Origin: an uncultured Chloroflexia bacterium
GTDB taxonomy: Bacteria > Chloroflexota > Limnocylindria > Limnocylindrales > CSP1-4
Assembly: GCA_963819655.1 (NCBI GenBank)
Contig: CAWFXA010000003.1
Span: 192,149 to 256,148, forward strand
Length of the DNA: 64,000 bases
Reading direction: 5' to 3'
Shown here: positions 1 through 64,000 of the stretch, in pieces
Position numbering within the stretch: the first letter of the stretch is position 1
Layout of the letters: each line of letters begins with the position of its first letter
Position numbers and translations under genes: made by a program
The notes under the pieces: model-generated
Databases searched by the model: none
What the model was told of the DNA's origin: nothing
Seen by the model: the letters and a program-made list of their open reading frames with translations, nothing else

Positions 1-1040
1 CCAGCACCCGCTGCAAAGCGCGGATCCCGGACTGCTCCAGCAACGCCTCTGACAATGCGGTCGCGCTCCGCACGCTCCCATCCGAGATCAGCCGGACCGC
101 CAGGCGCACCCCATACAACCCGAGCCGGGCCAGCAGGTCCTCGCGGATCTCCTCGCCCAGCGGGTTGCGTTCCGGGTCGCGGAAACGCTCGACCGACGTC
201 AACAAGTGATCCCGCGCGTCGGGCTCGAGCCGGACGAGCGCGCGCAGCCAGTCGAACTGTTCCTGGCGCAGCGTCGCGCCCGTCTCGGCGAGCAGGCCCG
301 CCACGGGGAGCACGCCCGACGCGAGCTCGCGAACGCGGGGATCGGTCGCATACCGTTCCGCGATCGACCGCGCCGAATCGAGCGCGTCCGGCCGTGCCGC
401 GCCGATCTCGTCGGCGCGTGACAGCACCACGACCGCGTTGACCGGCGACGCCTGCGCGATCGAGTGGTCCATGAACGCCTCGAGGAAGCGCGCGTCGCCA
501 TGATGCAGATGGCGCATCAGGTAGACGACTGCGTCAGCCTCGGCCGGGCTGTCGACTCCCGCATCGAGCAACGAGGCGGTCGTGCGCATCGACGCCCGTT
601 CGTCGGTCGAGCCGAGCCCCGGCGTATCGATCAGTGTCATCGACTCGAGCTTGGCCGATGGCCAGCCGACCTCGATGCGTTCGATCTCTTCGACTTCGCG
701 CGTTCCGAGGTCGATCAGCTAGCTCGCCGTCCCGCCGTGTGAACTCGAGATCGGCGTGGCCCTCGGGCCGCAGGTCGGCGGTCACCCGATACCCGAGCCC
801 GTGCCGGTACCACGTCACGATCCGGGTGCACTCCCCGGCGTCGGTGGCAGCCAGGCGCTCACCGACCAACGCGTTGAGCAGAGTCGACTTGCCGGCCTTC
901 ACGCGACCGGCGATCGCGACGCGGAGCGGTTCATCGAGGCGTCGAACGACGGCATCGACGGCCGCGGCCTGATCGGTCCCCCGGGCGACTCCCCGGGCCA
1001 ACTCGGCGATCGCGCGGACCTCGGTCGCGAGATCGGTCAT
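1..1040 (-). CDS. dynamin-like GTPase (bacterial DLP), 3' end outside window; apparent +1 frameshift near 716-724
   Basis: Minus-strand ORF from ATG at 1040 with G1 P-loop GRVKAGKST. After a frame break at gatcagCTAGctcg the other frame continues with LIDTPGLGS (G3) and VVVLSRADE (G4), reading to position 1 without a stop. The ATG lies 10 nt after the stop of the upstream Hsp70-like gene. Confidence 0.8.
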
Positions 1041-1050
1041 CCGCGTCCGC

Positions 1051-2854
1051 CTACGAAGGGAGGTCGAAACAGTTGCCGGTGTTCTGGATGACCGAGTGGT
1101 CGTGCCGCGCGACGAGGACGCACATCTGCGACGCGCCCGTGGGGCGATCGCTGACTTTGTAGCGGTCGAACGGCACCGGACCGTCGTACAGGATCCAGTT
1201 GCGGGAGTTGGCCGGCGTCCCGGCCTGGTCCGGCGGGATCGTGTCGAAGAAGAAGTGGATATGACGATCGAGAACGTCAGGCGAGAAGTTGAAGATGTCG
1301 TAGTCGACCAGATATGTGCCGCTGCTGACCGTGATGCCCGTGATCCGGGCCTGGCGACCGCCCGGGGTCGGGGTCGGCGTCGGCACGGTAGTCGGCGTCG
1401 GCGCGGCGGTCACGATCGGGCTCGGGGATGGCGTCACGGCGACGGACGGCGAAGCGGTGGGGATCGTCGCGACGGACGGTGCCGGGGACGGGGTGGCGGA
1501 GGCGCCGCCGAACATGCCGGACGAGGCCGCGACGGCGACCGCCCCGACCACTGCCATCCCGGCGATCGCCAGGCCTATGGGTAAGAGGTTCCGTGAGCCG
1601 CGGCCGCCGGGCGGCGGGGTCGGAGCGCCCGAGCCCCCCACGCCCGTTGCGGGCGTGTCCAGCGGGGGCGTCGGCGGGGACTCCTGCGGCGGCTCGGCGA
1701 GCGCGCCGGCAACGGCCGCGGTACCCGGGACCGCAACGGCCGCGACCGCAACTGCCGCGACCCCGCCGACCTCCGTCGGCTCCGCCGCGACCCGCTGCTG
1801 CTCGGCCACGAACGCGGCGCCAAGGGCCATCGTGTGCTTCGGGTGTGCATCGACCGCGACCGGCCGCCCGGTCGCCTCGCGCACCATCTCCTCGACGAGC
1901 GGGATCCGCGACGAGCCGCCGACGAGCAGGATCCGATCCACGTCCCCGAATCCAAAGCCGGCGCTGCGGGTCGCCCGGCCGAGTGCCTCGATCGTCTCGC
2001 GGATCCGGGGACGGATCATGTCCTCGAACTCCGCGCGCGTCAGGCGCATCTCGGTCTGCAGGCCAGGCAGGACGATCGGGATCGTCGCGTCGGTGTCCGA
2101 CGACAGGGCCTCCTTGGCGCGACGACACTCGTCGCGGAGCCGGGCGATGGCGGCCATCGTCGCCGGGCTGGTTCGCATCGATCTGGACGCCCTGTGCGGT
2201 GGCGTGCTCGATCGCCCGCCGGAACAGCGCCTCATCGAAGTCGATGCCGCCGAGCCGCTCCAGCCCCTCCGGTTGACCAAGGAGCTCGAAACCCTCGTCG
2301 GTCTTGCGCAGGATCGTGGCGTCGAACGTCCCGCCACCGAAGTCGTAGACCGCCACGACCGAGCCGGACGGCACCCGCTCCTGGCGCGCGTAGTCGAGGG
2401 CGGCCGCCTCGGGCTCCGCCAGCAGCGAGACCTGGCCGATGTCGGCCTGTCGGACGGCCTGCTGGAGCAGGTCGAGCTTGTACGGCCCGTAGCTGGCCGG
2501 ATGGCACAGGGCGATCGCCGCGGGCGGCTCCCCGAACTGCTGCGTGACCCGTGCGACGATCGAGCGCAGGAGGTGGGCGAGCAACGCCTCGGCTCCGTAC
2601 GGGGTGCCGCCGAGGATGATCGGGGTCGGGTCGCCCAGGCGCCGCTTGAACTCGCGGCCCGTGCGCGTCGGTTCGGCGAGGGCTCGCCGCTCCGCGGCTT
2701 CGCCGACGAGGACCTCGCCGTCGGCACGCAGGAGCACGATCGACGGAATCGTCGCGGCGCGCTCGCCGAGTTGGAAGATCTCCAGTCGATCGCCGCGCGC
2801 GACCGCGGCCGCGGAGTACGTGGTCCCGAGGTCGATCCCGAGCGAGTAGGCCAT
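1051..2854 (-). CDS. Hsp70-family ATPase (NBD only) fused to TM helix, Pro/Thr/Ser-rich linker and ~100-aa C-terminal extracytoplasmic domain; frame break near 2161-2170
   Basis: N-terminus MAYSLGIDLGTTYSAAAV ... DFGGGTFDATIL (Hsp70 phosphate-1 and connect-1 motifs) from ATG at 2854, preceded by an AAGGGA RBS. The second frame carries LRDECRRAKEALSS ... ILLVGGSSRIPLVEEMV (Hsp70 NBD C-lobe). This is followed by the hydrophobic helix LLPIGLAIAGMAVVGAVAVAA, a PT-rich stretch and a terminal domain ending CFDLPS. No Hsp70 substrate-binding domain is present. A single extra C in the cagCCCggcg run splits the two ORFs. Confidence 0.75.
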
Positions 2855-3013
2855 CAGTCCCTTCGATCGCTGGCAGGGCTCCCGAGTCTAGCGTGCGGGG
2901 CGCCGCGTGGGACGACCGATGAGACGTCGCGGCCGTCGTCGCGCGGCGCACGGGACACGTTCAGCGTGACGCCGGACGGTACACTCGCGGGCCGGAAGGA
3001 GGGACACACGCCG

Positions 3014-4818
3014 ATGCCGGCTGGGGTCATGGTCGCGCCCGCGACGGAGCAGCTCGATGCTGTCGTCGGCGACGTCCGCTCGATCGCTCGAAACCTCGAT
3101 CGGGACGACCTTGCCGACCGGCTCGACGACATCCGGCGTCGGGCCGCGCGGACGGACACCGTGGTCTGTGTGGTCGGCGAATTCAAGAAGGGCAAGAGCG
3201 CCCTCATCAACGCGCTGCTCGGCAGTGCGGTGTGCCCCGTCGACGACGATCTCGCGACGGCTGCCGTCACGGTCGTCCGCTACGGCGAGACGCCGAGCGC
3301 CACTAGTCCACCGCCGCGAGGGTGGCGAGTCGGTCGTCGAGCAGATCGAACCGACCGCCGTGCCCGACTGGGCGCAGGAGCCGGTCGGTCGTGAGCGTCG
3401 ACCCCAGGTCGACCTCGTCGAGGTGCGCATCCCGAATCCGCTTCTCGAGGGCGGTCTCACGCTCGTCGACACACCGGGTGTCGGTGGCCTGAACGCCGGG
3501 CACGCCGCAGCGACGCTGGCCTTCCTCCCATCGGCCGATGCGCTCGTGTTCGTGACCGATGCGTCGGCTGAACTGTCGGGTCCGGAGCTGGAGTTCCTGG
3601 CCAGCGCCAGGGGCGCAGGCCCGCCGGTGCTCGTCGCCGTCACCAAGATCGACATCTACCCGGCGTGGCGTCGCATCATCGACATCGATACCGGCCATCT
3701 GCAGGCGATCGGTTTCGCCGAACGGCCCTTCGGGCTGAGCGCGGCGCTTCGTGCCCGGGCCGATGAGCGGGACGACGAGAGCGGCTACGGGGCATTCTCC
3801 GAGGCTCTTCGTGGCGACGTCGTCGAGCGCGCCCGCGTGGCGAGCCTGGGCGCGGCGGTCGGCGACCTGCGCTGGGTCCTCGGGCAGCTGCGGGAGCCCC
3901 TCGTCGCCGAGCGAACAGCACTCGAACACCCGGAGCAGGCTGCCGCGATCGCCGCGGACCTCGCGGCCGTGCGCGAGCGGCTTGCGGCGTTGCGCCGAGC
4001 GGACGCCGCGTGGTCGACCCGGCTCGACGATGAGTTCGGCACCGTGCGCACGCGCGTCGCGTTCGGTTTCCAGCGCGACATGCGGACGATCCTGCGTGAC
4101 GCGCAGGCCGAGATCGAGGGCACGGATCCGTCCGGGACGTGGCCGGAACTGAGCGCAAGGATCCAGGATCACATCGCGACTGCTGTCCGGGCGGCGTTCC
4201 GTGGCGCGACGACCGGCGCAGCCGATGTCCAGGCCACCATCGCTGACCTCCTGGCCGACGAGGAGCGCGGGTCCACCGACGCCGCGCCCTCGATCACGTT
4301 CGACGTCGGCGAGTTCTGGCGCGGTGACCCGGAGTTCGAGGGTCGGACGAAGTCGCGTCTGGGAGCCGGCTACGGCGTGGTGACCGGCGCCAAGGCCGGC
4401 GTCGAGCTGCTCGGTCTCGTCGGCACGCTGCTCGGTGCGGCGATCGTCGGGCCAGCCGTGCTCGGCGTGGCTGCGCTGTACGGCGGCAAGGAGGTCCTCG
4501 ACGAGCGGCGCCGTCGTCTCACCGACCGCCGCCAGCAGGCGCGGAGCTTCCTCGCCGACCTCGTCGAGGAGATCGCCTTCCAGGTCGAGGGACGGCTGAC
4601 CACGGTCCTCGACGAGATGCAGCGCCAGATGCGGGCACGCTTCACCGACCGGATCGGTGAGCTGCATCGGACCGTCGGGGCGAGTGCCACCGCGCTGGAG
4701 CGTGCAGCGAAACGCGAAGTCGCGACCGCAACGCGCGCGCCAGGAGGAAGTCGATGCGACCCTCGACGAGATCGACGCGCTCCACGAGCGGGCGCGCGGG
4801 TTGCGGCCGGTGGTCTGA
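3014..4818 (+). CDS. dynamin-like GTPase (second DLP, with hydrophobic membrane-paddle region); frame breaks near 3300-3308 and 4731-4742
   Basis: ATG at 3014 with an AGGAGGG RBS 11 nt upstream. G1 VVGEFKKGKSALINALLG, G3 LTLVDTPGVGG, G4 VAVTKIDIY. Hydrophobic hairpin GVELLGLVGTLLGAAIVGPAVLGVAALYGG. Three frames are needed: 3014-~3305, ~3305-~4738, then ~4738-4818 ending ...QEEVDATLDEIDALHERARGLRPVV*. Confidence 0.8.
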
Positions 4819-4869
4819 CCCGAGGCGCCCGACCCCGTCGAAGGCCGCTGCGTGTAGCATCCTCGGACG

Positions 4870-5800
4870 ATGACCGACCTACCCGTCGGACCGCGACGAC
4901 CGCCCGGCCGGCACGCGATCGATCGACGCGCTGACCGAGGAGTTCCGCAGCCGCGACTACATCACGGACCGCTCACTCGCGACCGCCGTGTTCCTTGCGT
5001 TGGAGCTCGGCCGCCCGCTGCTGCTCGAGGGAGAGGCCGGCGTCGGCAAGACGGAGCTCGCCAAGGTCCTCGCGGCGTCACTCGGTGCGCGCCTGATCCG
5101 GCTGCAGTGCTACGAAGGCTTGGACGTCAACACGGCCGTCTACGAATGGAACTACCCGCGCCAGATGCTGGAGATCCGGCTGCTCGAGGCGCGCGGCCAG
5201 GCCGAGCACGCCAGCGCCCACGACATCTTCGGGTCGGACTTCCTGATCCGCCGGCCGTTGCTGCAGGCGCTCGAGAGCGACGACGGCGTCGCGCCCGTCC
5301 TCCTGATCGACGAGATCGACCGGGCCGACGAGGAGTTCGAGGCGTACCTGCTCGAGATCCTGTCGGACTTCCAGGTCACGGTGCCGGAGATCGGCACGAT
5401 CCGTGCCGAGAAGCCGCCGCGCGTGATCCTGACGTCGAACCGGACGCGCGAGGTCCACGACGCGCTCAAGCGCCGCTGTCTCTACCACTGGATCGACTAT
5501 CCGACGGCCCAGAAGGAATACGAGATCGTGCTTGCGCGCGTTCCGGAGTCGCCGGAGCGCCTGGCGCGCGAGGTCGTCGGTTTCGTGCATCGACTGCGTG
5601 AGGCCGATCTGACCAAGGTCCCGGGCATCGCCGAGACGCTCGACTGGGCAGCCGCCTTGCTGTCGCTCGGCGCCCGTGAGCTCCGTCCCGACCTGGTCGA
5701 CGAGACGCTCGGTGTCGTCCTCAAGTACGAGGAGGACATCCGCCACGTGCGCGGCGAACAGGCTGCCCGGATGCTCTCGGAGATCGCCGCTCGGGGCTAG
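4870..5800 (+). CDS. MoxR-family AAA+ ATPase (CoxD-like chaperone); +1 frame break near 4915-4926
   Basis: Walker A LLLEGEAGVGKTELAKVLA, Walker B VLLIDEIDRADEE, sensor/arginine-finger region TSNRTREV...LKRRC. ATG at 4870 sits in a different frame from the ATPase body, and the N-terminal extension AIDALTEEFRSRDYITDRS continues upstream in the body frame. Confidence 0.8.
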
Positions 5801-5828
5801 CGACAGTAGCCAGGAGACAGAACGCCCG

Positions 5829-8006
5829 ATGACCTTCCCGGTCCAGGTCGGACCGTCGACGATCACGATCAACCGCGACGACCGCGTCCTCGTCTCCCAG
5901 CCCGACGCGAGGGTGCTCGGCGAGTCAGACGGCTTCTTCACGCGCGACACGCGTTTCATCTCGGGCTACGACATGTGGATCAACGGGCGACGGCCGATCC
6001 TCCTCGCGTCGGGGCCCATCCAGTTCTTCTCGTCGCGGTTCGAGTTCACGAACGAGGCGTCGGTCGATGCGGATGGCCCGATCGAACGCCAATCGCTCGC
6101 GCTGCGGATCGACCGGACCGTGGCGGATGCGGTGCACGAGGACATCGACCTCACGAACTATGCACGCCGACCCGTGCGACTGACGATCGAGGTCGCGATC
6201 CTGTCGGACTTCGCCGACATCTTCGACGTGAAGGCGGGGCGGATCCTCCGGCGTGGCGAGGTCAACTCGCGCTGGTTCCGCTCCCGCGGTGAGCTCCGCA
6301 CGACCTACGTGAACCGCGATTTCCGTCGGGACCTCGTCGTCGCGGTGGAGCGCGCCGGCTCGACCCCCCAGTTCGCCAACGGTCGCCTGGTCTTCGTCGC
6401 GAACATCCCTCCGAAAGGGACGTGGCACACCTGCCTGAAGTGGCTGCCGGTGACCGGCGCGCACCGCCGGCCCCTCACACTGGCGTGCAACGCTGTCGAT
6501 GCGCCGCTGCGCAAGATCGGTCGGACCACGCTGCCGAACGTCGCGATCCAGACGCCGAACCAGGTCGTCGATCGCGCCTGGGACCAGGCCGTGCGCGATC
6601 TCGAGTCGTTGCGTCTCGAGGACCCGACGTTCGAGCGGGGCGTGTTCATCCCGGCAGCCGGGGTGCCGTGGTTCGTGACGCTGTTCGGACGTGACTCGCT
6701 GATCGTGTCGATGCAGGGGATCTCCGGCTTCCCGGAGTTCGCGGCCGGCGCTTTGCGGCGCCTGTCGGGTTTGCAGGCCACGAGCGACGACCCCGAACGC
6801 GACATGGAGCCCGGCAAGATCCCCCATGAGATCCGGCACGGCGAGCTTGCCCAGCTCGGGATCCTGCCGTATCAGCCGTACTACGGGACGCACGACGCGA
6901 CCAGCCTCTTCGTGATCGTCCTGTCCTACCTCTATCACTGGACAGGCGACGCGAGCATCCTGCGCCGGTTCCTCCCGAATGCGGAAGCGGCGATGGCCTG
7001 GATCGACCGCTACGGGGATCGTGACAGCGACGGTTTCCAGGAGTACAAGACGCGGTCGTCGCACGGGTACTACAACCAGGGCTGGAAGGACGCGGGCGAC
7101 GCGATCGTCGAGGCGGATGGCACGTTGGCAGCGCTCCCGATCGCCACGTGCGAGCTGCAGGGCTACGTGTTCGACGCGAAGAACCGGATGGCGGACGTGT
7201 ACGAGGCGCTCGACCGGCCGAAGGACGCGCGCCGACTCCGCCGCCAGGCGCAGCGCCTCTACGAACGCGTGAACGAGACGCTCTGGTGGGAGGAGGAGGG
7301 CACGTACTACCTCGGGCTCAATGGCCGCAAGGAACCGATCCGGAGCGTCGCCTCGAACGCCGGTCATCTCCTCCAGTCGGGGATCGTCCCACCGGAGCGC
7401 GCCGGTCGCGTCGTGAAGCGCCTGATGGCCGACGACATGTGGTCTGGCTGGGGCGTCCGGACGCTGTCGTCCGCACACCCCGCGTACAACCCGTTCTCCT
7501 ATCAGACCGGCTCTGTGTGGCCACACGACAACGCGTCGATCGCCGGCGGGTTCCGCCGGTACGGCTACGCGGCCGAGGCGGCCCAGGTCGCCAAAGGCAT
7601 CTTCGATGCCGCGGAACGGCTGGTCGGTCTGCGGCTCCCCGAACTGTTCTCGGGCCTCCCGCGAGTGCCGGCCAGCTTTCCTGTGCCGTACCTCGGCGCG
7701 AACGTCCCGCAGGCATGGGCGGCCGGCTCGGTCTTCCGGTTCGTCGCGATCCTGTGCGGGCTGCACGCGACCGTCGATGCCGACGGGTCCAAGCTCTATG
7801 TCAACCCGGCACTCCCGGACTGGCTGCCCGAGATCACGATCCAGAACCTGCGGTTGGGGACCGGCTCGATGGCGATCCGTTTCGCCGACGGCGACGCCGA
7901 GGTGCTCTCGAACACGTCCGGCTATCGCGTCGTGCACGGACCCGCGCCCGGGCCATTCGGCAGTCGCGGCGCGGTCGTGGCAGAGTCACCGCATGCAGGC
8001 GCCTGA
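5829..8006 (+). CDS. amylo-alpha-1,6-glucosidase family protein (bacterial glycogen-debranching-enzyme-like, GDE_N_bact + GDE_C)
   Basis: 726-aa ORF starting MTFPVQVGPSTITINRDDRVLV after a GGAGA RBS. Conserved GDE_C region GVPWFVTLFGRDSLIVS ... YYNQGWKDAGDAIV ... GSVWPHDNASIA. Its stop overlaps the next gene start. Confidence 0.75.
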   Translation: MTFPVQVGPSTITINRDDRVLVSQPDARVLGESDGFFTRDTRFISGYDMWINGRRPILLASGPIQFFSSRFEFTNEASVDADGPIERQSLALRIDRTVADAVHEDIDLTNYARRPVRLTIEVAILSDFADIFDVKAGRILRRGEVNSRWFRSRGELRTTYVNRDFRRDLVVAVERAGSTPQFANGRLVFVANIPPKGTWHTCLKWLPVTGAHRRPLTLACNAVDAPLRKIGRTTLPNVAIQTPNQVVDRAWDQAVRDLESLRLEDPTFERGVFIPAAGVPWFVTLFGRDSLIVSMQGISGFPEFAAGALRRLSGLQATSDDPERDMEPGKIPHEIRHGELAQLGILPYQPYYGTHDATSLFVIVLSYLYHWTGDASILRRFLPNAEAAMAWIDRYGDRDSDGFQEYKTRSSHGYYNQGWKDAGDAIVEADGTLAALPIATCELQGYVFDAKNRMADVYEALDRPKDARRLRRQAQRLYERVNETLWWEEEGTYYLGLNGRKEPIRSVASNAGHLLQSGIVPPERAGRVVKRLMADDMWSGWGVRTLSSAHPAYNPFSYQTGSVWPHDNASIAGGFRRYGYAAEAAQVAKGIFDAAERLVGLRLPELFSGLPRVPASFPVPYLGANVPQAWAAGSVFRFVAILCGLHATVDADGSKLYVNPALPDWLPEITIQNLRLGTGSMAIRFADGDAEVLSNTSGYRVVHGPAPGPFGSRGAVVAESPHAGA

Positions 8007-9390
8007 CGATCCAGCTGTCGTCAAGGCCCCGTGGGGCCCCGAGGTCGATGGTCGACGCCTGCTGAACGAGGCGGTCGGCTTCGGACGCGCGCTGCGCACA
8101 GCCGGCCTCCACATCGACCTCGGTGCCGCGGTCGACTTCGCGCGGGCCCTGCCGCTTGTCGATATCGGCTCGCGCGAGCAGGTCCGAGCCGCCGGCGAGA
8201 CCGTGTTCGTCCGCCGACGCGACGACCGCGAGACGTACGACGTCGTCTTCGACCGCTGGTGGCGTGCCCGCGGTCGCCGTCCCGGCGACTTCCAGGCACC
8301 GGCGCTCCAGCGCCCGGACGGCACCGAGTCCGAGGGCGACGACCCGACCGGTGAGGCCGCGCCGATGCCGGGCGACGAGACGACCTCGACGCGCCCCGAC
8401 GAGTGGGGCGTGCCGATCCCCACGGCCGGTGACGACGATGACGAGGCGGGCGACGACATCGAGGGCGTCGTGGTCGCGCCCGACGCCTACTCGCGGGGCG
8501 AGATGCTGAAACACCGCGAGTTCGACCGGATGACGCCCGCCGAGCTGCGCGACGCGGAACGTCTGGTCGACGAGCTGGTCCCGCGGCTGGAGCAGCGCCG
8601 GACCCGTCGGTACGAGTTGCACTCGCACGGCCGCCGGCTCGCCCCGCGGGCCATGTTCCGCCGCAACCTGGGGACCGGCGGTCAGCTCATGTCGTGGGTC
8701 TGGCGCCGACCAGTGAAGGAGCCGCGCTCGCTGGTGGTGCTGTGCGACATCTCGGGCTCGATGGAGCGCCACTCCCGGTTGCTCCTCCGCTTCATCCAGG
8801 CGCTGTCCGCCTCGAGCGAGGTTCGCGCCGAGTCATTCGTGTTCGGGACGCGGCTGACGCGCGTGACGCGGCTGTTGCGCGACAAGGACCGCGATCGGGC
8901 CCTCGCGCGGGTCAGCGATGCGGTCAACGACTGGGCGGGCGGGACCCGCATCGGTGAGAGCTTCCGGATGTTCAACCAGAGATGGGCGCGCCGCTCGCTT
9001 CGCTCGAGCGGCGTGGTGATCGTCGTGTCCGACGGGTGGGACCGGGGCGATCCGAACCTCGTGGCGACCGAGACCGCGCGCCTCCGGCGGAACTGCCACA
9101 GGCTCGTGTGGCTGAACCCGCTGGCCGGCACGCCCGGCTACCAGCCACTGGCCGGCGGGATGCGTGCGGCGTTCCCGTACATCGACGACTTCCTGCCGGC
9201 CGGCACCGTCGCGTCGCTCGAGCGGCTCGGCGAGATCCTCGGCGGCGTCCGCTCCGCCGACACGCGACAGGGCGCCGAGGCAGCAGCCCACGCGTCACTC
9301 CCCGGTGTGACCGACCTGGCCGGTGTCGGGCCGCCGACCGTCGTCGGTGGCACGCCCACCGATCCCACCACAGCGAGGCCGATCCGATGA
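7993..9390 (+). CDS. VWA domain protein of the CoxE family
   Basis: N-terminus LLNEAVGFGRALRTAGLHIDLGAAVDFARAL, typical of CoxE. MIDAS-type motif VVLCDISGSMERHSR ... VVIVVSDGWDRGD. The stop forms an ATGA overlap with the XdhC-like gene. Confidence 0.75.
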   Translation: MQAPDDPAVVKAPWGPEVDGRRLLNEAVGFGRALRTAGLHIDLGAAVDFARALPLVDIGSREQVRAAGETVFVRRRDDRETYDVVFDRWWRARGRRPGDFQAPALQRPDGTESEGDDPTGEAAPMPGDETTSTRPDEWGVPIPTAGDDDDEAGDDIEGVVVAPDAYSRGEMLKHREFDRMTPAELRDAERLVDELVPRLEQRRTRRYELHSHGRRLAPRAMFRRNLGTGGQLMSWVWRRPVKEPRSLVVLCDISGSMERHSRLLLRFIQALSASSEVRAESFVFGTRLTRVTRLLRDKDRDRALARVSDAVNDWAGGTRIGESFRMFNQRWARRSLRSSGVVIVVSDGWDRGDPNLVATETARLRRNCHRLVWLNPLAGTPGYQPLAGGMRAAFPYIDDFLPAGTVASLERLGEILGGVRSADTRQGAEAAAHASLPGVTDLAGVGPPTVVGGTPTDPTTARPIR

Positions 9391-10541
9391 AGGAACTGCT
9401 CGAGACGTTATCTGGCTGGCAGGGCGAGGGCATCGATGCGGGCCGCGCGGTCGTCGTTCGCACATTCGGCTCGGCCCCTCGGCCGGAGGGCGCGTCGCTG
9501 CTGTATGCGTCGGACGGTCGCATCGCGGGGTCGGTGAGCGGCGGCTGTGTCGAGGGCGCAGCCGCAGAACAGATCGAGCATGCCCGTGTGACCGGCAACG
9601 CCCGCGTCATCCGCTACGGCATCAGCGACGAGCAGGCGTGGGATGTGGGGCTCGCCTGCGGGGGCACCATCGACGTCCTGGTCCAGCCCGCGGTGCCCAC
9701 CGCCGCTGTCGCGGCGGCCACTGCATCGCTCGGTGCAGGCGGCCACGGTGCCGCCGTCGTCACGCCGCTCCCCGCCGACTCCCCACCGGCCGAAGGCGGT
9801 CCGCACGAGCCGGGGGAGGGGGCGGCGCCCGAGTCGCCCCTGGTGGTCCATGAGGATGGCCGTCTTGAGGGCACGCTCGGCGATCCGGCCCTCGATGGAG
9901 CCCTGGTCGACGGCGCGCTCGACGCGTTGCGGCGCGGCCAGTCGCGCACGATGGAGCTCGGTGAACGATCGCTCTTCGTCGAAGTGTTCCCGGTCCGGCC
10001 ACGGCTCGTGGTGGTCGGCGCGGTCGAGGTGGCCCGCTCGCTGGTCCGGCTGGCGAAGGAGCTCGGGTTCGAGACCGTCGTCATCGACGGTCGGGCGTCG
10101 TTCGCGACCCCCGAGCGGTTCCCGGACGTCGACCGACTCGTCGTCGGCTGGCCCGACGAGGTCGCCGATGAGATCGGCCTCGGACCCAATGACGCCGTGG
10201 CCGTGCTGACCCACGATGTGAAGTTCGACGAACCGGCGATCGTGGAAGCGCTCAAGCGAGGTTGTCGCTATGTCGGGGCTGTCGGCTCGCGCAAGACCCA
10301 GGCGGATCGCCGGCAGCGTCTGCGCGATGCCGGCGTGAGCGACGAGGCGCTCGCCGAGCTGCGTGGTCCGGTCGGGCTCGACCTCGGCGGCCGGCAACCG
10401 GCCGAGACGGCGCTCGCGATCCTCGCCGAGGTGGTCGCAGAGCGCTACGGCGGGTCCGGGCGGCCGATGCGCGACCGTGCCGCCGAGGGACCCGCGGCGT
10501 CGCGGATGGCGATCGAGGGGACGCCGGTCACGGCCGGCTGA
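9387..10541 (+). CDS. XdhC/CoxI-family molybdoenzyme maturation factor (CoxF-like)
   Basis: XdhC_CoxI N-domain GRAVVVRTFGSAPRPEGASLLYASDGRIAGSVSGGCVEG followed by a Rossmann-like C-domain LVVVGAVEVARSLVRLAKELGFETVVIDGR. Confidence 0.8.
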   Translation: MKELLETLSGWQGEGIDAGRAVVVRTFGSAPRPEGASLLYASDGRIAGSVSGGCVEGAAAEQIEHARVTGNARVIRYGISDEQAWDVGLACGGTIDVLVQPAVPTAAVAAATASLGAGGHGAAVVTPLPADSPPAEGGPHEPGEGAAPESPLVVHEDGRLEGTLGDPALDGALVDGALDALRRGQSRTMELGERSLFVEVFPVRPRLVVVGAVEVARSLVRLAKELGFETVVIDGRASFATPERFPDVDRLVVGWPDEVADEIGLGPNDAVAVLTHDVKFDEPAIVEALKRGCRYVGAVGSRKTQADRRQRLRDAGVSDEALAELRGPVGLDLGGRQPAETALAILAEVVAERYGGSGRPMRDRAAEGPAASRMAIEGTPVTAG

Positions 10542-10553
10542 CGGAGGGCGGCG

Positions 10554-10997
10554 ATGAGAGGCGACAGGGTCGAGGTGGTGGTCGACACCGGCGGGACGGT
10601 GCAGACATTCGAGATCGTGGCCACCCGCGCAGGCCGACGGATCGAGGTCACGACGGCGCGCGGCGTCGTCGAGGTCACCGAGGTGACGCGCGGCGGGACG
10701 CCGGTCCGCACAGGCCGGTTCATGTCGAGCCGGCTGATCGCGCTCGTCGAGCATCCGGCTCGGGAGGGGGATTCGACCGTCGAAGTCGTGACCCGTCGGC
10801 GGATCGGCGCGAAGGAACCAGGTGGCCGCCGCGGGCGGGCCGCCGAGAAGGCGCCCGGCCTGTTCGATCCGAGCGCGGCCGACCCAGTCGGCGCGGTCGA
10901 CCCGGACGTGAGGCCGCAGCCGAGGGCTGAGGCGTCGCAGACGTGGACGACACGGTCGCGACGGCTTGCGTCGGATGCACGCTACGACCGCGGATAG
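10554..10997 (+). CDS. hypothetical protein
   Basis: 147-aa ORF immediately after XdhC with a beta-strand-like N-terminus VEVVVDTGGTVQTFEIV. The C-terminal half is Arg-rich and low complexity. No recognisable family. Confidence 0.3.
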   Translation: MRGDRVEVVVDTGGTVQTFEIVATRAGRRIEVTTARGVVEVTEVTRGGTPVRTGRFMSSRLIALVEHPAREGDSTVEVVTRRRIGAKEPGGRRGRAAEKAPGLFDPSAADPVGAVDPDVRPQPRAEASQTWTTRSRRLASDARYDRG

Positions 10998-11204
10998 CAC
11001 CATCCGTGCCCGATTCGTGCGTCAGGCGCATGCCGCAGCGGCCGGCGCTCCGGTTTCATGCACCGACCGCCAGAATTGACGGCCGGGGCACCGGTGCGTG
11101 CCCGATCGGTGACAACCTGCATCGGACGCAGCCACTGAGAGCAGGCGGACGCGAGCCCGGAGACGACGTCCGACGCCGGTCGACGCATAGGCGAGCATCG
11201 GACG

Positions 11205-12651
11205 ATGCGGGACTCGCGTCGGGACGGATCGGGTCGCCGCGGTCGTCCTCGCGGCCGGCGCGGGCTCGCGCTTCGGCGGCGGCAAACTCCTGGCGCCGCT
11301 CGAGGGCCGGCCGATCCTCCAGCACGTGATGGACAGACTTGCTGCATCGGGGCTGGAGGACGTGGTGGTCGTCCTGGGCGACGACGCGGCCGATGTCGAA
11401 CGGAGCATCGACTGGCATGGTGCCCGCCGGATCCGGAACCCCGACCCGTCGCGCGGCTTGTCGAGCTCGCTGCAGCACGGGATCGAGGCGCTGGCACCGA
11501 GCGTCGATGCAGCGCTGATCGTGCTCGCCGACCAGCCGCGCCTCCCGCCGCGCGCGATCCGGGCATTGCTCGACGCCGAGGTCGACGCGGCGCGACCGAT
11601 CGTCGTGCCGGTCTACGGCGGCGACACCGGTCGCAACCCCGTCCTCCTCGGGCGGGCGGCGTTCGCGTTGGTCGCCGACGCGACCGGCGACCGCGGTCTG
11701 GGTCCGCTCATCGCGGCGAACGCGGAGCTGGTGCGGGAGATCCCTATCCGCGTCGAGGGCGGCAATCCGGATGTCGACACGCGGGCGGACCTCATCGGAT
11801 TACTGGAGACTGCCTGGGCGACGCGCGTGCGGGCGAATGCGGAGCAGGTCGATCGATTCCGCGAGGTCCCCGACGGCGCCGATTTCTACGCGCCGGTCAC
11901 CGGCCTGTTCCGTGCGGACCCACGCCGCACTGACGAGCCGGTGCTCGACGCGCTGCTCCGCTTGGTCCAGCCGGGCGAGACGTGGATCGATATCGGCGCG
12001 GGCGCGGGTCGGTACGCCCTGCCGATCGCACTCCGCCTGGCGTTGTCAGGCGGCCGGGTCATCGCGCTCGACGCGTCGCACGGGATGCTCGATGCGTTGC
12101 TGGACCTGCAGACGGAGCATGGCGTGGCCGATGTCGAGGTCATCGAGGGTCGCTGGCCACCGGCGGACGGGTCGTCGCTCGACCGCTATCGGGCGGACGT
12201 CGCCCTGATCGCCCACGTCGGCTACGACATCGAGTCGATCGGGCCATTCGTCCACGCGATGGAGTCGGTCGCGCGGCGGCTGTGCGTTGCCGTCCTGATG
12301 GAACGCCAGCCGTCGTCGATCGCCGATGCGTGCTGGCCGCCGGTCCACGCCGAGGCGCGCGTCGCGTTGCCGGCCCTGCCCGACTTCGTGGAGCTGCTGG
12401 AAGCGCGCGGGCGGCAGCCCGCGATCGAGATGCTCCAGCGCGAGCCTCGGCTGTTCGCGTCTCGCGATGAGCTCGCGGGCTTCCTGCGCCGGCAGCTGTG
12501 GATCGAGCCCGGCGGTGAGGCCGACGAGCGGTTCCAGGCTGCCCTCGACGATCTCGTCGTGGTCGACGCGCACGGCGGCGTCGGATTGCGCGGGCAGCAA
12601 CCACTGCCGATCGGGATCGTGACATGGGATCCCCGCGGAGAGGCGGCGTGA
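11205..12651 (+). CDS. MobA-like NTP transferase (molybdenum cofactor cytidylyltransferase MocA-like) fused to class I SAM-dependent methyltransferase; +1 frame break near 11218-11230
   Basis: Body frame encodes DRVAAVVLAAGAGSRFGGGKLLAPLEGRPIL (MobA/MocA signature) ... IVLADQP. C-terminal half carries MTase motif I WIDIGAGAGRYALP. ATG at 11205 is in the adjacent frame, and removing one G from cggGAcgg joins M-R-D-S-R-R-T-D-R-V-A-A-V-V-L-A-A-G. Confidence 0.7.
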
Positions 12652-12680
12652 CGAGCGCATCAGCACCGGACGGGCGGCCC

Positions 12681-13244
12681 ATGGTCGGCCCCTTCGATCG
12701 GGCGGGCTGGCGCGGCTGGCTCGGTGCCAATCACGCGGCGACCAAGGGCGCGTACCTCGTCTCGTGGCGGCGCGCGACCGGCCGGACCAGCGTGTCGTAC
12801 GAGGAGGCCGTCGAGGAGGCGTTGTGCGTCGGGTGGATCGACTCGTCCGGCAGGGTGATCGATGACGAGCGTTCGATCCAGTGGTTCGCGCCACGAAGGG
12901 CACGGAGCGTCTGGGCGCGCTCGAACAAGGAGCGGGTGGCGCGGCTGACTGCGGCCGGCCTGATGCTGCCGGCAGGGCTGGCCGTCGTCGAGGAGGCGAA
13001 GCAGTCGGGTATGTGGTCGCTACTCGACGCCGTCGAACAACTCATCGTGCCGGACGACCTGGGCGCCGCCCTGGCCGCCGTCCCGTCAGCTCGTGCGAAC
13101 TGGGAAGCGTTCCCGCCGAGCGCCCAGCGGGCGATGCTCCAGTGGGTCGTGGAGGCGAGGCGCCCTGAGACGCGTGAAAAGCGCATCGCCGACATCGCCG
13201 AGAAGGCGGCGCGCAATGAGCGCGCCTACCCGCCGGCTCCCTAG
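12681..13244 (+). CDS. YdeI/OmpD-associated family protein
   Basis: Motifs GAYLVSWRR ... RRARSVWARSNKERVARLTAAGLMLPAGLAVVEEAKQSGMW are typical of the YdeI-like family. The start could alternatively be GTG at 12624. Confidence 0.6.
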   Translation: MVGPFDRAGWRGWLGANHAATKGAYLVSWRRATGRTSVSYEEAVEEALCVGWIDSSGRVIDDERSIQWFAPRRARSVWARSNKERVARLTAAGLMLPAGLAVVEEAKQSGMWSLLDAVEQLIVPDDLGAALAAVPSARANWEAFPPSAQRAMLQWVVEARRPETREKRIADIAEKAARNERAYPPAP

Positions 13245-13672
13245 CGCTGCAGGTCGTCGATGGAGCGGAGCATCCGTTCGCCGCGGGTCATCGCCGCGAC
13301 TCGGGCGCCCTCCAGGATCAGCTCGCGACAGCGCTCCTCCGGGATTCGATCGCCGGGTCGGAATGTCAGCCAGCGCACCCGTTTCGTGATGCCCGCGCCG
13401 AGGAGCAGGCCGCGTGGATCGCGCATCGCCCAGCCGTGCTCGAAGCCGAGGTGGACGTGCTCGATCTCGGGTGCGACATAGGCGAAATACGCGAGCTTCT
13501 TGCCGATCGGGAGGTCGTAGCCGATCAATCGCCACCCCGGCCTGACCCGCTCGATGGCGTCCGGGACGGTGTTCATGACGATCGCGCGGAGCCGCTGCGC
13601 GATGGCCTGCATCGGGGGAGGGAAGTCCTCGAGCAGGGCCTCGGGCGGGATAGGTTCCATGGTCGGCATCAT
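13241..13672 (-). CDS. DUF1801 (YdhG-like) domain protein
   Basis: Only the C-terminal 143 aa of the long minus ORF is protein-like: MMPTMEPIPPEALLEDFPP ... LIGYDLPIGKKLAYFAYVAPEIEHVHLGFEHG. The upstream part of the ORF is an Arg-rich frame artefact. Confidence 0.55.
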   Translation of the reverse strand: MMPTMEPIPPEALLEDFPPPMQAIAQRLRAIVMNTVPDAIERVRPGWRLIGYDLPIGKKLAYFAYVAPEIEHVHLGFEHGWAMRDPRGLLLGAGITKRVRWLTFRPGDRIPEERCRELILEGARVAAMTRGERMLRSIDDLQR

Positions 13673-13722
13673 GGCCGATGTTGCACCCATGAGCGGCCGT
13701 CCGCGCCCGGCGGGCGAGCCGG

Positions 13723-14286
13723 CTAGCGCGCCACGCGGTAGCGGAGGTAGATGACTTTCGAGCTGAAGGTGCGGGTCTCGACGAGTTCGAGATCCACCCG
13801 GCGCTCGTCCCGAGGAAAGAACGGGATGCCACCGCCGACCAGCACCGAGTAGACCATGACCCGGTACTCGTCGATCAGGCCCGACGCGGCCACCTCGGAG
13901 GCCAGCGTCGCGCCGCCGATCGCGATGTCGCCGTCTCCTGGCTCGGCGCGCAGACGCCCGATCTCCTCTGCGATGCCGCCGGAGGCCAGGCGGGCGTTGC
14001 CCTGGACCTCTGACAGCGTGGTGGAGAACACGACCTTCGGCAATGGCTTCCAGAGCCCGGACCACTCGAGCTCGGCGTCGCCGAGCGTGGGATCCTCGTC
14101 GGCGGTCTCCCAGTACAGCATCGTCTCGTACAGCCGTCGGCCCATGAGGTGGACGCCGACCTCTCGGATCTCGTCGATCCAGAAGCGGAACACCTCGGTC
14201 TCGAACCCCGGCCAGTCGAAGCCGCCGTCCGGCCCGACGATGTAGCCGTCGAGTGACATGCTCATCGAATAGGTCACGCTGCGCAT
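13723..14286 (-). CDS. dihydrofolate reductase-like protein (RibD C-terminal domain family)
   Basis: MRSVTYSMSMSLDGYIVGPDGGFDW ... GRRLYETM ... VYSVLVGGGIPFF matches the RibD_C/DHFR-like family. Confidence 0.7.
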   Translation of the reverse strand: MRSVTYSMSMSLDGYIVGPDGGFDWPGFETEVFRFWIDEIREVGVHLMGRRLYETMLYWETADEDPTLGDAELEWSGLWKPLPKVVFSTTLSEVQGNARLASGGIAEEIGRLRAEPGDGDIAIGGATLASEVAASGLIDEYRVMVYSVLVGGGIPFFPRDERRVDLELVETRTFSSKVIYLRYRVAR

Positions 14287-14412
14287 CAGAAGTCCTCCTC
14301 GGTCACGGGCTCCACGATTCGATCGCCGGACGCCGCAGGACTACCGCTACGGACGACGACCAGATCGAAGTGTTCTGACTACGCTGGAAAGCAACGACTC
14401 GGCTGGCCATAC

Positions 14413-15096
14413 CTAGGCCCGCGGGTACCCCGATGCGTAGGCTCGCAGTTGTGTCGGCAGCGAATCGGCCGACTCCTTGTCAACGGCGAGTCGGAAGAAA
14501 AGCTCGTTCTCGATCCAAAAGCGGTACAGGAACTCTTCGAAGGTCTCCGAGCAGACAGTCATCCGGTCCGATGCATCGTCGACGTTCACGAGGCGAACTG
14601 GTTCACCTTCGCCGTTATCGAAGCCGAGCGGGTCCGGGGATACCACCACCGCTTCCGAGCCGTCAGGGCCGAGGTAGAGCAGCCAATGCAGAACCCATTG
14701 CTGGTCGGAGAGGAAATGGACGAGGATGCCACCGTCGCTCACCTCGACGCTGAAGTGTGCAAGGTCGAGGTAGCAAGCTGTCGCGGACCGGATGTGGCGT
14801 CTGGGTTCCGGGTCCTCGATGAACATGCGGAAAGACGGTGGGAACGAGAGCGACGGCGCAATCGCCTGCAGTCCCGCGGCATCAGCGTCCCGCTCTGCCG
14901 GATCGTCGAGCCCACGCCGAAGCGACCGATCGTGGGTTGGCGTTTCGAGTAGCCAGCCGAGGGTCGCATCAAAGGCTTGCTCTGTCGGCGACATCGAATC
15001 CAGCGGGATCGGCGAGTAAGTCGTCCAGCCTGGTTCGAAGATACCCGGCAGCGCGATGCTCTCCCATACCCGCGGAAAGCCCGGCAGAGCCGTCAT
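14413..15096 (-). CDS. hypothetical protein, possibly SMI1/KNR4 (SUKH-1) family
   Basis: 227-aa ORF in a locally lower-GC stretch. C-terminal MTVCSETFEEFLYRFWIENELFF and central GDGGILVHFLSD resemble SUKH immunity-protein motifs. Assignment is tentative. Confidence 0.35.
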   Translation of the reverse strand: MTALPGFPRVWESIALPGIFEPGWTTYSPIPLDSMSPTEQAFDATLGWLLETPTHDRSLRRGLDDPAERDADAAGLQAIAPSLSFPPSFRMFIEDPEPRRHIRSATACYLDLAHFSVEVSDGGILVHFLSDQQWVLHWLLYLGPDGSEAVVVSPDPLGFDNGEGEPVRLVNVDDASDRMTVCSETFEEFLYRFWIENELFFRLAVDKESADSLPTQLRAYASGYPRA

Positions 15097-15510
15097 AGCG
15101 CAAGACTACCGGCGCGGCGTGAGCAGCTGACCGATTCCAGGAGCACTGCGTTTGGGATAGGTGGGAGTAGCACCGCGGCTCTCGATCAGGACTAATCGTC
15201 GGTGGTGCCGTCACATAGCAATACGAAACGACTCAGGTCTCCGGTCGCGACCCTGAAGTACGCGGATGGGAGCGACCTAATGGCGCGCTGATCCGCTCTC
15301 AAAGGATCGCAAGGCCGTTTCTATCGACATACCGTCGGCCGCGGACGCGCGTTATGCGGTATCGAGGCGCCCTGCGGCCTTCCTACGGCTCAGGCGGCGG
15401 CCACAAGGCCATGGTGGTGCGCGTAGTTCACGGTCCCTCCACGGTCGTTCGCAGATGGCCGGAGCACCTCGTGCCGCGATCGGTTTGGTATCGGGATTCG
15501 CCAGGTCTCG

Positions 15511-15540
15511 TTGACATGTGACCATATGGTCACATAACAT
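15511..15540 (+). promoter_or_regulatory. sigma70-like promoter (TTGACA, 17 nt, ATAACA) with a perfect 20-bp palindrome ATGTGACCATATGGTCACAT in the spacer: candidate autoregulatory ArsR operator
   Basis: TTGACA at 15511-15516. Perfect inverted repeat at 15516-15535. A -10-like ATAACA/TAACAT follows at 15534-15540. ATG of the ArsR-family gene is at 15560. Confidence 0.5.
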
Positions 15541-15559
15541 CCGGCACGTGACGGACGAC

Positions 15560-16315
15560 ATGGCTCCGGTCTTCCGGGCACTCGGCGACGCCAATCGGCG
15601 CGTGCTGCTCGACCGGCTCTTCGAGCGCGATGGCCAGACGCTCGGCGAGCTGTGCGAGGCGTTGCCCGACATGACGCGGTTCGGAGTCATGAAGCACCTC
15701 GGGGTCCTGGAAACGGCCGGTCTGATCTCGACCCGACGCGCCGGTCGAGAGAAGCGGCACTACCTGGATCCCGTGCCGATCCGTTTCGTCCACGATCGAT
15801 GGACCGGCAAGTTCGCCGAATCGATCGTGGGCTCCATGACCGCTCTCAAGCGACACCTGGAGGCACCGATGGACACGGTCGATCACGTCTATTCCGTCTA
15901 CATCAAGGCACCCGCGGACCGCATCTGGCGCGCGATCACCGACGGCGACGAGACCGTCCGCTACTACTACGGCACGAGGGTCAGCTCGACCTGGGAGGTC
16001 GGGGCGGCGATCTCGTACACGTACCCGGATGGCAGCGTGGCCGCCGACGGATCCGTGCTCGAGATCGAGCCCGGCCGTCGCGTCGTGATGTCGTTCCACC
16101 CGCGCTGGGACCCCGACATCGAGGCGGCCGGTCCGATCAGGATGACCTGGGCGATCGAGTCCGGGGAGGGCGATGACAAGCCGTCGCGCCTGGTCGTGAC
16201 CTCAGCCCTGGTATCCGGGTCGAAGACCGAGCGCGAGTTCAGCGGCGGAGTCGTGTACATCGTGTCCGGTCTCAAGACCGCGATCGAGACGGGTGCCTCG
16301 ATGGCCGCGGCATAG
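15560..16315 (+). CDS. ArsR-family transcriptional regulator fused to SRPBCC (AHSA1-like) domain
   Basis: HTH region ALGDANRRVLLDRLFERDGQTLGELCEALPDMTRFGVMKHLGVLETAGLI followed by an SRPBCC-like domain. An in-frame GTG at 15518 or 15548 is an alternative start. Confidence 0.75.
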   Translation: MAPVFRALGDANRRVLLDRLFERDGQTLGELCEALPDMTRFGVMKHLGVLETAGLISTRRAGREKRHYLDPVPIRFVHDRWTGKFAESIVGSMTALKRHLEAPMDTVDHVYSVYIKAPADRIWRAITDGDETVRYYYGTRVSSTWEVGAAISYTYPDGSVAADGSVLEIEPGRRVVMSFHPRWDPDIEAAGPIRMTWAIESGEGDDKPSRLVVTSALVSGSKTEREFSGGVVYIVSGLKTAIETGASMAAA

Positions 16316-16553
16316 GCGTCGGAGGAGCGCCCAAGCCCGCTCGGGGTGGCGAAAAACCGGGCCGCGGGCCGTTGACGGTCCAACGACCCGGGACGATACT
16401 CGCTCGCAACATCGCCGCACCGCGGACCAGCGCGTCGAGGAGGACGCGACGGCCTCCGCGCCACCGTCATCGGACACGCTCGAGGCCTGTCCGGGCCGGA
16501 CAGGGCAGGCCCCACCAGCCCCCGCGGAGAGCGGGGAGGAGGGATGCTGCGCG

Positions 16554-17426
16554 ATGATCCCCGGTCAGTTCGACTATGTGCGTCCGGGCAACCTGGACGA
16601 AGCGCTGGCGATCCTCCGAGACCGCGAAGGCGAGGCCAAGCTCCTCTCGGGCGGCTACAGCCTGATCCCTCTCATCAAGCTCCGGCTCGCCCAGCCGGCT
16701 CTTCTCGTCGACATGCGCGACCTGACCGGGCTCGACGGCATCGTCGAGACCGACGACGAGCTTCGGATCGGGGCTCGCGCAACCCATCGCCAGATCCACG
16801 AGCACCCGGTGATGGCCCGCTATCCGATGATGCGCGAGGTGGCCGGCGGGATCGGGGACCCGCAGGTCCGCAACTGGGGCACGATCGGCGGATCCGTGGC
16901 CCACGCCGACCCAGCCAGTGACTGGCCGGCCGTCCTGCTCGCACGGCACGCCCACATCGTCTGCAGAAGTGGCAGTGGCGAGCGCACCATCCGTGCTCGC
17001 GACTTCTTCATCGACACGTTCCAGACCGCGATCGAGCCGACCGAAGTGCTCACCGAGATACGCATGAGCTCCCGCCCGAAGGGTGGCGGAGGTGCCTACA
17101 AGAAGCTCGAGCGGCGGGTCGGCGATTTCGCCACGGTGGGCGTCGCCGCAGCGGTGGTGATCGACGCCGGTGGTCGGATCGACACGGTCGGGATCGGCGT
17201 GACCGGCGTCTCGCCTTCGCCGTTCGTCGCGCTCGACGCCGAGGACATCCTGGAGGGCCAGGTGCCATCCGACGACCTCTTCCGTCGCGCGGCTGACGCG
17301 GCCGCCGCGCAAGCGGATCCCACAGCCGATGTCCGCGGGCCCATCGAGTACAAGCGCGGGATGGTCGCGGAGATGACGATCCGGGCCCTCCGGACAGCCG
17401 TCGAACGCGCCATGTCGGACGCGTAG
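16554..17426 (+). CDS. coxM: carbon monoxide dehydrogenase medium (FAD-binding) subunit
   Basis: [21 protein letters not shown] ... [16 protein letters not shown] (FAD-binding domain of molybdopterin dehydrogenases). GGAGG RBS upstream. First gene of the M-S-L order. Confidence 0.9.
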
Positions 17427-17440
17427 GGCGAGGGACGACC

Positions 17441-17989
17441 ATGAGCACCCAGCACATCACGGTAACGGTCAACGGCGAGGCCCGCGAGGCCGACGTCGAG
17501 CCCCGCTTCCTCCTGGTCCATCTCCTGCGGGACACGTTCGGGCTCACCGGTACGCATATCGGCTGCGACACGAGCAATTGCGGCGCGTGCACGGTCCACA
17601 TCGACGGCGTCAGCGCCAAGTCCTGCACGATGCTCGCGGTCCAGGCCGATGGGCGCGAGGTCAAGACCATAGAGGGCATGGCCGACGGCGCCAACCTCCA
17701 CCCGCTCCAGCAGGCGTTCTGGGACCAGCACGGCCTGCAATGCGGGTTCTGTACGCCGGGGATGATCATGCAGGCCGCCTGGCTGCTCGGCGAGAACCCC
17801 GACCCGAGCGAGGAGGAGATCCGCGAGGGGATCAGCGGCAACCTCTGCCGCTGCACCGGCTACGTGAACATCGTGAAGGCGATCCGGCAGGCGTCAGGGC
17901 AGCTCAGCACCGACGAGTCGGCGCCGGTCGTCGCCGCCGAGACCACCGAAGGCCAGGCCGTGTCGGCCGAACCGGCCGCGGCCGGTTGA
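17441..17989 (+). CDS. coxS: carbon monoxide dehydrogenase small (2x[2Fe-2S]) subunit
   Basis: [11 protein letters not shown] and [10 protein letters not shown] ... CRCTGY cysteine motifs of the two [2Fe-2S] clusters. Confidence 0.9.
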
Positions 17990-18005
17990 GTGGGGAGCAA
18001 CAAAC

Positions 18006-20387
18006 ATGACGATGACGGAACCCCGCACGACCCCCGAAGTCGGGGGTATGGGCCATTCGGTCAAGCGCAAGGAGGATCCGCGCTTCATCCGCGGCGCCGG
18101 CGAGTACATCGACGACGTCAACCTGCCAGGTCAGCTCTGGCTCGACATCGCCCGGTCGCCGTACGCGCACGCCACGATCAAGAGCATCGACACCAGCGAG
18201 GCCCTCAAGGTCCCGGGCGTGCTGGCGGTCATCACCGGGAAGGATCTCGAGGGCTACAAGCTCCACTGGATGCCGACGCTGGCCGGTGACATGCAGATGG
18301 TGCTCCCGACCGACACGGTGATGTACCAGAGCCAGGAGGTCGCCGCGGTGATCGCCACGTCCCGCTACGCCGCGGCCGACGGCGTCGAGGCGGTCCTGGT
18401 GGACTACGAGCCGTTGCCGGTCATCGTCGACCCGAAGAAGGCACTCGAGGCTGGCGCCTTCGTCCTGCGGCCCGACCGCGGTGAGGACAAGCAGAACAAC
18501 CACATCTGGCACTGGGAGTCGGGCGACGCGGCGAAGGCCGATGCGGCCCTCGCCGCCGCCGACGTCACGGTCAGCGAGGACATCTACATCCCGCGCATCC
18601 ACGTGGCGTCGATCGAGACGTGCGGCTGCGTCGCGGACTGGGATCCGGTGCGCCAGCAGCTCACCTTGCACATGACCAGCCAGGCGCCGCATGCGATCAG
18701 GACGGTCCTGGCGCTCGTGGCAGCGGGCGCTGGGTTACCGATCCTCGAACAGAACATCCGCGTGAAGACGCACGACATCGGCGGCGGATTCGGCGGCAAG
18801 GTGCCGGTCTACCCGGGCTACGTCCTCGCGGTCGCGGCCTCGTTCCTGATCGGCAAGCCCGTCAAGTGGATCGAGGACCGTTCGGAGAACCTCCAGGCCG
18901 ATTCGTTCGCCCGCGACTACCACATCCATGCCGAGATGGGCGCGACCAAGGACGGCCGCATCACCGGCCTCAAGGTCAAGACCATCGCGGATCACGGCTA
19001 CTCGGACGCGGCCGCCGACCCGAGCAAGTTCCCGGCGGGGTTGTTCAACGTGATCACGGGCTCGTACGACTTCGACGACGCGTTCGTCGAGGTCGATGGC
19101 GTCTACACGAACAAGCCGCCGGGCGGCGTCGCCTACCGCTGCTCGTTCCGGGTGACCGAGGCCGTCCACGCCATCGAGCGCATGGTCGACATCCTCGCGC
19201 ACGAGATCGGCAAGGATCCAGCCCAGCTGCGGATGGAGAACTTCATCCGCAAGGACCAGTTCCCGTACAAGACACCGACCGGCTGGGAGTACGACTCCGG
19301 CGATTACGCGCCGGCGCTCCAGAAGGCCATGGACATGATCGATTACGCCGGCCTCCGCAAGGAGCAGGCCGAGAAGCGCGACCGCGGTGAGCTGATGGGC
19401 ATCGGCATCAGCAGCTTCACCGAGATCGTGGGTGCCGGCCCATCGCACGACTTCGACATCCTCGGGCTAAAGATGTTCGACTCGTGCGAGATCCGGGTCC
19501 ACCCGACCGGCAAGGTCCTCGCGCGGATCGGCGTCCAGACGCAGGGCCAGGGCCACGAGACGACGTTCGCCCAGATCATCGCTGAGGAGTTGGGCTTCCC
19601 GGTCGGCGACATCAAGATCGAGTACGGCGACACCGACACGGCGCCGTACGGGCTCGGCACGTACGCCTCGCGGTCAACGCCCGTCGCCGGCGCGGCAACG
19701 GCGATGGCGTCGCGCAAGATCCGCGACAAGGCGCGCAAGCTTGCGGCGCACCTCCTCGAGGCGTCCGAGGACGACCTCGAGTGGGAGCCCGGCAAGTTCA
19801 GCGTCAAGGGCTCGCCGGACCGCTTCACGACCATCCAGGACATCGCCTTCGCCGCCTACACGAATCATCCCGCCGGGATGGAGGCCGGTCTGGAGGCGGT
19901 CGACTATTACGACCCACCCAACCTGACGTTCCCGTTCGGAAGCTACATCTGCGTCGTCGACATCGACAACGGCACGGGGCAGGTCAACATCCGGCGGTTC
20001 GTCGCGGTCGACGACTGCGGCAACATCATCAACCCGATGATCGTCGACGGCCAGATCCATGGCGGGCTGACGATGGGCCTCGCGCCGGCGTTGTATGAGG
20101 AGATCACGTACGACGAGCTCGGCAACAACATGGCCGGCACGTTCATGGACTATCTCATCCCGACGGCCGTCGAGACGCCCGCCTGGGAGCTCGAGAAGAC
20201 CGTGACCCCATCGCCACACCACCCGATCGGCGCCAAGGGCGTGGGGGAATCGGCCACGGTCGGCGCCCCGCCGGCCATCGCCAACGCCGTCGTCGACGCT
20301 CTGTGGCACCTCGGTGTGCGCAACATCGACATTCCGATCACTCCCCAGAAAGTATGGGCGATCCTGCACGAGAAGGGCATCAGCTGA
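18006..20387 (+). CDS. coxL: carbon monoxide dehydrogenase large (molybdopterin) subunit, form I
   Basis: 793 aa of the aldehyde oxidase/xanthine dehydrogenase molybdopterin-binding family. Active-site loop GGVAYRCSFRVTE (AYXCSFR) is diagnostic of form I CODH. Confidence 0.9.
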   Translation: MTMTEPRTTPEVGGMGHSVKRKEDPRFIRGAGEYIDDVNLPGQLWLDIARSPYAHATIKSIDTSEALKVPGVLAVITGKDLEGYKLHWMPTLAGDMQMVLPTDTVMYQSQEVAAVIATSRYAAADGVEAVLVDYEPLPVIVDPKKALEAGAFVLRPDRGEDKQNNHIWHWESGDAAKADAALAAADVTVSEDIYIPRIHVASIETCGCVADWDPVRQQLTLHMTSQAPHAIRTVLALVAAGAGLPILEQNIRVKTHDIGGGFGGKVPVYPGYVLAVAASFLIGKPVKWIEDRSENLQADSFARDYHIHAEMGATKDGRITGLKVKTIADHGYSDAAADPSKFPAGLFNVITGSYDFDDAFVEVDGVYTNKPPGGVAYRCSFRVTEAVHAIERMVDILAHEIGKDPAQLRMENFIRKDQFPYKTPTGWEYDSGDYAPALQKAMDMIDYAGLRKEQAEKRDRGELMGIGISSFTEIVGAGPSHDFDILGLKMFDSCEIRVHPTGKVLARIGVQTQGQGHETTFAQIIAEELGFPVGDIKIEYGDTDTAPYGLGTYASRSTPVAGAATAMASRKIRDKARKLAAHLLEASEDDLEWEPGKFSVKGSPDRFTTIQDIAFAAYTNHPAGMEAGLEAVDYYDPPNLTFPFGSYICVVDIDNGTGQVNIRRFVAVDDCGNIINPMIVDGQIHGGLTMGLAPALYEEITYDELGNNMAGTFMDYLIPTAVETPAWELEKTVTPSPHHPIGAKGVGESATVGAPPAIANAVVDALWHLGVRNIDIPITPQKVWAILHEKGIS

Positions 20388-21418
20388 CGTCGATCTTCGC
20401 GCGCGCCGCCGAGCTGGAAGGATCCGGCCGACCATTCGCGGTCGCCACGGTGGTGGCAGTCCGGCGCCCGACCTCGGCGCGCCCGGGCGCGAGCGGCATC
20501 GTCCACCCGGACGGGACCATCGAGGGCTGGGTCGGCGGCAGTTGCGCGCAGCCCGTCGTGGTTCGCGAGGCCCTGCGCGCGATCGGCGACGGCCAGCCGC
20601 GGCTGCTCCGGCTGTCTCGTGACGGTCCGGCCGAAGGCCGCCGCGCCGACGGCGTCATCGAGCTTGTCATGACCTGTCATTCGGGGGGCACGCTGGAGAT
20701 CTACGTGGAACCGCACCTTCCCGCCGCGCATCTCTGGATCGTCGGGACGACGCCGATCGCAGGGGCACTCGCGGCGATCGGATCGGCCGCCGGGTGGCAG
20801 ATCACCGTCATCGATCCGATCGCCGACGCCGACGCGTTCCCGGGAGCGCGTGTTCAGCGCTCGGCGGATATCCGCGGTCTCGACCCGGAGGTCGCGCCCT
20901 ACGTGGTCGTTGCCAGCCAGGGGATCTGGGACGAGGAGGCAGTGGCGCTGGCGCTCACCCGTGAGTCGGCCTACGTCGGGCTCGTCGCCTCACCGACCCG
21001 GGCCGCCGTCGTGCGCGACTGGCTGCGCGAGGAGACGACGGTCGGCGACGAGCGGATCGCGGCGCTTCGAGCGCCGGCCGGCCTCGATATCGGTGCCGAG
21101 ACCCCCGAGGAGGTCGCGCTGTCGATCCTGGCCGAGCTCGTCCAGGTTCGTCGCGGCCGGGCCGATTTCGTCGCCTCGCCTGGTCCGGCCACCGTGGCGG
21201 GCGCGCTTCCGGAGTCGATCACACTGGAACCCGTCGTCGACGACATCGTGCTCGTCGACCCCGTCTGCGGGATGACGGTCGAGGCCGCCCATGCACGGCA
21301 CCTGGCTGAGCACGACGGTATCGTCTATGCGTTCTGCTCGATCGGGTGCCGGACCCGATTCATCCGCGAGCCCGCGACCTACCTGAACGCGAGCGAGTAC
21401 TCCCCGATGCACGACTGA
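20354..21418 (+). CDS. XdhC/CoxI-family maturation factor with C-terminal YHS (TRASH-like) metal-binding domain
   Basis: XdhC N-domain GRPFAVATVVAVRRPTSARPGASGIVHPDGTIEGWVGGSCAQ and Rossmann domain HLWIVGTTPIAGALA. C-terminus VDPVCGMTVE ... YAFCSIGCRTRF is a YHS-type Cys motif. Overlaps the coxL 3' end. The start could alternatively be 20303. Confidence 0.75.
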   Translation: MGDPAREGHQLTSIFARAAELEGSGRPFAVATVVAVRRPTSARPGASGIVHPDGTIEGWVGGSCAQPVVVREALRAIGDGQPRLLRLSRDGPAEGRRADGVIELVMTCHSGGTLEIYVEPHLPAAHLWIVGTTPIAGALAAIGSAAGWQITVIDPIADADAFPGARVQRSADIRGLDPEVAPYVVVASQGIWDEEAVALALTRESAYVGLVASPTRAAVVRDWLREETTVGDERIAALRAPAGLDIGAETPEEVALSILAELVQVRRGRADFVASPGPATVAGALPESITLEPVVDDIVLVDPVCGMTVEAAHARHLAEHDGIVYAFCSIGCRTRFIREPATYLNASEYSPMHD

Positions 21419-21442
21419 CCGACCTGGCCACGGGAGGATCCG

Positions 21443-21898
21443 ATGCATTTCGAGGGCACTGTCCAGATCGCCGCACCGCGCGACCGCGTCTGGGCGTTCG
21501 TCACCGACCCGAATCAGGTCGGCCAGTGCGGTCCAGGCGTCGAATCGATCGACGTCGTCGACGACACGCACTTCAAGGCAAAGGCCAAGGTCGGGGTTGG
21601 CTTCATCAGCACTCGATTCGTGGTGAACATGGAGTTCGCCGAAATGACCGCGCCAGACGCGGCCACCATCAAGGCGCATGGGCAGGCGCCCGGCAGTGCC
21701 GTCGACGCGACAGCGCAGATGCGGCTGGCGGACGGCGATGCCGGTGGCACCACGATGGAGTGGTCCGCCGACGTCAACATCTCTGGCACGATCGCAAGCG
21801 TTGGCGCTCGGCTCATCGAGGGGACGGCGGACAAGATGATCGGCCAGACCTTCGATTGCATGAAGGCCAAGCTCGAAGGCGGCGAATCCTCGGGCTGA
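21443..21898 (+). CDS. coxG: carbon monoxide dehydrogenase subunit G (SRPBCC family)
   Basis: MHFEGTVQIAAPRDRVWAFVTDPNQVGQCGPGVESI is a typical CoxG N-terminus. Confidence 0.8.
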   Translation: MHFEGTVQIAAPRDRVWAFVTDPNQVGQCGPGVESIDVVDDTHFKAKAKVGVGFISTRFVVNMEFAEMTAPDAATIKAHGQAPGSAVDATAQMRLADGDAGGTTMEWSADVNISGTIASVGARLIEGTADKMIGQTFDCMKAKLEGGESSG

Positions 21899-22072
21899 TG
21901 GCTCGCACGGGCGTCGACCCAGTCCGCGGGGCGGGCCGGCCGCTGTGGCGATGTCCCCGCTGCCGGCACTCGTCTGCGAGGGCTACCGCGACCTGGGCAT
22001 GCAGGGTTTCCTGGCGGTGCGACCCGGTTAGTCGCGCAGCGCCCGGCCGGCACGGATGCGACACTCGCGCCG

Positions 22073-22711
22073 ATGGAGCATCTTCACCGCGTTGTCGGCC
22101 CAGTCGCGACAAACCTGCATGTCCTGGCCGACCCGCGGACGCGCGAGGCGATCGCGATCGATACCGCCATCCCGTCGCTCGCCTGGATCTCAGACGAGCT
22201 CGCCGAGCGCGAGTGGTCGCTGAAGCTGATCGTGTCGACGCATGGTCACTGGGACCACATCGGTGACAACGCGGCAGTCGCCGCCCATACGGGCGCCGAG
22301 ATCGCGGTCCACCCGCTCGACCGGACGCGGCTGACCGACCCACGACCCCTGTCGGCGCCGTTCGAGATCCCGTCATCCGTCCCGGCCGTCGAGCTCGCGG
22401 AGGGGGGCGAGGTCAGGTTCGGGGCGATCCGCCTCCTGGTCATGCACACACCCGGCCACACGGAGGGATCGGTCTGCCTGTACGACCCGGACCAGGGCCT
22501 CCTGTTCAGCGGTGACACCCTGTTCCAGGGCGGCTGGGGTCGCGTCGACCTGCCCGGTGGCGACGCGTCGGCGATGGTCGCGTCCCTCGGCCGGTTGCTG
22601 ACGCTCGACGACCCCGTTCACGTGTTCCCGGGGCACGGCGACTCGACGACCATCGGCCGGGAACGACCCTGGCTCGAGCTCGTCCGCGACTCCGGACGTC
22701 TGATCGCCTAG
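22073..22711 (+). CDS. MBL-fold metallo-hydrolase (glyoxalase II-like)
   Basis: Metal-binding motif STHGHWDHIGDN plus HTPGHTEGS, GDTLF and FPGHGD. Confidence 0.75.
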   Translation: MEHLHRVVGPVATNLHVLADPRTREAIAIDTAIPSLAWISDELAEREWSLKLIVSTHGHWDHIGDNAAVAAHTGAEIAVHPLDRTRLTDPRPLSAPFEIPSSVPAVELAEGGEVRFGAIRLLVMHTPGHTEGSVCLYDPDQGLLFSGDTLFQGGWGRVDLPGGDASAMVASLGRLLTLDDPVHVFPGHGDSTTIGRERPWLELVRDSGRLIA

Positions 22712-23139
22712 ACCAGGTCGTCGGTCGAAGTCACGACCGTGACCGGCACACGGACCGAATCGCGCAGCCTGCTCGGGACATCCTCACCAAGCCACCGGGA
22801 CAGGCCCTTGGGGAGCGTCGAGACGATCACCTCGTCGACCTCGCGCCCGCGCAGCGCATCCCGCACCGCCATGACGGGGTCCCGGTCGCCAACCTCGCCG
22901 TCCGCCTCGGCGTCCATCTCCCGCAGCTTCTCGAGCACCTCGTCGAGGCGGGTCTGGGCGACCTGGCGGGATGCCTGTTCGTCCCAGGTCAGGCGTCCGC
23001 CGACCGGGCTGAGCGGCACCACGACATAGGTCCGCACTGGTCCCTCGGCGAGCCTGGCCGTGATCGCGTCGGTCAGCGATCGACTCGTCAGCGTCTGGTT
23101 GGCCACGATCAGATAGGAGCGCACGGCCGGATCCTCCAA
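22708..23139 (-). CDS. conserved hypothetical protein
   Basis: 143-aa ORF with a plausible globular composition. Overlaps the MBL gene stop by 4 nt. No family recognised. Confidence 0.4.
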   Translation of the reverse strand: MEDPAVRSYLIVANQTLTSRSLTDAITARLAEGPVRTYVVVPLSPVGGRLTWDEQASRQVAQTRLDEVLEKLREMDAEADGEVGDRDPVMAVRDALRGREVDEVIVSTLPKGLSRWLGEDVPSRLRDSVRVPVTVVTSTDDLV

Positions 23140-23169
23140 CGCGTCCCGTCATGATGCCACGGCCCGCCG

Positions 23170-24198
23170 TCACTCCTGGGCCGGCCACCCGTAGAGCATC
23201 GAGCGCTGCGCGATCTCGAACCCCATGCCCTCGTACAAGCCGAGCGCCCCGGTCGGGTTGTCGGCATCGACGCCGAGCATCGCGTCGGCCAGCCCAGCGG
23301 CTCGGAGACGACGGAGTGCCTCCGCGGTGATCGCCCGGCCGAGGCCCCGACGCCGCCAGGGACGGCGGACGCTGATGCGCTCCAGCCAGCCGCGTTGGAC
23401 CCCGAGCCGCTCGTTCTCGTCGGCCCAGACCCAGCTCTGGACGACGCCGGCGATCTCGGCGCCGTCCCAGGCGACGACCCACAGGCTCGTATCGAGCTCG
23501 GAGCGTTCGAACCGTGCCGTGAAGTCCGCCTCGCTGAAATCGCGAGGCTCCCAATGATCCCGAAACGCCTCGTGCTCGGCGAGGATGAGCGCTCGGTGCT
23601 GCTCCGGCTCGACCGGGCGCAGCTCGATCCCCGCGGGCAGCGGCGCGTCTGGGATATCGTCGAGGGTCGGCCGAAGCATCAGGAAGATCCAGCGGATCGG
23701 GGCCATGCCCACGGCGGTCAGGATCGCCCGGTGGCCCGGCTCATCCTCGCCCGCCAGGCTGCGGACCTCGGCGCGTCCGCCCGGTGAGATGTCACCGAGC
23801 CCGACGGCACGCTCGTCGGCACCGCGGAGGTTCGCCCGCAGCACGGCCCGGCCGATACCCCGCCTGCGCCAGGCCGGATCGACGTGGCCCCACGCCTGGT
23901 AGACCGGCCGGCCGACCCGCAGCGCTCGATCGGTCCCGGCGATGGCGACCAGGCGTCCGTCGACCTCGGCCACGATGCCGTCAGACTCCGGCCCGAAGAC
24001 CTCCGGGTCGTCCTCCCAGTCCTCGCGCAGCATCGCGCCCGAGGGGAACCACGGAATGTCGTCTGCGCGGCTGGCCACACCGATGAGCTCGGCCAATGCC
24101 TCGTATTCGGCGTCGTCCCGCCGCGGCCGCCGGAAACGCAGCCCAGCGACGGACGGCGCGTCGGCGAGCTCGAGCCAGGTGTCGGTCGACACCGTCAT
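23170..24198 (-). CDS. tandem-GNAT N-acetyltransferase (mycothiol synthase MshD-like architecture)
   Basis: Two acetyl-CoA binding motifs, VDPAWRRRGIGRAVL and VRRPWRRRGLGRAITAEAL. The likely start MTVSTDTW at 24198 forms an ATGA overlap with the rsgA stop. The upstream part of the ORF track entry is Arg-rich artefact. Confidence 0.65.
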   Translation of the reverse strand: MTVSTDTWLELADAPSVAGLRFRRPRRDDAEYEALAELIGVASRADDIPWFPSGAMLREDWEDDPEVFGPESDGIVAEVDGRLVAIAGTDRALRVGRPVYQAWGHVDPAWRRRGIGRAVLRANLRGADERAVGLGDISPGGRAEVRSLAGEDEPGHRAILTAVGMAPIRWIFLMLRPTLDDIPDAPLPAGIELRPVEPEQHRALILAEHEAFRDHWEPRDFSEADFTARFERSELDTSLWVVAWDGAEIAGVVQSWVWADENERLGVQRGWLERISVRRPWRRRGLGRAITAEALRRLRAAGLADAMLGVDADNPTGALGLYEGMGFEIAQRSMLYGWPAQE

Positions 24199-25274
24199 CA
24201 GCCCAGGTCGCCGTATTTGGCGTGCATCTGCCGCGCGACCGCCTTGTGGATCGACTTCCATTTCTTCGTCTCGGCCGCGCGGGCACGAGCATCGCCCTTG
24301 CGCTCCGCGTGCGCCAGCTCGCGCTCCAGCTTCCGGTGGCTGGCGAGCCGGTCGTCGCTCAGCCGGCCGTCGTCGACGGCGGCACGGACCGCACAGCCGG
24401 GTTCGCCCTCGTGACGGCAGTCGCTGAAGCGGCACGCGGATGCCAGATCGGCGATGTCGTCGAAGGCCACGTCGACACCCACGTCGGCGCCGGCCACCTC
24501 GAGCGAGCGGATGCCGGGCGTGTCGATGAGCAGCGCACCACCCGGTAGCGCGAACAGCTCCCGATGTGTCGTCGTGTGGCGGCCCCGCGAGTCATCGTCG
24601 CGGACCGCCGCGGTGGCCTGGCGCTGCTCGCCGAGGAGGGTGTTGACCAGCGTCGACTTGCCGACGCCCGACGATCCCAGCACGACCGCGGTCTGGCCCG
24701 CTAAGAGGAAGGGAGACAGGTCCGCGACGTGGTCGCCGGTCAGAGCCGACAAAACGACGATCGGGACGGCCGGGGCGATCGATTCGACCTCGAGCAGCCG
24801 TTGCTCCAGGTCCACCGCGATGTCGGCCTTGTTGAGGATGATCACCGGCCGGACGCCGCTCGACCACGCGACGGCGAGATAGCGCTCGAGGCGGCGGAGG
24901 TTGAAGTCGTGGTCGAGCCCGGCGACCAGGAACGCCACGTCGACGTTTGCGGCCAGTACCTGCTCATCGGCGAGATGGCCCGCCGACCGCCGGCTCGCGT
25001 CGGCCGCGCTGCGAACGAATGCGGACCGGCGGGGGAGGACGGCGGTGATGATGGCGGGCTCGTCCGTGCGGGTCGTGGCCAGGTCGGTCGCGAGCGCCAC
25101 CCAGTCGCCGACTGCCGGATAGTCGGACGGGGCAAGGGCGTCAAACCGGAACCTGCCCGACACGATGGCCGAACGGTCGGTGCCGTCCGGCCCGCGCACG
25201 ATCGACGTCTCCTTGTGGACGGCGACGACGCGGGCCGTGACGGCCTCGCTGGCGAGCGACACTGCCTCGCTCAT
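24198..25274 (-). CDS. rsgA: ribosome small-subunit-dependent GTPase A
   Basis: Circularly permuted GTPase motifs ILNKADI (G4), VVLGSSGVGKSTLVNTL (G1) and LIDTPG (G3), followed by a C-terminal zinc-finger CRFSDCRHEGEPGC. Confidence 0.85.
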   Translation of the reverse strand: MSEAVSLASEAVTARVVAVHKETSIVRGPDGTDRSAIVSGRFRFDALAPSDYPAVGDWVALATDLATTRTDEPAIITAVLPRRSAFVRSAADASRRSAGHLADEQVLAANVDVAFLVAGLDHDFNLRRLERYLAVAWSSGVRPVIILNKADIAVDLEQRLLEVESIAPAVPIVVLSALTGDHVADLSPFLLAGQTAVVLGSSGVGKSTLVNTLLGEQRQATAAVRDDDSRGRHTTTHRELFALPGGALLIDTPGIRSLEVAGADVGVDVAFDDIADLASACRFSDCRHEGEPGCAVRAAVDDGRLSDDRLASHRKLERELAHAERKGDARARAAETKKWKSIHKAVARQMHAKYGDLG

Positions 25275-25277
25275 CGC

Positions 25278-26081
25278 TCAGCCGACCCGCTTGAGCTTGC
25301 CGGTGCGCTTGGCGTAGCGCTCCGCGCGGCCGAACGCCCACAGGCCGAACGGGATGAGCACGATCCCAGCCACGATCAGCGGCCAGACGTCGTGCATCAG
25401 CTCCGATACGGGCGTCCCGTGGACGAGCCCGGCACGGACGCCATCGAGGACGTAGGTCGCCGGCGACAGGTGCGACAGGACCTGCATCCACTCTGGCAGG
25501 ATCTCGATCGAGTAGTACACGCCGCTGACGAGCAGCAGGCAGGACTGCAGGACGAAGGTCATCTGTGCCCCGCGCTCGACGTACAGCAGCGGCAGGATCG
25601 CGGCGATCATGCCGATCCCGACGAAGCTGAACGAGCCGAGCAACATGAACGTCAGGGCCGTCGCCGGGTTCGCGTTCGAGAAGTCGAGCTGCGGGAAGAA
25701 CAGGACGAGCGCGACGAAGATCACGGCCGTGTGGATGAAGCCGTAGACCATCGCGTACAGGACCGAGCCCAGCAGCTGCGACCAGCGCCGGATCGGGGCC
25801 ATGAACGTGTACTCGAGGGTGCCTTCCCAGCGCTCGATCGAGATCGTCTCGGCGATCCAGCTGAAAACCACCGACAGGTAATTCCAGAAGATCGCTCCCA
25901 CCATCAGCGTCAGCAGCAGCGTCGGGTCACCCTGGTCGGCACCGATGAGCGAGATCGAGAGAGCGCCCGCGACGGAATAGACCAGGAAGGCGACTTCCCA
26001 GCCCCAGTAGCGGCGAGTCAGAAAGAAGTTGCGCTCGATGAAGGCGTATGAGGCCTTCAGCTCATGGGCGACGATGGTCAC
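25278..26081 (-). CDS. ABC-2 type transporter permease
   Basis: 267 aa with six predicted TM helices, typical of an ABC-2 exporter permease. Confidence 0.7.
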   Translation of the reverse strand: MTIVAHELKASYAFIERNFFLTRRYWGWEVAFLVYSVAGALSISLIGADQGDPTLLLTLMVGAIFWNYLSVVFSWIAETISIERWEGTLEYTFMAPIRRWSQLLGSVLYAMVYGFIHTAVIFVALVLFFPQLDFSNANPATALTFMLLGSFSFVGIGMIAAILPLLYVERGAQMTFVLQSCLLLVSGVYYSIEILPEWMQVLSHLSPATYVLDGVRAGLVHGTPVSELMHDVWPLIVAGIVLIPFGLWAFGRAERYAKRTGKLKRVG

Positions 26082-26119
26082 GAGAGGATCTCCTCGAGAG
26101 TTGGGAGCCGGCCCGATCC

Positions 26120-26308
26120 CTAGCGGGACCGAGCCAGCTCCAGTGCGGTGGCCGCAGCGATCCGCTCGCCCATCGCGATGACGCGACGACCGATCGATCG
26201 GCGGATGGATGGGCGGCTGGGCTGGATCTGGCGCGCACGCGCCCTCTCCGCGATCAGCTGCTCCTGGCGCTCACGCGCCAGCTCCAATGCGATCTGGTTG
26301 AAGTTCAT
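26120..26308 (-). CDS. hypothetical small protein (62 aa)
   Basis: The only ORF in the 250-bp gap between the ABC ATPase and permease genes. Helical, charged composition. Weak support. Confidence 0.2.
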   Translation of the reverse strand: MNFNQIALELARERQEQLIAERARARQIQPSRPSIRRSIGRRVIAMGERIAAATALELARSR

Positions 26309-26331
26309 GGTTTCTCACCTCCTTTCGGCAT

Positions 26332-27219
26332 CTATTCGTCGTCGTCCGGCTCGGCGTCCTCTTCGTCGACGTCCTCGTCGAGGGAGCGGCCGGTGTATGT
26401 CATGAACACGTCTTCGAGGGTGGTCGGCCGGCCGAGGCGCTCGGCAGTGATCGCCTTGAGCCCGTCCGGCGTGTCCTCGGCGACGACGCGACCGTCGTTG
26501 AGGACCGTGATCCGCGCGCACAGGCGCTCTGCCTCGGCGAGGTCGTGGGTCGTCAGGACGATCGTCGCGTCGTGGGTGGTGTTGATCTCCTCAATGAAGG
26601 ACTGGACGTCGAGCTTGCTGCGCGGGTCGAGACCGGTCGTCGGCTCGTCGAGCAGCAGGAGGGTCGGGCTGGTCAGCAGGGCTCGCGCGATCGCGACCTT
26701 CTGCTGCATGCCTCGACTCATCTGTTCGACCGGTCGGCCGACCCGCTTCTCACTGATGCCCAGCCGGCCCAGGATCGAGATGGCGTCGCGCTTTGCGGCG
26801 CCCCCGTCGAGCCCGTACAGCCGGGCGGCGAACAGCAGGTTCTCCATCGGGCTGAGCTTCTTGAAGAAGGCGGCGTCAACGCTGACCCGGTTGATCACGC
26901 GCTTCACTGCCATCTCCTCGCGTTCGAGGTCGTGGCCGAAGACCTCGACTCGACCGCTATCGAGCGTGAGCAGCCCGCTGATCAGACGGATGAGGGTCGA
27001 CTTGCCAGAGCCGTTCGCCCCAAGGATCCCCTGCACGTCGCCACGCTCGAGGCGCATCGACACGTTCGAGATCGCGGCCACGGGCTTGCGCTTGCGGCCG
27101 ACGACGAACGACTTACTGACACCCTCGAGGAGCAGGGCCGGGACCGCCGCGGTCGCCGTCGAAGCGACCGGAGCGGCGCGGGTGGTCGTCTTCAGTTGAT
27201 CGGTCAGGATGGCGGTCAT
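26332..27219 (-). CDS. ABC transporter ATP-binding protein
   Basis: Walker A GANGSGKST, signature MSRGMQQKV, Walker B LLLLDEPTTGLD, acidic C-terminus. Start taken at MTAILTD. The ORF-track N-terminal extension is low complexity. Confidence 0.85.
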   Translation of the reverse strand: MTAILTDQLKTTTRAAPVASTATAAVPALLLEGVSKSFVVGRKRKPVAAISNVSMRLERGDVQGILGANGSGKSTLIRLISGLLTLDSGRVEVFGHDLEREEMAVKRVINRVSVDAAFFKKLSPMENLLFAARLYGLDGGAAKRDAISILGRLGISEKRVGRPVEQMSRGMQQKVAIARALLTSPTLLLLDEPTTGLDPRSKLDVQSFIEEINTTHDATIVLTTHDLAEAERLCARITVLNDGRVVAEDTPDGLKAITAERLGRPTTLEDVFMTYTGRSLDEDVDEEDAEPDDDE

Positions 27220-27725
27220 CGGTGACTCCAGGTACGGGGCGGGTTGGACAAAGAACGAGCCGCGGGCCTCGTCCGACGTTCGTCGGGTGGGCCTCGCGGC
27301 TCGTGATGCGGGTCCTGGGTATGCCGCCCGGTAGGCGGGGAGGGCAGGGAAGAGCATCAAAAAAGCCGGGGGCCCGATCTGGCCCACGGCTCTTGCTCTT
27401 CCGGAAGGCGGTCCTGCCGCCTGCGGCTAGCTCGAGATGGGCACAGATCTCCCGTCATCGACGGCGCCGATAGGCGCGGTCGTGCGTCGGAAGAGGTGCG
27501 TCATCGACATATTCCGAGCCGCCTCCGCTAGGGGATGGATGGGTGGGCGCTCCAGGCCCGGCGCGCAGTCTACGGGTCGGGGACGCGCCCCGTCAAGGTG
27601 GACAGACGACGATGTCGGAGGCCAGCGAAAGATGACGTCCGGACGCCCCGTTTGCACCCGCGCGACGGTGGCGGTCGAAGGTCGTTCGATGCCGGGAGGA
27701 CGTCCGAACCGGGCCGGGTGCCTGA

Positions 27726-28349
27726 TCACGGTCCTCCAGGTCGACGTGGCCGCCGTGGGCGGATGGCGCGTCGGACGATCGAGCGCGGTTTCGCTGCGCC
27801 GGATGCCGCACGTCGCTCGACGACCTTGAAGGCTGCTCGCTCGAACATGGCGAGCGTGCCGCGGAATGCGTCCCCCGCGGGGATCCGCTCGCCGGCGGGG
27901 ATATCGACCGGATAGGCCTCGAGCGTCGTGGCCCCGTGATCACGGGCGTAGTCGACGCCGGCATCCAGCAGCGCCCGCGCGACCCCGCGCCCGCGTGACT
28001 GACGACCGACGACGAAGCAGACGATCGACCAGACGGGCTTGTCGTCGAGCGGAGCGAGGACCTTGGAGTGCGCGAGCCGCTCGTAGTCCTCGCGCGGACC
28101 GATGCTGATCCAGCCGACCGCCTCGGTGCCGTCGTAGGCCACCAGACCGGGGGCGCGACCCTCATCGGCCGTCTCGGCGACGGCAGCCTCCATGACCGAC
28201 CGATGTCTGGCCTTGCCACCGCTGGAGAAGTCGAACCCACGGATCCGGAAGTAGGCGCACCAGCACCACTTCGGGTCGCCACCCTGCTCGAAGAGTGACG
28301 CGAGGTCCGGGAGGCGATCGGGAGTGAGGGGCCGGATGTCGATAGCCAT
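27726..28349 (-). CDS. GNAT family N-acetyltransferase
   Basis: Acetyl-CoA binding motif VVGRQSRGRGVARALLDAGVDYARDHGA. Confidence 0.7.
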   Translation of the reverse strand: MAIDIRPLTPDRLPDLASLFEQGGDPKWCWCAYFRIRGFDFSSGGKARHRSVMEAAVAETADEGRAPGLVAYDGTEAVGWISIGPREDYERLAHSKVLAPLDDKPVWSIVCFVVGRQSRGRGVARALLDAGVDYARDHGATTLEAYPVDIPAGERIPAGDAFRGTLAMFERAAFKVVERRAASGAAKPRSIVRRAIRPRRPRRPGGP

Positions 28350-28520
28350 CTTGGCGATCGTACGTGCTGAGGTGACCGCGGTCCGTCATGAACCCGTGCC
28401 GGCCGTGGTTTGGTGCCGCATTGGGTCACCTCATGACCATTCCGGAGAACGAGCGCTTTGATCGACGGCCGTCGGGGCCTCGTCGGGTCACCCGACGACA
28501 CATCCGACGCTCGAGCGCTG

Positions 28521-28614
28521 GCTCAGGCCTCGATACGGTCACGGGGTGACACATCAGGCCGTCGAGCGGCCCCCATCCTCTGCTCAGGTTCCGATACGGT
28601 CACCGGGTGACACA
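28521..28614. promoter_or_regulatory. tandem ~33-bp direct repeat, each copy carrying a 13-bp palindrome GTCAC-N3-GTGAC (candidate paired operator)
   Basis: Copy 1 at 28521-28553 (palindrome GTCACGGGGTGAC, 28538-28550). Copy 2 at 28582-28614 (GTCACCGGGTGAC, 28599-28611). Centre-to-centre spacing is 61 bp. Copy 2 overlaps the first in-frame start of the downstream ATPase ORF. Confidence 0.45.
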
Positions 28615-29617
28615 GGGCCCGCCCGGTGCAGCCGCCAGGTCCCGCCACGCCCGTTTGACGCTCCTCGGACCCCGGCCGTACGCTCCGCCCGTGGCCGAGA
28701 CCTCGCCGGGGCGGGGCCGGTGGACCATCCGCCACGTCCCACCGACGCCGCGCTCGATCGTCGAGCTGATCCGTGCCGGCACGCTCGATGCGGAGCTGGC
28801 GGCGACCCTGTGGGTCCTGATCGAGAGCCGGGTCCCGCTCGTCGTCGCGGCACGTGTCCAAGGTGCCGGCAAGACCACGCTTCTCGACGCTCTGATGGTG
28901 TTCCTCCCGCCAGGTGTGCGGACGATGGAGCTGGCCGGCGCGATGGAGACGTTCGACTGGCTCCCGCAGGCTCCGGAGCTGGGCTGGCGTCGCCCCCACG
29001 CACCGGACGCGATCGCCGCACGGGTCACCGGCCGCCAGCCCCCTGCGATCACACCCGACAACACGGTCCTCCTGATCCCTGAGCTGTCCGACCACCTGCC
29101 GTCCTACACGTGGGGCGCGGAGGCACGCATCGCGATCCGGGCGGTGGCGATCGGTTACGGGCTGGCCGCGACGATCCACGCCGACTCGCTCGACGAGGTC
29201 TTCGAGGAGCTTCGCCACCCGCCGGTGAGCCTCGGCGACGACGAGCTCTCGCGGCTCGGCGTCGTGCTCGTTGTGCGACCGGTCGGGGACGGGCTGCGCC
29301 GGGTCGCTGCCGCCCACTACGTCCGCCCGGTCGCGCGCGATGAGCACGGACACGTCCAGCGGCTCGGGCCGGCCGTACTGGCCACCTGGGACCCGAATGG
29401 CGATCGGTTCGAGCACTTCGGCTGGGGCATCATCCCCGAGCTCGCGCGGCGGGTCGAGCGGCGCCCGGGCGACTTCGAAGTCGATGTCGATCGTCGGCGC
29501 GACTACCTCGCCGGTCTTGCCGAGGCCGGCATCGTCGATGTCGATGCCGTCCGCGCTGCCATCGAAGGCTTCCGAGCCACGACCGTCGATCCTTCCAGCG
29601 TCCTCGCCACGAACTGA
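28607..29617 (+). CDS. divergent CpaF/VirB11-like (type II/IV secretion ATPase family) P-loop protein, possibly catalytically degenerate; start uncertain
   Basis: GTLDAELAATLWVLIESRVPLVVAARVQGAGKTTLLDALMVFLPPGVRTMEL matches the secretion-ATPase core. ATIHADSLDEVFEEL matches the conserved His-box. The Walker B / catalytic Glu region is atypical (LLIPELSD). No pilus or secretion genes are nearby. Alternative GTG start at 28691. Confidence 0.6.
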   Translation: MTQGPPGAAARSRHARLTLLGPRPYAPPVAETSPGRGRWTIRHVPPTPRSIVELIRAGTLDAELAATLWVLIESRVPLVVAARVQGAGKTTLLDALMVFLPPGVRTMELAGAMETFDWLPQAPELGWRRPHAPDAIAARVTGRQPPAITPDNTVLLIPELSDHLPSYTWGAEARIAIRAVAIGYGLAATIHADSLDEVFEELRHPPVSLGDDELSRLGVVLVVRPVGDGLRRVAAAHYVRPVARDEHGHVQRLGPAVLATWDPNGDRFEHFGWGIIPELARRVERRPGDFEVDVDRRRDYLAGLAEAGIVDVDAVRAAIEGFRATTVDPSSVLATN

Positions 29618-29627
29618 GGTCCCAGCG

Positions 29628-31070
29628 ATGCCGACCCCCGCGCGCCCCGCCACGATCGCCGAGCTGCGGGCCGCCGGGTGGCGCTCGCGGACCGTCAAGG
29701 AGGAGCTTCGTGCGAACCTCCTCGACCGCCTGGGCTCCGGTGACGACGTGCTACCCGGGATCGTCGGCTACGAAGACTCGGTCGTCCCCGCGATCGAGAA
29801 CGCGATCCTCGCCGGGCACGACCTGGTCTTCCTCGGCGAACGCGGCCAGGCGAAGACGCGTATGGCACGGCTGCTCGTCGGGCTGCTCGATGAATGGCTG
29901 CCGGTCGTCCGCGGTGGCGACCTGAACGACGACCCGTACGCCCCCGTCTCACCCGCGGCCCGCGCGATCATCGAGCGCGACGGCGACGACGCGCCGATCG
30001 ACTGGCTGCCACGTGACCGGCGCTATGCCGAGAAGCTGGCGACACCGGACATCACCATCGCCGACCTCATCGGCGAGGTCGATCCGATCAAGGTCGCAGA
30101 GGGTCGCTACTTGTCCGACGAGCTGACGCTTCATTACGGGCTGATCCCGCGCGCGAACAGGGGCATCGTCGCGATCAATGAGCTGCCCGACCTGGCGGAG
30201 CGGATCCAGGTCGGACTGCTGAACGTACTCGAGGAACGCGACGTCCAGATCCGTGGCTTCATCGTCCGGTTGCCGTTGGACCTGTATGTCGTCGCGAGCG
30301 CCAACCCCGAGGACTACACGTCGCGCGGCCGCATCATCACGCCGCTCAAGGATCGCCTCGGGTCGCAGATCCGGACGCACTACCCGCGCTCTCTCGACGA
30401 CGAGCTGTTGATCGTGGCGCAGGAGAAGCACCGCTTCCCGGTGGCCTCGGATCCCGATGTCGCAGCCCCGACCGTGGTCGTGCCTCCGTTCATGGAGGAG
30501 GTCGTGGCCGAGATCACGCACCTCGCCCGGCGCTCCCCGGAGATCAGCCAGCGCTCGGGTGTGTCGGTCCGGGTTTCCGTCGCGAACATGGAGGTCCTCG
30601 AGGCAGCGGCATTGAAGCGCGCGGTGCGTCTCGGCGAGGCCGTCGGTGCGCCGCGCGTCTCGGATCTCGGAGCGGTCGTCGCCTCGACCGTCGGCAAGGT
30701 CGAGCTCGAATCGGTCGGCGACGAGGCGCCCGAGGAGCGCGTCGTCGAGCGCCTCATCACGAAGGCCCTGTACGCGACGTTCAACCGGCGCGTGACCCTC
30801 GACGACCTCGACCCGATCGTCGAGGCATTCGAGGACGGCTTCATCGTCGAGACGGGCGAGCGGACGCCGTCACGCGAGTACGTGGCGTGGTTGCGTGAGG
30901 TTCCCGGGATGGATGACGCCGTGGCCGGCCTCGGCACGTTCGATGTCACCGATGGGGCCGAGGAGCCCGCGGTCGTCGCATCGGCCGTCGAGTTCCTGCT
31001 CGAAGGGCTCCACCTCGCCCGCCGGCTGAACAAGGAGCGGGTCGCGGGCGGGACGGTCTACCACCGATGA
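29628..31070 (+). CDS. ChlI/BchI-like (Mg-chelatase family) AAA+ ATPase
   Basis: GIVGYEDSVVPAIENAILAGHDLVFLGERGQAKTRMARLLVGLLDEWLP parallels the BchI motif IVGQEEMK ... GDRGTGKST ... LLP. Walker B GIVAINELPD. GAGG RBS before ATG at 29628. Confidence 0.75.
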   Translation: MPTPARPATIAELRAAGWRSRTVKEELRANLLDRLGSGDDVLPGIVGYEDSVVPAIENAILAGHDLVFLGERGQAKTRMARLLVGLLDEWLPVVRGGDLNDDPYAPVSPAARAIIERDGDDAPIDWLPRDRRYAEKLATPDITIADLIGEVDPIKVAEGRYLSDELTLHYGLIPRANRGIVAINELPDLAERIQVGLLNVLEERDVQIRGFIVRLPLDLYVVASANPEDYTSRGRIITPLKDRLGSQIRTHYPRSLDDELLIVAQEKHRFPVASDPDVAAPTVVVPPFMEEVVAEITHLARRSPEISQRSGVSVRVSVANMEVLEAAALKRAVRLGEAVGAPRVSDLGAVVASTVGKVELESVGDEAPEERVVERLITKALYATFNRRVTLDDLDPIVEAFEDGFIVETGERTPSREYVAWLREVPGMDDAVAGLGTFDVTDGAEEPAVVASAVEFLLEGLHLARRLNKERVAGGTVYHR

Positions 31071-31119
31071 TCGGTTCAGGGATCCGGGCGCTGCCGGTCC
31101 CACTCCCAGGCGCGCGCGC

Positions 31120-31360
31120 TGACCGACGGTCAACGTTGATGTCCGGCACCTTGGAGCGCGCTGACCGTGGGTCAACGTACCGGTCGCAAACGGCTGCCGA
31201 CGGGCGCCTGGCGACGTCTACGTTGCCCGTCGGTAACCAAGGGTCCGCGATGACGGGCCCCCAGAGCGTCACTGCGCCCCTTCGTGCCAAGATCGTTGAC
31301 CCTGGGTCAGCGCGGCGACGGTCCATGGCGTTGTTGCCCAAGATCGTTGACCGTGGGTCA
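31120..31360. repeat. four copies of a 13-bp palindrome TGACC-N3-GGTCA in two direct-repeat pairs within the intergenic spacer
   Basis: TGACCGACGGTCA at 31120-31132 and TGACCGTGGGTCA at 31162-31174, both in gcgcgcTGACC..GGTCAacgt context. TGACCCTGGGTCA at 31297-31309 and TGACCGTGGGTCA at 31348-31360, both in ccaagatcgtTGACC..GGTCAgcgcgg context. Confidence 0.45.
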
Positions 31361-31380
31361 GCGCGGGACGGGCCGTCGTC

Positions 31381-33481
31381 GTGACCGCCTACTCGCCCGA
31401 CCCGCGTGACCTCGCCGGGCGCGTCCCGGTGCCACCTGAAGCGGACGGGACGCTGGCCGGTCGCGCGCGATACTCGCGCTGGGACGGCACGCAGCGTCTG
31501 CCCGACCTCGAGGCTGACGAGATCCTCAAGGCGCTGTCCGACGACGTCATGGCGGAGGGAGATCTGGCCGAGGCGCTGCGCCGGCTGATGGACCGCGGTT
31601 GGCGGAGCGGCGATCCGACCCGCCCGGACATGCCCGGCCTCCAGGATCTGATGGAACGTCTGGCGCGCCGTCGCGAGGAGCTGCGCGAGCGGTACGACCT
31701 CGGCGACGTCCTAGGCGACATTCGGCACGAGCTCGAGGAGATCGTGGCCGACGAGCGATCGGGCGTGGAGCGGCGCCTGGAGCGGGCCGCGGAAGACGCG
31801 CCCGATGCGGACACCGCGCGCGTGGCGCAGGACCTCGCCGCTCGGCGCCTGGACCGTCTCGATGCACTCCCGCCCGACCTCGGCGAGCGGATCCGCGACC
31901 TGCGTGAGTACGACTTCCTCGAGCAGGACGCACGCCAGCGCTTCGACGAGCTCGTCGAGCGGCTGAGCAAGCAAGTCCTCGACCAGTTCGCGCAGGGGAT
32001 GAGCGACGCCATCCGCTCGATGACGCCGGAGGACCTCAGCGCGAATCGCGAGATGGTCCGCGACCTCAACGACCTCATCCGCCAGAGGATCGGTGGGCAG
32101 GACCCGGACGTCCGCGACTTCCTCGCGAAGCACGGGCGGTTCTTTCCTGGCGCCCAGACCTTCGACGACATCATCGACCAGCTGGCGCAGCGGATGGCCG
32201 CGATGCAGTCGCTCATGCGCTCGCTCAGCCCGGAGCAGCGCGCCGAGCTCGAATCGATGATGGAAGCGCTCTTACGCGACGACCGCCTCGTGATCGACCT
32301 CGCGCAGCTCGCCTCGAACCTCGATCTGCTGCTCCCCGGCGGGCTCGGCGATCGCGTGCGTTTCAGCGGCGATGAGTCGCTGTCGCTCGATGGCGCCCTC
32401 TCCCAGATCGCCCGGATGCAGGCCATGGAGCGCCTCGAGGATTCACTCATGGACGTCGAAGCACCCGGCGATCTCGCCGCGATCGACCGCGACGACGTCC
32501 GCGAGCTCATGGGCGACGACGCCGCCCGCGAGCTCGACGCCCTCGATGACCTCGCCCGGCGCCTGGAGGAAGCCGGCTACCTGACGCGCGACGGCGAGCG
32601 GCTCGAGCTGACCCCGCGCGGGACGCGGAAGATCGGCCAGCAGGTCCTCGACGACCTGTTCGCCCGCCTCGCAGCGCGACGCATTCGGCGGTCACCGCAT
32701 CGATCGGCAGGGGCGGGGCGGCGAGCGTGAGGAGACCACGAAGCCGTACGAGTTCGGGGATCCATTCCACCTGGACCTGCGCGGCACGCTGTCCAACGCC
32801 ATGGTCCGCGAGGAGAACGCGCCGGCGGCGCGAGCCGCCCGCGGCGAGCGCGGTGTCAGGCTGATACCGGACGATTTCGAGGTCTATCGCACCGAGCAGC
32901 TCACCAGCACCGCGACCGTCCTGCTCGTCGACATGAGCCGCTCGATGCTTCTGCGCGGCTGTTTCCTGGCGGCCAAGAAGGTCGCGATCGCCCTCGACAC
33001 GCTGATCCGGACGCAGTACCCGCGCGACCACCTGTCGGTCATCGGCTTCGCGTATTACGCGCGGGAGATCCGGCCGGGCGCCCTGGCCGAGCTGACCTGG
33101 CACGGCTATGAGTACGGCACCAACCTCCAGCACGGGCTGATGCTCGCCCGTCGGATCCTGGCGCGGCAGGCCGCTTCGAACCGCGAGATCGTGGTGATCA
33201 CGGACGGTGAGCCAACCGCCCACTTCGAAGGCGGCCAGGTCGAGTTCAGCTACCCACCGACCCGGCGCACCATCAGCGAGACCCTCCGCGAGGTGCAGCG
33301 CTGCACGAAGGAGGGCATCACGATCAACACGTTCATGCTCGAGCGGTCGCGCGCCCTGGCCGAGTTCGTCGCCCACATGACGAAGCTCAACCGCGGTCGG
33401 GCGTTCTACGCGACGCCGGAACGCCTCGGTGAGTACGTGCTGGTCGACTTCGTCGGACGGCGCTCGAAGCGGGTGTCGTAG
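31381..33481 (+). CDS. VWA-domain protein with long N-terminal acidic/coiled-coil region (ChlD/CobT-like partner of the ChlI-like ATPase); +1 frame break near 32665-32680
   Basis: The 449-aa N-terminal ORF (GTG at 31381) has a helical, D/E/R-rich composition. The second frame carries the MIDAS motifs VLLVDMSRSM ... VVITDGEPTA. The frames join through ...DLFARLA | RDAFGGHRIDRQGRGGEREETTKPYEFGDPFHLDLRGT. Confidence 0.75.
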
Positions 33482-33543
33482 GGCGTATCCTCCCGCGGGA
33501 CGCGGCTGATCCGGGGGGCGAGTCGCGCTGAGGGAGGGTCGTC

Positions 33544-34026
33544 GTGGACTTCACAAGCTTCTTGCCGTGGTTGCTGTTCTTGCACGTTCTCGGGGCGATC
33601 GTGGCCTTCGGGCCGACGTTCGCCTTCTCGATCATCGGGGCGATGGGCGGCAAGGAGCCGCAGCACGCGAACTTCGCGACGCGGGTATCGGCAAGGATCT
33701 CGGATCGGCTCGTCGTGCCGCTGGCTATCTTCCAGGGAGTGACCGGCGTCCTCATCATCCTGATCAGCGGCCGGGATCTCCTTGCGTCGCGATGGCTCCT
33801 GCTCGCGATCGTGCTGTATGCGATCGCGCTGGGCTTCTCGCTGTTCGTCCAGCGAAAGAATGTCCAGCGGATCATCGACCTGACGTCCGCGCCGCCACCG
33901 CCCGGGGCGACAGGCCCTCCACCGGGGCTGCCCGAGGTGGTGGCGAGGGTCCAGCGTGGCGGGATGTTCACCGGCGCGCTGATCGTCGTGATCGTGTTCC
34001 TGATGGTGGTCAAGCCGGCGTTCTAG
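33544..34026 (+). CDS. DUF2269-like integral membrane protein
   Basis: 160 aa with four predicted TM helices. N-terminus MDFTSFLPWLLFLHVLGAIVAFGPTFAF. Confidence 0.55.
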   Translation: MDFTSFLPWLLFLHVLGAIVAFGPTFAFSIIGAMGGKEPQHANFATRVSARISDRLVVPLAIFQGVTGVLIILISGRDLLASRWLLLAIVLYAIALGFSLFVQRKNVQRIIDLTSAPPPPGATGPPPGLPEVVARVQRGGMFTGALIVVIVFLMVVKPAF

Positions 34027-34089
34027 GGCCGGCGGGCGTCGCGCCGCTACCATGGTCTCCGAGACATTCGACAAGGAGACCGCCGACCG

Positions 34090-35511
34090 ATGCCGCACGT
34101 CGCGACGAGCCCGCAGGACCTGATCGAGACGATCCGCCCCGCCGCCCACCTCGACGGTGACCGCCTCGTCATCGACGACGAGCGGACCTTCCGCGACACG
34201 ACCATCCGCGATCTCGCCTGGACCGCCGCGTTCTCGACCGACGACGCCACGACCGAGGCTGCCCAGTGGCTGGTCTGGGAGGCGAGTCAGGAGCTGGGTG
34301 CGCTCTCGGCCAGCATCCAGGAGCTATACACGGCACGTGGTCGAGGCGAGGTATCGGGCTTCACGGTCCCGGCGATCAATCTGCGAGCGCAGACGTTCGA
34401 CATGGCGCGGACCGTATTCGATGCGGCCCAGAGCGCCGACGTCGGCGCGGTCATCCTCGAGATCGCCCGCAGCGAGCAGACCTACACCTATCAGCGGCCG
34501 ATCGATTTCGCGACGTCGGTCCTCGCCGGCGCGGTCGCCGCGAACTGGCGGGCGCCGGTGTTCATCCAGGGCGACCACTACCAGTTCAACGCCAAGAAGT
34601 ACGCGGCGGATCCGGAGGCGATGACCGAGGAGATCCGGCGCGCCTGCCGCCTCGCCGTCGCCGCGGGCTATCGCAATATCGACATCGATTCCTCGACTCT
34701 CGTCGACCTGTCGAAGCCGACCGTCGACGAGCAGCAGCGCGAGAACTACGTCCGCGCGGCCGAATTGACCGCGCTGATCCGGTCCCTCGAGACCGACGGA
34801 GTGACGATCAGCGTCGGTGGCGAGATCGGCGAGGTCGGCCACAAGAACTCGACGGTCGAGGAGCTGCGCGCCTATCTCGATGGGTACCGCGGCGAGCTCG
34901 AGTCGCTCGCACCCGGCGCGACCGGGATCTCCAAGGTCAGCGTCCAGACCGGGACGAGCCACGGTGGGGTGCCACTGCCCGGCGGCGGCGTCGCCGAGGT
35001 CAAGCTCGACTTCGACGTGCTGCGCGAGCTCGGCGAGGTCGCCCGCACCTACGGGCTGGCCGGGGCCGTCCAGCATGGCGCCTCGACCCTGCCCGACGAG
35101 CTGTTCCACCGCTTTCCGGCGGTCGAGACCGCCGAGATCCACCTGGCGACCGGCTTCCAGAACGCGCTATATGAGCACCCCGCGTTCCCCGCCGAGCTCC
35201 ACAAGAAGATCGAGGCATGGGTGTTCGAGAACGCCGCCGACGAGCGCAAGCCCGAGCAGACCGACCAGCAATTCGTGTACACGACCCGCAAGAAGGCGAT
35301 CGGGCCGTTCAAGCGCGAGCTATGGGACCTGGAGGCGAAGGGCGAGATCCTCGCCGCCCAGCGCCGCAAGTTCTCGTTCCTGTTCACGGAGCTGGGCGTC
35401 AACGGGTCGCGCGAGATGGTGACGGCGTACATCCGGCCGGTCGAGTTCCATCGGCCGATGCCGGGATCGCTCCGAGAAGCAGCCGCCGCAGGGTTGGGGA
35501 GCGCACGTTGA
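34090..35511 (+). CDS. class II (metal-dependent) aldolase family protein, long form (473 aa)
   Basis: Motifs PVFIQGDHYQ and GYRNIDIDSS ... VGGEIGEVGH resemble fructose/tagatose-bisphosphate aldolase class II cores. The exact subfamily cannot be resolved by eye. Confidence 0.45.
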   Translation: MPHVATSPQDLIETIRPAAHLDGDRLVIDDERTFRDTTIRDLAWTAAFSTDDATTEAAQWLVWEASQELGALSASIQELYTARGRGEVSGFTVPAINLRAQTFDMARTVFDAAQSADVGAVILEIARSEQTYTYQRPIDFATSVLAGAVAANWRAPVFIQGDHYQFNAKKYAADPEAMTEEIRRACRLAVAAGYRNIDIDSSTLVDLSKPTVDEQQRENYVRAAELTALIRSLETDGVTISVGGEIGEVGHKNSTVEELRAYLDGYRGELESLAPGATGISKVSVQTGTSHGGVPLPGGGVAEVKLDFDVLRELGEVARTYGLAGAVQHGASTLPDELFHRFPAVETAEIHLATGFQNALYEHPAFPAELHKKIEAWVFENAADERKPEQTDQQFVYTTRKKAIGPFKRELWDLEAKGEILAAQRRKFSFLFTELGVNGSREMVTAYIRPVEFHRPMPGSLREAAAAGLGSAR

Positions 35512-35582
35512 CGGCGCCGTAGGGCGGCCGACGGCTTTTTCGCGGCCGTCCAGCAGCCGGCTCGCGACCACCGAGACGGGCG

Positions 35583-35610
35583 TTGACTCCGCGCAACCCG
35601 GTGCTATCCT
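35583..35610 (+). promoter_or_regulatory. candidate promoter TTGACT-16nt-TATCCT upstream of the APC permease, followed by a ~110-nt GC-rich leader
   Basis: TTGACT at 35583-35588 and TATCCT at 35605-35610. AGGAGGG RBS at 35711-35717 before GTG at 35722. Confidence 0.35.
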
Positions 35611-35721
35611 CGCGCGCACGGATCGACCGGCGAGGGAGCCGCGTCGGCCGAGACTCCGCGTCCTCGCGTCCACTCCGAGAGGTCAGTCTCGCGCCCCGGC
35701 GCAGAGCTAGAGGAGGGAATC

Positions 35722-37362
35722 GTGGCGGGATCCGTCGACTCCCAGGAGGTCGCCGCGCGCGACGACGCGCAACTTCGCCAGCTCGGGATCAAGCCTGAGC
35801 TCCGGCGCACGCTGGGATTCCTGTCGAACTTCGCGATCGCGTTCAGCTTCATCAGCGTATCGACCGGGTCGTACGGCAACTTCTCGATCGGGATCGGGCA
35901 GGCGGGACCGGCCTTCTTCTGGTCGTGGCCGATCGTGATCATCGGTCAATTGGTCGTCGCGCTCGTCTTTGCCGAGCTGGCCAGCCATTTCCCGGTGGCA
36001 GGGTCGATCTATCAGTGGTCGAAGCGACTGTCGAACCGGACCCTGGGATGGTTTACCGGTTGGTTCTATTTCTGGGCACAAGTCGTAACGGTCACGGCCG
36101 TCGCCGTCATCGTCGGCTACGTGATCGACGGGATCCATGCCGGGCCTGTCGGCGACGTACCGTTCCTGGACTCGCCTGACCCGTTCGGGTTCACGTCGAT
36201 GTTCACGTTCATCGCACTCGTGACCCTGCTCATCACGACCCTGATCAACGCCTACGGCGTACGCCTGCTCGCGATCCTCAACAACATCGGTGTCGCAACC
36301 GAGATCCTCGGGATGGTCGTGTTCGCGCTCATCCTGTTGTTCTTCGCGAACAACCAGTCGCCCAGCGTCCTGTTCGACACGGCCGGGACCGAAGCCGCGA
36401 CGGGCGGAAACTATCTGCCGGCCTTCGCACTCGGGATGTTCATGGCCCTGTTCGTGGTCTACGGGTTCGACACGGCGGGAACATTCGGAGAGGAGACGCT
36501 CGATGCCAGCCGGCAAGCGCCCCGAGGCGTCATCTGGTCGGTCATCATCTCCGGACTCGTCGGGACCCTGTTCCTGATCGCCGTCATCCTCGCTATCCCG
36601 AACATGGCGGATGCGATCGCCGAAGGACAGGCGCTCGGGTTCCCGATCGCCACGACGATCCTGGCGACGCTGAACGCCGAGATCGTCGCCGGCATCACCG
36701 TCGGCGAGATCTACCTCTTCGTCATCCTCGCGTCCGTGTTCGTGTGTACGTTGGCGATCCACGGCGCGGCGACCCGGATGATGTTCTCGATGAGCCGCGA
36801 CCGCCATCTCCCCCTGGGCTCCATCTGGGGGCGGGTGAACGGCACGTTCAAGACTCCGGCGAACGCAGCGATCGCGGTCGGCGTCCTCGCAGCGATCCCG
36901 ATCCTCGTCATCGGGCCGGCCGGCGGCTTCTCGGTGTCGATCGCCGCAACGGGCCTGATCTACCTGAGCTACCTGCTGACCAACCTCGGCGTCGCCGTTG
37001 CCCGGAGCCGTGGCTGGCCACGGCAGCGTGCCTGGTTCAACCTCGGGCGATGGGGGATGCCAGTCAACATCCTCGCCATCGTTTATGGCGGCGTGATGCT
37101 CCTGAACATCGCGCTGTGGCAGGACCCTGGGCTGTTCGGCGATTTCGGCGGCGCCGGTCGAGCGATCACCAACCCCACCATCGATGGGTTCCTCAAGCCC
37201 TTCGGCAACGCGATCGCCGGGATGCCCGCGTGGCCCGTCTTCGAGACGTTGGTGGGGACCCTCCTCGTCGTCGGAGCCATCTATTACGCGGTCAGCGTCC
37301 GCGGTCGCGCGGCCGACGTCGAATCGGCCGATGCCGTGACCGGCGAGGCGACCATCGGCTGA
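35722..37362 (+). CDS. APC-superfamily amino acid/amine permease
   Basis: 546 aa with 12-13 TM helices. N-terminal region GIKPELRRTLGFLSNFAIAFSFISVSTGSYGNF is typical of the APC/AAT family. Confidence 0.85.
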   Translation: MAGSVDSQEVAARDDAQLRQLGIKPELRRTLGFLSNFAIAFSFISVSTGSYGNFSIGIGQAGPAFFWSWPIVIIGQLVVALVFAELASHFPVAGSIYQWSKRLSNRTLGWFTGWFYFWAQVVTVTAVAVIVGYVIDGIHAGPVGDVPFLDSPDPFGFTSMFTFIALVTLLITTLINAYGVRLLAILNNIGVATEILGMVVFALILLFFANNQSPSVLFDTAGTEAATGGNYLPAFALGMFMALFVVYGFDTAGTFGEETLDASRQAPRGVIWSVIISGLVGTLFLIAVILAIPNMADAIAEGQALGFPIATTILATLNAEIVAGITVGEIYLFVILASVFVCTLAIHGAATRMMFSMSRDRHLPLGSIWGRVNGTFKTPANAAIAVGVLAAIPILVIGPAGGFSVSIAATGLIYLSYLLTNLGVAVARSRGWPRQRAWFNLGRWGMPVNILAIVYGGVMLLNIALWQDPGLFGDFGGAGRAITNPTIDGFLKPFGNAIAGMPAWPVFETLVGTLLVVGAIYYAVSVRGRAADVESADAVTGEATIG

Positions 37363-37418
37363 ACGAACATCCCGGGAGGAGGAGTGCGGCGCGGCGAGCG
37401 ATCGCCGCGCCGCTTCTT

Positions 37419-38360
37419 ATGACCGACGACGGGACCCTGCAGAGCGACCTACATGATCAGCTTGTCGCTGCGATGCAGCGCGTCCCGGAGCTGGCCGGTC
37501 ACGAGCTGGTCCTGACCTTTCTCAGCGGCGGCATCACGAACCGCAACTTCCTGGTCACGATCCGTGGCGAATCCGACCGCTACGTCATCCGCCTTGCCGG
37601 CAATGACACGCATCTCCTCGGCATCAGTCGGGAGGTCGAGCACGCGGCGACGGTCGCGGCCGCGGGCGTGGGCGTCGGGCCGGAGGTCACCGCCTTCATC
37701 CGACCGGAGGGCTACCTCGTCACGCGCTACATCGAGGGCTCACCGGTCAGTTTCGAGCAGGTCCGCCAGCGCGCGACGCTGGCGCGGATCGCCGATTCGT
37801 TGCGCCGCATCCACCAGGGTCCGGCTATCCCTGGCCTGTTCGTGCCGCTCCGGATCGTGGAGGCGTATCGCGCGCTGGCGATGGCCCGCGGCGTGCCCAT
37901 CCCGCCCGAGTATGAGCTCGCCGCCGCCGTCGGGCGCCGCATCGAGCTCGCCTGCCTTGCGGACCCGGTCGAGCTGCGGCCGTGTCACAACGACCTCCTC
38001 AACGCGAACTTCATCGACGACGGCAGCCGCATCCGCGTCGTCGACTGGGAGTACGCGGGGATGGGCGATCCCTACTTCGATCTCGGCAACTTCAGCATCA
38101 ACCACGAGCTCACGCCCGACGACGATGCCTACCTACTGTCTGCGTACGAGGACCCTCGACACGGCACCCACCTGGGGCGCCTCTCGCTCATGCGCGTCGT
38201 CTCGGATTTCCGGGAGGCCATGTGGGGCGTCCTCCAGCAGGGGATCAGCACGCTCGATGTCGACTTCGCCGCCTATGCCGGCGAGCACTTCGATCGACTC
38301 CTGGTGAATGCCTCGACGCCGGCGTTCGAGCGTGCCCTGCGCGAGACCGCCGGCGACTAG
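37419..38360 (+). CDS. choline/ethanolamine kinase-family phosphotransferase (APH-like fold)
   Basis: LSGGITNRNFLV (nucleotide-binding loop), CHNDLLNANFI (catalytic loop, Brenner motif HxDxxxxN) and VVDWEYAGMGDPYFDLGN (ChoK signature). Confidence 0.7.
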   Translation: MTDDGTLQSDLHDQLVAAMQRVPELAGHELVLTFLSGGITNRNFLVTIRGESDRYVIRLAGNDTHLLGISREVEHAATVAAAGVGVGPEVTAFIRPEGYLVTRYIEGSPVSFEQVRQRATLARIADSLRRIHQGPAIPGLFVPLRIVEAYRALAMARGVPIPPEYELAAAVGRRIELACLADPVELRPCHNDLLNANFIDDGSRIRVVDWEYAGMGDPYFDLGNFSINHELTPDDDAYLLSAYEDPRHGTHLGRLSLMRVVSDFREAMWGVLQQGISTLDVDFAAYAGEHFDRLLVNASTPAFERALRETAGD

Positions 38361-38378
38361 CACAGCGGCTACGCTTCG

Positions 38379-40835
38379 ATGATGGAACAGGCCCAGGCGG
38401 TGATCATCGGCGGCGGGGTCGGGGGCACGTCGATCGCCTATCACCTGGCGGACCGCGGGTGGCGCGACATCATGCTCGTCGAGAGGGCTGAGCTGACGAG
38501 CGGCTCGACCTTCCACAGCGCCGGGTTGGTGGGCCAGCTGCGCGGGTCGGTGACACTCACGAAGATGATGATGTACGGCACGGACCTGTACCGCCTCCTC
38601 AACGACGAGACGGGCACGGACCCGGCGTGGCACGAGGTCGGTTCGATCCGGCTGGCGTCGTCGACGGAGCGCATGCACGAGCTCGAGCGCCAGGCGGGGT
38701 GGGCGAAGACCTTCGGGCTGCCGATGGAGCTGATCGACGCACAGGAGGCGCAGGATCGTTTCCCGTTGATGTCGATCGACGGCGTGCTCGGTGGCGTCTG
38801 GCTGCCGACCGATGGCTGGCTCGATCCGTCCGGGCTGGCCCACGCGCTGGCGGCCGGTGCGCGGCAGCGCGGGGCGGCCATCCGGGCAGAGACACGGGTC
38901 GTCGGCATCGGCGTCGAGCGGGGGCGCGTCGCATGCGTGACGGTCGAGCACAAGGGTGAGCGTTCCGACATCCAGACCGAGGTCGTCATCAACGCCGCCG
39001 GCATGTTCGCACCCGAGGTCGGGCAGATGGTCGGCGTGACCGTGCCGATCATCCCGATGGCGCACCAGTACCTGTTCACCGAGCCCCTCGAGGGCGTAGC
39101 CCCGAGCCTGCCGCAGCTGCGCGACCCGGACAACCTCGTGTACTTCCGCGAGGAGGTCGGCGGGCTGTGCATGGGGGGCTACGAACGCGACCCGGCGCCG
39201 TGGTCGCTCGAGGGCGTGCCGCCAGATTTCAACGGCAAGCTGCTGGCCCCCGACATGCCGCGTTTCGAGCCGATCATGGAGGGCGCCATCCGCCGCGTGC
39301 CCGCGATGGAGGAGGCGCGCGTCAGCCGGGTGATCAACGGACCGGAGGCCTTCACCCCTGACAACGAGTTCATCCTCGGCGAGTCCGATGTCCGCGGCTT
39401 CTGGGTCGCGGCGGGGTTCTGTGCGCACGGGATCGCCGGCGCAGGCGGCATCGGGCGGCAGATGGCGAGCTGGATCGTCGACGGCGAGCCCGAGCTGGAT
39501 CTCTGGAAGATGGACATCCGCCGTTTCGGGGCGGCGTACCGGTCGCAGACCTACACGCTGGCTCGGTCGATCGAGAACTACGCGACCTACTACGACATCC
39601 ATTACCCGAACGAGGAACGGCAGGCGGGTCGCCCGTTGCGGACATCGCCGACCTATGACGATCTCGCCCGGCTGGGCGCCGTGTTCGGCGAGAAGTCGGG
39701 TTGGGAGCGCCCGAACTGGTTCGAGCCGAACGCGGACCACGCGCGATTTGGTGGTCGCGAGGCGCTCGAAGCACTCCGGCCGCGGGGCTGGGCGGGTCAT
39801 CACTGGTCGCCGGCGATCGCTGCCGAGGCGCTCGCGACGCGCCAGGCCGCTGCGCTGTTCGACGAGTCGTCGTTCGCCAAGCTCGAGGTCGCGGGGCAGG
39901 GCGCCTGTGCGTTCCTGCAGCGGGTCGCGGGCAACGACATCGACCGGCCCGTCGGATCGATCGTGTACACGCAGCTGCTCGACCGCCGTGGCGGCATCCA
40001 GGCCGATCTGACCGTCACGCGCCGCGCGGACGACCGGTTCATGCTCGTGACCGGCACCGCGTACGGCAACCACGACGCGGGCTGGCTGCGTTCGAACCTG
40101 CCCGACGACGGCTCAGTCGAGATCCGGGACGTGACCTCGTCGCGCGTCTGCTTCGGCCTGTGGGGACCCCGGGCACGCGACATCCTCGCCGCGTTGACGC
40201 GCGACGACGTGTCGGACGCCGGCTTCCCGTACCTCACCGCGCGCGAGATCAGCGTCGGGTCGGTGCCGCTCCTGGCCCTGCGGGTCACGTATGTCGGCGA
40301 GCTCGGCTGGGAGCTGTACGCCCCGACCGAGTACGGACGGTCGCTGTGGTCCGCCCTGTGGGAGGCAGGGCTCGAGCACGGGCTGGTCGCCGGTGGCTAC
40401 CGGGCGATCGAGGCGCTCCGACTGGAGAAGGGCTATCGCGTCTGGTCGAGCGACATCACACCCGACGAGACCCCGTTCGAGGCGGGTTTGGGCTTCGCCG
40501 TTTCTCTCGACAAGCCCGAGCCATCCCTGGCGCACGACGCGCTGGTCGAGGCAAAGGCGAATGGGCCAGGCAAGCGGCTGCGCTGTCTCGTCCTCGACGA
40601 CCCGCTCGACGTCTGCCTCGGCAACGAGCCGGTCCGGGTCGATGGCGACATCGTCGGGCGGGTGACCAGCGGCGGCCAGGGCTTCGCGATCGAGAAGTCG
40701 ATCGCGTACGCGTACCTGCCGCCCGACCGGGCGATCGGCACGCGCGGAGAGGTCGAGGTGTTCGGCCGATGGGTCGGCTTCGAGGTCGTGCACGAGCCGC
40801 TGTACGACCCCGACAACGCCAGGATCCGCTCGTGA
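38379..40835 (+). CDS. FAD-dependent oxidoreductase fused to aminomethyltransferase (GcvT-like) domain: dimethylglycine/sarcosine dehydrogenase family
   Basis: N-terminal dinucleotide fold VIIGGGVGGTSIAYHLADRG ... FHSAGLVGQL. C-terminal folate-binding GcvT-type domain LVAGGYRAIEALRLEKGY. 818 aa. Confidence 0.75.
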   Translation: MMEQAQAVIIGGGVGGTSIAYHLADRGWRDIMLVERAELTSGSTFHSAGLVGQLRGSVTLTKMMMYGTDLYRLLNDETGTDPAWHEVGSIRLASSTERMHELERQAGWAKTFGLPMELIDAQEAQDRFPLMSIDGVLGGVWLPTDGWLDPSGLAHALAAGARQRGAAIRAETRVVGIGVERGRVACVTVEHKGERSDIQTEVVINAAGMFAPEVGQMVGVTVPIIPMAHQYLFTEPLEGVAPSLPQLRDPDNLVYFREEVGGLCMGGYERDPAPWSLEGVPPDFNGKLLAPDMPRFEPIMEGAIRRVPAMEEARVSRVINGPEAFTPDNEFILGESDVRGFWVAAGFCAHGIAGAGGIGRQMASWIVDGEPELDLWKMDIRRFGAAYRSQTYTLARSIENYATYYDIHYPNEERQAGRPLRTSPTYDDLARLGAVFGEKSGWERPNWFEPNADHARFGGREALEALRPRGWAGHHWSPAIAAEALATRQAAALFDESSFAKLEVAGQGACAFLQRVAGNDIDRPVGSIVYTQLLDRRGGIQADLTVTRRADDRFMLVTGTAYGNHDAGWLRSNLPDDGSVEIRDVTSSRVCFGLWGPRARDILAALTRDDVSDAGFPYLTAREISVGSVPLLALRVTYVGELGWELYAPTEYGRSLWSALWEAGLEHGLVAGGYRAIEALRLEKGYRVWSSDITPDETPFEAGLGFAVSLDKPEPSLAHDALVEAKANGPGKRLRCLVLDDPLDVCLGNEPVRVDGDIVGRVTSGGQGFAIEKSIAYAYLPPDRAIGTRGEVEVFGRWVGFEVVHEPLYDPDNARIRS

Positions 40836-41635
40836 GCACGGTCGACGAGCGGCGCGCCTGGGTCGACCTGGGTCTGGCGATCGCCGACAAGGCCGATGCG
40901 ATCGCCCTGCGCCATTTCCGGCGCGACCTCGAGATCAGCACGAAGCCCGATCGCACTCTCGTCACCCAGGCCGACACGGCGATCGAACGCATGATCCGCG
41001 AACGGATCCTGGCGGCCCATCCGGATCATGGGCTGGTGGGCGAGGAATATGGGGTAGAGGCGCCCGATGCGCGCGTCCGCTGGTACATCGACCCGATCGA
41101 CGGCACGCACAACTTCGTCCGTGGGGTGCCGCTGTTCGGGATGCTGCTGGGCGTCGAGGAGGATGGCGAGCTCCAGGCCGGCGTGATCTCCGCGCCTGCC
41201 CTCGGTGAGCGCTGGTACGCCTGGGGTGGCGGCGGAGCCTGGGCCGTTCGGGCGGCGTCGGGTGAAGGACCGCGACGCATCCGGGTGTCCACTGTCGCCG
41301 CGCTCGAGGACGCCCAGCTGCTGTACGGGAGCGCCCGCGACATCCGGCGGTCCGGGCGAGCCCCCGGGTTCGAGTCGCTCCTCGATGACGTGTGGCGAGA
41401 GCGTGGGTTCGGCGATTTCTGGGGATACGCACTCGTCGCGGAGGGCGCAGCCGAGGGCATGGTCGAGGTCGACCTGTCGACCTGGGATGCGGCGGCTCCC
41501 GCGATCGTGGTCCAGGAGGCCGGTGGGCGGTGGACGGACCTGGACGGGGCCCGTCGGATCGACACCCGTACCTTTCTGGTCAGCAACGGTGTCCTTCACG
41601 ATGAGCTGCGTGAAAGGTTGCTCCACACCGGCTGA
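40832..41635 (+). CDS. inositol monophosphatase family protein (IMPase/HisN-like)
   Basis: EEYG..., WYIDPIDGTHNFVRGVP and WDAAAPAIVVQEAGG motifs. GTG start overlaps the upstream stop (GTGA). Confidence 0.8.
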   Translation: MSTVDERRAWVDLGLAIADKADAIALRHFRRDLEISTKPDRTLVTQADTAIERMIRERILAAHPDHGLVGEEYGVEAPDARVRWYIDPIDGTHNFVRGVPLFGMLLGVEEDGELQAGVISAPALGERWYAWGGGGAWAVRAASGEGPRRIRVSTVAALEDAQLLYGSARDIRRSGRAPGFESLLDDVWRERGFGDFWGYALVAEGAAEGMVEVDLSTWDAAAPAIVVQEAGGRWTDLDGARRIDTRTFLVSNGVLHDELRERLLHTG

Positions 41636-41685
41636 TCGGAGGCCTGGCAGCCCGGCCTCATGTGGGGATCAAGCGACGAGCTCCG

Positions 41686-42993
41686 CTAGGCGCCCGCGGC
41701 AGCCAACGAAGCGTCGAGGATCGCCAACGCCTGCTCCACCTCATCGGCCGTGGTGACGAGCGGCGGGATGATGCGGATGACGTTCACGTAGGTCCCGGCG
41801 GTCAACACGATCAGGTTGCGCGCCAGCGCCTCGGCCTGGATGCGCTTCGTGAGATCGGGGTCGGGGACGCGTCCGTCTCCCTCGTCCGGCTTTACGAGCT
41901 CGATGGCCACCATCAGCCCGAGGCCACGCGCGTCGCCGATCGATCGGTACTTGTCCTTGAGCTTCCGCAGGCCGGCCAGGAGCTGGGCGCCGCGCTCCCG
42001 AGCATTGGCCACGAGCCCCTCGTCCTCGATGACATCGAGCGTGGCGTTGGCCGCCGCGCATGACACGACGTTGCCGCCGTACGTGCCGCCATGGCTGCCG
42101 GGCTTCCAGCGGGTCATCAGCTCCTGGCGGGCGAGGATCCCGGACAGGGGCAGCCCGGAGGCGATGCCCTTGGCCATGACGAGGATGTCCGGTTCCACGT
42201 CGTAGTGCATCACGGCGAACATCTGCCCGGTCCGCCCGAAGCCCGTCTGTACCTCATCCGCGATCAAGAGGATCCCGTGCTGGCGGGTCAGCTCGCGGAG
42301 CCGCGGCAGGAAGTCCGGCGGCGGGACGATGTAACCGCCTTCACCCAGGATCGGCTCGATGATGATCGCGGCCACCTGGTCCGGGTAGATGAACTGGTGG
42401 AAGGTCAGGTCGAGCTGCTCCTCCCAGTCACACGTGCACGCCGATGGGTCGTGCGGACCGCCGGAGGCGCGGTAGCAGTACGGATAGGCGGTGTGATACA
42501 CGCTGCCCGGGAGGGGCTCGAACGCACCCCGGTACACGTCCTTGGCCGTCGTCAGCGCCATCGTCTGGGCGGTCCGGCCGTGGTAGCCGTAGCGGAACGC
42601 CATGATCGCCGGGCGTCCGGTGGCGACCCGCGCCAGCTTGACGGAGGCCTCGATCGCCTCAGCGCCTGAGTTGGACAGGAATGCCTGGTACGGCCCGCCG
42701 GGCAGCAGGTTCGGAAGGCGGTCGTACAGGCGCAGACCCGGCTCGTGGTACAGGATGTTCTGCTGTCCGTGGAGCAGCTTCTGCGCCTGCGCCGCGATCG
42801 CTGCCGCGACGCGCGGGTGAGCGTGTCCCGTGCTGGTCACGCCGATCCCGGACGAGTAGTCCAGGTAGCGCTCGCCGTCTCGCGTGATCAGCCACGAGCC
42901 CTCACCGCGGTCGACATCGAGATTCGTGATACGACCCCACACGGCCGGCACGACGGCGTGGTCGGGCAGGGTGGTGCGCCCCTCGGTCGTCAT
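41686..42993 (-). CDS. class III (omega) aminotransferase, PLP-dependent (putrescine/GABA aminotransferase-like)
   Basis: LLIADEVQTGFGRTGQMFA and ILVMAKGIASGLPLSG (PLP-lysine region). Start MTTEGRTTLP lies 4 nt before the potC-like stop. The upstream part of the long ORF belongs to potC. Confidence 0.85.
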   Translation of the reverse strand: MTTEGRTTLPDHAVVPAVWGRITNLDVDRGEGSWLITRDGERYLDYSSGIGVTSTGHAHPRVAAAIAAQAQKLLHGQQNILYHEPGLRLYDRLPNLLPGGPYQAFLSNSGAEAIEASVKLARVATGRPAIMAFRYGYHGRTAQTMALTTAKDVYRGAFEPLPGSVYHTAYPYCYRASGGPHDPSACTCDWEEQLDLTFHQFIYPDQVAAIIIEPILGEGGYIVPPPDFLPRLRELTRQHGILLIADEVQTGFGRTGQMFAVMHYDVEPDILVMAKGIASGLPLSGILARQELMTRWKPGSHGGTYGGNVVSCAAANATLDVIEDEGLVANARERGAQLLAGLRKLKDKYRSIGDARGLGLMVAIELVKPDEGDGRVPDPDLTKRIQAEALARNLIVLTAGTYVNVIRIIPPLVTTADEVEQALAILDASLAAAGA

Positions 42994-43893
42994 ACCCGGC
43001 CCGCCGCGTAGTCGCGCGCCGCCACGCGGCGCTGCCAGGCGGTGGTCAGCATCACGAGCCCGACGGCCGTGACGAAGATGATCGTGCCGATGACGTTGAC
43101 CTGGACCGGGATACCGCGGAGCTGCGACGCGTAGATGAACAGCGGGAACGTCTCGGTCTGGCCCGAGGTGAACGCCGTGATGACGTAATCGTCGATGGAC
43201 AGGCTGAAGGCGAGCAGCGCTGCGGCGATGACGCCCGGCAGGATCAGCGGGAAAGTGACCTTCCAGAACGTCGTCCATTCGTTCGCGCCCAGGTCCATCG
43301 CAGCCTCCTCCAGGTGACGCGGGAAGTTCGCTAGTCGCGCCTTCACGGTCACGACGACGAAGCTGATGTTGAACATGATGTGCGCGATCAGGACGGTCCG
43401 GATGTTGAGCGGGAACACGAGCCCCTCCGGGATCGGCAGCTGGACGGACGCGACGAACGTCGTGAGCAGTGATGCGCCGAGGACGATCTCGGGCGTCGAC
43501 ATCGGCAGGAAGATGAGCACGTTCGTCGCCGCCCGGCCGCGGAACGAGTAACGCGCCAGCGCCAGGCCGATCATCGTGCCGAGCGTCGTCGCGACGAGGG
43601 TCGACAGGAACGCGATGACTAGGCTGTTCCGCACGGCCTCCGCCAGACCGGGGCGCCCGAGCGGGTTGAGCCAGGCGTCGAGCGAGAACTCGCGCCAGTT
43701 CAGGTTCGAGCGGCCGGTCGGGATCGTTGAAGCTGAACAGGATCATGACCGCGACCGGCAGGATCAGGTAGGCCGTGACGCCGACCACGTAGATCGGCAG
43801 CAGCCACCGATCGATCAGGCGCCCGAGACGCGCGGCGGGCGCACGTCGCGTGGCGGTCACGGCGCTCGTCGTCGTGGTCGAGGTCGTGGCCAT
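42990..43893 (-). CDS. potC: spermidine/putrescine ABC transporter permease PotC-like; +1 frame break near 43715-43728
   Basis: N-terminus MATTSTTTTSAVTATRRAPAARLGRLIDRWLLPIYVVGVTAYLILPVAVMILFSFNDP in one frame. Body ...NLNWREFSLDAWLNP...AVRNSLVIAFLSTLVATTLGTMIGLALARY in the other. An extra base in a G/C run (ggtcGGGatcg) separates them. Confidence 0.8.
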
Positions 43894-44901
43894 CAGACCG
43901 CCGCTCCGGTCAGCTCCTCGGTCCCGATCAGCCGGGTGTAGAAGAACAGCCCGACCAGGATCGCGACCATCAGGACGAACGACAGCGCCGACGCGGTCGG
44001 GTAGTCGGTCACCTCGAGATAGCGGGCCTGGATGACGTTGCCGATCATCAGCGACTGGGGGTTGCCGAGCAGCTCGGCGTTGATGAAGTCACCGACGGCC
44101 GGGATGAACGTCAGCAGCGATCCCGCGAAGATCCCGGGTAGCGATAGCGGCAGGGTGACGCGGATGAACGCCTGGCCGATCAGGAACGTGCCGACGATGG
44201 CGCCGACGATGGCGCCGGGGATACCGATCGTCAGCGGCCCGTAGTCCATCACCGCCCCGACGACGAGACCGAGCACGCCGCCGATGACGCAGCCCGACGA
44301 CCGTGCCCTGCGGCCGCCACGGGCCTGCGTAGAGGTCCTCGGCGGCCTCGATGAGGCGCTTGTCGATCCGCTCGAGCGAGACGTAGAGCGGCAGCGTCAT
44401 GAACGGCAGGAAGTTGTACGTGATCCCCGCGATGACGGCCGCCGGCGTCGCTAGCAGCCGGAACTCCTCCGACAGCAACCCGAGATCCTTGAGCGGCCCG
44501 AGGAGCAGACCGTCGTCGGCCAGGATGATCTTCCAGGAGATCGTGCGCAGCAGAAAGCTCGTGAAGAAGGGCGCGATCACCAGGAACAACAGCAGGTTCT
44601 TGTAGGCGCCGCCGCGGAACGCGATGGCGTACGCGAGCGGGAAGCCCAGCGCGAACGCGAGGGCGGTCGCCAGCGCGCCGTACACGATCGATCGGGCGAG
44701 CCACGGCCAGTACTCGCTGATGGCCTCGGGATAGATGCCCCAGTTCCAGGTCTGCGAGAACCCGGCATCCAGGTTCCCCGTCCAGAGCGAGACGAGGAAC
44801 ATCTGGAACGCCGGGTACACGTAGAAAACGACGAGCCACAGCAGGCCCGGCAGGAGGAGCGCGTAGGGCGCGATCGCGCGGAGGTGCAGCGCGCGACGCA
44901 T
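43893..44901 (-). CDS. potB: spermidine/putrescine ABC transporter permease PotB-like; +1 frame break near 44281-44295
   Basis: N-terminal part through LIEAAEDLYAGPWRPQGTVVG in one frame. C-terminal part VIGGVLGLVVGAVMDY...FIRVTLPLSLPGIFAGSLL in the other. Confidence 0.75.
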
Positions 44902-44907
44902 CGGCGA

Positions 44908-46152
44908 CTAGAGGCCCATCGCCTTCGTGAACGCCTCTGCCCAGGCCGCCTCCTCGTCGGCGGTCGTGGCCCGGAACTGATGCAGCCGGGCGACCGAATC
45001 CTCGGGCGGGAAGATCAGCGGGTTGTTGGCGATCTCGGGATCAAGTCCGACCATGACCTCCTTCGCGCCTGCGACCGGGCAGACGTAGTTGACGTAGGCC
45101 TCGACCGTCGCGGCGTTGGTGGGGTCGTAATAGAAGTCGATCCAGCGCTCTGCCTGCGGCTTGTTCGGCGAGCCCTTGGGGATGACCATGTTGTCGGTCC
45201 ACAGCATCCCGCCTTCCTTGGGCAACGCCCACTGGAAGTCCTGTTCGGGTGTCTGGTCGGGGACCAGCAGGGTGAGCACGTCGCCCGACCAGGCCATCGC
45301 CAGGACGACGCTACCGCCGGCCATGTCCTCGACGTACGAGTTGCCGGTGACCTGGCGGACGATGCCGGACTTGATGGCCTTGTCGACTTCGGCGAGCGCC
45401 GCGTCGAACTGCTCCTGGGTCAGGTCCTCGGGCTTGCTGCCGAGCCGGATCGCCGAGAGGCCGATCGTGTCGCGCATCTCGGACAGATACGTCAACTTGC
45501 CCTTGAACTCGTCGGCAAAGAACACCTCCAGCGAGTCCAGGTCGCCGGTCTTGTTCTTGTCGTAACCGATGCCGGTCATGCCCGACTGCCACGGCGCGGC
45601 GAGGTTCGTGTCGGGATCGAACGAACGGCCCTTGTAGTTCTCGGCAAGGTTCGCCACGAAGTTCGGCGTCATCGACGTGTCGATCGTCTCGAGCCAACCG
45701 AGCCGGGCCAGGCGGGCGACCATCCAGTCGGTGACGACCACGATGTCCCACTCGGTCGGCAGGCCGGCCTCGAGTGGCGCCTGCAGGTCGCTGGCGAAGA
45801 ACGTCTCGTTGTCGTCGACGGCGCCGTCCGCGTATTCGACGGTGATGCCGGTCTCGGTCTGGAACTTCTCGATGGTCGGGAACGACGAACCGTCCTCGGT
45901 GACGTCGATATAGCCGATCCAGTTCGCGAACCGGACCGTGCCGCTGGTGGCCGGCGTGCCACCGGCGCCGGCACTCGCGCTCGCGCTCGCACCGGCCGTT
46001 GCGCTGGCAGCGGCCGTCGCGGACGCAGCGCCGCTCCCGGCTGGGGGCGTGCCGCAGGCGGCCAGGAAGGCGGCCGTGCCGGCGAGGGCGCTGCCCTGCA
46101 GGAATCGGCGGCGTGTCAGATCCCCGGGGAGTGGCGTGCCGGTGTCGGTCAT
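44908..46152 (-). CDS. potD: polyamine ABC transporter substrate-binding lipoprotein (PotD/PotF family), Tat signal
   Basis: Twin-arginine motif TRRRFLQGSALAG and lipobox LAACG. PotD-like fold. Confidence 0.85.
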   Translation of the reverse strand: MTDTGTPLPGDLTRRRFLQGSALAGTAAFLAACGTPPAGSGAASATAAASATAGASASASAGAGGTPATSGTVRFANWIGYIDVTEDGSSFPTIEKFQTETGITVEYADGAVDDNETFFASDLQAPLEAGLPTEWDIVVVTDWMVARLARLGWLETIDTSMTPNFVANLAENYKGRSFDPDTNLAAPWQSGMTGIGYDKNKTGDLDSLEVFFADEFKGKLTYLSEMRDTIGLSAIRLGSKPEDLTQEQFDAALAEVDKAIKSGIVRQVTGNSYVEDMAGGSVVLAMAWSGDVLTLLVPDQTPEQDFQWALPKEGGMLWTDNMVIPKGSPNKPQAERWIDFYYDPTNAATVEAYVNYVCPVAGAKEVMVGLDPEIANNPLIFPPEDSVARLHQFRATTADEEAAWAEAFTKAMGL

Positions 46153-46165
46153 CGATGCTCTCCTC

Positions 46166-47329
46166 TCATGCCGTCGCGGCCTCGGCGGCCTCGGCGGTGG
46201 CAGTTGCCCCGGTACTACTTGAAGCGGCGGCTGGTTCCGCGACGACGAAGCTGTGGTCGGGTGACCACGTCAGCAGGACATCCTCGCCGGGTGCCCACAG
46301 TTCGGCGCGGGTGGCGCGTTCGACGTTCTGTTCGTAGACGGTCAGGCGGGCGCCGCCTCGCGCCTCGACCTGGTACTGGGTGCTCACGCCCAGGTACGAC
46401 GCATCGCGGACGACGCCTCGGAGTTGGTTGTGGCCGGCGGGCGTCGGGTCGATCTCGGACGGTTCCCGCAGGCGGATCTTCTCGGGCCGAACGCCGATGC
46501 TGACGTCGACCTTGCCGTTGACGAGCGCGCTCGGGGCGCGGACCGTCGAATCGTCGGCCAGCCGCACGGTCGCGTACTGGCCGTCCGTGCCCTGGACCGC
46601 GCCGGGCAGGAGGTTGCTGATGCCAAGGAAGCCGGCGACGAAGCGGGTGGTCGGGCGCTCGTAGAGGCTCTCGGGGTCGCCGAGCTGTTCGTAGCGGCCC
46701 TTGTTCATCACCGCGATGCGATCGGACATCGTCATCGCCTCTTCCTGGTCATGGGTCACGTAGATGAACGTGATCCCGACCTCTTGCTGGATGCGCTTGA
46801 GCTCGACCTGCATCTGCTTGCGCAACTTGAGGTCGAGCGCGCCGAGCGGTTCGTCGAGCAGCAGGACGGCGGGCTTGTTGATGAGGGCCCGCGCGAGTGC
46901 GACGCGCTGCGCCTGGCCGCCGCTGATCTGGGTCGGCTTGCGGCGCTCGTAGCCGGGCAGCTCGACGAGCGCCAGCATCTCGGCTACGCGGCTCTTGACC
47001 TCCTGGTCCTTCACGCCCTTGCGCCGGAGTCCGAATGCGACGTTCTCGTAGATCGTGAGGTGGGGGAAGAGCGCGTAGTTCTGGAAGACGGTGTTGACGT
47101 TGCGCTTGAACGGCGGCAGCCACGTGACGTCCTCGCCCTGGAGCTCGATGAGGCCGGACGTGGGCTCCTCGAAGCCGCCGATCATCCGCAGGGTCGTGGT
47201 CTTGCCGCAGCCCGACGGCCCGAGGAGGCTGAAGAACTCACCGTCCTGGACCTCGAGATCGATGTGGTCGACCGCGACGGTCTCGCCGAATTGCTTGACC
47301 ACATCCACGAGCCTGACGTCGACGGGCAC
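46166..47329 (-). CDS. potA: polyamine ABC transporter ATP-binding protein PotA-like
   Basis: Walker A LLGPSGCGKTT, signature LSGGQAQRVALARAL, Walker B VLLLDEPLGALD, C-terminal TOBE/MOP-like domain. GTG start at 47329 preceded by AGGAG. The longer ORF-track N-terminus is low complexity. Confidence 0.85.
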   Translation of the reverse strand: MPVDVRLVDVVKQFGETVAVDHIDLEVQDGEFFSLLGPSGCGKTTTLRMIGGFEEPTSGLIELQGEDVTWLPPFKRNVNTVFQNYALFPHLTIYENVAFGLRRKGVKDQEVKSRVAEMLALVELPGYERRKPTQISGGQAQRVALARALINKPAVLLLDEPLGALDLKLRKQMQVELKRIQQEVGITFIYVTHDQEEAMTMSDRIAVMNKGRYEQLGDPESLYERPTTRFVAGFLGISNLLPGAVQGTDGQYATVRLADDSTVRAPSALVNGKVDVSIGVRPEKIRLREPSEIDPTPAGHNQLRGVVRDASYLGVSTQYQVEARGGARLTVYEQNVERATRAELWAPGEDVLLTWSPDHSFVVAEPAAASSSTGATATAEAAEAATA

Positions 47330-47710
47330 GTTCGTTCGCACTCCTGGCGTGGGGGCCGCGTCGGGGCCGCACGGTCCAAGCGGTCGGGTCGTCTCCTCGC
47401 GGCTCGCGCTCCTCCGCCGCGAAGCCGGTCCTGGCTCTCTCGCCCGAAACTGGGATAGGCGGGCCGGGAGGCCAGATGCGGCCGAGGATATGGGCGGATC
47501 GCTCAGGGTGTCAAGGACGCGGGAAACGAGGGTTCGTGCTCGCGGGCCGTGCGAGATTCGTCGCGCGGCGTGCTGACGGATGCGGGGTTCGCAGCGTCGG
47601 CCGCGAGTGCATCGCGGCACGCACCGCCGAAACTCCCGCGCGGGCTCTCCCCGCAGGCAGGGTACGATGTATTCCGACACTTCCCGTGACAGAACGAGGC
47701 CGACCGTCGC

Positions 47711-48790
47711 ATGACCACAATCACCGAAGGAGCCGTCCTCGAGGCACTCCGCGCCGTGCAGGAGCCGGAGCTCGGGCGCGACATCGTGACCCTCGAGATG
47801 GTCAAGTCGATCGCGATCGAAGACTCCCGCGTCGCATTCACGATCGAGCTGACGACGCCCGCCTGCCCCCTGAAGGACGAGATCGAGCAGAACGCGCGCT
47901 CGGTCCTGACCGACATCGGCGCGAGCGACATCCAGATCACGTGGGGGGCGATGGTCCGCCGCGCCTCGCCGCGCCAGGCCGAGCAGCTCGTGCCGGGCGT
48001 CAAGAACATCGTCGCGGTGGCGTCAGGCAAGGGCGGCGTCGGCAAATCGACGGTCAGCGTCAACCTCGCGGTCGCGCTCGCGCAGGCCGGGGCCACGGTC
48101 GGCCTCCTCGATGCCGACATCACAGGCCCCAACATCCCGCAGATGCTCGGCGTGGAGGGTCAGCCCAAGGCCAGCCCGAACAACAAGATCACGCCGCTCG
48201 AGCGCTACGGCGTCAAGACGATCTCGATCCAGTTCTTCGTGCCCGAGGGCCAGCCCATCGTGTGGCGCGGCCCGCTCGTGGGCGGCGCGATCCAGCAGTT
48301 CCTGCGTGACGTCGAATGGGGCGACCTCGACTACCTCGTCATCGATCTGCCGCCGGGCACATCTGACGCCCAGCTCACGCTGGCCCAGGCCGTGCCGATC
48401 TCCGGCGCAGTCCTGGTCACGACCCCGCAGGAGGTCAGCCTGAGCGACGTCACAAAGGCGCTTGCGATGTTCCAGCGCATGAACGTGCCCGTCCTGGGCG
48501 TCGTCGAGAACATGACCGCGTTCGCGTGTCCGCACTGCGGCGAGCTCACTGAGATCTTCGGGCGGGGCGGCGGCGAGCGCTTCGCGGCCAAGCACGGCCT
48601 CGACTACCTTGGCGGCGTGCCGCTCGATATCACGGTCCGCCAGGGTGGCGATGTCGGCGTCCCGGCGGTCGCCCAGCGGGAGCCCGGACCTGCCGCCCGC
48701 GCGTTGACGCTGGTGGCGCAGACCGTCGCCGCGCGGATGAGCGTGCGCGCCGCGACGGCCGAGGCACGCCCGCTCGTCACGATCTCCTGA
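47711..48790 (+). CDS. apbC: Mrp/ApbC-family Fe-S cluster carrier ATPase with N-terminal DUF59 domain
   Basis: Deviant Walker A VASGKGGVGKSTVSVNL and CPHCGE cluster-ligating motif. Confidence 0.85.
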   Translation: MTTITEGAVLEALRAVQEPELGRDIVTLEMVKSIAIEDSRVAFTIELTTPACPLKDEIEQNARSVLTDIGASDIQITWGAMVRRASPRQAEQLVPGVKNIVAVASGKGGVGKSTVSVNLAVALAQAGATVGLLDADITGPNIPQMLGVEGQPKASPNNKITPLERYGVKTISIQFFVPEGQPIVWRGPLVGGAIQQFLRDVEWGDLDYLVIDLPPGTSDAQLTLAQAVPISGAVLVTTPQEVSLSDVTKALAMFQRMNVPVLGVVENMTAFACPHCGELTEIFGRGGGERFAAKHGLDYLGGVPLDITVRQGGDVGVPAVAQREPGPAARALTLVAQTVAARMSVRAATAEARPLVTIS

Positions 48791-48808
48791 GGGGCCGAGG
48801 CTGACGGC

Positions 48809-51019
48809 ATGCGTTGTCCGTCGTGCGGGGTCGCGGCAGGGGACGACGCAAGGTACTGCGCGCAATGCGGGAATCCGATCGAGCGATCGGACGCCCCGAG
48901 CGGTGACGGCGATGGCACGGCAGGGCGGACCACACCAGGGCCGCCGGGCGCGCTGAGCCCGCTATCGACGACGTCGGGAGACCGACGGATCGTCACCGCC
49001 CTCTTCGCCGACCTGGTCGACTACGTGCGCATGCTCGCCGAGCACGATCCCGAAGTGGTGCGAGCGCGGGTGACGGTGGCGCTCGGCACGATGGCAGCGG
49101 CCGTCGAGCGCTTCGAGGGGACGCGCGAGAAATTCATCGGCGATGCGCTCTTCGCCGTCTTCGGCTGGCCGCGGGCACACGACGACGACGCGGTCCGTGC
49201 CTCGCTGGCCGCCCTCGCCATCCGCACCGGGCTGCAGGACCTCGGCATGGGCGGTGAGCCGATGGACGTCCGGATCGGTCTCGCGACCGGTGAGGTCGTG
49301 GCCGCCGCGGCGGCGCCGCTGGACGGTGACCTGCGTCTGACCGGCGAGGCCATCACGACGGCGGCGCGGATCCAGTCGATGGCCCGACCGGGCGAGATCC
49401 TGCTCGACGATGCCACCAGACAGGCAGCGCGGGGCAGGCTGGCCACCGACACGCGTGGAGAGGTCGTCCTCCGCGGCCAGTCGACCGCCATCGAGCTGCA
49501 CGCGCTCCGCGGCGAGGCGGGCATGAGCGCGTGGCTCCCGTACCGCGCCGCGTCGCCGGGTCCGCTCGTCGGGCGCGAGGATGAGCTTGCGACGATCGCG
49601 GCTGCGCTCGAACGAACGCGGCGGACCGGCCACGGTGTCGCGCTCGTCATCGAGGGCGAGGCCGGGATGGGCAAGTCGCGCCTCCTGACGGCCGTCGAGG
49701 CCGCCGCCCGCGACGTGGGCTTTGCGTGGACGTGGACCGAGAACGTGTCCTACGGCCGCGGCGAGCCGTACCGCTGGGCTCGCCTGTTCGCCCAGGTCAT
49801 CGCCGACGAGCACGGCGTCGATTCGGGCTCGCTCGTGCGCCGTTTCATCTTCACGGACGACCTGTCGCCCGAGACCGTCAGGCGCTTCGGCGGGGCGATC
49901 GCCGCGATCGCCCGCGATGCCGCGTTCTCCGGCTGGGAGGCGGAGTCCGCCGACGTGCCCGCGGACCCGGCCGAGGTGAACGCCACGTTGGCCGAGGTCG
50001 CCGCGCGCTACGTCGATCGGCTGTTCGAATCGACAGGGCCCCGTGTGATCGTGATCGACGACCTGCACTGGCTCGATCCATCGAGCGTCGGGCTGGTCGA
50101 CCTCGTCGTGGAGAGAACCGTGGACCACCCGGTCCTTATCCTCGCGGCGACCCGCCCCGGGCCACTCCCCGGCTGGGCGACACGCGACTCGACCACCCGA
50201 GTGCGGCTCAACGGCCTGGCCGAGCCCGATACGGCCCGGCTGGCCACCCTCGTCGCTCGGGCGGCGGTCGATGCTGAAGGAGTCCGCAGCATCCACGAAC
50301 GGACCGGCGGGAACCCGCTCTTCGTCGGCGAGACCGTGCGCGCCTTCCTCCAGGACGGCACGCTTCAATGGCGGGACGGCCGGCTGGCATTGATCGGGAG
50401 CGGCGGGTCGCGTATCCCCGTGACCCTGCGGGCCGTGCTGGGCGCGCGTATCGATGCGATGCCATCTGCCGCTCGCGAAGCGCTCGGCGTCGCGTCGATC
50501 ATCGGGATCACGTTTCGGCCATCCCTCGTCGAGGAGTTGCTCGACCATCCGCTCGAGCAGGGAGCGTTCGATCTGCTCGCCGAGAGCGCGTTGATCGCGC
50601 CGATCGATGACGACCATTGGCGATTCGCTCACGCGCTCATCCACGACGCCGCGTACGCGGGGCTCCTGGCCAGTCGGCGACGCACGCTCCACACTCGACT
50701 GGCCGATCGGCTCGAACGTCGCGGGGGGGTGCCGGCTACGGGTCAGATCGCTGCCCACCGCGTGGCAGCGGGCGACGCACCGCGAGCGATTCCGCTGCTG
50801 CGCGAAGCGGGCGAGAGCGCGCTCGCGTTGGGTGCCGTCGCGGAGGCGGCGGCCTATTGGCAGCAGGCGGCCGACCTCGCAGCGAGCGACGACCCGGACG
50901 GCGCCGCGCGGGATCGGCTGCGGGCGAGCGAGGCCGTTGAAGCATCGAGCTTGCTCCGCGACGCGACAGCGGCGTCCTCGGCTACTGCCCCATCGGCCGC
51001 GGGTCCCGCCCCGATCTAG
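48809..51019 (+). CDS. zinc-ribbon / class III adenylyl-guanylyl cyclase / AAA ATPase multidomain signalling protein
   Basis: N-terminal CPSCG..CAQCG zinc ribbon. Cyclase domain RIVTALFADLVDYV ... FIGDALFAVFG. AAA P-loop LVIEGEAGMGKSRLL. Helical repeat-like C-terminus. Confidence 0.75.
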   Translation: MRCPSCGVAAGDDARYCAQCGNPIERSDAPSGDGDGTAGRTTPGPPGALSPLSTTSGDRRIVTALFADLVDYVRMLAEHDPEVVRARVTVALGTMAAAVERFEGTREKFIGDALFAVFGWPRAHDDDAVRASLAALAIRTGLQDLGMGGEPMDVRIGLATGEVVAAAAAPLDGDLRLTGEAITTAARIQSMARPGEILLDDATRQAARGRLATDTRGEVVLRGQSTAIELHALRGEAGMSAWLPYRAASPGPLVGREDELATIAAALERTRRTGHGVALVIEGEAGMGKSRLLTAVEAAARDVGFAWTWTENVSYGRGEPYRWARLFAQVIADEHGVDSGSLVRRFIFTDDLSPETVRRFGGAIAAIARDAAFSGWEAESADVPADPAEVNATLAEVAARYVDRLFESTGPRVIVIDDLHWLDPSSVGLVDLVVERTVDHPVLILAATRPGPLPGWATRDSTTRVRLNGLAEPDTARLATLVARAAVDAEGVRSIHERTGGNPLFVGETVRAFLQDGTLQWRDGRLALIGSGGSRIPVTLRAVLGARIDAMPSAAREALGVASIIGITFRPSLVEELLDHPLEQGAFDLLAESALIAPIDDDHWRFAHALIHDAAYAGLLASRRRTLHTRLADRLERRGGVPATGQIAAHRVAAGDAPRAIPLLREAGESALALGAVAEAAAYWQQAADLAASDDPDGAARDRLRASEAVEASSLLRDATAASSATAPSAAGPAPI

Positions 51020-51048
51020 CGCCTTCTCGCCACCTGTCCGGCCCGCGT

Positions 51049-51915
51049 CTAGCCGGCTGCGCCCTTGAGATCGACGCGACGCGTCGCGGGCGCCCGTGCC
51101 GTGGCGTCACGTGTCCGACCACGGACATCGTTCTCCGGTCGGACCGTGATCGTCAGCCCGTCGACCGCGGTACGGACCCATGGCCCGGCCGCGGCACACA
51201 TCGCGTCCATCTCGGGCTTGCGCGCCGGGCCGTAGTGGACCAGGACGGCAGATCGCACCTCGGCTCGTCGCGCGAGCTCGATGGCCTCTTCGGGGGTCAG
51301 GTGGCCCCGCTCCGGGTCGTCGTGGGCAGCGAGCCCCAGGGCGCTCTCGACGAGCAGCAGATCGGCGCCGCGCACGCCGTCCTCGACCGATGCCGACGGA
51401 CCGGTGTCGCCGGTGTAGGCCAGGCGCGACCCGTCGGGCGCATCGACCACCACGCCCCAGGCGGGGACGTAATGGCGGCCCTGGACGAACCGCAGGCGGA
51501 GGTCACCGATCTGAAGCATCTGCGCCGGGTCGTATTCGACGGCTGTGAAGGCGGCATCGAAGAAGCCGACCCGTTCACTCACGGCGTTCGCGAGCGCGTC
51601 GAGGCGCGGCCGGCCGCCCGGCGGCAGGTAGATCGGCAGCGGCACGGGCGCCGGTTCGCCCCACGGATACAGATAGCGCAGCCCGACGATGTCGAGGTAA
51701 TGGTCGGCGTGCATGTGGCCGATGACGATGGCCGAGAGGTCGTGCGGATCGAGCACCTTCTGCAGGTTTCGGATCACGCCCTGACCGCAATCGAGCAGGA
51801 TCGCGGTCGATCCCCATTCGACCAGGAATCCGGCCGTCGGCGTGGCCGGGTGGGGGGCCGCCGTGCTGCAGCCGAGCACGGTCAAACGGAGGCGATCACC
51901 GAGCGTGTTCCTCAT
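51049..51915 (-). CDS. MBL-fold metallo-hydrolase
   Basis: HMHADH motif plus downstream YTGDTG and VESALG elements of the beta-lactamase fold. Confidence 0.7.
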   Translation of the reverse strand: MRNTLGDRLRLTVLGCSTAAPHPATPTAGFLVEWGSTAILLDCGQGVIRNLQKVLDPHDLSAIVIGHMHADHYLDIVGLRYLYPWGEPAPVPLPIYLPPGGRPRLDALANAVSERVGFFDAAFTAVEYDPAQMLQIGDLRLRFVQGRHYVPAWGVVVDAPDGSRLAYTGDTGPSASVEDGVRGADLLLVESALGLAAHDDPERGHLTPEEAIELARRAEVRSAVLVHYGPARKPEMDAMCAAAGPWVRTAVDGLTITVRPENDVRGRTRDATARAPATRRVDLKGAAG

Positions 51916-51981
51916 GGCGGCATGCTAGAAGGCCGCGTTGCAGGGGTGTGTCGCCATTCGGACACGTTTACCATCGGCCAC

Positions 51982-52680
51982 ATGCTGGTAGGACGTCCGG
52001 TCCTTGACGCGTTGGCAACGATCCCGTTCTTCGCGGGTCTCGACCCGGCCGCCCTCGAACGGGTCGCGGCCGGGATGCGCTCGCGCCGGTTCAAGCGCGG
52101 CGAGGTGATCTTCCACATCGGCGATCCGGGTGATGCGCTGTTCGTGATGGTCGATGGCGAGGTGAAGATCTCGCTGCCCTCGGAGACCGGCGAGGAGGCG
52201 TTCCTGGCGACCCTGCGCAAAGGCGACGTGTTCGGCGAGCTGGCGCTGCTCGATGGAGCGCCGCGGTCGGCGACCGCCACCGCGATAAGCGCCACCGAGA
52301 CCGTGGTGCTGCCCCGTGACCGTTTCCGCGAGCTCATCGCGACCGAAGCCGGCGTGCGCGACGCCCTCCTCGCGTCCATCGCGGGGGAGCTGCGACGCCT
52401 CACGACGCACGTGGAGGAGCTCCATTTCCTGGATATCACGGGACGCCTGGCGGCGCGGCTCGTCCGCCTGGCCCAGGAAGGCGGGACGAGGCTGCCCGAT
52501 GGCGGCATCCGGCTGCGTACGAACCTGACCCAGGGCGACCTTGCGGCGATGGTGGGCTGCACGCGCCAGAGCGTGAACAAGCTGCTCGGGCAGTTCACCG
52601 ATGACGGCTTGATCCGCCTCGAGCGCGAGGGGATCGTCATCAGCGACGTCGAGGGCCTGACGGCGACGTCGCGACGCTAA
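51982..52680 (+). CDS. Crp/Fnr-family transcriptional regulator (cNMP-binding + HTH)
   Basis: cNMP-binding motifs GDALFVMVDGEVKI and FGELALLDG ... RSATATA. C-terminal HTH TQGDLAAMVGCTRQSVNKLL. Confidence 0.8.
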   Translation: MLVGRPVLDALATIPFFAGLDPAALERVAAGMRSRRFKRGEVIFHIGDPGDALFVMVDGEVKISLPSETGEEAFLATLRKGDVFGELALLDGAPRSATATAISATETVVLPRDRFRELIATEAGVRDALLASIAGELRRLTTHVEELHFLDITGRLAARLVRLAQEGGTRLPDGGIRLRTNLTQGDLAAMVGCTRQSVNKLLGQFTDDGLIRLEREGIVISDVEGLTATSRR

Positions 52681-52721
52681 GAGCGCCGTCACCGACTACC
52701 GCGTTGCTCGAGGAGACGTGG

Positions 52722-53954
52722 TCAGGACTCCTGGCGCAACGCCTCGAACAGCGTCGCCGCCGCGATCAGCGCGGCCTGGCTCCGCCCCATGGCGCCCCCG
52801 AGGTACGTCGTGCGGGTCTGCCGGCGCTCGCGTTCGGGCGTCACGACCGCGACGCTGACCGCGAGCTCGCTGCCACGCGGCCGGGCACGGACCGCCATGC
52901 CGACGTCGACCTGGCCGGAGGCGCGCACCCGCCCGGCCCGATCCAGTAGCCCGCCTCCGTCCTCCTCACCCGCACGCGGACCCGCACCGGAGCCCGGGTG
53001 CCCCGCCTCGCCCGGGTGCGCCTCGACGAGTGCGAGCCACGGCACATCACCGAACAGCGCCGCGACCTGCCCACCCGTCCCGGTCTCGTCGACCGCGAGG
53101 CGCCAGTCGAGCGCGCCAAGCCGCATCCCGAGCGCATCGGCCCAGGTGGTGTCTCCCTCGGCCCAGATGTAGGCTCCGAGGCGCTCACGGACGAGTGCCG
53201 CAGCCTCCTCGACGCGGATCTCGGCGCTCGCCCCCTGGGCGTCAGGCCCCGTGGCGCTCACCCGGACATCGACGGCCTCGAGGCGCGCGTACGTGGCGAT
53301 CTCCGGGTCCTGGCGTCGCAGGAGATCCTCGCCAAGGATCTCGGCCACCGTCGACTCCCCGATCCCGGTCAACCGGTACGTCCTGATGGCGGATTCCGAC
53401 CCGAGACCGCGCGCCCGAAGCCGGGGAAGAACCTCATCCGACCACATCGGACGCATCTCGCGCGGCGGGCCGGGCAGCGCGACCGCGACGCCACCGTCCG
53501 GTCGGCTCACGAACCAGCCCGGGGCCGAGCCATTCGGGTTGGCGAGCGGCTCACACGATGGGATCCGCCACGCCTGCTTGAGATTGCTCTCGGGGAACGG
53601 CATGCCACGCCGCTCCCAGCGGGCACGCAGCCACGCCTCGATCTCGGGGTCGACGGTGACCGTCTCACCGAGGGCGCCCGCGATCGATTCGCGGGTCAGG
53701 TCATCGGGCGTCGGGCCGAGGCCGCCCGTGCTGACGACGAGATCGTCACGTTCGAAGGCCGCGACGAACGCCTCAGTGACGACATCGAGGCGGTCGGGGA
53801 GGGCCTCGATCCGGCGCACGGTGACGCCCTCCTGCGTCAGCGCGCGCGCGAGCTCGCCCGCGTTCGTGTCACGCGTTTCGCCGACCAGTAGCTCGGAGCC
53901 GATGCTGAGGATCGACGCCGTTCGGAGGGGGCGGACGGAGGCCGGCGTCGACAT
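52722..53954 (-). CDS. cinA: CinA-family competence/damage-inducible protein (MocF-like + nicotinamide-nucleotide amidohydrolase domains)
   Basis: N-terminus SILSIGSELLVGETRDTNAGELARAL (MoCF-biosynthesis-like domain) and a C-terminal CinA domain. Confidence 0.85.
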   Translation of the reverse strand: MSTPASVRPLRTASILSIGSELLVGETRDTNAGELARALTQEGVTVRRIEALPDRLDVVTEAFVAAFERDDLVVSTGGLGPTPDDLTRESIAGALGETVTVDPEIEAWLRARWERRGMPFPESNLKQAWRIPSCEPLANPNGSAPGWFVSRPDGGVAVALPGPPREMRPMWSDEVLPRLRARGLGSESAIRTYRLTGIGESTVAEILGEDLLRRQDPEIATYARLEAVDVRVSATGPDAQGASAEIRVEEAAALVRERLGAYIWAEGDTTWADALGMRLGALDWRLAVDETGTGGQVAALFGDVPWLALVEAHPGEAGHPGSGAGPRAGEEDGGGLLDRAGRVRASGQVDVGMAVRARPRGSELAVSVAVVTPERERRQTRTTYLGGAMGRSQAALIAAATLFEALRQES

Positions 53955-54146
53955 CGATGCAGCGTAACGGTCCCGCGAGGCGCGCAGGGTGTCGGGTGGG
54001 GTGTCTGCCATTCACACGCTGCTATCATCCGAGCCGACCCGGTCGCGCTCGTGACCGCCCGATCCCCGAGCTGGAGCAGCATCCTGGACGCCCAACCGCC
54101 GCCCCGGTCGGTACCACCCCGGGGCCTGCGCTCATCGATCGTGTCG

Positions 54147-54899
54147 ATGCGCGATTCCGCGCTTCGACTCGTCAAGGCGCACATCGATCTTGCGAGGGCA
54201 GAAGCCGCCGCGATCGCCGGCGAGGTCCAGAAGGTCGCGGCGCTCATCGGGATCGCGATCGGCATCGTCCTGTTCGCGATCATCCTGGCGGTCATCGGCA
54301 TGTCGCTCTTCCTGGGCGAATGGATCCTCGGCTCGCTCGGCTGGGGCGTGCTGCATGGCGTCCAGCTGTTCGTGGCGATCGCGATCGCCTCCGTCCTCCT
54401 CGCCCTGGGCGTGAGCGGCGGGCGGATCGCCGGGGCCTTCGTGATCGCGCTCGTGATCGGCGTCGTCGTCGGCGTGGTGATGGCGCTCGGCCTGCCGAAC
54501 CAGGCCTACACCTCGATCGGTGGATCGGCACTCCCCGGGATCGAGCCGGGCGTGCGTCCGCTGTTCGTCGGCGTACTCATCGTGGGCGGCTTCGGCCTGC
54601 TGGTCGGGCTCATCGCCGCGTTCCGTGGCGGCGGGGCGGGAGCCGCCATCGGCGGGCTCCTCGTCGGCGTCGTGATCGGCGCCATCTCGGCGGTGGATTC
54701 CGGGCCGCAGGTCGGCGCCGGGATCGGCATCGCAGTGGGCTACCTCATGTGGATCGGCCTGATGGTCCTTGACGTGTCGCGATCCGGCATCGACATCGAG
54801 GCCTTCACGGCGCGCTTCTATCCGACCCAGACCATCGAGACAAGCAAGGAGACGCTCGAGTGGCTGAAGAGCAAGATGCCGCCCGGGACCGGGTCCTAG
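54147..54899 (+). CDS. putative holin-X-like (phage holin family 3_6) membrane protein
   Basis: MRDSALRLVKAHIDLARAEAAAIAGEVQKVAALIGIAIGIVLFA followed by several Gly/Val-rich TM helices. The ORF-track start at 54051 adds a low-complexity extension. Confidence 0.45.
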   Translation: MRDSALRLVKAHIDLARAEAAAIAGEVQKVAALIGIAIGIVLFAIILAVIGMSLFLGEWILGSLGWGVLHGVQLFVAIAIASVLLALGVSGGRIAGAFVIALVIGVVVGVVMALGLPNQAYTSIGGSALPGIEPGVRPLFVGVLIVGGFGLLVGLIAAFRGGGAGAAIGGLLVGVVIGAISAVDSGPQVGAGIGIAVGYLMWIGLMVLDVSRSGIDIEAFTARFYPTQTIETSKETLEWLKSKMPPGTGS

Positions 54900-55522
54900 A
54901 GGCGCGAGCGGCCCTCGACCAGGAGCTGACGACGCTCCAGGGGTCGGTGCGCGCCGCGGTCGACATCCCCGCGAAGGTTCGCCAGAGCCCCGTGAAGGTC
55001 GCCGCGGTCGCGGCTGGGATCGGTTTCGTGCTGCTGCGCGGGCCCCAGCGGCTGTGGTCCGCCTTCCGGCGAGCGGTGTTCGGGCGGCGAGCGCCGATGC
55101 CCAAGCGCATGCTGCCCGACGAGATCGAGAAGACCCTCGCCAAGATGGGTGACGACGGCGAGAAGGTGCGCGGAACGCTCGAGCGGGATTTCGCCGAGTA
55201 CGTCAAGCAAGCCCAGAAGAGGCGCGGGATCGGCCTCATTCCCATCGTTGTGCTCGCCTTCGCTCGGCCGATGCTTGCCCTTGCCGGCCGGCGCCTGACG
55301 GAATACCTGTTCTCGCAGAACCCGGAGGGCACCGGCACCCGGTTCGACGAGCTGCGAGCGAAGGCCGCCTTGAAGGGCGAGGAGGCCAGGGTCCAGGCGG
55401 GCGCCAAGGTCGACGAGGCGGCGGCGACGGCAGAGCGGGCCGCCGACCCCGCCAAGGAACGCGTGGACGGAGGGCGCGACGAGGGTCCGCCGTCGGGCCA
55501 GGGATCACCGACCAGGGTCTGA
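54860..55522 (+). CDS. DUF3618-like coiled-coil/TM protein
   Basis: N-terminal helical region EEQDAARDRVLEARAALDQELTTLQGSV followed by TM segment VAAVAAGIGFVLL. Overlaps the previous gene 3' end. Confidence 0.4.
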   Translation: MAEEQDAARDRVLEARAALDQELTTLQGSVRAAVDIPAKVRQSPVKVAAVAAGIGFVLLRGPQRLWSAFRRAVFGRRAPMPKRMLPDEIEKTLAKMGDDGEKVRGTLERDFAEYVKQAQKRRGIGLIPIVVLAFARPMLALAGRRLTEYLFSQNPEGTGTRFDELRAKAALKGEEARVQAGAKVDEAAATAERAADPAKERVDGGRDEGPPSGQGSPTRV

Positions 55523-55604
55523 ATCGGGACGTGCGCCGGGCGCCGCGGCCAGCGTGCCCGGCGCCTCGGCCTTGTCGCGGATGCCTCGGCTAGACTGGGC
55601 GCGC

Positions 55605-55692
55605 GGGCGAGTGGCGGAATGGCAGACGCGCCGGCCTTAGGAGCCGGTGCCGCGTGAGCGGCGTAGAGGTTCGACCCCTCTCTCGCCTACCA
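55605..55692 (+). tRNA. tRNA-Leu (anticodon UAG), type II with long variable arm, CCA encoded
   Basis: Acceptor GGGCGAG/CUCGCCU, D-arm GCG-GAAUGGCAGA-CGC, anticodon stem CCGGC/GCCGG with loop CUUAGGA, variable arm UGCCGCGUGAGCGGCGU, T-arm AGAGG-UUCGACC-CCUCU, discriminator A, CCA. TAGACT -10 hexamer at 55591-55596. Confidence 0.85.
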
Positions 55693-55767
55693 CCAGAACC
55701 GGGACGGGACAAGCCTCCCGAACCGCGTCCCGGACCCTCCCTGAGCCCAGCCCTATACTCCCCATCG

Positions 55768-57213
55768 ATGCAGATCACCCGTACTCCCGCCCCCAAGTCG
55801 ACCGTCCAGCTCCAGATCGAGCTGCCCCCGGATCGACTCGACCGTGCCCTCGACGCGGCGGTTCGCGCCCTCGCGCGCCGGACGCGCATCCCCGGCTTCC
55901 GCCCAGGCAAGGCGCCGCGCCCCGTCCTGGAGCGGCACCTCGGTCCCGGCGTCGTCATGGACGAGGCCGTCGATCACCTCATGCAGGACGCCTATCGCGA
56001 GGCGCTCGTCAAGGAGGACATCCTCCCGCTGACGAACGCCGACGTCGAAGTCGTCCAGGCCGAGGAGGGCAAGCCGCTGATCTTCAAGGCGACAGTGCCG
56101 GTGCGGCCGGAGGTGAAGCTCGGCGACTACCGGGACTTCAACTTCACGCCCGAGGTCGAGACGATCGACGACGCCCGGGTCGACCAGGTCGTCGAGGAGC
56201 TACGCGACCAGAACGCGACGCTGGCAGCTGTCGAGGACCGTGGCGCGAAGGACGGCGACTATGCGGTCATCTCGTTCGTCGGCACCCGCGACGGCCAGCC
56301 CTTCGATGGCGGGACGTCCGAGCGGATGCCGCTCATCCTCGGGCAGGAGCGCCTGATCCCGGGCTTCGAGACGAACCTGATCGGGCTCAAGGTCGGTGCC
56401 ACCACCGAATTCGATATCACGTTCCCGGACGACTACCCGGAGCCGGAGATGGCCGGCAAGTCAGCCCACTTCAGCGTCGAGCTCAAGGAGCTCCGCGAGA
56501 AGATCCTGCCGGACCTCGACGAGGACTTCCTGGCCAGCCTCGGGAGTTTCGAGTCGATCGACGCACTCAAGGCCGACGTCAAGACACGGCTCGAGGGAAA
56601 TGCCATCGACCGCGCCCGCCACCAGTTCGCCGACCGGATCATCGAATACGCAGTCGCCAACGCGACCGTCGAGCTACCCGAAGTGCTGATCGACCAGGAG
56701 GTCGAGGTCATGCACGACGAGTTCAAGGGCTCGCTCGCGCGCCAGGGCATCAGCGAGGAGGCCTATCTCAAGGCGGTCGACAAGACCGCCGACGACCTCC
56801 ATGCCGAGTTCCGGCCGAATGCGGAGCGACGGGCCAAGACCTTGCTCGTCCTCTCGAAGATCGCCGATACCGAGAATCTCACGGTGCCCGACGCCGATGT
56901 CGAGGCCGAGGTGGCCCAGGGACGGGAGCGCTACGCTGGCGATGCGCGCCTCCAGGAGTACTTCGAATCGGAGCGCGGCCGCGCGTTCATCCGGAGCACC
57001 CTGCGACGGAGCCGTGTCGTGGAGCGACTCATCGACGAGTGGCTGGCCGCCCACCCCGACCACCAGCCACTCCCACACCTCGAGGACGCGCCGGGGTCGG
57101 CGGTCGCGGACGGGGGGGCCCAGGCCAACGCGGCGATCGGGGCGACCGACCCAGGCACCGTCATCGACAGCCGAGACAGCACACCGGTCGACGAGCCAGC
57201 CACGGCGGGCTGA
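55768..57213 (+). CDS. tig: trigger factor
   Basis: N-terminal ribosome-binding region IPGFRPGKAPRPVLE (GFRxGxxP signature), PPIase and C-terminal domains. 481 aa. Confidence 0.9.
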   Translation: MQITRTPAPKSTVQLQIELPPDRLDRALDAAVRALARRTRIPGFRPGKAPRPVLERHLGPGVVMDEAVDHLMQDAYREALVKEDILPLTNADVEVVQAEEGKPLIFKATVPVRPEVKLGDYRDFNFTPEVETIDDARVDQVVEELRDQNATLAAVEDRGAKDGDYAVISFVGTRDGQPFDGGTSERMPLILGQERLIPGFETNLIGLKVGATTEFDITFPDDYPEPEMAGKSAHFSVELKELREKILPDLDEDFLASLGSFESIDALKADVKTRLEGNAIDRARHQFADRIIEYAVANATVELPEVLIDQEVEVMHDEFKGSLARQGISEEAYLKAVDKTADDLHAEFRPNAERRAKTLLVLSKIADTENLTVPDADVEAEVAQGRERYAGDARLQEYFESERGRAFIRSTLRRSRVVERLIDEWLAAHPDHQPLPHLEDAPGSAVADGGAQANAAIGATDPGTVIDSRDSTPVDEPATAG

Positions 57214-57261
57214 GCGACCGAATCCCCAAGCAGCCACACGGAATCACCCAGGAGATCCCAG

Positions 57262-57954
<693 letters not shown>

Positions 57955-57973
57955 GGACAAGGACAACGAACAC

Positions 57974-59284
<1,311 letters not shown>

Positions 59285-59376
59285 TCGGGGAGCGCCGCGT
59301 GACGGCGCCGCCTTTTGGGCAGCGCCCTCCGCGGGCCGTTGGCGGCGCCGATTCTGATCCCACCAGACGTTTCGGG

Positions 59377-59403
59377 GCTCCGAGGGCCATATGCCCTCGG
59401 AGC
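59377..59403. terminator. near-perfect 27-bp palindrome/hairpin (10-13 bp GC-rich stem around CATATG) in the clpX-ftsZ convergent spacer; candidate bidirectional terminator or protein-binding site
   Basis: GCTCCGAGGG-CCATATG-CCCTCGGAGC, 93 nt after the clpX stop. No U-tract. Confidence 0.3.
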
Positions 59404-59721
59404 ACTCTGCCAGCCACGCTCGTGGCGGTCCATCCACGCACCGGATCACGCGGCCGACGACCGTTATGCGGCCCGCTGGCCTGGATCGTCTGCTCCCAGC
59501 AGAAATGTGGGAGTCATGGGTCGGTGACGAGCGTGGGCGCGGGTCCGCCCCGCACTCGGGACGCGATCATCCGGTCGCGGCGCGAGCGCGAGGCTGCCGC
59601 TCCTGGAGGCGACGCGTCGACGCGTTCGGTCGGGCGCCACGGGAGGTCAGGGTACGCGAGGCCTTCCTCGCCGAGTCGCCCTCGAACCAGACGATCTCGA
59701 CGCAAAGGCCTGACTGCCGCG

Positions 59722-60975
59722 TCAGCCGGTCCGAGACGTCGGCGGTCGATGCTTCCGCAGGAATGTTGGCAGTTCGAGGTTCTCGTCCTCGATCGGCGCA
59801 CGCCGCTCCACCGCGGGTTGTTCGTCCTTGACGCCCGGACGCGCTGACGGCACCTGAGCGTGCGGCGTGACGCGCTCGGCCTGCCTGCGGAGACGTGCGG
59901 TCAGCGTCGCCGGCGACACCGACTCCGCAGCACGATGGCCGTCGAGGCCCGTGGCGATCAGCGTGATCATGACCTCGCCCTCGGCGACGTCGCCGACGCT
60001 CGCCCCGAAGATCACGTTGGCGCGGCTGTCGGCCGTCGACCTGATCTCGTCGGCCGCCCGCCGGACCTCGCGCAACTTCAAGTCCGCGGGCCCGGACACA
60101 TGGAACAGGATGCCGCGGGCGCCCTGGATGCTGGCCTCGAGGAGCGGGCTCGAGATGGCCTGCCGGGCGGCGTCCACCGCGCGGTCCTCGCCGGTCCCGC
60201 GACCCAGGCCGATCAGCGCCGGCCCCGCGTCGCGCATGATCGCGCGCACATCGGCGAAGTCGAGGTTGATGAGGCCGGGCGCCGTGAGCAGATCGACGAT
60301 GCCCTGGACGGCACGGAGCAGCACGCCATCGACGACGCTGAATGCCTCGAGGGCGGATGCGTCCTCCTGGACGACCTCGCTGACCCGGTCGTTGGAGACC
60401 GTGATCAGGGCGTCCACCTCGGACGCCAGCCGCGCGGACGCCTCGTCGGCGATCTCGCGACGCTGTGCGCCCTCGAAGTCGAAAGGCTTGGTGACGACCG
60501 CGATCGTCAGCGCGCCCTGCTCTCGCGCCTTGGCCGCCACGATCGGGGCGGCGCCCGAGCCGGTGCCCCCACCGAGGCCTGCCGTCACGAACACGAGATC
60601 GGCCGACGCGAGCGCCCTGCCGATCTTCTCGGCATCCTCCTCGGCCGACTTCCGGCCGACGTCCGGATCGCCGCCCGAGCCGAGCCCGTGGGTGATCGCG
60701 TCGCCGATCCTGATGCGAGTCGGCGCGAGGGACTGGCGGAGAGCCTGGGCGTCGGTGTTGCACACGACGAATTCGACGCCGGGGATCCCGGCATCGACCA
60801 TCCGGTCGACGGCGTTGCCGCCGCCCCCGCCGACGCCCACGACGAGGATGCCGCGCGTCTCCGGGTGGCGTCCCCGTCGGAACAAGCCGGGGATCGAGAC
60901 TGCGACGCGGGCGACCACAAGTCCGGCGAGGACGAGGATGACGAGCTGGACGAGGGTCTGGGCCGACTGGTCCAC
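59722..60975 (-). CDS. ftsZ: FtsZ-family tubulin-like GTPase, paralogue located outside a dcw cluster, with predicted N-terminal TM helix if the GTG at 60975 is used
   Basis: Tubulin signature VGVGGGGGNAVDRMV, T7 loop NLDFADVRAIM, C-terminal conserved peptide ENLELPTFLRK. N-terminal 27 residues TLVQLVILVLAGLVVARVAVSIPGLF are hydrophobic. TAGACT hexamer 6 nt upstream of GTG suggests a leaderless transcript. An internal in-frame TTG (LFRRGRHPETRGILVVG) would give a canonical soluble N-terminus. Confidence 0.85.
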   Translation of the reverse strand: MDQSAQTLVQLVILVLAGLVVARVAVSIPGLFRRGRHPETRGILVVGVGGGGGNAVDRMVDAGIPGVEFVVCNTDAQALRQSLAPTRIRIGDAITHGLGSGGDPDVGRKSAEEDAEKIGRALASADLVFVTAGLGGGTGSGAAPIVAAKAREQGALTIAVVTKPFDFEGAQRREIADEASARLASEVDALITVSNDRVSEVVQEDASALEAFSVVDGVLLRAVQGIVDLLTAPGLINLDFADVRAIMRDAGPALIGLGRGTGEDRAVDAARQAISSPLLEASIQGARGILFHVSGPADLKLREVRRAADEIRSTADSRANVIFGASVGDVAEGEVMITLIATGLDGHRAAESVSPATLTARLRRQAERVTPHAQVPSARPGVKDEQPAVERRAPIEDENLELPTFLRKHRPPTSRTG

Positions 60976-61089
60976 GTCCCGAGTCTAGCCACACATCGCA
61001 AGTCCCAAGCACGACAGACGTCCTGCATCGCATGGTCCCTTCGTCGCATTCGATGCCGTCCGGACCCGGCAAGAGCCCGTGCTACACTC

Positions 61090-61340
61090 GCCGCCGTCAC
61101 GGCTGTGACAGGAGAGGAGTAGCGTCGGGACGGCCCCGAGCGAGCGTGGGACGGTGGGAGCCGCGCGGTACGGGCCGACGCGAAAAGTCGCTCCCGAGCC
61201 ATGACGGCTGACGCCCGATACCGCGTCGAGAGGGCACCGGGGATCTGCGCCGCGCGATGAGCGCGTTCGCACCGGGCGCCGAACCAGCAGGTGGTACCAC
61301 GACCCGTTCGTCCGCTGGACGAGCGGGGTTTCTGTTTTCG
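61090..61340 (+). ncRNA. candidate T-box riboswitch leader of valS (valine specifier GUC), terminator/antiterminator type
   Basis: Stem-I-like elements GAGAGGAGUAGCG (61111-61123). Candidate specifier region CGAAAAGUCGC (GUC at 61187-61189). T-box-like core AGGUGGUACCACG at 61289-61301 (consensus GGGUGGNACCGCG, with the UGGU discriminator partner matching tRNA-Val discriminator A). This is immediately followed by a strong intrinsic terminator. Confidence 0.45.
61302..61338 (+). terminator. rho-independent terminator (12-bp stem, GCU loop, U-tract) 20 nt upstream of valS start
   Basis: ACCCGUUCGUCC-gcu-GGACGAGCGGGG followed by UUUCUGUUUU. Confidence 0.6.
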
Positions 61341-61358
61341 AAACCAACGAGGCATGCG

Positions 61359-64000
61359 ATGACCGACACGGCCGAGCCCGAGACGGCCGAGCCAGAGCTC
61401 CCGAAGGCCTATCGACCGGCGGACGTCGAGGGGCCGATCTACGAGCGCTGGCTGGCCGCGGACGTCTTCGCCCCGGACGGCGCCGGCTCGACGGCCGACC
61501 CCGCGCTGCCCCCATTCACGATCATCCAGCCACCGCCCAACGTGACGGGTTCGCTCCACCTGGGCCATGCCCAGCGGACCGCGGTGGAGGACCTCATGAT
61601 CCGGCACGCCCGCATGCGTGGGCATCCGACGCTGTTCCTGCCCGGTCTCGACCACGCCAGCATCGCTGCCCAGTTCGTCCTCGACGGGATCATCGCGAAG
61701 GAGGGCGAGAGCCGGCAGTCCCTGGGCCGCGAGCGCTACCTCGAGCGGATGCGCGAGTTCTCCGAGTCGACCAAGCCGATCATGCTCGGCCAGCAGCGAC
61801 GTGTCGGGGCGTCGGCCGACTGGGGGCGGCTGCGCTACACGATGGACGAGGTGTCGGCGAAGGCCGTCCGTGTCGCATTCGAGCGGCTGTACCGCGACGG
61901 GCTCGCCTACCGGACCGAGGCCATGGTGAATTGGTGCCCGGGCTGTCGGACCAGCGTCAGCGACCTCGAGGTGGTGTCGTCACCTGAGACCGGGACGCTC
62001 TGGTCGATCCGCTATCACCTCATCGACGAGTCGACCGGGGAACCCGATCCGGACGAGACGATCACCGTGGCGACCACGCGTCCCGAGACGATCCTCGGCG
62101 ACGTCGCGGTGGCCGTCCATCCCGAGGACGATCGCTATCGGGCCCTGGTCGGACGCCGCGCCCGGGTCCCGTTCGTCGAGCGCGACGTTCCGATCATCGC
62201 GGACGACGTCGTCGATCCGGCGTTCGGTACCGGCGCGGTGAAGATCACGCCTGCACATGACCCGGACGACTACGCCACCGGCAAGCGTCACGGGCTGCCT
62301 GCGCCGACGATCCTCGCCGACGACGCGACCATCACCAACACGGGCACGCGGTTCGACGGCCTCGATCGCTACGAGGCCCGCCGCCGGATCGTGGCCGAGC
62401 TCGCGGAGAACGGCGATCTCGCCGATGAGCGCCCGCACGAGATGGTCCTCGGCCGCTGCCAGCGCAGCAACGACGTCCTCGAGCCGCGGCTCAAGACGCA
62501 GTGGTTCATCCGCACCGGGCCGCTCGCGGCCCGGGCGCTTGACGCGACCCGGTCCGGGCGCACGCGGATCGTGCCCGAAAGGTTCGAGAAGACCTGGGAA
62601 CACTGGCTGACCAACATCCGTGACTGGAACGTGTCGCGCCAGCTGTGGTGGGGCCACCGCATCCCTGCCTGGTATTGCCCGGACGGCCACGTCACGGTCT
62701 CGTCCGATCCAGGTGGCCCGACCGCATGCGAGGTCTGCGGGCGCCCGGCCCCGGAGCTCCAGCAGGACCCGGACATCTTCGACACGTGGTTCAGCTCCGG
62801 CCTGTGGCCGTTCTCGACCCTGGGCTGGCCGGACGACACGCCGGACTACCGGACCTACTACCCGACATCGGTCATGGAGACGGGCTACGACATCATCTTC
62901 TTCTGGGTCGCCCGGATGATGATGCTCGGCCTGCATCTGACCGACCGGGAGCCCTTCCACACGATCTACCTCTCGGGCCTGATCCGCGACCCGGAAGGCC
63001 AGAAGATGTCGAAGACGAAGGGCAACGTCGTCGACCCGCTCGGGGTCATCGACGAGACCGGTGCCGATGCCCTCCGCTTCGCCGTCATCCATGGCACGGC
63101 GCCCGGACAGGATCAGCGGTTCGGCCGCACCAAGCTCGAGAACGCGCGCAACTTCGCCAACAAGCTGTGGAACGCGACACGCTTCGTCATCGGCGCCCGT
63201 CCGGACACCATCCCGTCGGGGGCCGAGCGGCGGCTGCCGTCTGAAGCCGACCTGGGGCCCGCCGAGCGCTGGATCCTGTCACGCGCCAGTGCGACGGTCG
63301 AGGCCGTCGACGCCGCCATGGCCGATCACGCCTTCGGCGAGGTCACGCGGCTCCTGTACGACGCGATCTGGAATGAGTTCTGCGACTGGGGCGTGGAGCT
63401 CGCGAAGGTCCGCCTCGCCGACGAGTCTTCGACAGCCGCGGAGCGCGAGGCGACCTGGTGGGCGCTGGTCGAGGCGCTCGACACATACCTGCGGCTGCTC
63501 CACCCGGTCATGCCGTTCGTGACGGAGACACTGTGGGGGTCGATCCCGCACCGCGCCAGCGACCCGGAGCTGCTGATCGTCGCGCGCTGGCCGGCGCCGA
63601 CCGGTCGCGACGAGCGGCTCGAGCGGGAGGTCGACTCGATCCTGGAACTCGTCCGTGGCCTGCGGAATGCGCGCGCCGAGGCGCAGGTGGAGGCCGGGAC
63701 ATGGCTCGCGACCGAGGTCGTCGTGCCTCAAGCCCTCGGCGCGACGTTCGAGGCGCTGCGCCCCGCGATCGAGCGACTCGCGCGCGCCCGGCCGCTCGAG
63801 CGGCGACTGACGCGCGAGGCGCTCGGGGAGGGGAGGGCATCGACGGACGGTGCCCTGACGGTCATCGCGGGCGAGCTCGAGGCGCTCGCCCACCGCCCGG
63901 AGACCGCGTCCGACCCCGCGGCCCGCGATCTGGAGCGGGCACGGCTCCAGCGAGAGCTCGACGACGCGCGCGGATGGCTGGAAGCGGCGCGGGCGCGCCT
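61359..64000 (+). CDS. valS: valine--tRNA ligase (3' end outside window)
   Basis: HIGH motif SLHLGHA, KMSKS motif KMSKTKGNV, editing and tRNA-binding domains. CGAGG RBS before ATG at 61359. Open to the end of the window. Confidence 0.9.
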   Translation, partial: MTDTAEPETAEPELPKAYRPADVEGPIYERWLAADVFAPDGAGSTADPALPPFTIIQPPPNVTGSLHLGHAQRTAVEDLMIRHARMRGHPTLFLPGLDHASIAAQFVLDGIIAKEGESRQSLGRERYLERMREFSESTKPIMLGQQRRVGASADWGRLRYTMDEVSAKAVRVAFERLYRDGLAYRTEAMVNWCPGCRTSVSDLEVVSSPETGTLWSIRYHLIDESTGEPDPDETITVATTRPETILGDVAVAVHPEDDRYRALVGRRARVPFVERDVPIIADDVVDPAFGTGAVKITPAHDPDDYATGKRHGLPAPTILADDATITNTGTRFDGLDRYEARRRIVAELAENGDLADERPHEMVLGRCQRSNDVLEPRLKTQWFIRTGPLAARALDATRSGRTRIVPERFEKTWEHWLTNIRDWNVSRQLWWGHRIPAWYCPDGHVTVSSDPGGPTACEVCGRPAPELQQDPDIFDTWFSSGLWPFSTLGWPDDTPDYRTYYPTSVMETGYDIIFFWVARMMMLGLHLTDREPFHTIYLSGLIRDPEGQKMSKTKGNVVDPLGVIDETGADALRFAVIHGTAPGQDQRFGRTKLENARNFANKLWNATRFVIGARPDTIPSGAERRLPSEADLGPAERWILSRASATVEAVDAAMADHAFGEVTRLLYDAIWNEFCDWGVELAKVRLADESSTAAEREATWWALVEALDTYLRLLHPVMPFVTETLWGSIPHRASDPELLIVARWPAPTGRDERLEREVDSILELVRGLRNARAEAQVEAGTWLATEVVVPQALGATFEALRPAIERLARARPLERRLTREALGEGRASTDGALTVIAGELEALAHRPETASDPAARDLERARLQRELDDARGWLEAARAR

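Follow-up and report, generated by a model that had tools for sequence, protein, structure and literature searches.

The window, a 64,000-nt stretch of DNA from a Limnocylindria-type host (Chloroflexota), opens with a three-gene set encoding an Hsp70-like membrane protein and two dynamin-like GTPases (DLP-A and DLP-B). DLP-B is transcribed divergently from the Hsp70-like gene, which is followed on its own strand by DLP-A. The coordinates of the Hsp70-like gene (1051–2854, minus strand; ATG at 2854, TAG at 1053–1051) and of DLP-B (3014–4818, plus strand; ATG at 3014, TGA at 4816–4818) given in a first-pass annotation were confirmed, as was the divergent layout. Its implicit placement of the DNA in the Actinomycetota was wrong: where the source names them, the closest homologues belong to Candidatus Limnocylindria/Limnocylindrales.

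The first 352 residues of the Hsp70-like protein (1798–2854, minus strand, with an extra base at ~2167–2170) form an Hsp70-type nucleotide-binding domain (NBD). Pfam HSP70 matches this domain alone (residues ~2–352, E 5e-55), the NCBIfam DnaK profile matches only positions 2–370, and neither set of profiles reveals a substrate-binding domain (SBD) in the protein, in line with the earlier reading of an Hsp70/actin-fold NBD that lacks one. A motif alignment shows that all nucleotide-binding motifs of canonical DnaK are kept (GIDLGTT, the K70 equivalent, EPxAAAL, YDFGGGTFD, LGGIDFD and LVGGSSRIP), and these are invariant across 93 homologues. Foldseek comparison of the NBD with Hsp70 NBD structures gave TM values of 0.70–0.76, and in the model the fold is complete. 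While fold, motifs and ~30% identity are thus shared with canonical DnaK, HscA and HscC, the protein has neither interdomain linker nor SBD nor lid, and its subdomain IB is shortened by a deletion of ~21 aa. Homologues are intact at 590–700 aa with an identical NBD-linker-TM-linker-CTD layout, which rules out that the product is a fragment of a canonical DnaK.

The place of the DnaK interdomain linker and SBD is taken by an Ala/Pro/Gly-rich cytoplasmic linker (residues 353–420; 1594–1797, minus strand), followed by a basic patch (GGRGSRN) and a single transmembrane (TM) helix, LLPIGLAIAGMAVVGAVAV (residues 423–441; 1531–1587, minus strand; hydropathy 2.38). The full-length model of P0001 places this helix at residues 425–439, and it was found in every family member examined; the predicted topology is N-in, C-out. 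Outside the membrane, a linker of ~50 aa (residues 448–497; 1363–1512, minus strand), and not of ~70 as first proposed, is rich in Pro, Thr, Ser and Ala (P 28%, T 22%, A 16%, S 14%) and has a pLDDT below 50 in the full-length model. The single helix and the C-terminal domain (CTD) of ~100 aa were correctly recognized. The latter comprises 103 aa (1054–1362, minus strand), ends in NTGNCFDLPS, forms an FN3/Ig-like beta-sandwich and contains two invariant Cys as well as the motifs HxHFFFDT and DHSV; no Pfam model matches it. The same domain forms the post-TM ectodomain of many Ser/Thr kinase (Pkinase), FHA and CHAT proteins, and it occurs with TIR domains too. In Actinomycetota paralogues it is exchanged for PASTA domains, YncE or PD40 β-propellers, or DUF1349. 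By its domain architecture the protein is hence receptor-like. It resembles receptor Hanks Ser/Thr kinases such as PknB (PASTA) and PknD (beta-propeller) in its layout, where a disordered linker and a single TM helix connect a cytoplasmic enzyme to a modular ectodomain from the same families, but carries an actin-fold Hsp70 ATPase instead of a kinase in the cytoplasm. This modularity would favour the earlier suggestion of an "ATP-driven regulator or anchor" of the DLPs.

A conventional Hsp70 chaperone paralogue, which would fold DLPs or disassemble their oligomers by substrate binding, has a precedent in the cyanobacterial literature: Jilly et al. 2018 (PMC5827413) defined a "chaperone clade" of bacterial DLPs by a downstream DnaK-domain gene, read this gene as encoding a classical chaperone and proposed a functional link, without analysing the protein itself. 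The likeness to our locus rests on gene neighbourhood, the category used there; loss of the SBD, a TM anchor and an ectodomain are not reported in that study. Intact ATPase motifs would also suit a chaperone. However, given that SBD and DnaK interdomain linker are both missing, that the protein has a membrane anchor and an ectodomain, and that the annotated neighbourhoods of the module loci examined in relatives showed neither a J-domain gene nor a GrpE gene, we consider this reading very improbable.

Both partner genes encode dynamin-like GTPases, as initially recognized. DLP-B (600 aa when corrected) matches Pfam Dynamin_N with E 1e-23 and aligns in phmmer with M. smegmatis IniA (PDB 6J72) over residues 17–596 against 7–595 (E 1e-67), which identifies it as a full-length IniA homologue; its orthologues are intact at 600–623 aa. 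The hydrophobic paddle noted in the first pass corresponds to a putative membrane-interacting segment at residues 460–491 (4392–4487, plus strand; hydropathy 2.18). DLP-A (1–1040, minus strand; Dynamin_N E 3e-12) is the shorter, IniC-like partner, of which the first ~346 of ~489 codons lie inside the window and the remainder beyond its edge; within these ~346 codons there is no hydrophobic segment (maximum 19-mer hydropathy 1.37). Its orthologues are intact at 474–500 aa in L001, L002 and L084–L086. The pair had been likened to DynA/DynB, IniA/IniC and LeoA alike; the match of DLP-B to IniA makes IniA/IniC-type the more exact name. A paired-DLP operon with a third, non-GTPase accessory gene is also known from Campylobacter jejuni (DLP1/DLP2 with an HcpA-like gene; Liu, Noel & Low 2018, PMC6104087), although that accessory protein is of another type and unrelated in sequence to the Hsp70-like one.

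Because only 10 nt (GCGGACGCGG; 1041–1050, minus strand) separate the Hsp70-like stop codon from the DLP-A ATG (1040), as already observed in the first pass, the arrangement implies co-transcription and, probably, translational coupling; the spacing is equally tight in L001, L002, L084 and L086. The divergent intergenic region between the Hsp70-like and DLP-B start codons measures 159 nt (2855–3013; given earlier as 160 bp). On the Hsp70-like side it contains a conserved TAGACT on the minus strand (AGTCTA on the plus strand, 2885–2890), ~30 nt upstream of the ATG, and on the DLP-B side a conserved GTACACTC (2979–2986) and an AGGAGG Shine-Dalgarno sequence within 2994–3002. Both blocks are kept in the window and in L001, L002, L003, L005 and L083; L013 retains only the DLP-B-side block, GAGTGTAC. 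A consensus scan of the region returned no sigma-70 match and no terminator, so its promoter role is putative.

In the window, not one of the three genes forms an uninterrupted ORF. Each needs +1 frame corrections, at sites that the first-pass annotation passed over without comment; the spans of the Hsp70-like gene (1804 nt, mod 3 = 1) and DLP-B (1805 nt, mod 3 = 2) already indicate this. Comparison with L001, L002 and L083 by blastn, together with three-frame translation, located single extra bases at ~720 (DLP-A), ~2167 (Hsp70-like), ~2920 (intergenic), ~3305 and ~4727 (DLP-B) and ~4886 (in MoxR, the next gene, at codon ~6), all of them private to the window and absent from the three loci compared. 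Since the module genes are intact in four relatives and substitutions relative to L002 are biased towards third codon positions (19/14/74, 14/7/80 and 15/13/55 at positions 1/2/3), in agreement with intact neighbouring genes, the frameshifts most probably reflect errors in the assembly consensus and not biology. Nevertheless, 6 of the ~7 frameshifts in 64 kb lie in the first 4.9 kb and none in the next ~5.5 kb compared with L002, a clustering that evenly spread assembly errors would not be expected to give and that makes some real local decay conceivable. A very recent inactivation of the module and the MoxR start, yielding a cluster of young pseudogenes, would account for this clustering, for lesions in every module gene and for the long intact ORFs of most other window genes. 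We regard it as unlikely: the lesions are all +1 insertions with no deletions or nonsense substitutions, they include one in non-coding DNA and another in an unrelated neighbour, and the codon-position pattern is that of intact genes. Moreover, L001 and L083, whose contig names are long-read-style, carry their own private 1-nt insertions at other sites, while the JGI assembly L002 has none, and a further probable +1 shift is found 40 kb away, at ~44290, in an unrelated permease.

DLPs flank 17 of 32 family loci (14 with both DLPs and 3 on short contigs with one) compared with 3 of 50 DnaK-like control loci (Fisher p = 2e-6), and the linkage recurred in 5/5 additional loci looked up; the 15 family loci with no DLP in their flanks include several short contigs. 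With homologues intact and the linkage strongly conserved, neither counter-reading named in the first pass, a DnaK fragment or a linkage not conserved in related genomes, holds. The linkage spans Chloroflexota to Actinomycetota and persists despite rearranged gene order and differing flanks, and the module appears to be vertically conserved within Limnocylindria. In two Clostridia loci (L040, L054), a DLP pair is accompanied by proteins in which an Hsp70 NBD is joined to Sel1/TPR-like repeats. Taken together, the gene contents indicate that the Hsp70-like gene and an IniA/IniC-type DLP pair constitute a conserved module.

The closest characterized system is mycobacterial iniR-iniBAC, implicated in membrane fission, isoniazid/ethambutol tolerance and vesicle release, which likewise pairs a long DLP with a membrane segment and a shorter one of ~490 aa. 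In related Actinomycetota loci, the Hsp70-like gene adjoins true iniB-iniA-iniC operons and IniR-type regulators: Pseudonocardia loci have genes with the IniB N-terminal domain directly upstream of the IniA-like gene, and Amycolatopsis and Actinomycetospora have a neighbouring regulator of the IniR type (AAA_16+GerE). The window differs in its gene order, with DLP-B diverging from Hsp70-like and DLP-A in place of a run iniB-iniA-iniC, in having neither iniB nor an IniR-type regulator near the module, and in its chloroflexotal host without a mycolate envelope. Boot et al. 2017 (PMC5760070) also reported a dnaK-like gene beside iniR in M. smegmatis, at the ini locus, without analysing its product. 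The earlier statement that no described DLP system includes an Hsp70 partner was therefore too strong, given these passing mentions in cyanobacteria and M. smegmatis, yet the linkage is uncharacterized, and no study is known to have addressed the Hsp70-like component within the ini system.

An experimental hint in favour of the module comes from mycobacteria. MSMEG_0692/Rv0312, described as "Pro/Thr-rich, 1 TMH, ATP binding", belongs to a group of 25 proteins that were found only in the envelope-biogenesis interactome of FhaA (PMC11898655). MSMEG_0692/Rv0312 adjoins the iniR orthologue MSMEG_0691, and its description and position suggest that it belongs to the Hsp70-like family. The putative M. 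tuberculosis orthologue, Rv0312, does not adjoin iniBAC (Rv0341-0343) but lies far from it. Proteins of this kind might alternatively be general envelope receptors in an FhaA/Ser/Thr-kinase network that lie near ini-type operons through a shared envelope-stress regulon (e.g. an IniR-type regulator) and do not act on DLPs directly. Their ectodomains are indeed those of receptor kinases, MSMEG_0692/Rv0312 was recovered with FhaA and not with IniA/IniC, and many paralogues have no DLP neighbours; in genomes with several paralogues one alone stands beside DLPs (L018 against L020, L023 against L030), and the family thus includes more than accessories dedicated to DLPs. Still, a purely general role seems rather doubtful to us in view of an adjacency that has outlasted repeated gene-order rearrangement and transfer to different flanks in at least three classes, the same-strand run with DLPs in L012, L032 and L087, and the 10-nt spacing in Limnocylindria, which implies stoichiometric co-expression.

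An anti-phage module akin to the dynamin-based Eleos (LeoA/LeoBC), with the Hsp70-like protein as surface sensor, was likewise considered. PADLOC LeoA and LeoBC profiles match both DLPs (E 1e-7 to 3e-17), the module is found in varied genomic contexts, its CTD is shared with TIR and CHAT proteins, and DynA of B. subtilis has a part in phage defence (PMC12998192). The PADLOC matches are, however, weak and partial, with none to the Hsp70-like protein, whereas IniA matches DLP-B over its full length; the flanks hold housekeeping or envelope-stress genes, not defence islands, and apparent vertical conservation in Limnocylindria also speaks against this reading, which we deem highly unlikely.

Altogether, we lean towards a conserved membrane-remodelling module in which the Hsp70-like protein serves the DLP pair as an ATP-dependent sensor or anchor that faces the envelope, the frameshifts of the window probably being assembly errors. 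Its parts would be an IniA-like DLP-B with a membrane-inserting segment, a shorter, IniC-like DLP-A without one, and a single-pass N-in/C-out protein whose cytoplasmic part is an Hsp70-type ATPase domain, predicted to be catalytically competent and devoid of an SBD. The FN3-like ectodomain could act as external sensor or binding domain that reads or binds some cell-envelope component, and the NBD might, depending on its nucleotide state, recruit, position or gate the DLP pair at the membrane, the likeliest target being the anchorless DLP-A, with which it is presumably co-transcribed here. Under envelope stress this would lead to fission or repair of the membrane, as has been described for IniA/IniC.

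In the window, the Hsp70-like gene (minus strand) runs from an ATG at 2854 to a TAG at 1053-1051, and a gap of only 10 nt (GCGGACGCGG) separates it from the ATG at 1040 of the dynamin-like GTPase (DLP) gene DLP-A, which lies on the same strand and continues beyond the window edge. The second DLP gene, DLP-B (plus strand), extends from an ATG at 3014 to a TGA at 4816-4818 and is divided from the Hsp70-like gene by a divergent intergenic region of 159 nt (2855-3013). Re-reading of the sequence confirmed these starts, stops, gap and divergent region as first proposed. Comparison among loci revealed two conserved TAnnnT-type boxes in the short divergent region, and a scan of window positions 1-5200 for consensus promoters and terminators gave no match.

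The first-pass annotation had further read each of the three genes as continuous, but none of the three is a single open reading frame, and the reading had crossed frameshifts. The Hsp70-like gene appears in the ORF table as two entries, 1277..2854 and 1051..2727, the spans of this gene (1804 nt) and of DLP-B (1805 nt) leave remainders of 1 and 2 when divided by three, and three-frame translation places +1 frame changes at ~720 (DLP-A), ~2167 (Hsp70-like gene), ~3305 and ~4727 (both DLP-B). According to blastn comparison with L001, L002 and L083, loci of three close relatives (93-94% identity), each shift is one extra base private to the window, and further private bases are found at ~2920 in non-coding DNA and at ~4886, around codon 6 of a MoxR ATPase gene. 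All three module genes are unbroken in L001, L002, L084, L085 and L086. Relative to L002, the substitutions in the shifted genes at codon positions 1/2/3 (19/14/74, 14/7/80 and 15/13/55) show the same third-position bias as those in the unbroken neighbouring genes for a glycogen-debranching-like protein (GDE, 21/13/111) and a VWA protein (13/4/81). Two assemblies with long-read-style contig names, L001 (ENA contig_34366) and L083 (ENA contig_12075), have private 1-nt insertions of their own, so that gene calling breaks MoxR, GDE, DLP-A, DLP-B and the Hsp70-like gene there into several pieces; no such insertion is present in the JGI assembly L002. P0129 and similar short 'hypothetical proteins' are pieces of this kind.

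As a frameshift census by GC3 frame plot was too noisy, we resorted to coding-segment analysis, which flagged a probable +1 shift at ~44290 that splits an ABC-transporter permease (43893-44907, minus strand); Pfam BPD_transp_1 positions 96-177 match the second-frame piece only. This is the sole clear candidate beyond the first 4.9 kb of the window. Two others, FtsZ (59.7-61.0 kb) and a gene ending at 51019, proved intact; FtsZ (59722-60984, minus strand) is encoded in a single frame, and the protein shows the usual motif of GGGTG(N)A type together with the C-terminal peptide LELPTFLRK. Programmed frameshifting was rejected, given that the shift sites are not conserved, the relatives are unshifted and non-coding DNA has extra bases too. 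Altogether, the window-private bases, the intact relatives, the third-position bias, the insertions in comparable assemblies and the shift at ~44290 lead us to regard the frameshifts, with good confidence, as consensus errors of the assembly. Recent pseudogenisation, by which the module would be a locally decayed pseudogene cluster, is kept alive by the clustering of 6 of about 7 private single-base insertions in the first 4.9 kb, two of which create a CTAG (CAGC[T]AGCTC at ~720 and CCAC[T]AGTCC at ~3305). Low coverage of the stretch, a contig end or heterogeneity among strains could account for this clustering.

The corrected Hsp70-like protein has intact full-length homologues of 590-700 aa (60-94% identity), the named ones of which come from Candidatus Limnocylindria/Limnocylindrales or Chloroflexi. 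A genome scan is concordant, and the source is a member of the Chloroflexota and not of the Actinomycetota. Downstream of DLP-B lies a run of plus-strand genes (4870-10541) for MoxR, GDE (GDE_N_bis), VWA_CoxE and XdhC proteins, syntenic with L001, L002 and L086, where it extends into MoCF_biosynth and xanthine/CO-dehydrogenase-type molybdoenzyme subunits. The MoxR-type AAA ATPase gene (4870-5800, plus strand) starts with an ATG at 4870 and loses its frame after ~5 codons owing to the extra base at ~4886, so that an ORF finder reports a truncated 270-aa ORF from a GTG at 4988, whereas orthologues have 309-341 aa. The run appears to have no connection with the DLP module, which is present without it in L084 and L085. 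In these two loci, which come from other Limnocylindria-type genomes, the triad is flanked by genes of envelope-stress type, namely an HtrA-type protease and Usp in L084, and LiaF-like, LemA, MacB/FtsX and two-component systems in L085.

The Hsp70-like protein matches Pfam HSP70 (E 5e-55), yet Pfam and NCBIfam cover the nucleotide-binding domain (NBD) only, with residues ~2-352 aligned to positions 2-370 of the DnaK profile. In an alignment with canonical DnaKs of the control loci, the motifs GIDLGTT, EPxAAAL, YDFGGGTFD, LGGIDFD and LVGGSSRIP and the equivalent of the catalytic Lys (FKRRLG) are kept. The phosphate-1, phosphate-2 and adenosine motifs and the catalytic Lys of the actin-fold NBD are all present, and the NBD motifs are invariant across 93 homologues; subdomain IB carries a ~21-aa deletion compared with canonical DnaK. 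The same alignment finds neither the DVLLLDVTPLSLGIE linker nor any DnaK sequence beyond it, and profiles and alignment alike give no DVLLLDV-type linker, β-sandwich substrate-binding domain (SBD) or α-helical lid, but instead an Ala/Pro-rich disordered segment. The full-length model of P0001, an intact homologue with 94% identity, resembles solved Hsp70 NBDs (Foldseek TM 0.70-0.76), and its pLDDT stays below 50 from residue 372 up to the transmembrane (TM) helix. After the NBD follow an Ala/Pro/Gly-rich disordered linker, a basic patch (GGRGSRN), the only TM helix of the protein (residues 423-441, hydropathy 2.38), a Pro/Thr/Ser/Ala linker of ~50 aa and a C-terminal domain (CTD) of 103 aa. 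The positive-inside rule places the NBD in the cytoplasm and the CTD on the outer side. As such, the annotated architecture of an Hsp70 NBD lacking an SBD and equipped with a TM anchor and a C-terminal domain holds: an ATP-binding-competent NBD is anchored on the cytoplasmic side of the membrane, with a sensor-type ectodomain on the other side. A fragment of a canonical DnaK, with its SBD in another frame, is ruled out by the intact homologues, which have no SBD. The missing SBD likewise speaks against a role as a classical chaperone. None of the annotated neighbourhoods examined contains a DnaJ or GrpE Pfam family, and such partners may be encoded elsewhere in the genome.

DLP-B aligns over its G domain, neck and trunk with IniA of M. 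smegmatis (PDB 6J72; phmmer E 1.1e-67, residues 17-596 against 7-595). Its predicted GTPase motifs read intact (GEFKKGKS, DTPG and TKID), and a hydrophobic segment at residues 460-491 is predicted to interact with the membrane. DLP-A contains a Dynamin_N G domain (Pfam, E 3e-12) and, by hydropathy, no hydrophobic segment; its orthologues in intact relatives measure 474-500 aa, and at the family loci its gene is always paired with an IniA-like gene. DLP-A is thus IniC-like by size and pairing. The Hsp70-like protein is predicted to be tightly co-expressed with an anchorless IniC-like DLP, and a membrane-inserting IniA-like DLP to be divergently expressed from the short two-box region. Unlike the iniBAC operon, which has the order iniB-iniA-iniC under an IniR-type regulator and responds to cell-wall inhibitors by induction, the window has neither an iniB nor an IniR-type regulator near the module: no IniB-domain gene and no AAA_16+GerE regulator was found within 1-12 kb. 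The triad might alternatively constitute a defence module. The PADLOC models LeoA and LeoBC of the Eleos defence system both match both DLPs, weakly and over part of their length (E 1e-7 to 3e-17), and neither matches the Hsp70-like protein.

The linkage of Hsp70-like and DLP genes, which the first-pass annotation had suggested checking by gene neighbourhood, is conserved from Chloroflexota to Actinomycetota. Both DLPs lie within the flanks of the NBD gene at 14 of 32 family-type loci, with one DLP on three short contigs, as against DLPs at 3 of 50 control loci with DnaK-like NBDs (Fisher p = 1.9e-6), and five further loci that we looked up all show the linkage. The three control loci with DLPs (L040, L054 and L057) carry 2-3 atypical Hsp70-NBD paralogues. 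In the two Clostridia MAG loci, L040 and L054, the DLP pair stands beside two or three SBD-less Hsp70-NBD proteins in which Sel1/TPR-like C-termini replace the TM helix and ectodomain; these tails, absent from the Kutzneria locus L057, recall the HcpA-like gene of the C. jejuni dlp operon. This suggests that DLP/Hsp70-NBD partnerships occur in Firmicutes too.

Gene order varies between lineages. In Limnocylindria, DLP-B is divergent from the Hsp70-like gene, which is followed by DLP-A, and the triad occurs in three different flanking contexts; in Anaerolineae, Acidimicrobiia and Pseudonocardia, the Hsp70-like gene is divergent from DLP-B (or from an IniB-like gene preceding it), with DLP-A downstream of DLP-B; in L012, L032, L087 and L088 all genes share one strand, and in L017 and L024 they are convergent. 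In Pseudonocardia, the ORFs that immediately precede the IniA-like gene encode an IniB N-terminal domain (46 and 53.5 bits against NF038175, cut-off 40 bits), unlike the ORFs of unknown function beside the DLPs in Amycolatopsis and Actinomycetospora, which do not match IniB_NTERM. The loci of the latter two genera contain an AAA_16+GerE regulator of 857-895 aa, which is the IniR domain type. A search of the family loci for a further universally conserved partner gene returned none. Adjacency that outlasts such rearrangement is good evidence for a functional link, and we consider the Hsp70-like protein a probable functional partner of the DLP pair. Co-regulation of the Hsp70-like gene and the DLPs without direct interaction is a competing explanation.

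The CTD, which has no Pfam model, is modelled as a small β-sandwich (pLDDT 94, pTM 0.87, 97 aligned sequences; fold comparison against PDB structures only), and two Cys and several His/Asp residues (HxHFFFDT, DHSV) are nearly invariant. A search of its profile against a word-indexed database gave short fragments only, while an exhaustive representative search with the window CTD returned 542 clusters of proteins of 84-1303 aa, many with 2-5 tandem copies, among which fusions with kinase, FHA and CHAT domains emerged. By Pfam, an N-terminal Hanks kinase domain is found in 9 of 20 CTD proteins, accompanied in one by a PnrA/Bmp domain and in one by a DsbA/thioredoxin domain; among the others is one protein each with FHA, CHAT, TIR+FGE-sulfatase, FGE-sulfatase, subtilase and Hsp70 NBD. 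In all five sequences inspected (P0206, P0207, P0225, P0232 and P0299), the CTD copies come after a basic patch and a single hydrophobic helix. Judged from this domain context, the CTD, placed outside a TM helix in kinase, FHA, CHAT and other proteins, is a reusable ectodomain of single-pass signalling proteins, and the Hsp70 NBD sits where a kinase sits in other CTD proteins. Fusions to TIR+FGE-sulfatase, CHAT or subtilase domains (P0323, P0299, P0286) indicate that conflict-type and protease proteins use the CTD besides kinases, and P0178 (156 aa, N-terminus ...LALAGC) is an apparent stand-alone CTD lipoprotein.

NBD relatives with 44-66% identity are found in Anaerolineae-type Chloroflexota, Acidimicrobiia and many cultured Actinomycetota. 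In all relatives examined, the layout of NBD, long linker and one TM helix is constant and the external part varies: the window-type CTD is used in Chloroflexota and Acidimicrobiia, and elsewhere three PASTA repeats, YncE/lactonase-type or PD40 β-propellers, DUF1349 or low-complexity tails take its place. The ectodomains of PknB- and PknD-like receptor kinases are of the same types. The Hsp70-like protein shares with these receptors a cytoplasmic enzymatic module, a single TM helix and a modular ectodomain common to other receptors, but not the Hanks kinase catalytic domain; Pkinase has no match in it, and its cytoplasmic domain is an Hsp70 NBD. Its sequence relationships place the DLP partner in a receptor-like, ectodomain-swapping family. 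The domain-swap series, in which the same ectodomains are joined to kinase, FHA, CHAT or Hsp70 NBD, argues that an SBD-less Hsp70 ATPase can have a signalling or output function in place of a chaperone one. In an Ilumatobacteraceae MAG, a 429-aa paralogue consisting of the Hsp70 NBD only (L011:9836-11125, plus strand) lies directly downstream of the TM-anchored one; next to it comes a 432-aa ORF of unknown function that no Pfam family matches.

Bacterial DLPs are commonly encoded as operon pairs (PMC6104087), and in cyanobacteria Jilly et al. 2018 described a BDLP 'chaperone clade' in which a gene for a DnaK-domain protein follows that of the DLP, an arrangement that they read as a chaperone link (PMC5827413). 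In the window, a gene with an Hsp70 domain adjoins a DLP gene. Boot et al. 2017 mention a dnaK-like gene that adjoins iniR at the ini locus of M. smegmatis (PMC5760070). The claim that an Hsp70-like partner belongs to no described DLP system was hence overstated. What stands of the earlier interpretation is the conserved linkage and the SBD-less, membrane-anchored partner; its novelty and its reading across frameshifts do not. The linkage is already noted in the literature and the protein itself is uncharacterised; such a partner is mentioned neither in papers on IniA/IniC function nor in reviews on the Hsp70s of bacteria (PMC8215388, PMC11019930), and as far as our searches reach its architecture is undescribed. 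New here are the naming of the DLPs as IniA/IniC-type, the span of the linkage across Chloroflexota and Actinomycetota, and the assignment of the partner to a receptor-like, ectodomain-swapping family. In M. smegmatis, MSMEG_0691 is the orthologue of Rv0339c (IniR) (bioRxiv 10.1101/2024.03.06.583649), and the gene next to it, MSMEG_0692 (orthologue Rv0312), is listed as coding for a conserved hypothetical protein rich in Pro/Thr, with one TM helix and ATP binding, which is 1 of 25 proteins exclusive to crosslinked complexes of FhaA, the interactome of which is enriched for envelope biogenesis (PMC11898655). This description fits the family exactly and makes MSMEG_0692/Rv0312 putative members; no Mycobacterium is among the best 120 matches of a search with an Actinomycetota NBD profile.

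How the module might work can be sketched only tentatively. The Hsp70-like protein would be its envelope-facing sensor or anchor; engagement of the ectodomain, or clustering, would place the NBD, which could recruit or gate the DLP pair in a nucleotide-dependent manner, with local membrane fission or repair as the outcome. Somewhat more speculative still is a joint reading in which Hsp70-type ATPase domains are output modules of a large unrecognised family of single-pass receptors, Rv0312 of M. tuberculosis and MSMEG_0692 of M. smegmatis included, with ectodomains exchangeable with those of Ser/Thr kinases and, as one conserved job, the linking of envelope state to IniA/IniC remodelling.

In mycobacteria, IniA/IniC-type dynamins bear on drug tolerance and vesicle release, and to our knowledge their targeting and activation are still poorly understood. 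A conserved, membrane-anchored, ATP-dependent third component with a sensor-like ectodomain would be a candidate for this missing step, and the idea is directly testable in M. smegmatis, in which the gene is apparently a neighbour of iniR. Thousands of such genes are now labelled only 'Hsp70 family protein', 'DnaK' or 'actin-like ATPase'. If true, the joint reading would supply the isoniazid-induced ini system with a component that has so far been missing.

Follow-up and report, generated by a model that had tools for sequence, protein, structure and literature searches.

In an uncultured soil bacterium of the Chloroflexota, two nearly identical 33-nt palindromic elements lie in the spacer between a GNAT acetyltransferase gene and a divergent operon for a P-loop ATPase, a ChlI/MoxR-like AAA+ protein and a VWA protein, and the question raised by this locus is whether such elements are binding sites for a regulator and, if so, of which promoter. 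A preliminary description of the DNA had read their geometry as suited to a dimeric regulator acting in trans, which would bind cooperatively at two operators or loop the DNA, the second copy overlapping the first possible start codon of the ATPase gene. Here, we analyzed the spacer by repeat searches, profile HMMs and comparison with related loci, within a window that comprises the whole stretch of 64,000 nt under study (64 kb).

The 33-nt pair

The two copies have the following positions, without assigned strand:

28521 to 28553: copy 1 (unit 3 of the array described below), palindrome GTCACGGGGTGAC at 28538 to 28550, centered at about -147 relative to the ATPase start
28582 to 28614: copy 2 (unit 4 of the array), palindrome GTCACCGGGTGAC at 28599 to 28611, centered at about -86 relative to the ATPase start

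The repeat search bore out the described geometry of two near-identical copies 61 nt apart, start to start, with 88% identity, and the pair ranks first among the local direct repeats of the entire window. The GTCAC-N3-GTGAC palindrome reported for each copy is likewise genuine: GTCACNNNGTGAC is present at 28538-28550 and at 28599-28611 and nowhere else in the 64 kb, versus 0.07 occurrences expected, and none of 100 shuffles reached two. A high frequency of the motif in coding DNA, which had been named as grounds for discarding it, is thereby not observed. A search for the 22-nt core GATACGGTCACNGGGTGACACA that tolerated as many as three mismatches gave just these two copies in the 64 kb (expectation 0.00). 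The pair is confirmed as real and far above chance. Identity drops abruptly at the edges of the 33-nt element, and the 28-nt stretches located 3' of each copy are unrelated.

Gene starts and promoters on both sides of the spacer

ATPase-based scans of metagenomes and genomes yielded 127 loci, the named ones all from uncultured Chloroflexota and mostly from Limnocylindrales/Limnocylindria (L numbers below). Their comparison with the window defines the following features:

28691 to 29617, plus strand: gene for a FlaI/VirB11-like P-loop ATPase of 308 aa, delimited by homologue lengths and the conserved promoter
28655 to 28684, plus strand: predicted ATPase promoter, with -35 TTGACG at 28655-28660, an 18-nt spacer and -10 TACGCT at 28679-28684
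27726 to 28349, minus strand: divergent GNAT acetyltransferase gene, with its ATG 7 nt after a conserved -10
28357 to 28362, minus strand: GNAT -10 TACGAT, conserved in relatives

The longest ATPase open reading frame (28607-29617, 336 aa) begins at the first possible start codon, GTG 28607, which is included in copy 2. Most of the 2,146 ATPase homologues are about 308 aa long and cover 92% of this frame. Directly 5' of the conserved N-terminus MAE/MAD, all related loci contain CGTTTGACGCTCC...GCCGTACGCT, and the promoter pattern matched at 121 promoter positions in the loci fetched from relatives and the window. From the homologue lengths and the conserved -35/-10 elements, the ATPase start is therefore placed at GTG 28691; the conserved promoter lies 3' of GTG 28607, so that the latter is spurious and cannot be the start. 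The reported overlap of copy 2 with the start codon thus does not hold: its end is separated by 40 nt from the -35 element and by 77 nt from the start codon at 28691. The promoter was identified by conservation, and a generic sigma-70 promoter/terminator scan of 28200-28900 made no call, the ATPase promoter included.

The repeat region is GC-rich and open in the ATPase frame, and for this reason gene callers over-extend the ATPase, giving 336 aa in the window (extension 28607-28690) and 356 aa in P0001 (L056, 1582-2652) for a true length of 308 aa. The array region should therefore be treated with caution in gene calling.

The ATPase -10 element ends 6 nt 5' of GTG 28691, a gap that implies a putatively leaderless ATPase mRNA in the clade of the window. 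On the other side, the GNAT -10 (CGATGGTAGG or GATCGTA when read on the plus strand) is located 7-10 nt from the start, and the distance of just 7 nt before the ATG in the window suggests that the GNAT mRNA is probably leaderless too. The segment CGTTTGACGCTCC-N-GCCGTACGCT (28653-28690 in the window) is found, extremely conserved, at almost every fetched locus, including those whose protein identity is as low as about 50%. This conservation extends past the two hexamers, which suggests that an additional factor may be bound at the ATPase promoter. In distant relatives, the same promoter motif comes with an added leader (about 55 nt) that includes GGAG and a CGAAC...GTTCG hairpin, for which an Rfam search returned no match.

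Two other promoter-type interpretations of the repeats were rejected. A sigma-54 -24/-12 element (GGCACG-N-TTTGACGC, present in some relatives) is at odds with the GG, for which conservation breaks down in the window, in L059 and in L006. A leaderless promoter and start of its own in each copy (TACGGT-N6-GTG) fails because TANNNT is not conserved, relatives reading GTTCGGTCAC, and because the open reading frame from 28546 is out of frame.

A four-unit array upstream of both promoters

The repeat search, the profile HMM and the relatives together define an array that extends beyond the pair (no strand assigned):

28404 to 28621: entire four-unit array, its extent given by profile-HMM matches to the unit family
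28424 to 28438: palindrome of unit 1, degenerate (GGTCACCTCATGACC), centered at about -82 relative to the GNAT start, orthologue of the perfect GGTCACCTGGTGACC in L059
28486 to 28500: palindrome of unit 2, decayed (GGTCACCCGACGACA), found by the repeat search and the profile HMM

The palindrome centers are located at 28431, 28493, 28544 and 28605, with spacings of 62, 51 and 61 nt. The 17 nt 3' of the unit 2 palindrome resemble those 3' of unit 3, where an offset of 51 gives 75% identity across 32 nt, and units 3 and 4 have in common 16-17 nt 5' of the palindrome. With a profile HMM built on units from every species, each of the four units of the window is detected, and no other place in the window matches. 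The 33-nt copies are the two youngest and best-preserved units of this array. Tandem Repeats Finder (TRF) called no tandem array in the window, since the units are too diverged. The original description of a plain pair of operators consequently gives way to a different picture, in which the pair makes up the promoter-proximal end of an array of four units, variable in copy number and absent in some relatives.

The array represents additional sequence in the interval between the GNAT promoter and the divergent ATPase promoter, and several relatives lack it; the array is located upstream of both and overlaps neither core promoter. This location bears on the view that the palindromes are hairpins of a structured RNA, whether this is a small RNA or the long 5' leader of a transcript from an unseen upstream promoter. 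Some G-U pairs in the covariation of the palindrome arms and the stems of up to 10 bp in long-form units would suit such an RNA, whereas the array lies upstream of the conserved ATPase -35 and behind the GNAT promoter, and the generic scan found no promoter-like site inside it. Furthermore, the fold z-scores of the two strands against shuffles are non-significant (-1.26 and -1.90), Rfam gives no match at E<=1, and wobble-compatible mismatches are found on both strands. Given the weak z-scores, the lack of an Rfam match and the position upstream of both promoters, an RNA role is discounted as very improbable.

Presence, absence and copy number of the array in relatives

The GNAT-ATPase arrangement is conserved across the relatives and the spacer between the two genes is not. 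Homologous arrays of 1-4 units, with periods of 72, 61-62 or 51-52 bp, occupy the same site in about 15 Limnocylindria contigs (L002-4, L006, L007, L027, L050, L056-59, L065-68 and L072), down to a single site in an 80-nt spacer in L072. In L001/L060 (90% ATPase identity), L010, L012, L063, L070, L071 and L075 there is no array, and the promoters stand back to back across a spacer of about 40-100 bp. Unrelated inserts or repeats occupy the array site in L062, L064, L069, L073 and L074; among these foreign repeats are a tandem of GGGGCCGAACC in L062 and GGCAGAACTTGCAC-type repeats in L064 and L073, and L035/L036 likewise carry unrelated repeats upstream of the ATPase promoter. The spacer is, by this comparison, evidently a hotspot for repeat insertion or expansion.

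The closest relative, L059, with a 94% identical ATPase, contains a pair of perfect sites, GGTCACCTGGTGACC and GGTCACATGGTGACC, at a distance of 52 nt. This relative has the GNAT-proximal 105 nt in common with the window and contains no counterparts of the two 33-nt copies, and the window pair is accordingly a young lineage-specific expansion. Contig L056 differs from L057/L050 by one perfect extra 72-bp unit, visible as a 73-nt identity run at an offset of 72. With this extra unit and the differing unit numbers, the array behaves as a variable-number tandem repeat. The comparisons show an array that grows by tandem duplication and shrinks by deletion, and hence a copy number and period that vary between relatives. 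The exact 19-base core GATACGGTCACNNNGTGACACA has no match among 185,579 species genomes, a collection from which the source genome is consequently absent.

The extra unit in L056 also disposes of a CRISPR mini-array. Its geometry fits, a 33-nt partly palindromic repeat and a 28-nt unrelated stretch adding up to 61 nt; the would-be spacer, however, is duplicated together with the repeat in relatives such as L056, which refutes the interpretation. In addition, there are two copies only, with 88% identity, the arrays are orthologous, with a fixed place between two promoters, and neither cas domains in the neighborhood nor a PADLOC match was found. We regard a CRISPR origin as practically eliminated.

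The same variation is what a non-regulatory palindromic minisatellite would display, that is, a quasi-palindromic unit of about 50-72 bp that arose or inserted once in a tolerant spacer and has since expanded and contracted by slippage or through hairpins. The perfect 72-bp extra unit of L056 against L057 and L050, the patchy presence among close relatives and the unrelated repeats at the site in L062, L064, L069, L073 and L074 all point in this direction, as do the structure of each unit, a long imperfect palindrome in an array that matches its own reverse complement, and the compensatory arm changes, the second palindromic insert in the operon and the lack of a nearby regulator described below. 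The conservation pattern of the units argues the other way.

Conservation and spacing of the units

The best-preserved units, those of L066 and L067, are long imperfect palindromes of the form GYTCGACC-N5-GTTCGGTCAC-CCG-GTGACCGAAC-CGACGAAC plus linker. Relative to the family consensus GTTCGGTCAC-CCG-GTGACCGAAC, the window palindromes are degenerate, with 5-bp arms, and the 33-nt element of the window corresponds to the left block and central dyad of the long-form unit. An alignment of 33 occurrences of the unit shows the strongest conservation in the dyad block, and one C and one G are invariant. L066 and L067 agree fully in their palindromes and flanking blocks, whereas their linkers are scrambled and unalignable. 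Neutral decay would erase palindromes and linkers equally, and the retention of palindromes and flanking blocks across lineages with saturated linkers, together with core bases that are invariant in all units and spacing classes about 10 bp apart, speaks against a minisatellite. We consider the minisatellite the main rival explanation, possible though less likely than an array of protein-binding sites.

The center-to-center spacings of the dyads fall into three classes of 70-73, 61-62 and 51-52 nt, in steps of about 10 bp and with a common helical phase, a pattern that is no more than suggestive, since a rough estimate gives p of 0.02-0.1 on only about three independent events or classes. The outer arm bases differ by lineage with compensatory partners (GGT/ACC, GAA/TTC and TGA/TCA, as well as G-C to A-T and T-A to A-T). 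Arm positions are paired in 72% of cells versus 65% in shuffles, none of 500 shuffles reaching the observed value, a difference that is confounded by lineage. Such compensation fits selection for hairpins as well as it fits co-evolving half-sites of a putative binding protein.

The unit is confined to this locus. Of the 20 matches to GGTCACNNNGTGACC with at most one mismatch in 1.07 Mb, 16 are in the GNAT-ATPase spacer, and the other four are comparable to the approximately five expected by chance (hand estimate). All profile-HMM matches with E<0.1 in the 1.07 Mb are inside this spacer, and no copy of the array unit was found outside it, either in the 64 kb or in the roughly 1 Mb from related loci. 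The unit is thus not spreading, which also counts against a minisatellite. This distribution also bears on a low-copy dispersed mobile palindromic element of the REP/BIME/REPIN or MITE kind with further copies elsewhere in the genome. The imperfectly palindromic unit, its intergenic location and an insertion-like pattern of presence and absence would agree with such an element, and the second palindromic cluster within the operon (31114-31366), with nested 21-nt inverted arms, has a REPIN- or MITE-like look. Against a mobile element, the 64 kb and about 1 Mb of related loci hold no further copy, which by estimate excludes densities above about one per 50 kb; all carriers have it at one orthologous site, which indicates vertical descent, and no transposase or RAYT gene was seen nearby. 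Mobility is, on this evidence, an unlikely explanation.

Anchoring of the array on the GNAT side

In nine lineages, the first dyad is centered at about -60, at 45-48 nt from the GNAT -10; in the window, L059 and L006, it is centered at about -82, at 68-72 nt from the -10. The distance from the last dyad to the ATPase -35 ranges from about 30 to 120 nt across relatives, and the fixed relation to the ATPase promoter implied in the preliminary description is not maintained. These distances suggest that the array may be anchored on the divergent GNAT promoter and not on the ATPase -35, although the constant GNAT-side distance may merely mirror a constrained GNAT promoter in between.

Near the GNAT promoter, a TGACAY-N3-RTGTCA palindrome was observed about 20 nt upstream of the -10, over the expected -35 region, in L012, L062 and L072, which have short spacers; a repressor site is one possibility, a promoter element another. 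At this position, the window has TGAC-N10-GTCA instead.

Operon, second palindromic cluster and search for a regulator

The ATPase gene is followed by two further genes of the operon, with a second palindromic repeat cluster between them:

29628 to 31070, plus strand: ChlI/MoxR-like AAA+ gene, gene 2 of the operon
31114 to 31366, plus strand: second cluster, four TGACC-N3-GGTCA sites, in the 310-nt ChlI-like/VWA gap at 31071-31380
31381 to 33481, plus strand: Rv0959-like VWA gene, gene 3 of the operon, with a frameshift near 32661-32672

All four sites of the second cluster are perfect; two forward sites are 42 nt apart and two inverted ones 51 nt apart (29 nt, 97% identity), and together they build the nested 21-nt inverted arms. 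The RNA fold z-score of the cluster is -3.3, and an Rfam search with it returned no match. In most relatives, the ChlI-like/VWA gap is just 12-31 nt. The insert is also present in L059, L061 and L062, and a TTGGCT-N3-AGCCAA version in L058 and L065. Possible identities of this insert are a MITE/REPIN-like element and an intercistronic RNA structure. Since L058 and L065 read TTGGCT/AGCCAA in this cluster, the GGTCA half-site common to both clusters is probably a coincidence. In the split VWA gene, residues 1-430 of the L058 orthologue align to frame 1 and residues 434-702 to frame 2, indicating either a pseudogene or an assembly indel error.

Annotation of the surroundings out to about 6 kb, both in the window and at the syntenic loci L001 and L058, includes no gene for a DNA-binding regulator. 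The statement that no regulator gene is adjacent is therefore upheld over this distance, and control in trans is a fair inference from it. PADLOC gave no meaningful defence-system matches near the array, and a literature search on GGTCAC/GTGACC operators produced nothing relevant. A conserved 62-aa open reading frame (26120-26308, minus strand) with a strong ribosome-binding site, located between genes for an ABC ATPase and an ABC-2 permease, is called in L001 and L058 as well. As a hidden GntR-like regulator it was rejected, its PdhR match being at chance level (E=0.003), with no Pfam match and a helical low-complexity sequence with ALELAR repeats.

Comparison with known systems

Lambda OR/OL and the deo, gal, ara and nag systems are examples of regions in which several operators or upstream activating sites are placed in helical phase between divergent promoters. 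By analogy, the array would work most like these regions: its dyads of 13-23 bp are placed at near-integral helical turns in a divergent promoter region, with the sites conserved and the spacers drifting. Unlike them, it has no adjacent cognate regulator, the number of sites varies and some close relatives lack the array; moreover, the sites overlap neither core promoter and lie at variable distances from the ATPase promoter.

The partition centromere sopC of the F plasmid consists of 43-bp repeats in tandem, each of which includes a 7-bp inverted repeat and is bound by SopB. The array resembles it in its head-to-tail units of about 40-70 bp with one short inverted repeat each, next to an ATPase gene. 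However, this ATPase is FlaI/VirB11-like (FlaI/TadA-type models match weakly) and not ParA/SopA, the neighbors are AAA+ and VWA genes without a ParB/SopB-like one, the locus is chromosomal and syntenic, and there are 1-4 units only. The combination of an adjacent ParA-type ATPase and a ParB-type protein that marks partition centromeres is thus not found here.

In mycobacteria, the VNTR minisatellites of the MIRU type make up a family with members at dozens of loci. Intergenic head-to-tail units of 51-72 bp with a copy number that varies among close strains are common to both, and the array accordingly agrees with VNTRs in its head-to-tail units, within the 40-100 bp range, and strain differences. 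It departs from MIRU in that the unit is found at one locus only, and not at several, and is strongly palindromic, with palindromes conserved in distant relatives. The REP, BIME and REPIN extragenic palindromes are dispersed, occur at 3' ends of genes and are associated with a RAYT transposase. The array shares with them the clustering of imperfect palindromic units in extragenic DNA and the compensatory arm changes; in contrast to these families and to MITEs, many copies at unrelated loci were not detected in the 64 kb and about 1 Mb of related sequence, no RAYT was seen, and the units are located between divergent promoters.

Proposed mechanism and its significance

Taken together, the comparisons are best explained by a putative phased array of binding sites for a trans-acting protein, built by tandem duplication and deletion and common to two divergent promoters, a reading to which we give roughly an even chance on the strength of sequence comparison. 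According to this model, the array would be located in a putatively untranscribed spacer between two divergent, probably leaderless promoters, that of the GNAT gene on the left and that of the ATPase/AAA+/VWA operon on the right. A dimeric DNA-binding protein encoded elsewhere would recognize the dyad NNNCAC-N3-GTGNNN. With units about 5, 6 or 7 helical turns apart, the bound dimers would lie on one face of the DNA and could interact, and the array would modulate one or both flanking promoters, the GNAT promoter in the first place, as its anchoring suggests.

The idea of operators for a dimeric regulator thus survives in part: dyad symmetry, non-random occurrence, the location in an intergenic regulatory site, the maintenance of the palindromes and the spacing classes of about 10 bp agree with it, and the picture of two operators does not stand. 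In favor of the operator array are the non-random dyads, their position between predicted promoters, their conservation at orthologous sites and their restriction to one locus. Against it counts that the array is dispensable in close relatives (L060, with 90% ATPase identity) and that contigs which are nearly identical still differ in copy number, a behavior also seen in neutral minisatellites. Further points against it are that no regulator gene is found within about 6 kb and no second genomic target was found, that the distance to the ATPase -35 is variable and the window sites have 5-bp arms only, that the compensatory arm changes, confounded by lineage, are those expected from selection for hairpins, and that a second, different palindromic insert in the same operon indicates a lineage that accumulates such repeats.

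A more far-reaching version of the operator array, in which slippage alters the number and spacing of the operators by whole units or helical turns and so provides an evolvable expression dial for GNAT and the conserved ATPase/MoxR-like/VWA operon of Limnocylindria, appears improbable to us. Such a dial might act jointly with the second palindromic module at 31114-31366, and the array-binding protein might itself be encoded in the operon, the VWA protein having a HemN_C-type winged-helix segment.

If the array is a neutral minisatellite, it would chiefly be of use as a strain-typing marker. The motif, the lineage and the array are new; the underlying principle is already known, and the general view of gene regulation is unchanged. 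If the array of operators is real, it would constitute a first cis-regulatory motif and promoter architecture (TTGACG-N17/18-TACGCT with leaderless starts) for Limnocylindria, an abundant uncultured soil class of Chloroflexota, and it would provide an example of regulatory sites that evolve via tandem duplication in helical-turn quanta.

Follow-up and report, generated by a model that had tools for sequence, protein, structure and literature searches.

A truncated FlaI/GspE-type NTPase gene beside an Rv0958/Rv0959-type AAA+/VWA pair in Chloroflexota

Gene arrangement and non-coding elements of the locus

Three adjacent, co-oriented genes with coding-type codon bias, referred to here as g1, g2 and g3, were analysed in a soil Chloroflexota genome, within a 64-kb window (the whole stretch of DNA that was analysed). 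The original prediction had described them as an uncharacterised module of a secretion-ATPase-fold protein, a ChlI-like AAA+ ATPase and a VWA protein; all three genes are real, and the domain calls are right. The locus comprises the following features.

28521–28614, no strand: g1-upstream region, between a divergent GNAT gene and g1
28691–29617, + strand: g1, 308-aa FlaI/GspE-type P-loop NTPase, C-terminal ATPase domain alone (sequence, fold, motifs)
28862–28879, + strand: g1 Walker A, GAGKTT
29078–29116, + strand: g1 PELSDHLPSYTWG, replacing Walker B
29168–29185, + strand: g1 TIHA His box
29297–29428, + strand: g1 family-specific C-terminal signature
29628–31070, + strand: g2, 480-aa ChlI-clade AAA+ ATPase, Rv0958-type partner (sequence, profile, motifs)
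29835–29858, + strand: g2 Walker A, GERGQAKT
30168–30191, + strand: g2 Walker B, VAINELPD, with Asn in place of Asp; NELPD is invariant in the family
30294–30314, + strand: g2 sensor 1
30348–30362, + strand: g2 Arg finger
30546–30572, + strand: g2 sensor 2
31120–31360, no strand: g2–g3 spacer element with four palindromes, within the 310-nt non-coding gap 31071–31380
31381–32669, + strand: g3 5' part, codons 1–429, acidic all-helical Mb0984_helical-type domain and winged-helix-like unit
32566–32637, + strand: g3 winged-helix-like unit
32670, + strand: extra C that shifts the g3 frame, absent from the related loci L001, L002 and L003
32671–33481, + strand: g3 3' part, codons 430–699, Gly-rich loop and VWA domain
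32687–32767, + strand: g3 conserved Gly-rich loop GGHRIDRQGRGGEREETTKPYEFGDPF, before the VWA domain
32930–32944, + strand: g3 MIDAS DxSxS
33113–33130, + strand: g3 MIDAS Thr
33197–33217, + strand: g3 MIDAS Asp

A GTG start at 28691 is preferred for g1 over the previously proposed 28607, because the resulting 308 aa are the modal length of its homologues. The g2 start lies 10 nt after the g1 stop, and its ATG is preceded by GAGG. g3 spans 31381–33481 overall, and in alignment its GTG start codon corresponds to the L001 ATG. It is not one open frame: the extra C shifts the frame at codon 430, and the original frame stops at 32730. In blastn comparisons with L001, L002 and L003 this C is the only uncompensated coding indel of g3, and the orthologues are intact (699–702 aa). 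A sequencing error would explain it, as would an inactivating mutation of very recent date. This frameshift and the palindromic spacer had both been overlooked in the first reading.

Upstream of g1 are two 33-nt direct repeats, each with a GTCAC-N3-GTGAC palindrome (28538–28550 and 28599–28611) that also occurs upstream of g1 in L001, L008 and L009; from its sequence this region is a candidate operator or promoter. The g2–g3 spacer, 310 nt here compared with 4–80 nt in most other lineages, holds four TGACC-N3-GGTCA boxes, two plus two in inverted orientation, where 0.07 are expected. The boxes are absent elsewhere in the window and are kept in the spacer of L001, L003, L004, L043 and L167. The RNA fold of the spacer has a z-score of −3.3, and an ORF at 31067–31384 shows non-coding codon bias.

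Across 70 genomes the locus keeps its place among housekeeping genes in stable synteny. Within the class g2 is 82–97% identical, and g2 and g3 together 81–98%, with ~50% identity to Actinobacteria. The 64-kb window contains no CobN/ChlH, no CobN domain and no ORF above ~840 aa, and no pilus, secretion, archaellum or defence genes, which agrees with the original prediction for CobN/ChlH, pilus and secretion genes. A defence-type module had also been put forward. Ternary vWA-AAA+ conflict systems exist (PMC7159879), and two NTPases in a trio with no obvious client would suit an anti-phage or conflict module of the vWA-MoxR kind. However, PADLOC yielded just chance-level P-loop matches (E = 0.001–0.005), effector domains are absent from the trio, g2 resembles ChlI more than MoxR, and the conservation of g2 and g3 within the class and towards Actinobacteria also argues against it. 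Because PADLOC was empty of meaningful matches and the synteny is of the housekeeping type, the defence idea is without support, and we regard it as extremely unlikely.

Domain composition of the three proteins

Sequence matches of g1 to archaeal GspE and FlaI (2oap, 5e-11; 4ii7, 1.8e-10) are restricted to residues ~216–417 of these proteins, their C-terminal ATPase domain. Residue ~3–10 of g1 aligns with residue ~216–218 of 2oap and FlaI, so the N-terminal domain is missing. An AF2 model of g1 (pLDDT 90, pTM 0.89) and Foldseek searches with it (2oap, E = 1.5e-16, TMq = 0.67; FlaI, ~1e-15; CpaF, 3e-9) confirmed the C-terminal RecA-like ATPase fold of secretion ATPases; the target TM is just 0.41, since half of the target has no counterpart in g1. 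Scores against the FlaI model NF058587 (64 bits, cut-off 550) and TIGR03819 (28 bits, cut-off 373) are low, Pfam T2SSE gave no match at E ≤ 0.01, and no platform protein, pilins or archaellins, or ArlH are encoded in the 64-kb window as partners. g1 is the C-terminal ATPase domain alone of an archaeal FlaI/GspE-type ATPase and, in the reading favoured below, no secretion motor. Its named relatives all come from Chloroflexota, with the metagenome loci carrying no taxonomy.

The Walker A, the His box (TIHA) and the divergent Walker B that had been reported for g1 are present. Its PELSDH segment carries a Glu at the Walker B position; the Asp box (ED) is replaced, as are the first Gly of Walker A and the first His. 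Of 73 loci, 68 retain GK[ST], the Glu and the second His, whereas in the others Lys, Glu and His have disappeared jointly, and this pattern argues for a real NTPase site. Some trio loci (L050, L061, L064 and L085) have a g1 without a P-loop, so ATP binding by g1 is not always required.

In g2, the Walker A Lys, Walker B Glu, sensor 1 Asn, Arg finger and sensor 2 Arg are invariant across the family, and a C-terminal extension of ~150 aa follows the AAA+ motifs. The second Walker A Gly is Ala in Chloroflexota, and the ATPase activity of g2 is putative. The best PDB matches of the g2 family profile are ChlI (2e-10) and BchI (1e-9), with ChlI/BchI and LonB ranking above MoxR proteins. Among Pfam models, AAA_5 scores 28.9 bits (cut-off 22) and AAA_3 19.3 bits (cut-off 27). 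AAA+ proteins 48–62% identical to g2 over 98–99% of its length are encoded immediately ahead of VWA genes in Thermomicrobium (T. roseum), Sphaerobacter, Tsukamurella, Nocardia, Nonomuraea and Kocuria.

RefSeq names proteins of this kind sigma-54-dependent transcriptional activators, and Pfam Sigma54_activat matches g2 weakly (24 bits). We find such a role scarcely credible: a GAFTGA-like loop (G[AS]F[TS]G[AG]) was not found in g2, nor was an HTH or other DNA-binding domain, its best profile matches are ChlI/BchI, and FLAG-tagged MSMEG_5512, the Rv0958-type protein, did not show DNA association (PMC7092591).

Residues 45–400 of g3 have a net charge of −35 and are helical in the AF2 prediction. 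Where the original prediction had a coiled coil, the model shows a helical domain and a winged-helix-like unit, with no P-loop fold in the N-terminus. The structures that match the model best are the VWA domain of NorD in NorQD complexes and the MIDAS domain of Rea1. As described earlier, the VWA protein has no AAA domain. The MIDAS site is complete, with D517, S519, S521, T580 and D608 invariant in 45 of 45 sequences. According to their precomputed Pfam domains, from which the three-domain architecture was taken, orthologues 83–98% identical to the repaired g3 contain all three of Mb0984_helical (PF27532), VWA_2 and Rv0959_3rd (PF27098). g3 also aligns end to end with the VWA proteins of Tsukamurella, Nocardia and Nonomuraea.

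In a magnesium or cobalt chelatase, g2 would be the I and g3 the D subunit, with the gene for the substrate-binding H/CobN subunit at some other place in the genome. In favour of this, g2 has its closest database relatives in ChlI, BchI and BchD, the VWA region of g3 weakly matches TIGR02442, 'putative cobaltochelatase' (1e-9), and Rv0958 is annotated as 'magnesium chelatase' (PMC7092591, PMC11237697). Yet the NCBIfam scores are 27–37 bits against cut-offs of 467–779 (g2 with the BchI-ChlI equivalog TIGR02030, 27.3 bits, cut-off 466.95; g3 with TIGR02442, 37 bits, cut-off 779), g3 scores 17 bits with PRK13406 (cut-off 571), and TIGR02031 does not match g3. An Mb0984-type helical N-terminus takes the position that an AAA-like domain has in ChlD/BchD, a CobN/ChlH-sized ORF is absent from the 64 kb, and tetrapyrrole genes are absent from every neighbourhood examined. 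A chelatase is very unlikely, and the original view that the trio is not cobST/bchID holds. Instead, g2 and g3 represent in Chloroflexota, as orthologues, the Rv0958/Rv0959 pair of Actinobacteria.

Association of g1 with the pair and proposed mechanism

Linkage of g1 to the pair was counted in 22 informative g1 clusters, or lineages, which are not independent evolutionary events. g2 lies ≤ 600 nt downstream of g1 in 13 of the 22, at 1–5 kb in three, and unlinked in six. The same order occurs with different flanks in T. roseum (TRD_RS11475/80/85) and in Thermomicrobiaceae CFH 74404. The linkage proposed originally holds well beyond this genome, but not in the unlinked lineages, nor in Actinobacteria, where the pair is present without g1 and g1 is dispensable for it; in an 11.85-Mb Nonomuraea record g2 is present and a g1 match at E ≤ 1e-3 is absent.

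These distributions bear on whether g1 belongs to the system at all. It could be a Chloroflexota P-loop protein that stands alone and has no more than an ancestral neighbourhood or a promoter in common with g2 and g3, which would then form the system by themselves. Unlinked g1 genes occur in varied contexts in Dehalococcoidia and other Chloroflexota loci (L073, L074, L078, L079 and cluster 3), some of them adjoining a LON_substr_bdg protein and a HAD hydrolase; Sphaerobacter, like Actinobacteria, has a pair without an adjacent g1; and the g1–g2 gap reaches ~220 nt in L083. Two syntenic loci that have lost the pair (L056 and L086) retain g1, but in both its motifs are degenerate. Against independence, the g1-g2-g3 order persists across g1 lineages just 34–50% identical and between classes with differing flanks, and g1–g2 gaps of 4–30 nt are common. 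Independence of g1 is possible, if unlikely, and g1 is probably co-transcribed with the pair in many Chloroflexota lineages.

The reading we favour, with moderate confidence, is an AAA+/VWA remodelling pair of Rv0958/Rv0959 orthologues with g1 as a lineage-specific accessory NTPase. It starts from the observed homology, domain architecture, and conservation of motifs and gene order. Against it weigh the two Walker substitutions of g2, the g3 frameshift and the 310-nt spacer at this locus, the pairs without g1, the unlinked g1 lineages and the trio loci whose g1 has no P-loop. The mechanism is proposed by analogy with NorQ/NorD, CbbQ/CbbO, CobS/CobT and ChlI/ChlD, whose way of working is described in PMC13036017, PMC9976466, PMC4660213 and bioRxiv 10.64898/2026.07.21.739949; we infer ring formation, finger insertion, remodelling activity, any physical contact of g1 with g2/g3 and the identity of the client. 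g2 would be the AAA+ motor and assemble as a ring, and g3 its dedicated adaptor, with the VWA domain docking onto the ring. A candidate for a pore-inserting finger is the conserved, flexible Gly-rich loop ahead of the VWA domain, and the MIDAS site may capture an acidic residue of the client. Client specificity would come from the acidic helical domain and the winged-helix-like unit, and ATP hydrolysis would drive client remodelling, which might serve the insertion of a cofactor or metal or the assembly of a complex. The most likely role of g1 is that of an accessory protein which acts with the pair in a nucleotide-dependent way, as partner or regulator, or else that of the client.

A stronger version, in which the trio makes up a Chloroflexota machine not described before, with three components and two NTPases and with g1 physically working with the g2 ring and g3, appears rather unlikely. 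The AAA+/VWA pair might then assemble or reset a g1 oligomer, or g1 might gate client delivery, and the actinobacterial Rv0958/Rv0959 pair would be a reduced two-component form of the same machine.

Comparison with known systems

The C-terminal ATPase domain of FlaI/ArlI and GspE (4ii7, 4ihq, 2oap) superposes on the whole of g1, which shares their P-loop, catalytic-position Glu and second His-box His. It differs from them in having neither the N-terminal domain of ~215 aa nor the Asp box, and in its 8-residue insert and the signature (N/P)E(L/I)SDHLPxYxWG. The ArlJ, ArlH and archaellin neighbours of archaellum clusters are missing at g1. Archaeal-type FlaI genes do occur in Chloroflexota (PMC12488501). 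The present loci document a family of secretion-ATPase relatives that consist of the C-terminal domain only; in some lineages the catalytic residues of this family have disappeared jointly.

ChlI/BchI with ChlD/BchD, and CobS/CobT, likewise combine a ChlI-clade AAA+ motor with a VWA/MIDAS adaptor, and by profile g2 has its nearest relatives of solved structure in ChlI/BchI. The CobST adaptor reaches into the ring with a shaft (bioRxiv 10.64898/2026.07.21.739949). The trio differs from chelatases in the all-helical N-terminus of g3, in place of an AAA-like domain, and in having no H/CobN subunit or tetrapyrrole genes nearby.

The adaptors of NorQ/NorD, CbbQ/CbbO, RavA/ViaA and CoxD/CoxE also have a long N-terminal region and a C-terminal VWA domain with MIDAS, and the modelled VWA domain of g3 comes nearest to that of NorD as seen in NorQD complexes. 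The working principle proposed for MoxR-type pairs is client remodelling or metal insertion (PMC13036017, PMC9976466, PMC4660213, PMC10585395). The ChlI-like g2 has ~480 aa compared with ~270–300 aa for a MoxR protein, and no client gene is evident beside g2/g3. A true CoxD/CoxE pair is encoded elsewhere in the window (4874–5800 and within 7426–9390) and is clearly distinct from g2/g3.

The nearest counterpart is Rv0958/Rv0959 (MSMEG_5512/MSMEG_5511), in the same order of AAA+ gene and VWA gene. The pair, part of an uncharacterised module in the original prediction, is not an orphan; it belongs to this family, which is widespread in Actinomycetota and Chloroflexota and already catalogued. The earlier statement that its function is uncharacterised is correct, and extends to the whole family, for which literature data are limited to proteomic listings of MSMEG_5512/5511 (PMC7092591, PMC10433963). 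The pair is strongly conserved and present in M. tuberculosis, and it is routinely mislabelled 'magnesium chelatase' or 'sigma-54-interacting regulator'. In M. tuberculosis it is numbered Rv0958/Rv0959 and lies in a purN–purH context (PMC7092591). The actinobacterial AAA+ partner is 48–53% identical to g2 with the same NELPD Walker B, and proteins of the Rv0959 type align with g3 over the full length, with common helical, VWA and third domains and an invariant MIDAS. Walker A reads GQAKT in Chloroflexota g2 and GQGKT in Actinobacteria, and in the present genome g3 is frameshifted and a palindromic spacer separates it from g2. The Chloroflexota pair often has g1 upstream, whereas the actinobacterial pair does not. 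This repeated attachment of a truncated FlaI-type NTPase provides a concrete third partner, with Thermomicrobium roseum as a cultured host, and the linkage could help to identify the client and mechanism of the whole family.

Gene content of the locus

The window has a G+C content of about 70%, and its genes were called by third-position GC. Related loci place the window in an uncultured soil bacterium of the class Limnocylindria (Chloroflexota). Three genes, all co-oriented, were found between 28607 and 33481, the interval given in the original prediction. The description there was largely right, but it overlooked a frameshift in the third gene and the spacer that precedes it.

28521-28614: pair of 33-nt direct repeats with a GTCAC-N3-GTGAC palindrome in each
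28691-29617: g1, FlaI/GspE-type C-terminal ATPase domain, 308 aa, GTG start at 28691
29628-31070: g2, ChlI-clade AAA+ protein, 480 aa, 10 nt past the g1 stop, GAGG ahead of the start
31071-31380: g2-g3 gap, 310 nt, four TGACC-N3-GGTCA palindromes with boxes at 31120, 31162, 31297 and 31348
31381-33481: g3, VWA protein, GTG start at 31381, original frame ending at 32730
4874-5800, 7426-9390, 11191-12651 and 15515-21898: CoxD-like AAA_5 / VWA_CoxE and Mo-hydroxylase region
47690-48790: Mrp/NUBPL-type Fe-S P-loop NTPase
48791-52680: adenylate cyclase-AAA_16 and cNMP-binding/Crp regulators
55594-59284: trigger factor-ClpP-ClpX
59722-60984: FtsZ

The closest related locus, L001, encodes proteins that are 94-97% identical to those of the window. 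The GTG at 28691 gives g1 the length common to most of its homologues. The direct repeats lie immediately 5' of g1 and overlap an alternative GTG at 28607; their GTCAC-N3-GTGAC palindrome is also found 5' of g1 in L001, L008 and L009. The TGACC-N3-GGTCA boxes between g2 and g3 form two nested inverted repeats and are absent from the rest of the 64 kb (four found, 0.07 expected). They occupy the equivalent spacer in L001, L003, L004, L043 and L167; in most other lineages the gap is 4-80 nt. The predicted RNA fold of the 310-nt spacer has z = -3.3, and Rfam and promoter/terminator scans of 28300-33700 gave no meaningful match. The palindromic spacer may act as an operator array or a structured RNA, or may be a small inserted element.

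The CoxD/CoxE MoxR-VWA pair, located with Mo-hydroxylase genes 20 kb upstream, is canonical and clearly separate from the g1-g2-g3 trio. Encoded with it are a MobA-like transferase, CoxG, and the FAD and molybdopterin subunits of an enzyme of the CO-dehydrogenase/xanthine-dehydrogenase type. The genes for the Mrp/NUBPL-type NTPase, the adenylate cyclase-AAA_16 and cNMP-binding/Crp regulators, trigger factor-ClpP-ClpX and FtsZ are ordinary housekeeping genes.

The AAA+ and VWA proteins

As a single sequence g2 gave weak matches to Pfam AAA_5, Mg_chelatase and Sigma54_activat and to NCBIfam BchD, BchI and Cob-chelatase, and only marginal bEBP and MCM matches in the PDB. A profile built from eight family members ranked ChlI (8osf, 2e-10) and BchI (1g8p, 1e-9) first among solved proteins, followed by LonB, in agreement with the predicted ChlI-like AAA+ assignment. 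The Walker A Lys, sensor 1 Asn, Arg finger and sensor 2 Arg are invariant in the family alignment, as is the Walker B sequence NELPD, in which Asn replaces Asp; Walker A reads GQAKT in Chloroflexota versus GQGKT in Actinobacteria. g2 contains no GAFTGA loop and is therefore misnamed in RefSeq, where it is called "sigma 54-interacting transcriptional regulator".

The VWA domain of g3 lies in a different frame from the ORF that opens at GTG 31381. In blastn alignments of the window with L001, L002 and L003, the sole uncompensated indel of the g3 coding sequence was one extra C at 32670 (CGCCT-GCAG to CGCCTCGCAG). Deleting it yields a 699-aa protein; nearly all database orthologues have 699-702 aa. 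Because the part downstream of 32670 is still 97-98% identical to the orthologues, the extra base would be either an assembly error or a very recent change or pseudogenisation. Programmed frameshifting was rejected: the three closest aligned loci do not have the extra base, every listed database orthologue is intact (643-714 aa), and the site is neither a homopolymer nor a slippery sequence.

The structure of the repaired g3 was taken from an AlphaFold2 model of P0121, a database orthologue 98% identical to it (pLDDT 76.7). Four parts are predicted: a helical region, a winged-helix-like unit, a Gly-rich loop and the VWA domain. Residues 45-400 are all-helical and acidic with a net charge of -35; an acidic N-terminus, and a VWA protein without an AAA domain, had both been anticipated. 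The winged-helix-like unit (about 379-432) has a weak HemN_C match, and the Gly-rich loop (436-462) combines low model confidence with strong conservation. The MIDAS residues of the VWA domain are invariant in 45 sequences of two phyla. By sequence, single or profile, g3 gave only weak BatB VWA matches, and its helical domain had no match in the PDB. The best structural matches were the VWA domain of NorD (NorQD cryo-EM complexes) and the MIDAS domain of Rea1, both of them VWA domains coupled to AAA+ proteins.

The g2-g3 pair, first described as part of an uncharacterised module, is a member of a catalogued family that is functionally uncharacterised. Tblastn searches of annotated replicons found g2 in Thermomicrobium roseum (61% identity) and in Nocardia, Nonomuraea and Tsukamurella (49-52%), followed by a VWA gene in all four. 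Further relatives of g3 occur in Thermorudis, Sphaerobacter, Nocardioides, Kocuria, Brachybacterium, Dactylosporangium and Actinoplanes; their precomputed Pfam domains, Mb0984_helical and Rv0959_3rd, tie the family to Rv0959. The Tsukamurella pair lies downstream of purN-purH, which is the arrangement of Rv0956-Rv0959 in M. tuberculosis. The 286-aa gene upstream of the Tsukamurella pair, considered as a g1 relative, proved to encode an HTH_67 protein instead. In Nonomuraea gerenzanensis the AAA+ and VWA genes are separated by a 263-aa ORF (L080, 6387-7178) that shows coding-type codon bias and has no Pfam match. Literature on Rv0958/Rv0959 and MSMEG_5511/5512 consisted of proteomic or screen listings, with no functional study. 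Rv0958/MSMEG_5512, labelled "magnesium chelatase", was recovered by an RNA-polymerase-directed pull-down, with no association with DNA detected (PMC7092591), and MSMEG_5512 and MSMEG_5511 are both among ClpC1 interactors (PMC10433963).

A Mg or Co chelatase of the cobST/bchID type, which the original prediction also disfavoured, was rejected on family scores of 27-37 bits against cut-offs of 467-779 and on the lack of an AAA-like N-domain in g3; neither the window nor any of the neighbourhoods inspected contained a CobN/ChlH-sized ORF or a tetrapyrrole gene. Nor is the trio a pilus, archaellum or secretion system: none of the partner genes is present, and the original prediction had likewise noted no pilus or secretion genes nearby. 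The suggestion of a defence-type NTPase module found no backing in PADLOC, which recognised no defence system.

The FlaI/GspE-type domain and its linkage to the pair

No Pfam family matched g1 above threshold, and NCBIfam FlaI reached 64 bits where the cut-off is 550. HMMER searches of the PDB matched the C-terminal ATPase domain only, beginning at about residue 216 of Archaeoglobus GspE (2oap, 5e-11) and Sulfolobus FlaI (4ii7, 1.8e-10). A confident AlphaFold2 model (45-sequence alignment; pLDDT 90.4, pTM 0.89) was superposed by Foldseek over its entire length on the C-terminal domain of 2oap/FlaI (E about 1e-16, query TM 0.67), the check that had been proposed for this protein. Given that g1 is restricted to this domain in both sequence and predicted fold, it is best described as an N-domain-less FlaI/GspE-type protein. 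The earlier label "CpaF/VirB11-like" was correct as to the secretion-ATPase fold; the nearest proteins are archaeal GspE and FlaI, with CpaF, PilB, PilT, VirB11 and DotB ranking after them. Archaellum clusters are present in Chloroflexota (PMC12488501), a possible explanation for the archaeal flavour of g1.

Walker A (GAGKTT) and the His box (TIHA) are conserved in g1 as described. Walker B is indeed divergent; the Glu of PELSDH is retained at its position, the Asp box is absent, and an 8-residue insert gives the family signature (N/P)E(L/I)SDHLPxYxWG. GK[ST] is present in g1 of 68 of the 73 loci. Lys, Glu and His are all gone together in the exceptions L050, L056, L061 and L064, as would be expected from these sequences if a working NTPase site had been abandoned in a few lineages. 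Among 1.84 billion cluster representatives, 1527 relatives passed E <= 1e-3, 102 of them also E <= 1e-30; most have 260-310 aa, and the named ones are all Chloroflexota (Limnocylindria, Thermomicrobiales, Dehalococcoidia). The best-conserved part of the family is a C-terminal segment, roughly residues 203-254.

In 69 of 70 Limnocylindria loci g1 lies immediately before g2. This adjacency alone says little, because synteny extends to the neighbouring genes on either side (GNAT, ABC-transporter, DUF2269 and aldolase). The identical trio order was found with other flanks, citrate synthase upstream and lipoate ligase downstream, in T. roseum (TRD_RS11475/80/85) and Thermomicrobiaceae CFH 74404. 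A T. roseum-type g1 alignment, used to scan metagenomes, added 80 further loci. The 161 g1-bearing loci were pooled into 26 clusters (single linkage, 60% identity), 22 of them informative. The possibility that g1 is an unrelated neighbour is opposed by 13 of the 22, with g2 within 600 nt downstream, and by three more with g2 at 1-5 kb; it is favoured by the six in which g2 is absent. Relative to T. roseum, identity in linked clusters falls to about 34% for g1 and about 48% for g3.

g1 and the pair are also found without each other. Actinobacteria lack g1; an 11.85-Mb Nonomuraea record contains g2 and gave no g1 match. Sphaerobacter has the pair with no adjacent g1. Several g1 genes of Dehalococcoidia and other Chloroflexota are in unrelated contexts, two of them following a Lon-N-domain protein.

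L073 5333-6813 and L135 5272-6786: g1-like gene after a stand-alone Lon N-terminal (LON_substr_bdg) protein, facing a HAD hydrolase, in two unlinked lineages
L056 8001-9386 and L086 5890-7500: Limnocylindria-type loci with g2-g3 lost and g1 kept beside DUF2269

The LON_substr_bdg and HAD neighbours hint that g1 relatives may have a context in protein quality control. In L056 and L086 the Walker A Lys, Glu and His of g1 are all replaced; g1 of L085 has no P-loop, yet it lies 4 nt from g2. Judged from the cluster counts and these exceptions, the linkage of g1 to the pair is widespread and probably functional, but it is not universal and does not strictly require catalysis by g1. The original interpretation was partly right. 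The pair itself is catalogued, and its conserved association in Chloroflexota with a FlaI-type NTPase consisting of the C-terminal domain only is, to our knowledge, undescribed.

Comparison with known AAA+/VWA pairs

By analogy, g2 would form a ring, which g3 would engage through its VWA domain and its conserved, flexible loop (436-462); the MIDAS site, acidic helical domain and winged-helix-like unit of g3 may bind a client. That client could be g1, which could otherwise be a nucleotide-dependent accessory, either a partner or a regulator. The analogy is with NorQD and CobST, known AAA+/VWA pairs in which the VWA adaptor docks on the ATPase ring; vWA domains generally capture client peptides on behalf of their AAA+ partners (PMC7159879). 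The NorQD pore receives a finger of the VWA domain, and a NorD linker is twisted by ATP hydrolysis so that metal can be inserted (PMC13036017); the CobST ring receives a shaft, and CobN binds to the far side of CobT (bioRxiv 10.64898/2026.07.21.739949).

Follow-up and report, generated by a model that had tools for sequence, protein, structure and literature searches.

The junction between the genes for an Rv0958-type AAA+ ATPase and an Rv0959-type VWA protein in a Candidatus Limnocylindrales genome, that of an uncultured soil bacterium of the Chloroflexota, is opened by an insertion that carries paired palindromes, sits at this one locus, is polymorphic among strains, and conserves both the palindrome arms and a reading frame bridging the two genes. 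Our best reading, which we hold tentatively, is that the insertion forms a co-transcribed array of hairpins, crossed by the bridging (relay) ORF, that would tune the output of the VWA gene. The window referred to throughout is the whole 64,000-nucleotide (64-kb) stretch of DNA that was analysed, within which the features discussed here are located in Table 1; related loci are designated by L and a number.

Table 1. Features of the AAA+/VWA operon and its palindromic arrays, in window coordinates.
Feature	Position	Strand	Description
Upstream palindromic array	28532..28614	.	units GATACGGTCAC-N3-GTGACACA at 28532-28553 and 28593-28614
Promoter-like element	28655..28684	+	TTGACG-N18-TACGCT; ends ~6 nt before the GTG of gene 1
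Gene 1, first of operon	28691..29617	+	~308 aa, P-loop GAGKTTLL; gene calls in relatives 308-314 aa
Rv0958-type AAA+ ATPase (ChlI/MoxR-like)	29628..31070	+	Pfam AAA_5, Mg_chelatase, Sigma54_activat
Relay (bridging) ORF	31067..31384	+	105 codons; ATG overlaps AAA stop (ATGA), TGA overlaps VWA start (GTGA)
Inserted spacer	31071..31380	+	310 nt; relatives have a 4-nt overlap or a 4-79 nt gap
Core palindromes TGACC-N3-GGTCA	31120-31132, 31162-31174, 31297-31309, 31348-31360		
Site 1	31115..31135	-	21-mer CGTTGACCgtcGGTCAGCGCG; plus-strand reading CGCGCTGACCgacGGTCAACG; RNA hairpin -8.4 kcal/mol
Site 2	31157..31177	-	copy of the 21-mer, 42 nt from site 1; hairpin -8.6 kcal/mol
Degenerate middle site	31222..31238	.	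GTTGCCCGTCGGTAACC; homologous to GGTGAC-N5-GTCACC of relatives
Site 3	31294..31314	+	21-mer CGTTGACCctgGGTCAGCGCG, CCAAGAT directly before; hairpin -10.6 kcal/mol
Site 4	31345..31365	+	tandem copy of the site-3 unit at 51 nt; ends 16 nt before VWA start
Rv0959-type VWA gene	31381..33481	+	orthologues with Pfam Mb0984_helical, Rv0959_3rd, VWA_2

A first-pass annotation of this DNA had described four TGACC-N3-GGTCA palindromes, and the exact motif indeed occurs four times in the 64-kb window and nowhere else in it, where shuffled sequences predict 0.07 occurrences. Its further description of two pairs in conserved contexts, within a 310-bp spacer, was borne out as well: the contexts of sites 1 and 2, spaced by 42 nt, agree at 91% over 23 nt, those of sites 3 and 4, spaced by 51 nt, at 97% over 29 nt, and the spacer extends from the end of the AAA stop at 31070 to the GTG start of the VWA gene at 31381. 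The repeat unit is an asymmetric 21-mer, CGTTGACC-N3-GGTCAGCGCG (written whole, CGTTGACCNNNGGTCAGCGCG), with 18 out of 18 specified bases the same in all four copies. The first pair (sites 1 and 2) is on the minus strand, the second (sites 3 and 4) on the plus strand, such that the pairs are exact inverted copies of one another. Each site is a 19-bp near-perfect palindrome with invariant arms and a free 3-bp centre, corresponding to a predicted stem-loop with an 8-bp stem and a 3-nt loop (-8 to -11 kcal/mol); on the plus strand, sites 1 and 2 contain a C.A mismatch within the stem. In the window's lineage the array consists, in this order, of two forward units CG(C/T)TGACC-N3-GGTCAACG, a middle GGTGAC-N5-GTCACC site (the degenerate fifth site of the window), and one or two inverted units ATCGTTGACC-N3-GGTCAGC; an extra 51-nt unit is present in the window. 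Site 4 is accordingly present in the window and in L166 and missing in L074, L158, L159 and L164. Sites 1 and 2 keep their 42-nt spacing in five genomes despite diverged linker sequence.

The operon that holds the array begins with a gene without any Pfam match, followed by the AAA+ gene, whose TGA stop lies within ATGA at 31067-31070 (orthologues, 481 aa), and the VWA gene, which encodes ~699 aa in all relatives but one; in the window, a single additional C near 32669 breaks it into parts of 449 and 226 aa. That the sites lie inside an apparent operon, as the annotation had supposed, agrees with the 4-nt overlap of the AAA+ and VWA genes in most relatives. About 20 related loci have this overlap of AAA stop and VWA start (GTGA or ATGA), and most others have a gap of 4-79 nt; the stop/start overlap is thus the ancestral and commonest state, and the 310-nt spacer a lineage-specific insertion. 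Hairpin-forming repeats of 157-470 nt open the junction in several Limnocylindrales lineages, and all of the insertions that we found sit at exactly the same AAA/VWA junction.

The insertion varies even among close strains. The junction measures 25 nt in L161, L163 and L165, 253-259 nt in L158, L159, L164 and L074, and 268 nt in L166, the closest carriers' alleles (253-268 nt) comparing with 310 nt in the window. The three 25-nt loci have ~97% VWA protein identity to the window and ~98% nucleotide identity to the carrier L158, so that the spacer is present or absent, and its copy number variable, among strains with ~97% identical VWA proteins. Carriers and non-carriers are intermingled on the tree; in three sister pairs, one member is a carrier and the other has an intact GTGA overlap. 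The number of units changes quickly between strains, in the manner of a VNTR. The spacer is a recent variable insertion rather than a standing feature of the operon. It is flanked by the junction repeats (A/G)TGACC, for which the coding constraints at the stop and start codons account in large part.

Within the 1.1 Mb of sequence searched, the motif occurs at the AAA/VWA junction only. Matches to the core palindrome and to a profile HMM of the unit were confined to the spacer, across the 64-kb window as well as ~0.5 Mb of related loci, and no further sites appeared in the 64 kb even at 2 mismatches. A census of the exact 21-mer across 185,579 species genomes, which covered one exact variant and would let sparse further copies in a genome escape, returned 74 single matches, made up of chance or cold-shock-gene coding sequence and one orthologous locus (L074); a group of matches rich in Gaiellaceae was discarded as sites, as these are cold-shock protein codons (SLTEGQRV). 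Comparison of the spacer with plasmid and phage collections by blastn gave no match, and Rfam searches with the window spacer and that of L097, at gathering and relaxed thresholds, gave chance-level matches only (E >= 0.4), none of which reached the gathering score. No transposase or RAYT-like gene lies within ~6 kb on either side. The annotation had named a dispersed REP-like element with hundreds of copies as the case that would overturn its reading, and no such dispersal was seen in the sequence searched. Readings of the repeats as tRNA, CRISPR-like or integron attC-like sequences were dropped, their orientation, spacing and consensus being unsuited.

The arms are the most conserved part of the insertion, with 92-98% identity compared with 55-78% in the loops, 51-73% in the rest of the spacer (89% in the closest pair) and 80-94% at VWA third codon positions, which the non-palindromic spacer outpaces in its rate of change. 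L096, L097 and L115 have identical arms and architecture though their VWA proteins are only 74-76% identical. Judged from these comparisons, the arms are probably under selection, and the palindromes would be the selectively retained cores of the insertion. Among type A arms, a compensatory change is never seen, the sequence being invariant across lineages ~75% identical in protein. The palindromes that other lineages have at this junction are different ones, sharing the outer stem and tail, CA(A/T)CGTTT(T)CGG; homology among the palindrome types A to E is based on these short shared flanks. Since the inner stems of these palindromes differ between lineages yet remain complementary, pairing is favoured over a fixed protein site. 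A hairpin directly adjoins the VWA ATG in L074, L158 and L159; one compensatory change and G.U changes are seen in it. Folding energies of the sense and antisense strands show no systematic difference and do not decide between RNA and DNA, and selection on a sense-strand RNA is therefore unsupported over selection on DNA palindromes.

The relay ORF had been dismissed as spurious in the first-pass annotation, an assessment that stands as far as a conventional protein is concerned. GC content by codon position is flat in the ORF (0.63/0.66/0.755), compared with a GC3 of 0.88-0.92 in the neighbouring genes, and a search of its 105-aa translation against 5.8 billion proteins returned no match at E <= 10, the ORF itself included, which makes that search uninformative on dispersal. 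By its composition and its lack of homologues, the ORF is no conventional protein gene. The frame itself, with its ATGA and GTGA ends, has nevertheless been kept despite many indels. Frame and overlaps are retained in 10/14 long spacers and in most short ones; in those ten, of the forward frames only the one that opens at the stop-overlapping NTG is free of stops, and its end falls within the NTGA of the VWA start. Retention to this extent has P ~9e-5 over independent lineages, and every palindrome has a TGA in another frame. Gap lengths are 1 mod 3 in 20 of the 32 distinct lengths (P = 7e-4), and in the window's wider clade four different lengths (310, 253, 259 and 268) retain the relay frame, which is lost in four long spacers (L096, L115, L132 and L135). 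No Shine-Dalgarno-like sequence was seen upstream of the VWA start, which, together with the hairpin that abuts the start in L074, L158 and L159, points to a dependence of the VWA gene on the upstream ribosome.

An internal promoter for the VWA gene, also suggested in the first-pass annotation, finds no positive support, because scans of the spacer detected neither a sigma-70-like nor a sigma-54-like site; an intrinsic terminator was likewise undetected (terminator scan, 28300-31600). In relatives the forward units are followed by no more than a short GTTT(T)C tail, which is degenerate in the window. We also asked whether the AAA+ protein could be an enhancer-binding protein whose upstream sites are the palindromes, and rejected this with the sigma-54 pattern absent from the spacer.

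In the hairpin-array reading that we favour, VWA translation in the ancestral overlap arrangement presumably proceeded by termination-reinitiation, and the insert would now be transcribed as part of the operon mRNA. The relay ORF, having no protein function, would start in the ATGA of the AAA stop, carry ribosomes across the insert, and end in the GTGA of the VWA start, such that translational coupling survives. The palindromes would most likely form stem-loops which, together with the extra termination-reinitiation step, would lower and tune the amount of VWA protein per AAA+ subunit. A more elaborate version, which we consider doubtful, would have the palindromes be direct-plus-inverted copies of the operon's own stop/start overlap (CCGGTGACCGCC), which template switching would have produced on the spot and selection would maintain; with the relay ORF, they would form a fast-evolving, VNTR-like rheostat (a contingency locus) for the VWA:AAA+ ratio, having arisen or been remodelled repeatedly at one junction with different stems in different Limnocylindrales lineages.

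A close parallel is the mycobacterial MIRU, in which a coupled ORF spans the repeat and its ends overlap the flanking stop and start at -4, which is proposed to preserve translational coupling (PMC12548453). Both elements lie between co-oriented operon genes, vary in copy number between strains and contain a relay ORF that overlaps the flanking codons. MIRUs, however, are direct tandem repeats that are dispersed over tens of loci in mycobacteria and thought to be mobile, whereas the insert is found in Chloroflexota, is palindromic with forward and inverted units, and occupies one junction; it is an analogue of the MIRUs and no member of them. With the REP/BIME (REPIN) sequences of proteobacteria the insert shares clustered imperfect palindromes (~20-35 nt) in alternating orientation, often within operons. 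REP/BIME hairpins influence mRNA stability and the relative expression of adjacent genes. REPs number in the hundreds and are associated with a RAYT transposase, while for the insert neither a second locus nor a RAYT gene was found in the sequence searched. Rickettsia palindromic elements (RPE) are palindromic repeats that are tolerated in translated sequence through frame retention; they are dispersed and built into functional proteins, whereas the frame of the insert is a separate relay ORF between two genes. If the hairpin-array reading is true, the insert would be a second, independent case of a relay-frame repeat insertion in an operon, outside mycobacteria, and would go beyond MIRUs in being palindromic, confined to a single junction, and recurrent in many lineages with different stem sequences. 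It would offer a natural system for the interplay of coupling and intercistronic structure and for the birth and loss of hairpin arrays, and the subunit ratio of the widespread, uncharacterised Rv0958/Rv0959-type ATPase-VWA pair may be under recurrent selection.

Several features of the array would also suit double-stranded DNA sites for a homodimeric regulator, acting as a polymerase roadblock or through an unrecognised internal promoter and perhaps cooperating with the upstream array, a reading that follows the first-pass annotation and that we regard as somewhat unlikely. The 19-bp near-perfect palindromes combine invariant arms with a free 3-bp centre; the arms are unchanged between lineages with ~75% identical VWA proteins, and their lack of compensatory change in type A is what a sequence-specific binding protein would lead one to expect. 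The 42-nt spacing is kept, the 51-54 and 72-73 nt spacings are near whole helical turns, and folding has no sense-strand bias. The half-sites TTGACC/GGTCAA are identical to those of the predicted CRP/FNR-type HcpR site ATTTGACC-N2-GGTCAAAT, which shares the conserved arms and free centre (PMC545781), and, apart from the array, paired palindromes occur in the 64 kb only at the promoter region of the same operon, where they hold the same GGTCA/TGACC pentamers. The centre, however, is N3 and not the N2 of CRP/FNR-type sites, all sites having TTGAC-N5-GTCAA in place of the TGA-N6-TCA geometry (TTGAC-N4-GTCAA). CRP/FNR operators lie in promoters, whereas the array lies in an intercistronic region with a relay frame, promoter-like sequence is absent from the spacer, no regulator gene occurs within ~6 kb on either side in any locus, and further sites of a regulon are missing from the 64 kb even at 2 mismatches. 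The upstream half-sites are in the opposite arrangement, so that one dimer geometry cannot serve both arrays, which moreover are gained and lost independently; the different palindromes at the junction elsewhere would demand another protein per lineage, and close relatives do without the array altogether. If the palindromes do bind a protein, the array would be unusual among operators in its placement within an intercistronic frame that is translated. Even less probable is an invertible switch, in which the inverted 21-mers would be recombinase sites and a 116-209-bp segment would flip to switch VWA expression; we judge it extremely unlikely. The 21-nt inverted repeats, 90-95% complementary, do bracket a short intergenic segment, and each is itself palindromic, as hix-type recombination sites are, but the central segment has a constant orientation in the seven carrier genomes aligned or inspected, the neighbourhood has no recombinase gene, a centre of 3 nt leaves little room for a crossover region, and it is in the observed orientation that the relay frame is conserved.

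The array might instead be a functionless by-product of a junction at which template switching and slippage readily give rise to direct and inverted duplications, building hairpin arrays and making them more perfect; only the harmless variants that keep the relay frame would persist, and slippage between the duplicated junction sequences would easily remove them again. We consider this unlikely. The left arm and loop of several sites appear to copy the junction (CGTTGACCGCC in L097 and L158 and CGTGACCGCC in L160, compared with a junction of CCGGTGACCGCC), and the flanking (A/G)TGACC repeats, the interleaving of presence and absence (with its three carrier/overlap sister pairs), the variable copy number, the faster-than-third-position change of the non-palindromic spacer and the seeming growth of the upstream array from a quasi-palindromic seed would all fit such an origin. 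Yet neutral concerted evolution does not predict arms that exceed third codon positions in conservation and are kept across deep splits, nor does this explanation account for why only one operon in the 64 kb shows arrays. Some foreign junctions also match a spacer as well as its own junction does; the own-versus-foreign matrix is noisy, and a shuffle control was significant at only some loci, namely at most of the type A carriers, L115 being an exception, and to a weak degree at L132, L135 and L092. We keep as a lead only that the palindromes may copy each lineage's own junction. The arrival of a dispersed mobile element of the REP/BIME, MITE or MIRU type at this junction is, in our view, very improbable. 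Imperfect ~20-nt palindromes in alternating orientation, long terminal inverted repeats (site 1 plus tail; flank plus last site), short direct repeats at the ends of the insert and a patchy phylogenetic distribution would be in keeping with it, but neither pattern nor profile HMM finds another copy in the 64 kb or the ~0.5 Mb of related loci, a representative genome of the sister lineage is matched only at the orthologous locus, every insertion is at exactly one junction, and no transposase or RAYT-like gene is nearby.

The upstream array has a divergent acetyltransferase gene on one side and the operon promoter on the other, and it and the internal sites are the only paired palindromes in the 64 kb, both in one operon. 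The GTCAC-N3-GTGAC sites reported upstream of the operon were found, at 28538 and 28599. Their motif had been said to differ from that of the spacer, which is not clearly the case: the half-sites are in the opposite arrangement, but GGTCAC-N3-GTGACC holds the same GGTCA/TGACC pentamers. The upstream array is variable in copy number too, with 0-1 to 3 units among close relatives, independently of the internal spacer: a coupled gain and loss of the two, apparent in seven genomes, did not hold for L164, which has the spacer and one upstream unit, or for L165, which lacks the spacer and has three upstream units. It appears to grow from a quasi-palindromic seed found in array-free relatives. For the mycobacterial Rv0958 orthologue, an association with DNA was looked for and not found (PMC7092591). 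The promoter-like TTGACG-N18-TACGCT element heads the operon in at least 20 related loci, and its position suggests a leaderless or near-leaderless transcript, its putative promoter function being read from the sequence.

The spacer separating the Rv0958-type AAA+ ATPase gene from the Rv0959-type VWA gene is a recent and variable insertion at a junction where the two genes normally overlap. Related loci (L numbers denote loci or genomes compared with the window) were collected from one genome-collection match (L074), from records of homologous proteins (11 look-ups) and from a metagenome scan, which contributed 80 loci at 58-95% VWA identity, and the AAA stop and VWA start were mapped in every one. 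Stop and start overlap as GTGA or ATGA in about 20 of these loci, and in most of the remainder 4-79 nt separate the two. Long spacers are exceptional, measuring 310 nt in the window, 253 nt in L074, 259 nt in L158, L159 and L164, and 268 nt in L166. Three loci (L161, L163, L165) whose VWA proteins are ~97% identical to the window's have a spacer of 25 nt, and the short allele of L161 and the long allele of L158, which share ~98% nucleotide identity, differ by 234 nt, or 78 codons. Moreover, the window's sites 3 and 4 form a 51-nt tandem duplication that is absent in the nearest carriers of a long palindrome-bearing spacer and present in L166. The coexistence of long and short alleles in near-identical strains, together with this duplication, therefore indicates both presence/absence and copy-number polymorphism.

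Exact TGACC-N3-GGTCA palindromes occur at 31120, 31162, 31297 and 31348 and nowhere else in the 64-kb window, against 0.07 expected from dinucleotide-preserving shuffles, bearing out the four palindromes that the first-pass annotation had described between 31120 and 31360. A repeat finder extended the unit to a longer, asymmetric sequence (CGTTGACCNNNGGTCAGCGCG), with 18/18 specified bases identical in every copy. The first pair (sites 1 and 2) is on the minus strand and the second (sites 3 and 4) on the plus strand, and the two pairs (spaced 42 and 51 nt, respectively) are therefore inverted copies of each other, a relation missed in the annotation, which had rightly recognized the pairs. A fifth, degenerate site is visible only through comparison with relatives. 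In an alignment of the window, L074, L158 and L159, pairwise identity was 92-98% in the 8-nt palindrome arms, 55-78% in the 3-nt loops, 51-73% in the remaining spacer (89% for the closest pair) and 80-94% at VWA third codon positions; the arms are therefore kept while the surrounding sequence turns over faster than synonymous sites.

Features of the operon and its palindrome arrays (window coordinates)
Feature	Position	Description
Upstream array, two GATACGGTCAC-N3-GTGACACA units	28532-28553, 28593-28614	upstream of the same operon's promoter
Promoter-like element TTGACG-N18-TACGCT	within 28655-28693	ends ~6 nt before the gene 1 GTG
Gene 1	28691-29617	ahead of the AAA and VWA genes; ~308 aa, P-loop GAGKTTLL
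AAA+ ATPase gene	29628-31070	upstream of the spacer; weak AAA_5, Mg_chelatase and Sigma54_activat matches
Relay ORF	31067-31384	
Spacer	31071-31380	
Sites 1 and 2	31115-31135, 31157-31177	
Fifth site	31222-31238	degenerate
Sites 3 and 4	31294-31314, 31345-31365	
VWA gene	GTG start at 31381	downstream of the spacer; homologues 699 aa

The window was searched for the core, for the 21-mer allowing 3 mismatches and for TTGACC-N3-GGTCAA allowing 2, and with a profile HMM built from 21 aligned units; nothing significant matched outside 31114-31365. The core was likewise confined to this spacer in ~0.5 Mb of sequence from related Limnocylindrales loci, and plasmid and phage collections and Rfam gave no match. 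Scanning one exact 21-mer variant against one genome per species (185,579 species) returned 74 single matches, a large share of them SLTEGQRV codons in cold-shock protein genes and the rest scattered over unrelated phyla; among the 74, an array was present only at the orthologous locus in a sister lineage (L074). A dispersed REP-like element, the alternative for which the annotation had proposed a motif census, is thus very unlikely, with arrays only at this locus in the window, the ~0.5 Mb and the census with one exact 21-mer. The sites are locus-specific and possibly regulatory. In Actinomycetota, including Gaiellaceae, cold-shock protein genes repeatedly contain the 21-mer CGTTGACCGAGGGTCAGCGCG (among L001-L073, e.g. 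L003, L004, L012, L015, L022, L023, L028, L031); these matches encode SLTEGQRV and were ruled out as true sites, illustrating that exact-motif matches in high-GC genomes can be coding coincidences.

The ORF across the spacer had been annotated as spurious. It is indeed not a gene, having flat GC by codon position (0.63/0.66/0.755) and no homologues, but its frame is conserved. It begins with an ATG inside the ATGA that holds the AAA stop and ends with a TGA inside the GTGA of the VWA start, and relay ORFs span 86 codons in L074, 88 in L158, L159, L148 and L150, 91 in L166, 154 in L097, 133 in L139 and 54 in L092. The frame is kept even though indels have altered the reading phase of individual palindromes and every palindrome has a TGA in one of the alternative frames. 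It is the sole stop-free forward frame in 10/14 long spacers (P ~9e-5 over independent lineages), failing in L096, L115, L132 and L135. The relay arrangement is also present in most short gaps, and gap length equals 1 mod 3 in 20/32 distinct lengths (P = 7e-4). At any spacer length, therefore, relay coupling appears to be usual for the AAA/VWA junction, and the ORF is, judging from these comparisons, a conserved relay frame, neither gene nor noise. Where the gap is only 4-52 nt, it is usually spanned by a mini-ORF of 3-19 codons running from the NTGA of the stop to the NTGA of the start (L077, 3972-4004; L087, L106, L091 and others).

A stable hairpin directly precedes the VWA ATG in L074 (-16.5 kcal/mol), L158 and L159, with one compensatory change and G.U changes among them, and in neither the window nor L074 was a Shine-Dalgarno-like sequence seen ahead of the VWA start; together these suggest that initiation at VWA relies on ribosomes coming from upstream. 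Among known elements, the mycobacterial interspersed repetitive unit (MIRU) is the closest analogue; a review describes it as inserting at start codons and carrying an internal ORF coupled at -4 (PMC12548453), which matches the behaviour of the relay ORF. Because the spacer element is single-locus and palindromic, it falls outside both MIRU and REP.

As RNA, each site is predicted to fold into a hairpin with 8 base-pair positions in the stem and 3 nt in the loop (-8.4 to -10.8 kcal/mol), marred by a C.A mismatch in sites 1 and 2 and containing a G.U pair in sites 3 and 4, and the forward and inverted groups could pair mutually over ~21-26 nt. No promoter-like or terminator-like sequence was found in the spacer. 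We favour a reading in which RNA polymerase would read through the insert, the relay ORF would be translated, and the hairpins and extra reinitiation step would reduce and tune ribosome delivery to VWA, with unit number acting as a quickly evolving setting. Since sense and antisense strands fold equally well, and the arms are invariant rather than covarying within type A, the window's palindrome type, this reading is not separable from a role at the DNA level, and an operator array of candidate protein-binding sites therefore retains substantial weight. Its half-sites equal those of the predicted CRP/FNR-type HcpR site (PMC545781), although the centre of the window palindromes is one base longer; against it, no regulator gene was found in the related-locus neighbourhoods and no further site in the 64-kb window. 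The annotation's interpretation of the array as a possible internal regulated promoter or protein-binding insulator holds in part, in that the sites are non-random, locus-specific and possibly regulatory; it erred over the spacer, a young and variable insertion, and over the ORF, a conserved relay frame.

Three more distant loci (L096, L097, L115; VWA proteins 74-76% identical to the window's) have spacers of 258-457 nt with the window's palindrome, CGTTGACC-N3-GGTCAACG, and its architecture of forward units, GGTGAC-N5-GTCACC and inverted units (1-4, with ATCG ahead of them). In a neighbour-joining tree each falls closer to a lineage that retains the GTGA overlap intact than to any fellow carrier (identities of 0.91-0.93 versus 0.87-0.88). 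In additional lineages, long spacers at the same junction carry other palindromes: GATGCC...GGCATC (L135, L139), GATCG...CGATC (L148, L150), TGATGCA...TGCATCA (L092) and an ATGCA type (L132). Types A, B and D share the outer stem plus tail CA(A/T)CGTTT(T)CGG, while their inner stems differ yet remain complementary, which looks like hairpin covariation, albeit from short motifs.

Several sites look like a copy of the junction followed by its inverted complement: the junction CCGGTGACCGCC (AAA stop, VWA start, Thr, Ala) may be compared with CGTTGACCGCC-GGTCAACG in L097 and L158 and CGTGACCGCC-GGTCACG in L160. (A/G)TGACC flanks the spacers on both sides, and in shuffle tests matches to a lineage's own junction were enriched in most type A carriers, whereas enrichment for other types was weak and inconsistent. 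Combined with the interleaved presence and absence, these features suggest, as a lead rather than a result, that direct and inverted duplication at the junction itself gave rise to the array, which slippage between the flanking repeats can easily and precisely remove.

Elsewhere in the 64 kb, recurrent paired palindromes are found only between a divergent acetyltransferase gene and the operon promoter. Described in the annotation as a different motif, they do show the opposite arrangement, but of the same GGTCA/TGACC pentamers. Close relatives (L074, L162-L165) have from 0-1 to 3 units, with gain and loss independent of the internal spacer (L164, L165). Degenerate copies lie near 28424 and 28487, loci lacking the array have a quasi-palindromic seed (GATTCGGTCACCCGGTGCGG), and the flank GATTCGGT resembles the one beside the middle site of L097's spacer.

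The promoter-like TTGACG-N17/18-TACGCT is strongly conserved, being kept in at least 20 related loci, and its distance from the gene 1 GTG suggests a leaderless transcript. In distant lineages it directly precedes the AAA gene instead of gene 1, and L121, L154 and L157 have it at both positions. Gene 1 has no Pfam match; its P-loop context recalls VirB11/CpaF-type secretion ATPases, and it accompanies the AAA-VWA pair in many lineages. The VWA homologues, whose source is named as Candidatus Limnocylindrales (a Chloroflexota group), belong to Pfam families Mb0984_helical, Rv0959_3rd and VWA_2, thus identifying an Rv0958/Rv0959-type ATPase-VWA pair.

In the window, one extra C near 32669 (32659-32681; GCCTCGCAG versus GCCTGCAG in L074) breaks the VWA gene into parts of 449 and 226 aa. 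L166 has another 1-nt insertion (~6290-6300), ~27 nt beyond the window's, that reaches the same out-of-frame stop and likewise yields a 449-aa product. A real pseudogene or a frameshift-prone site is the less likely explanation. Both are long-read MAGs in which other genes are fragmented as well (L160, L165), and assembly indels are therefore the likeliest cause.
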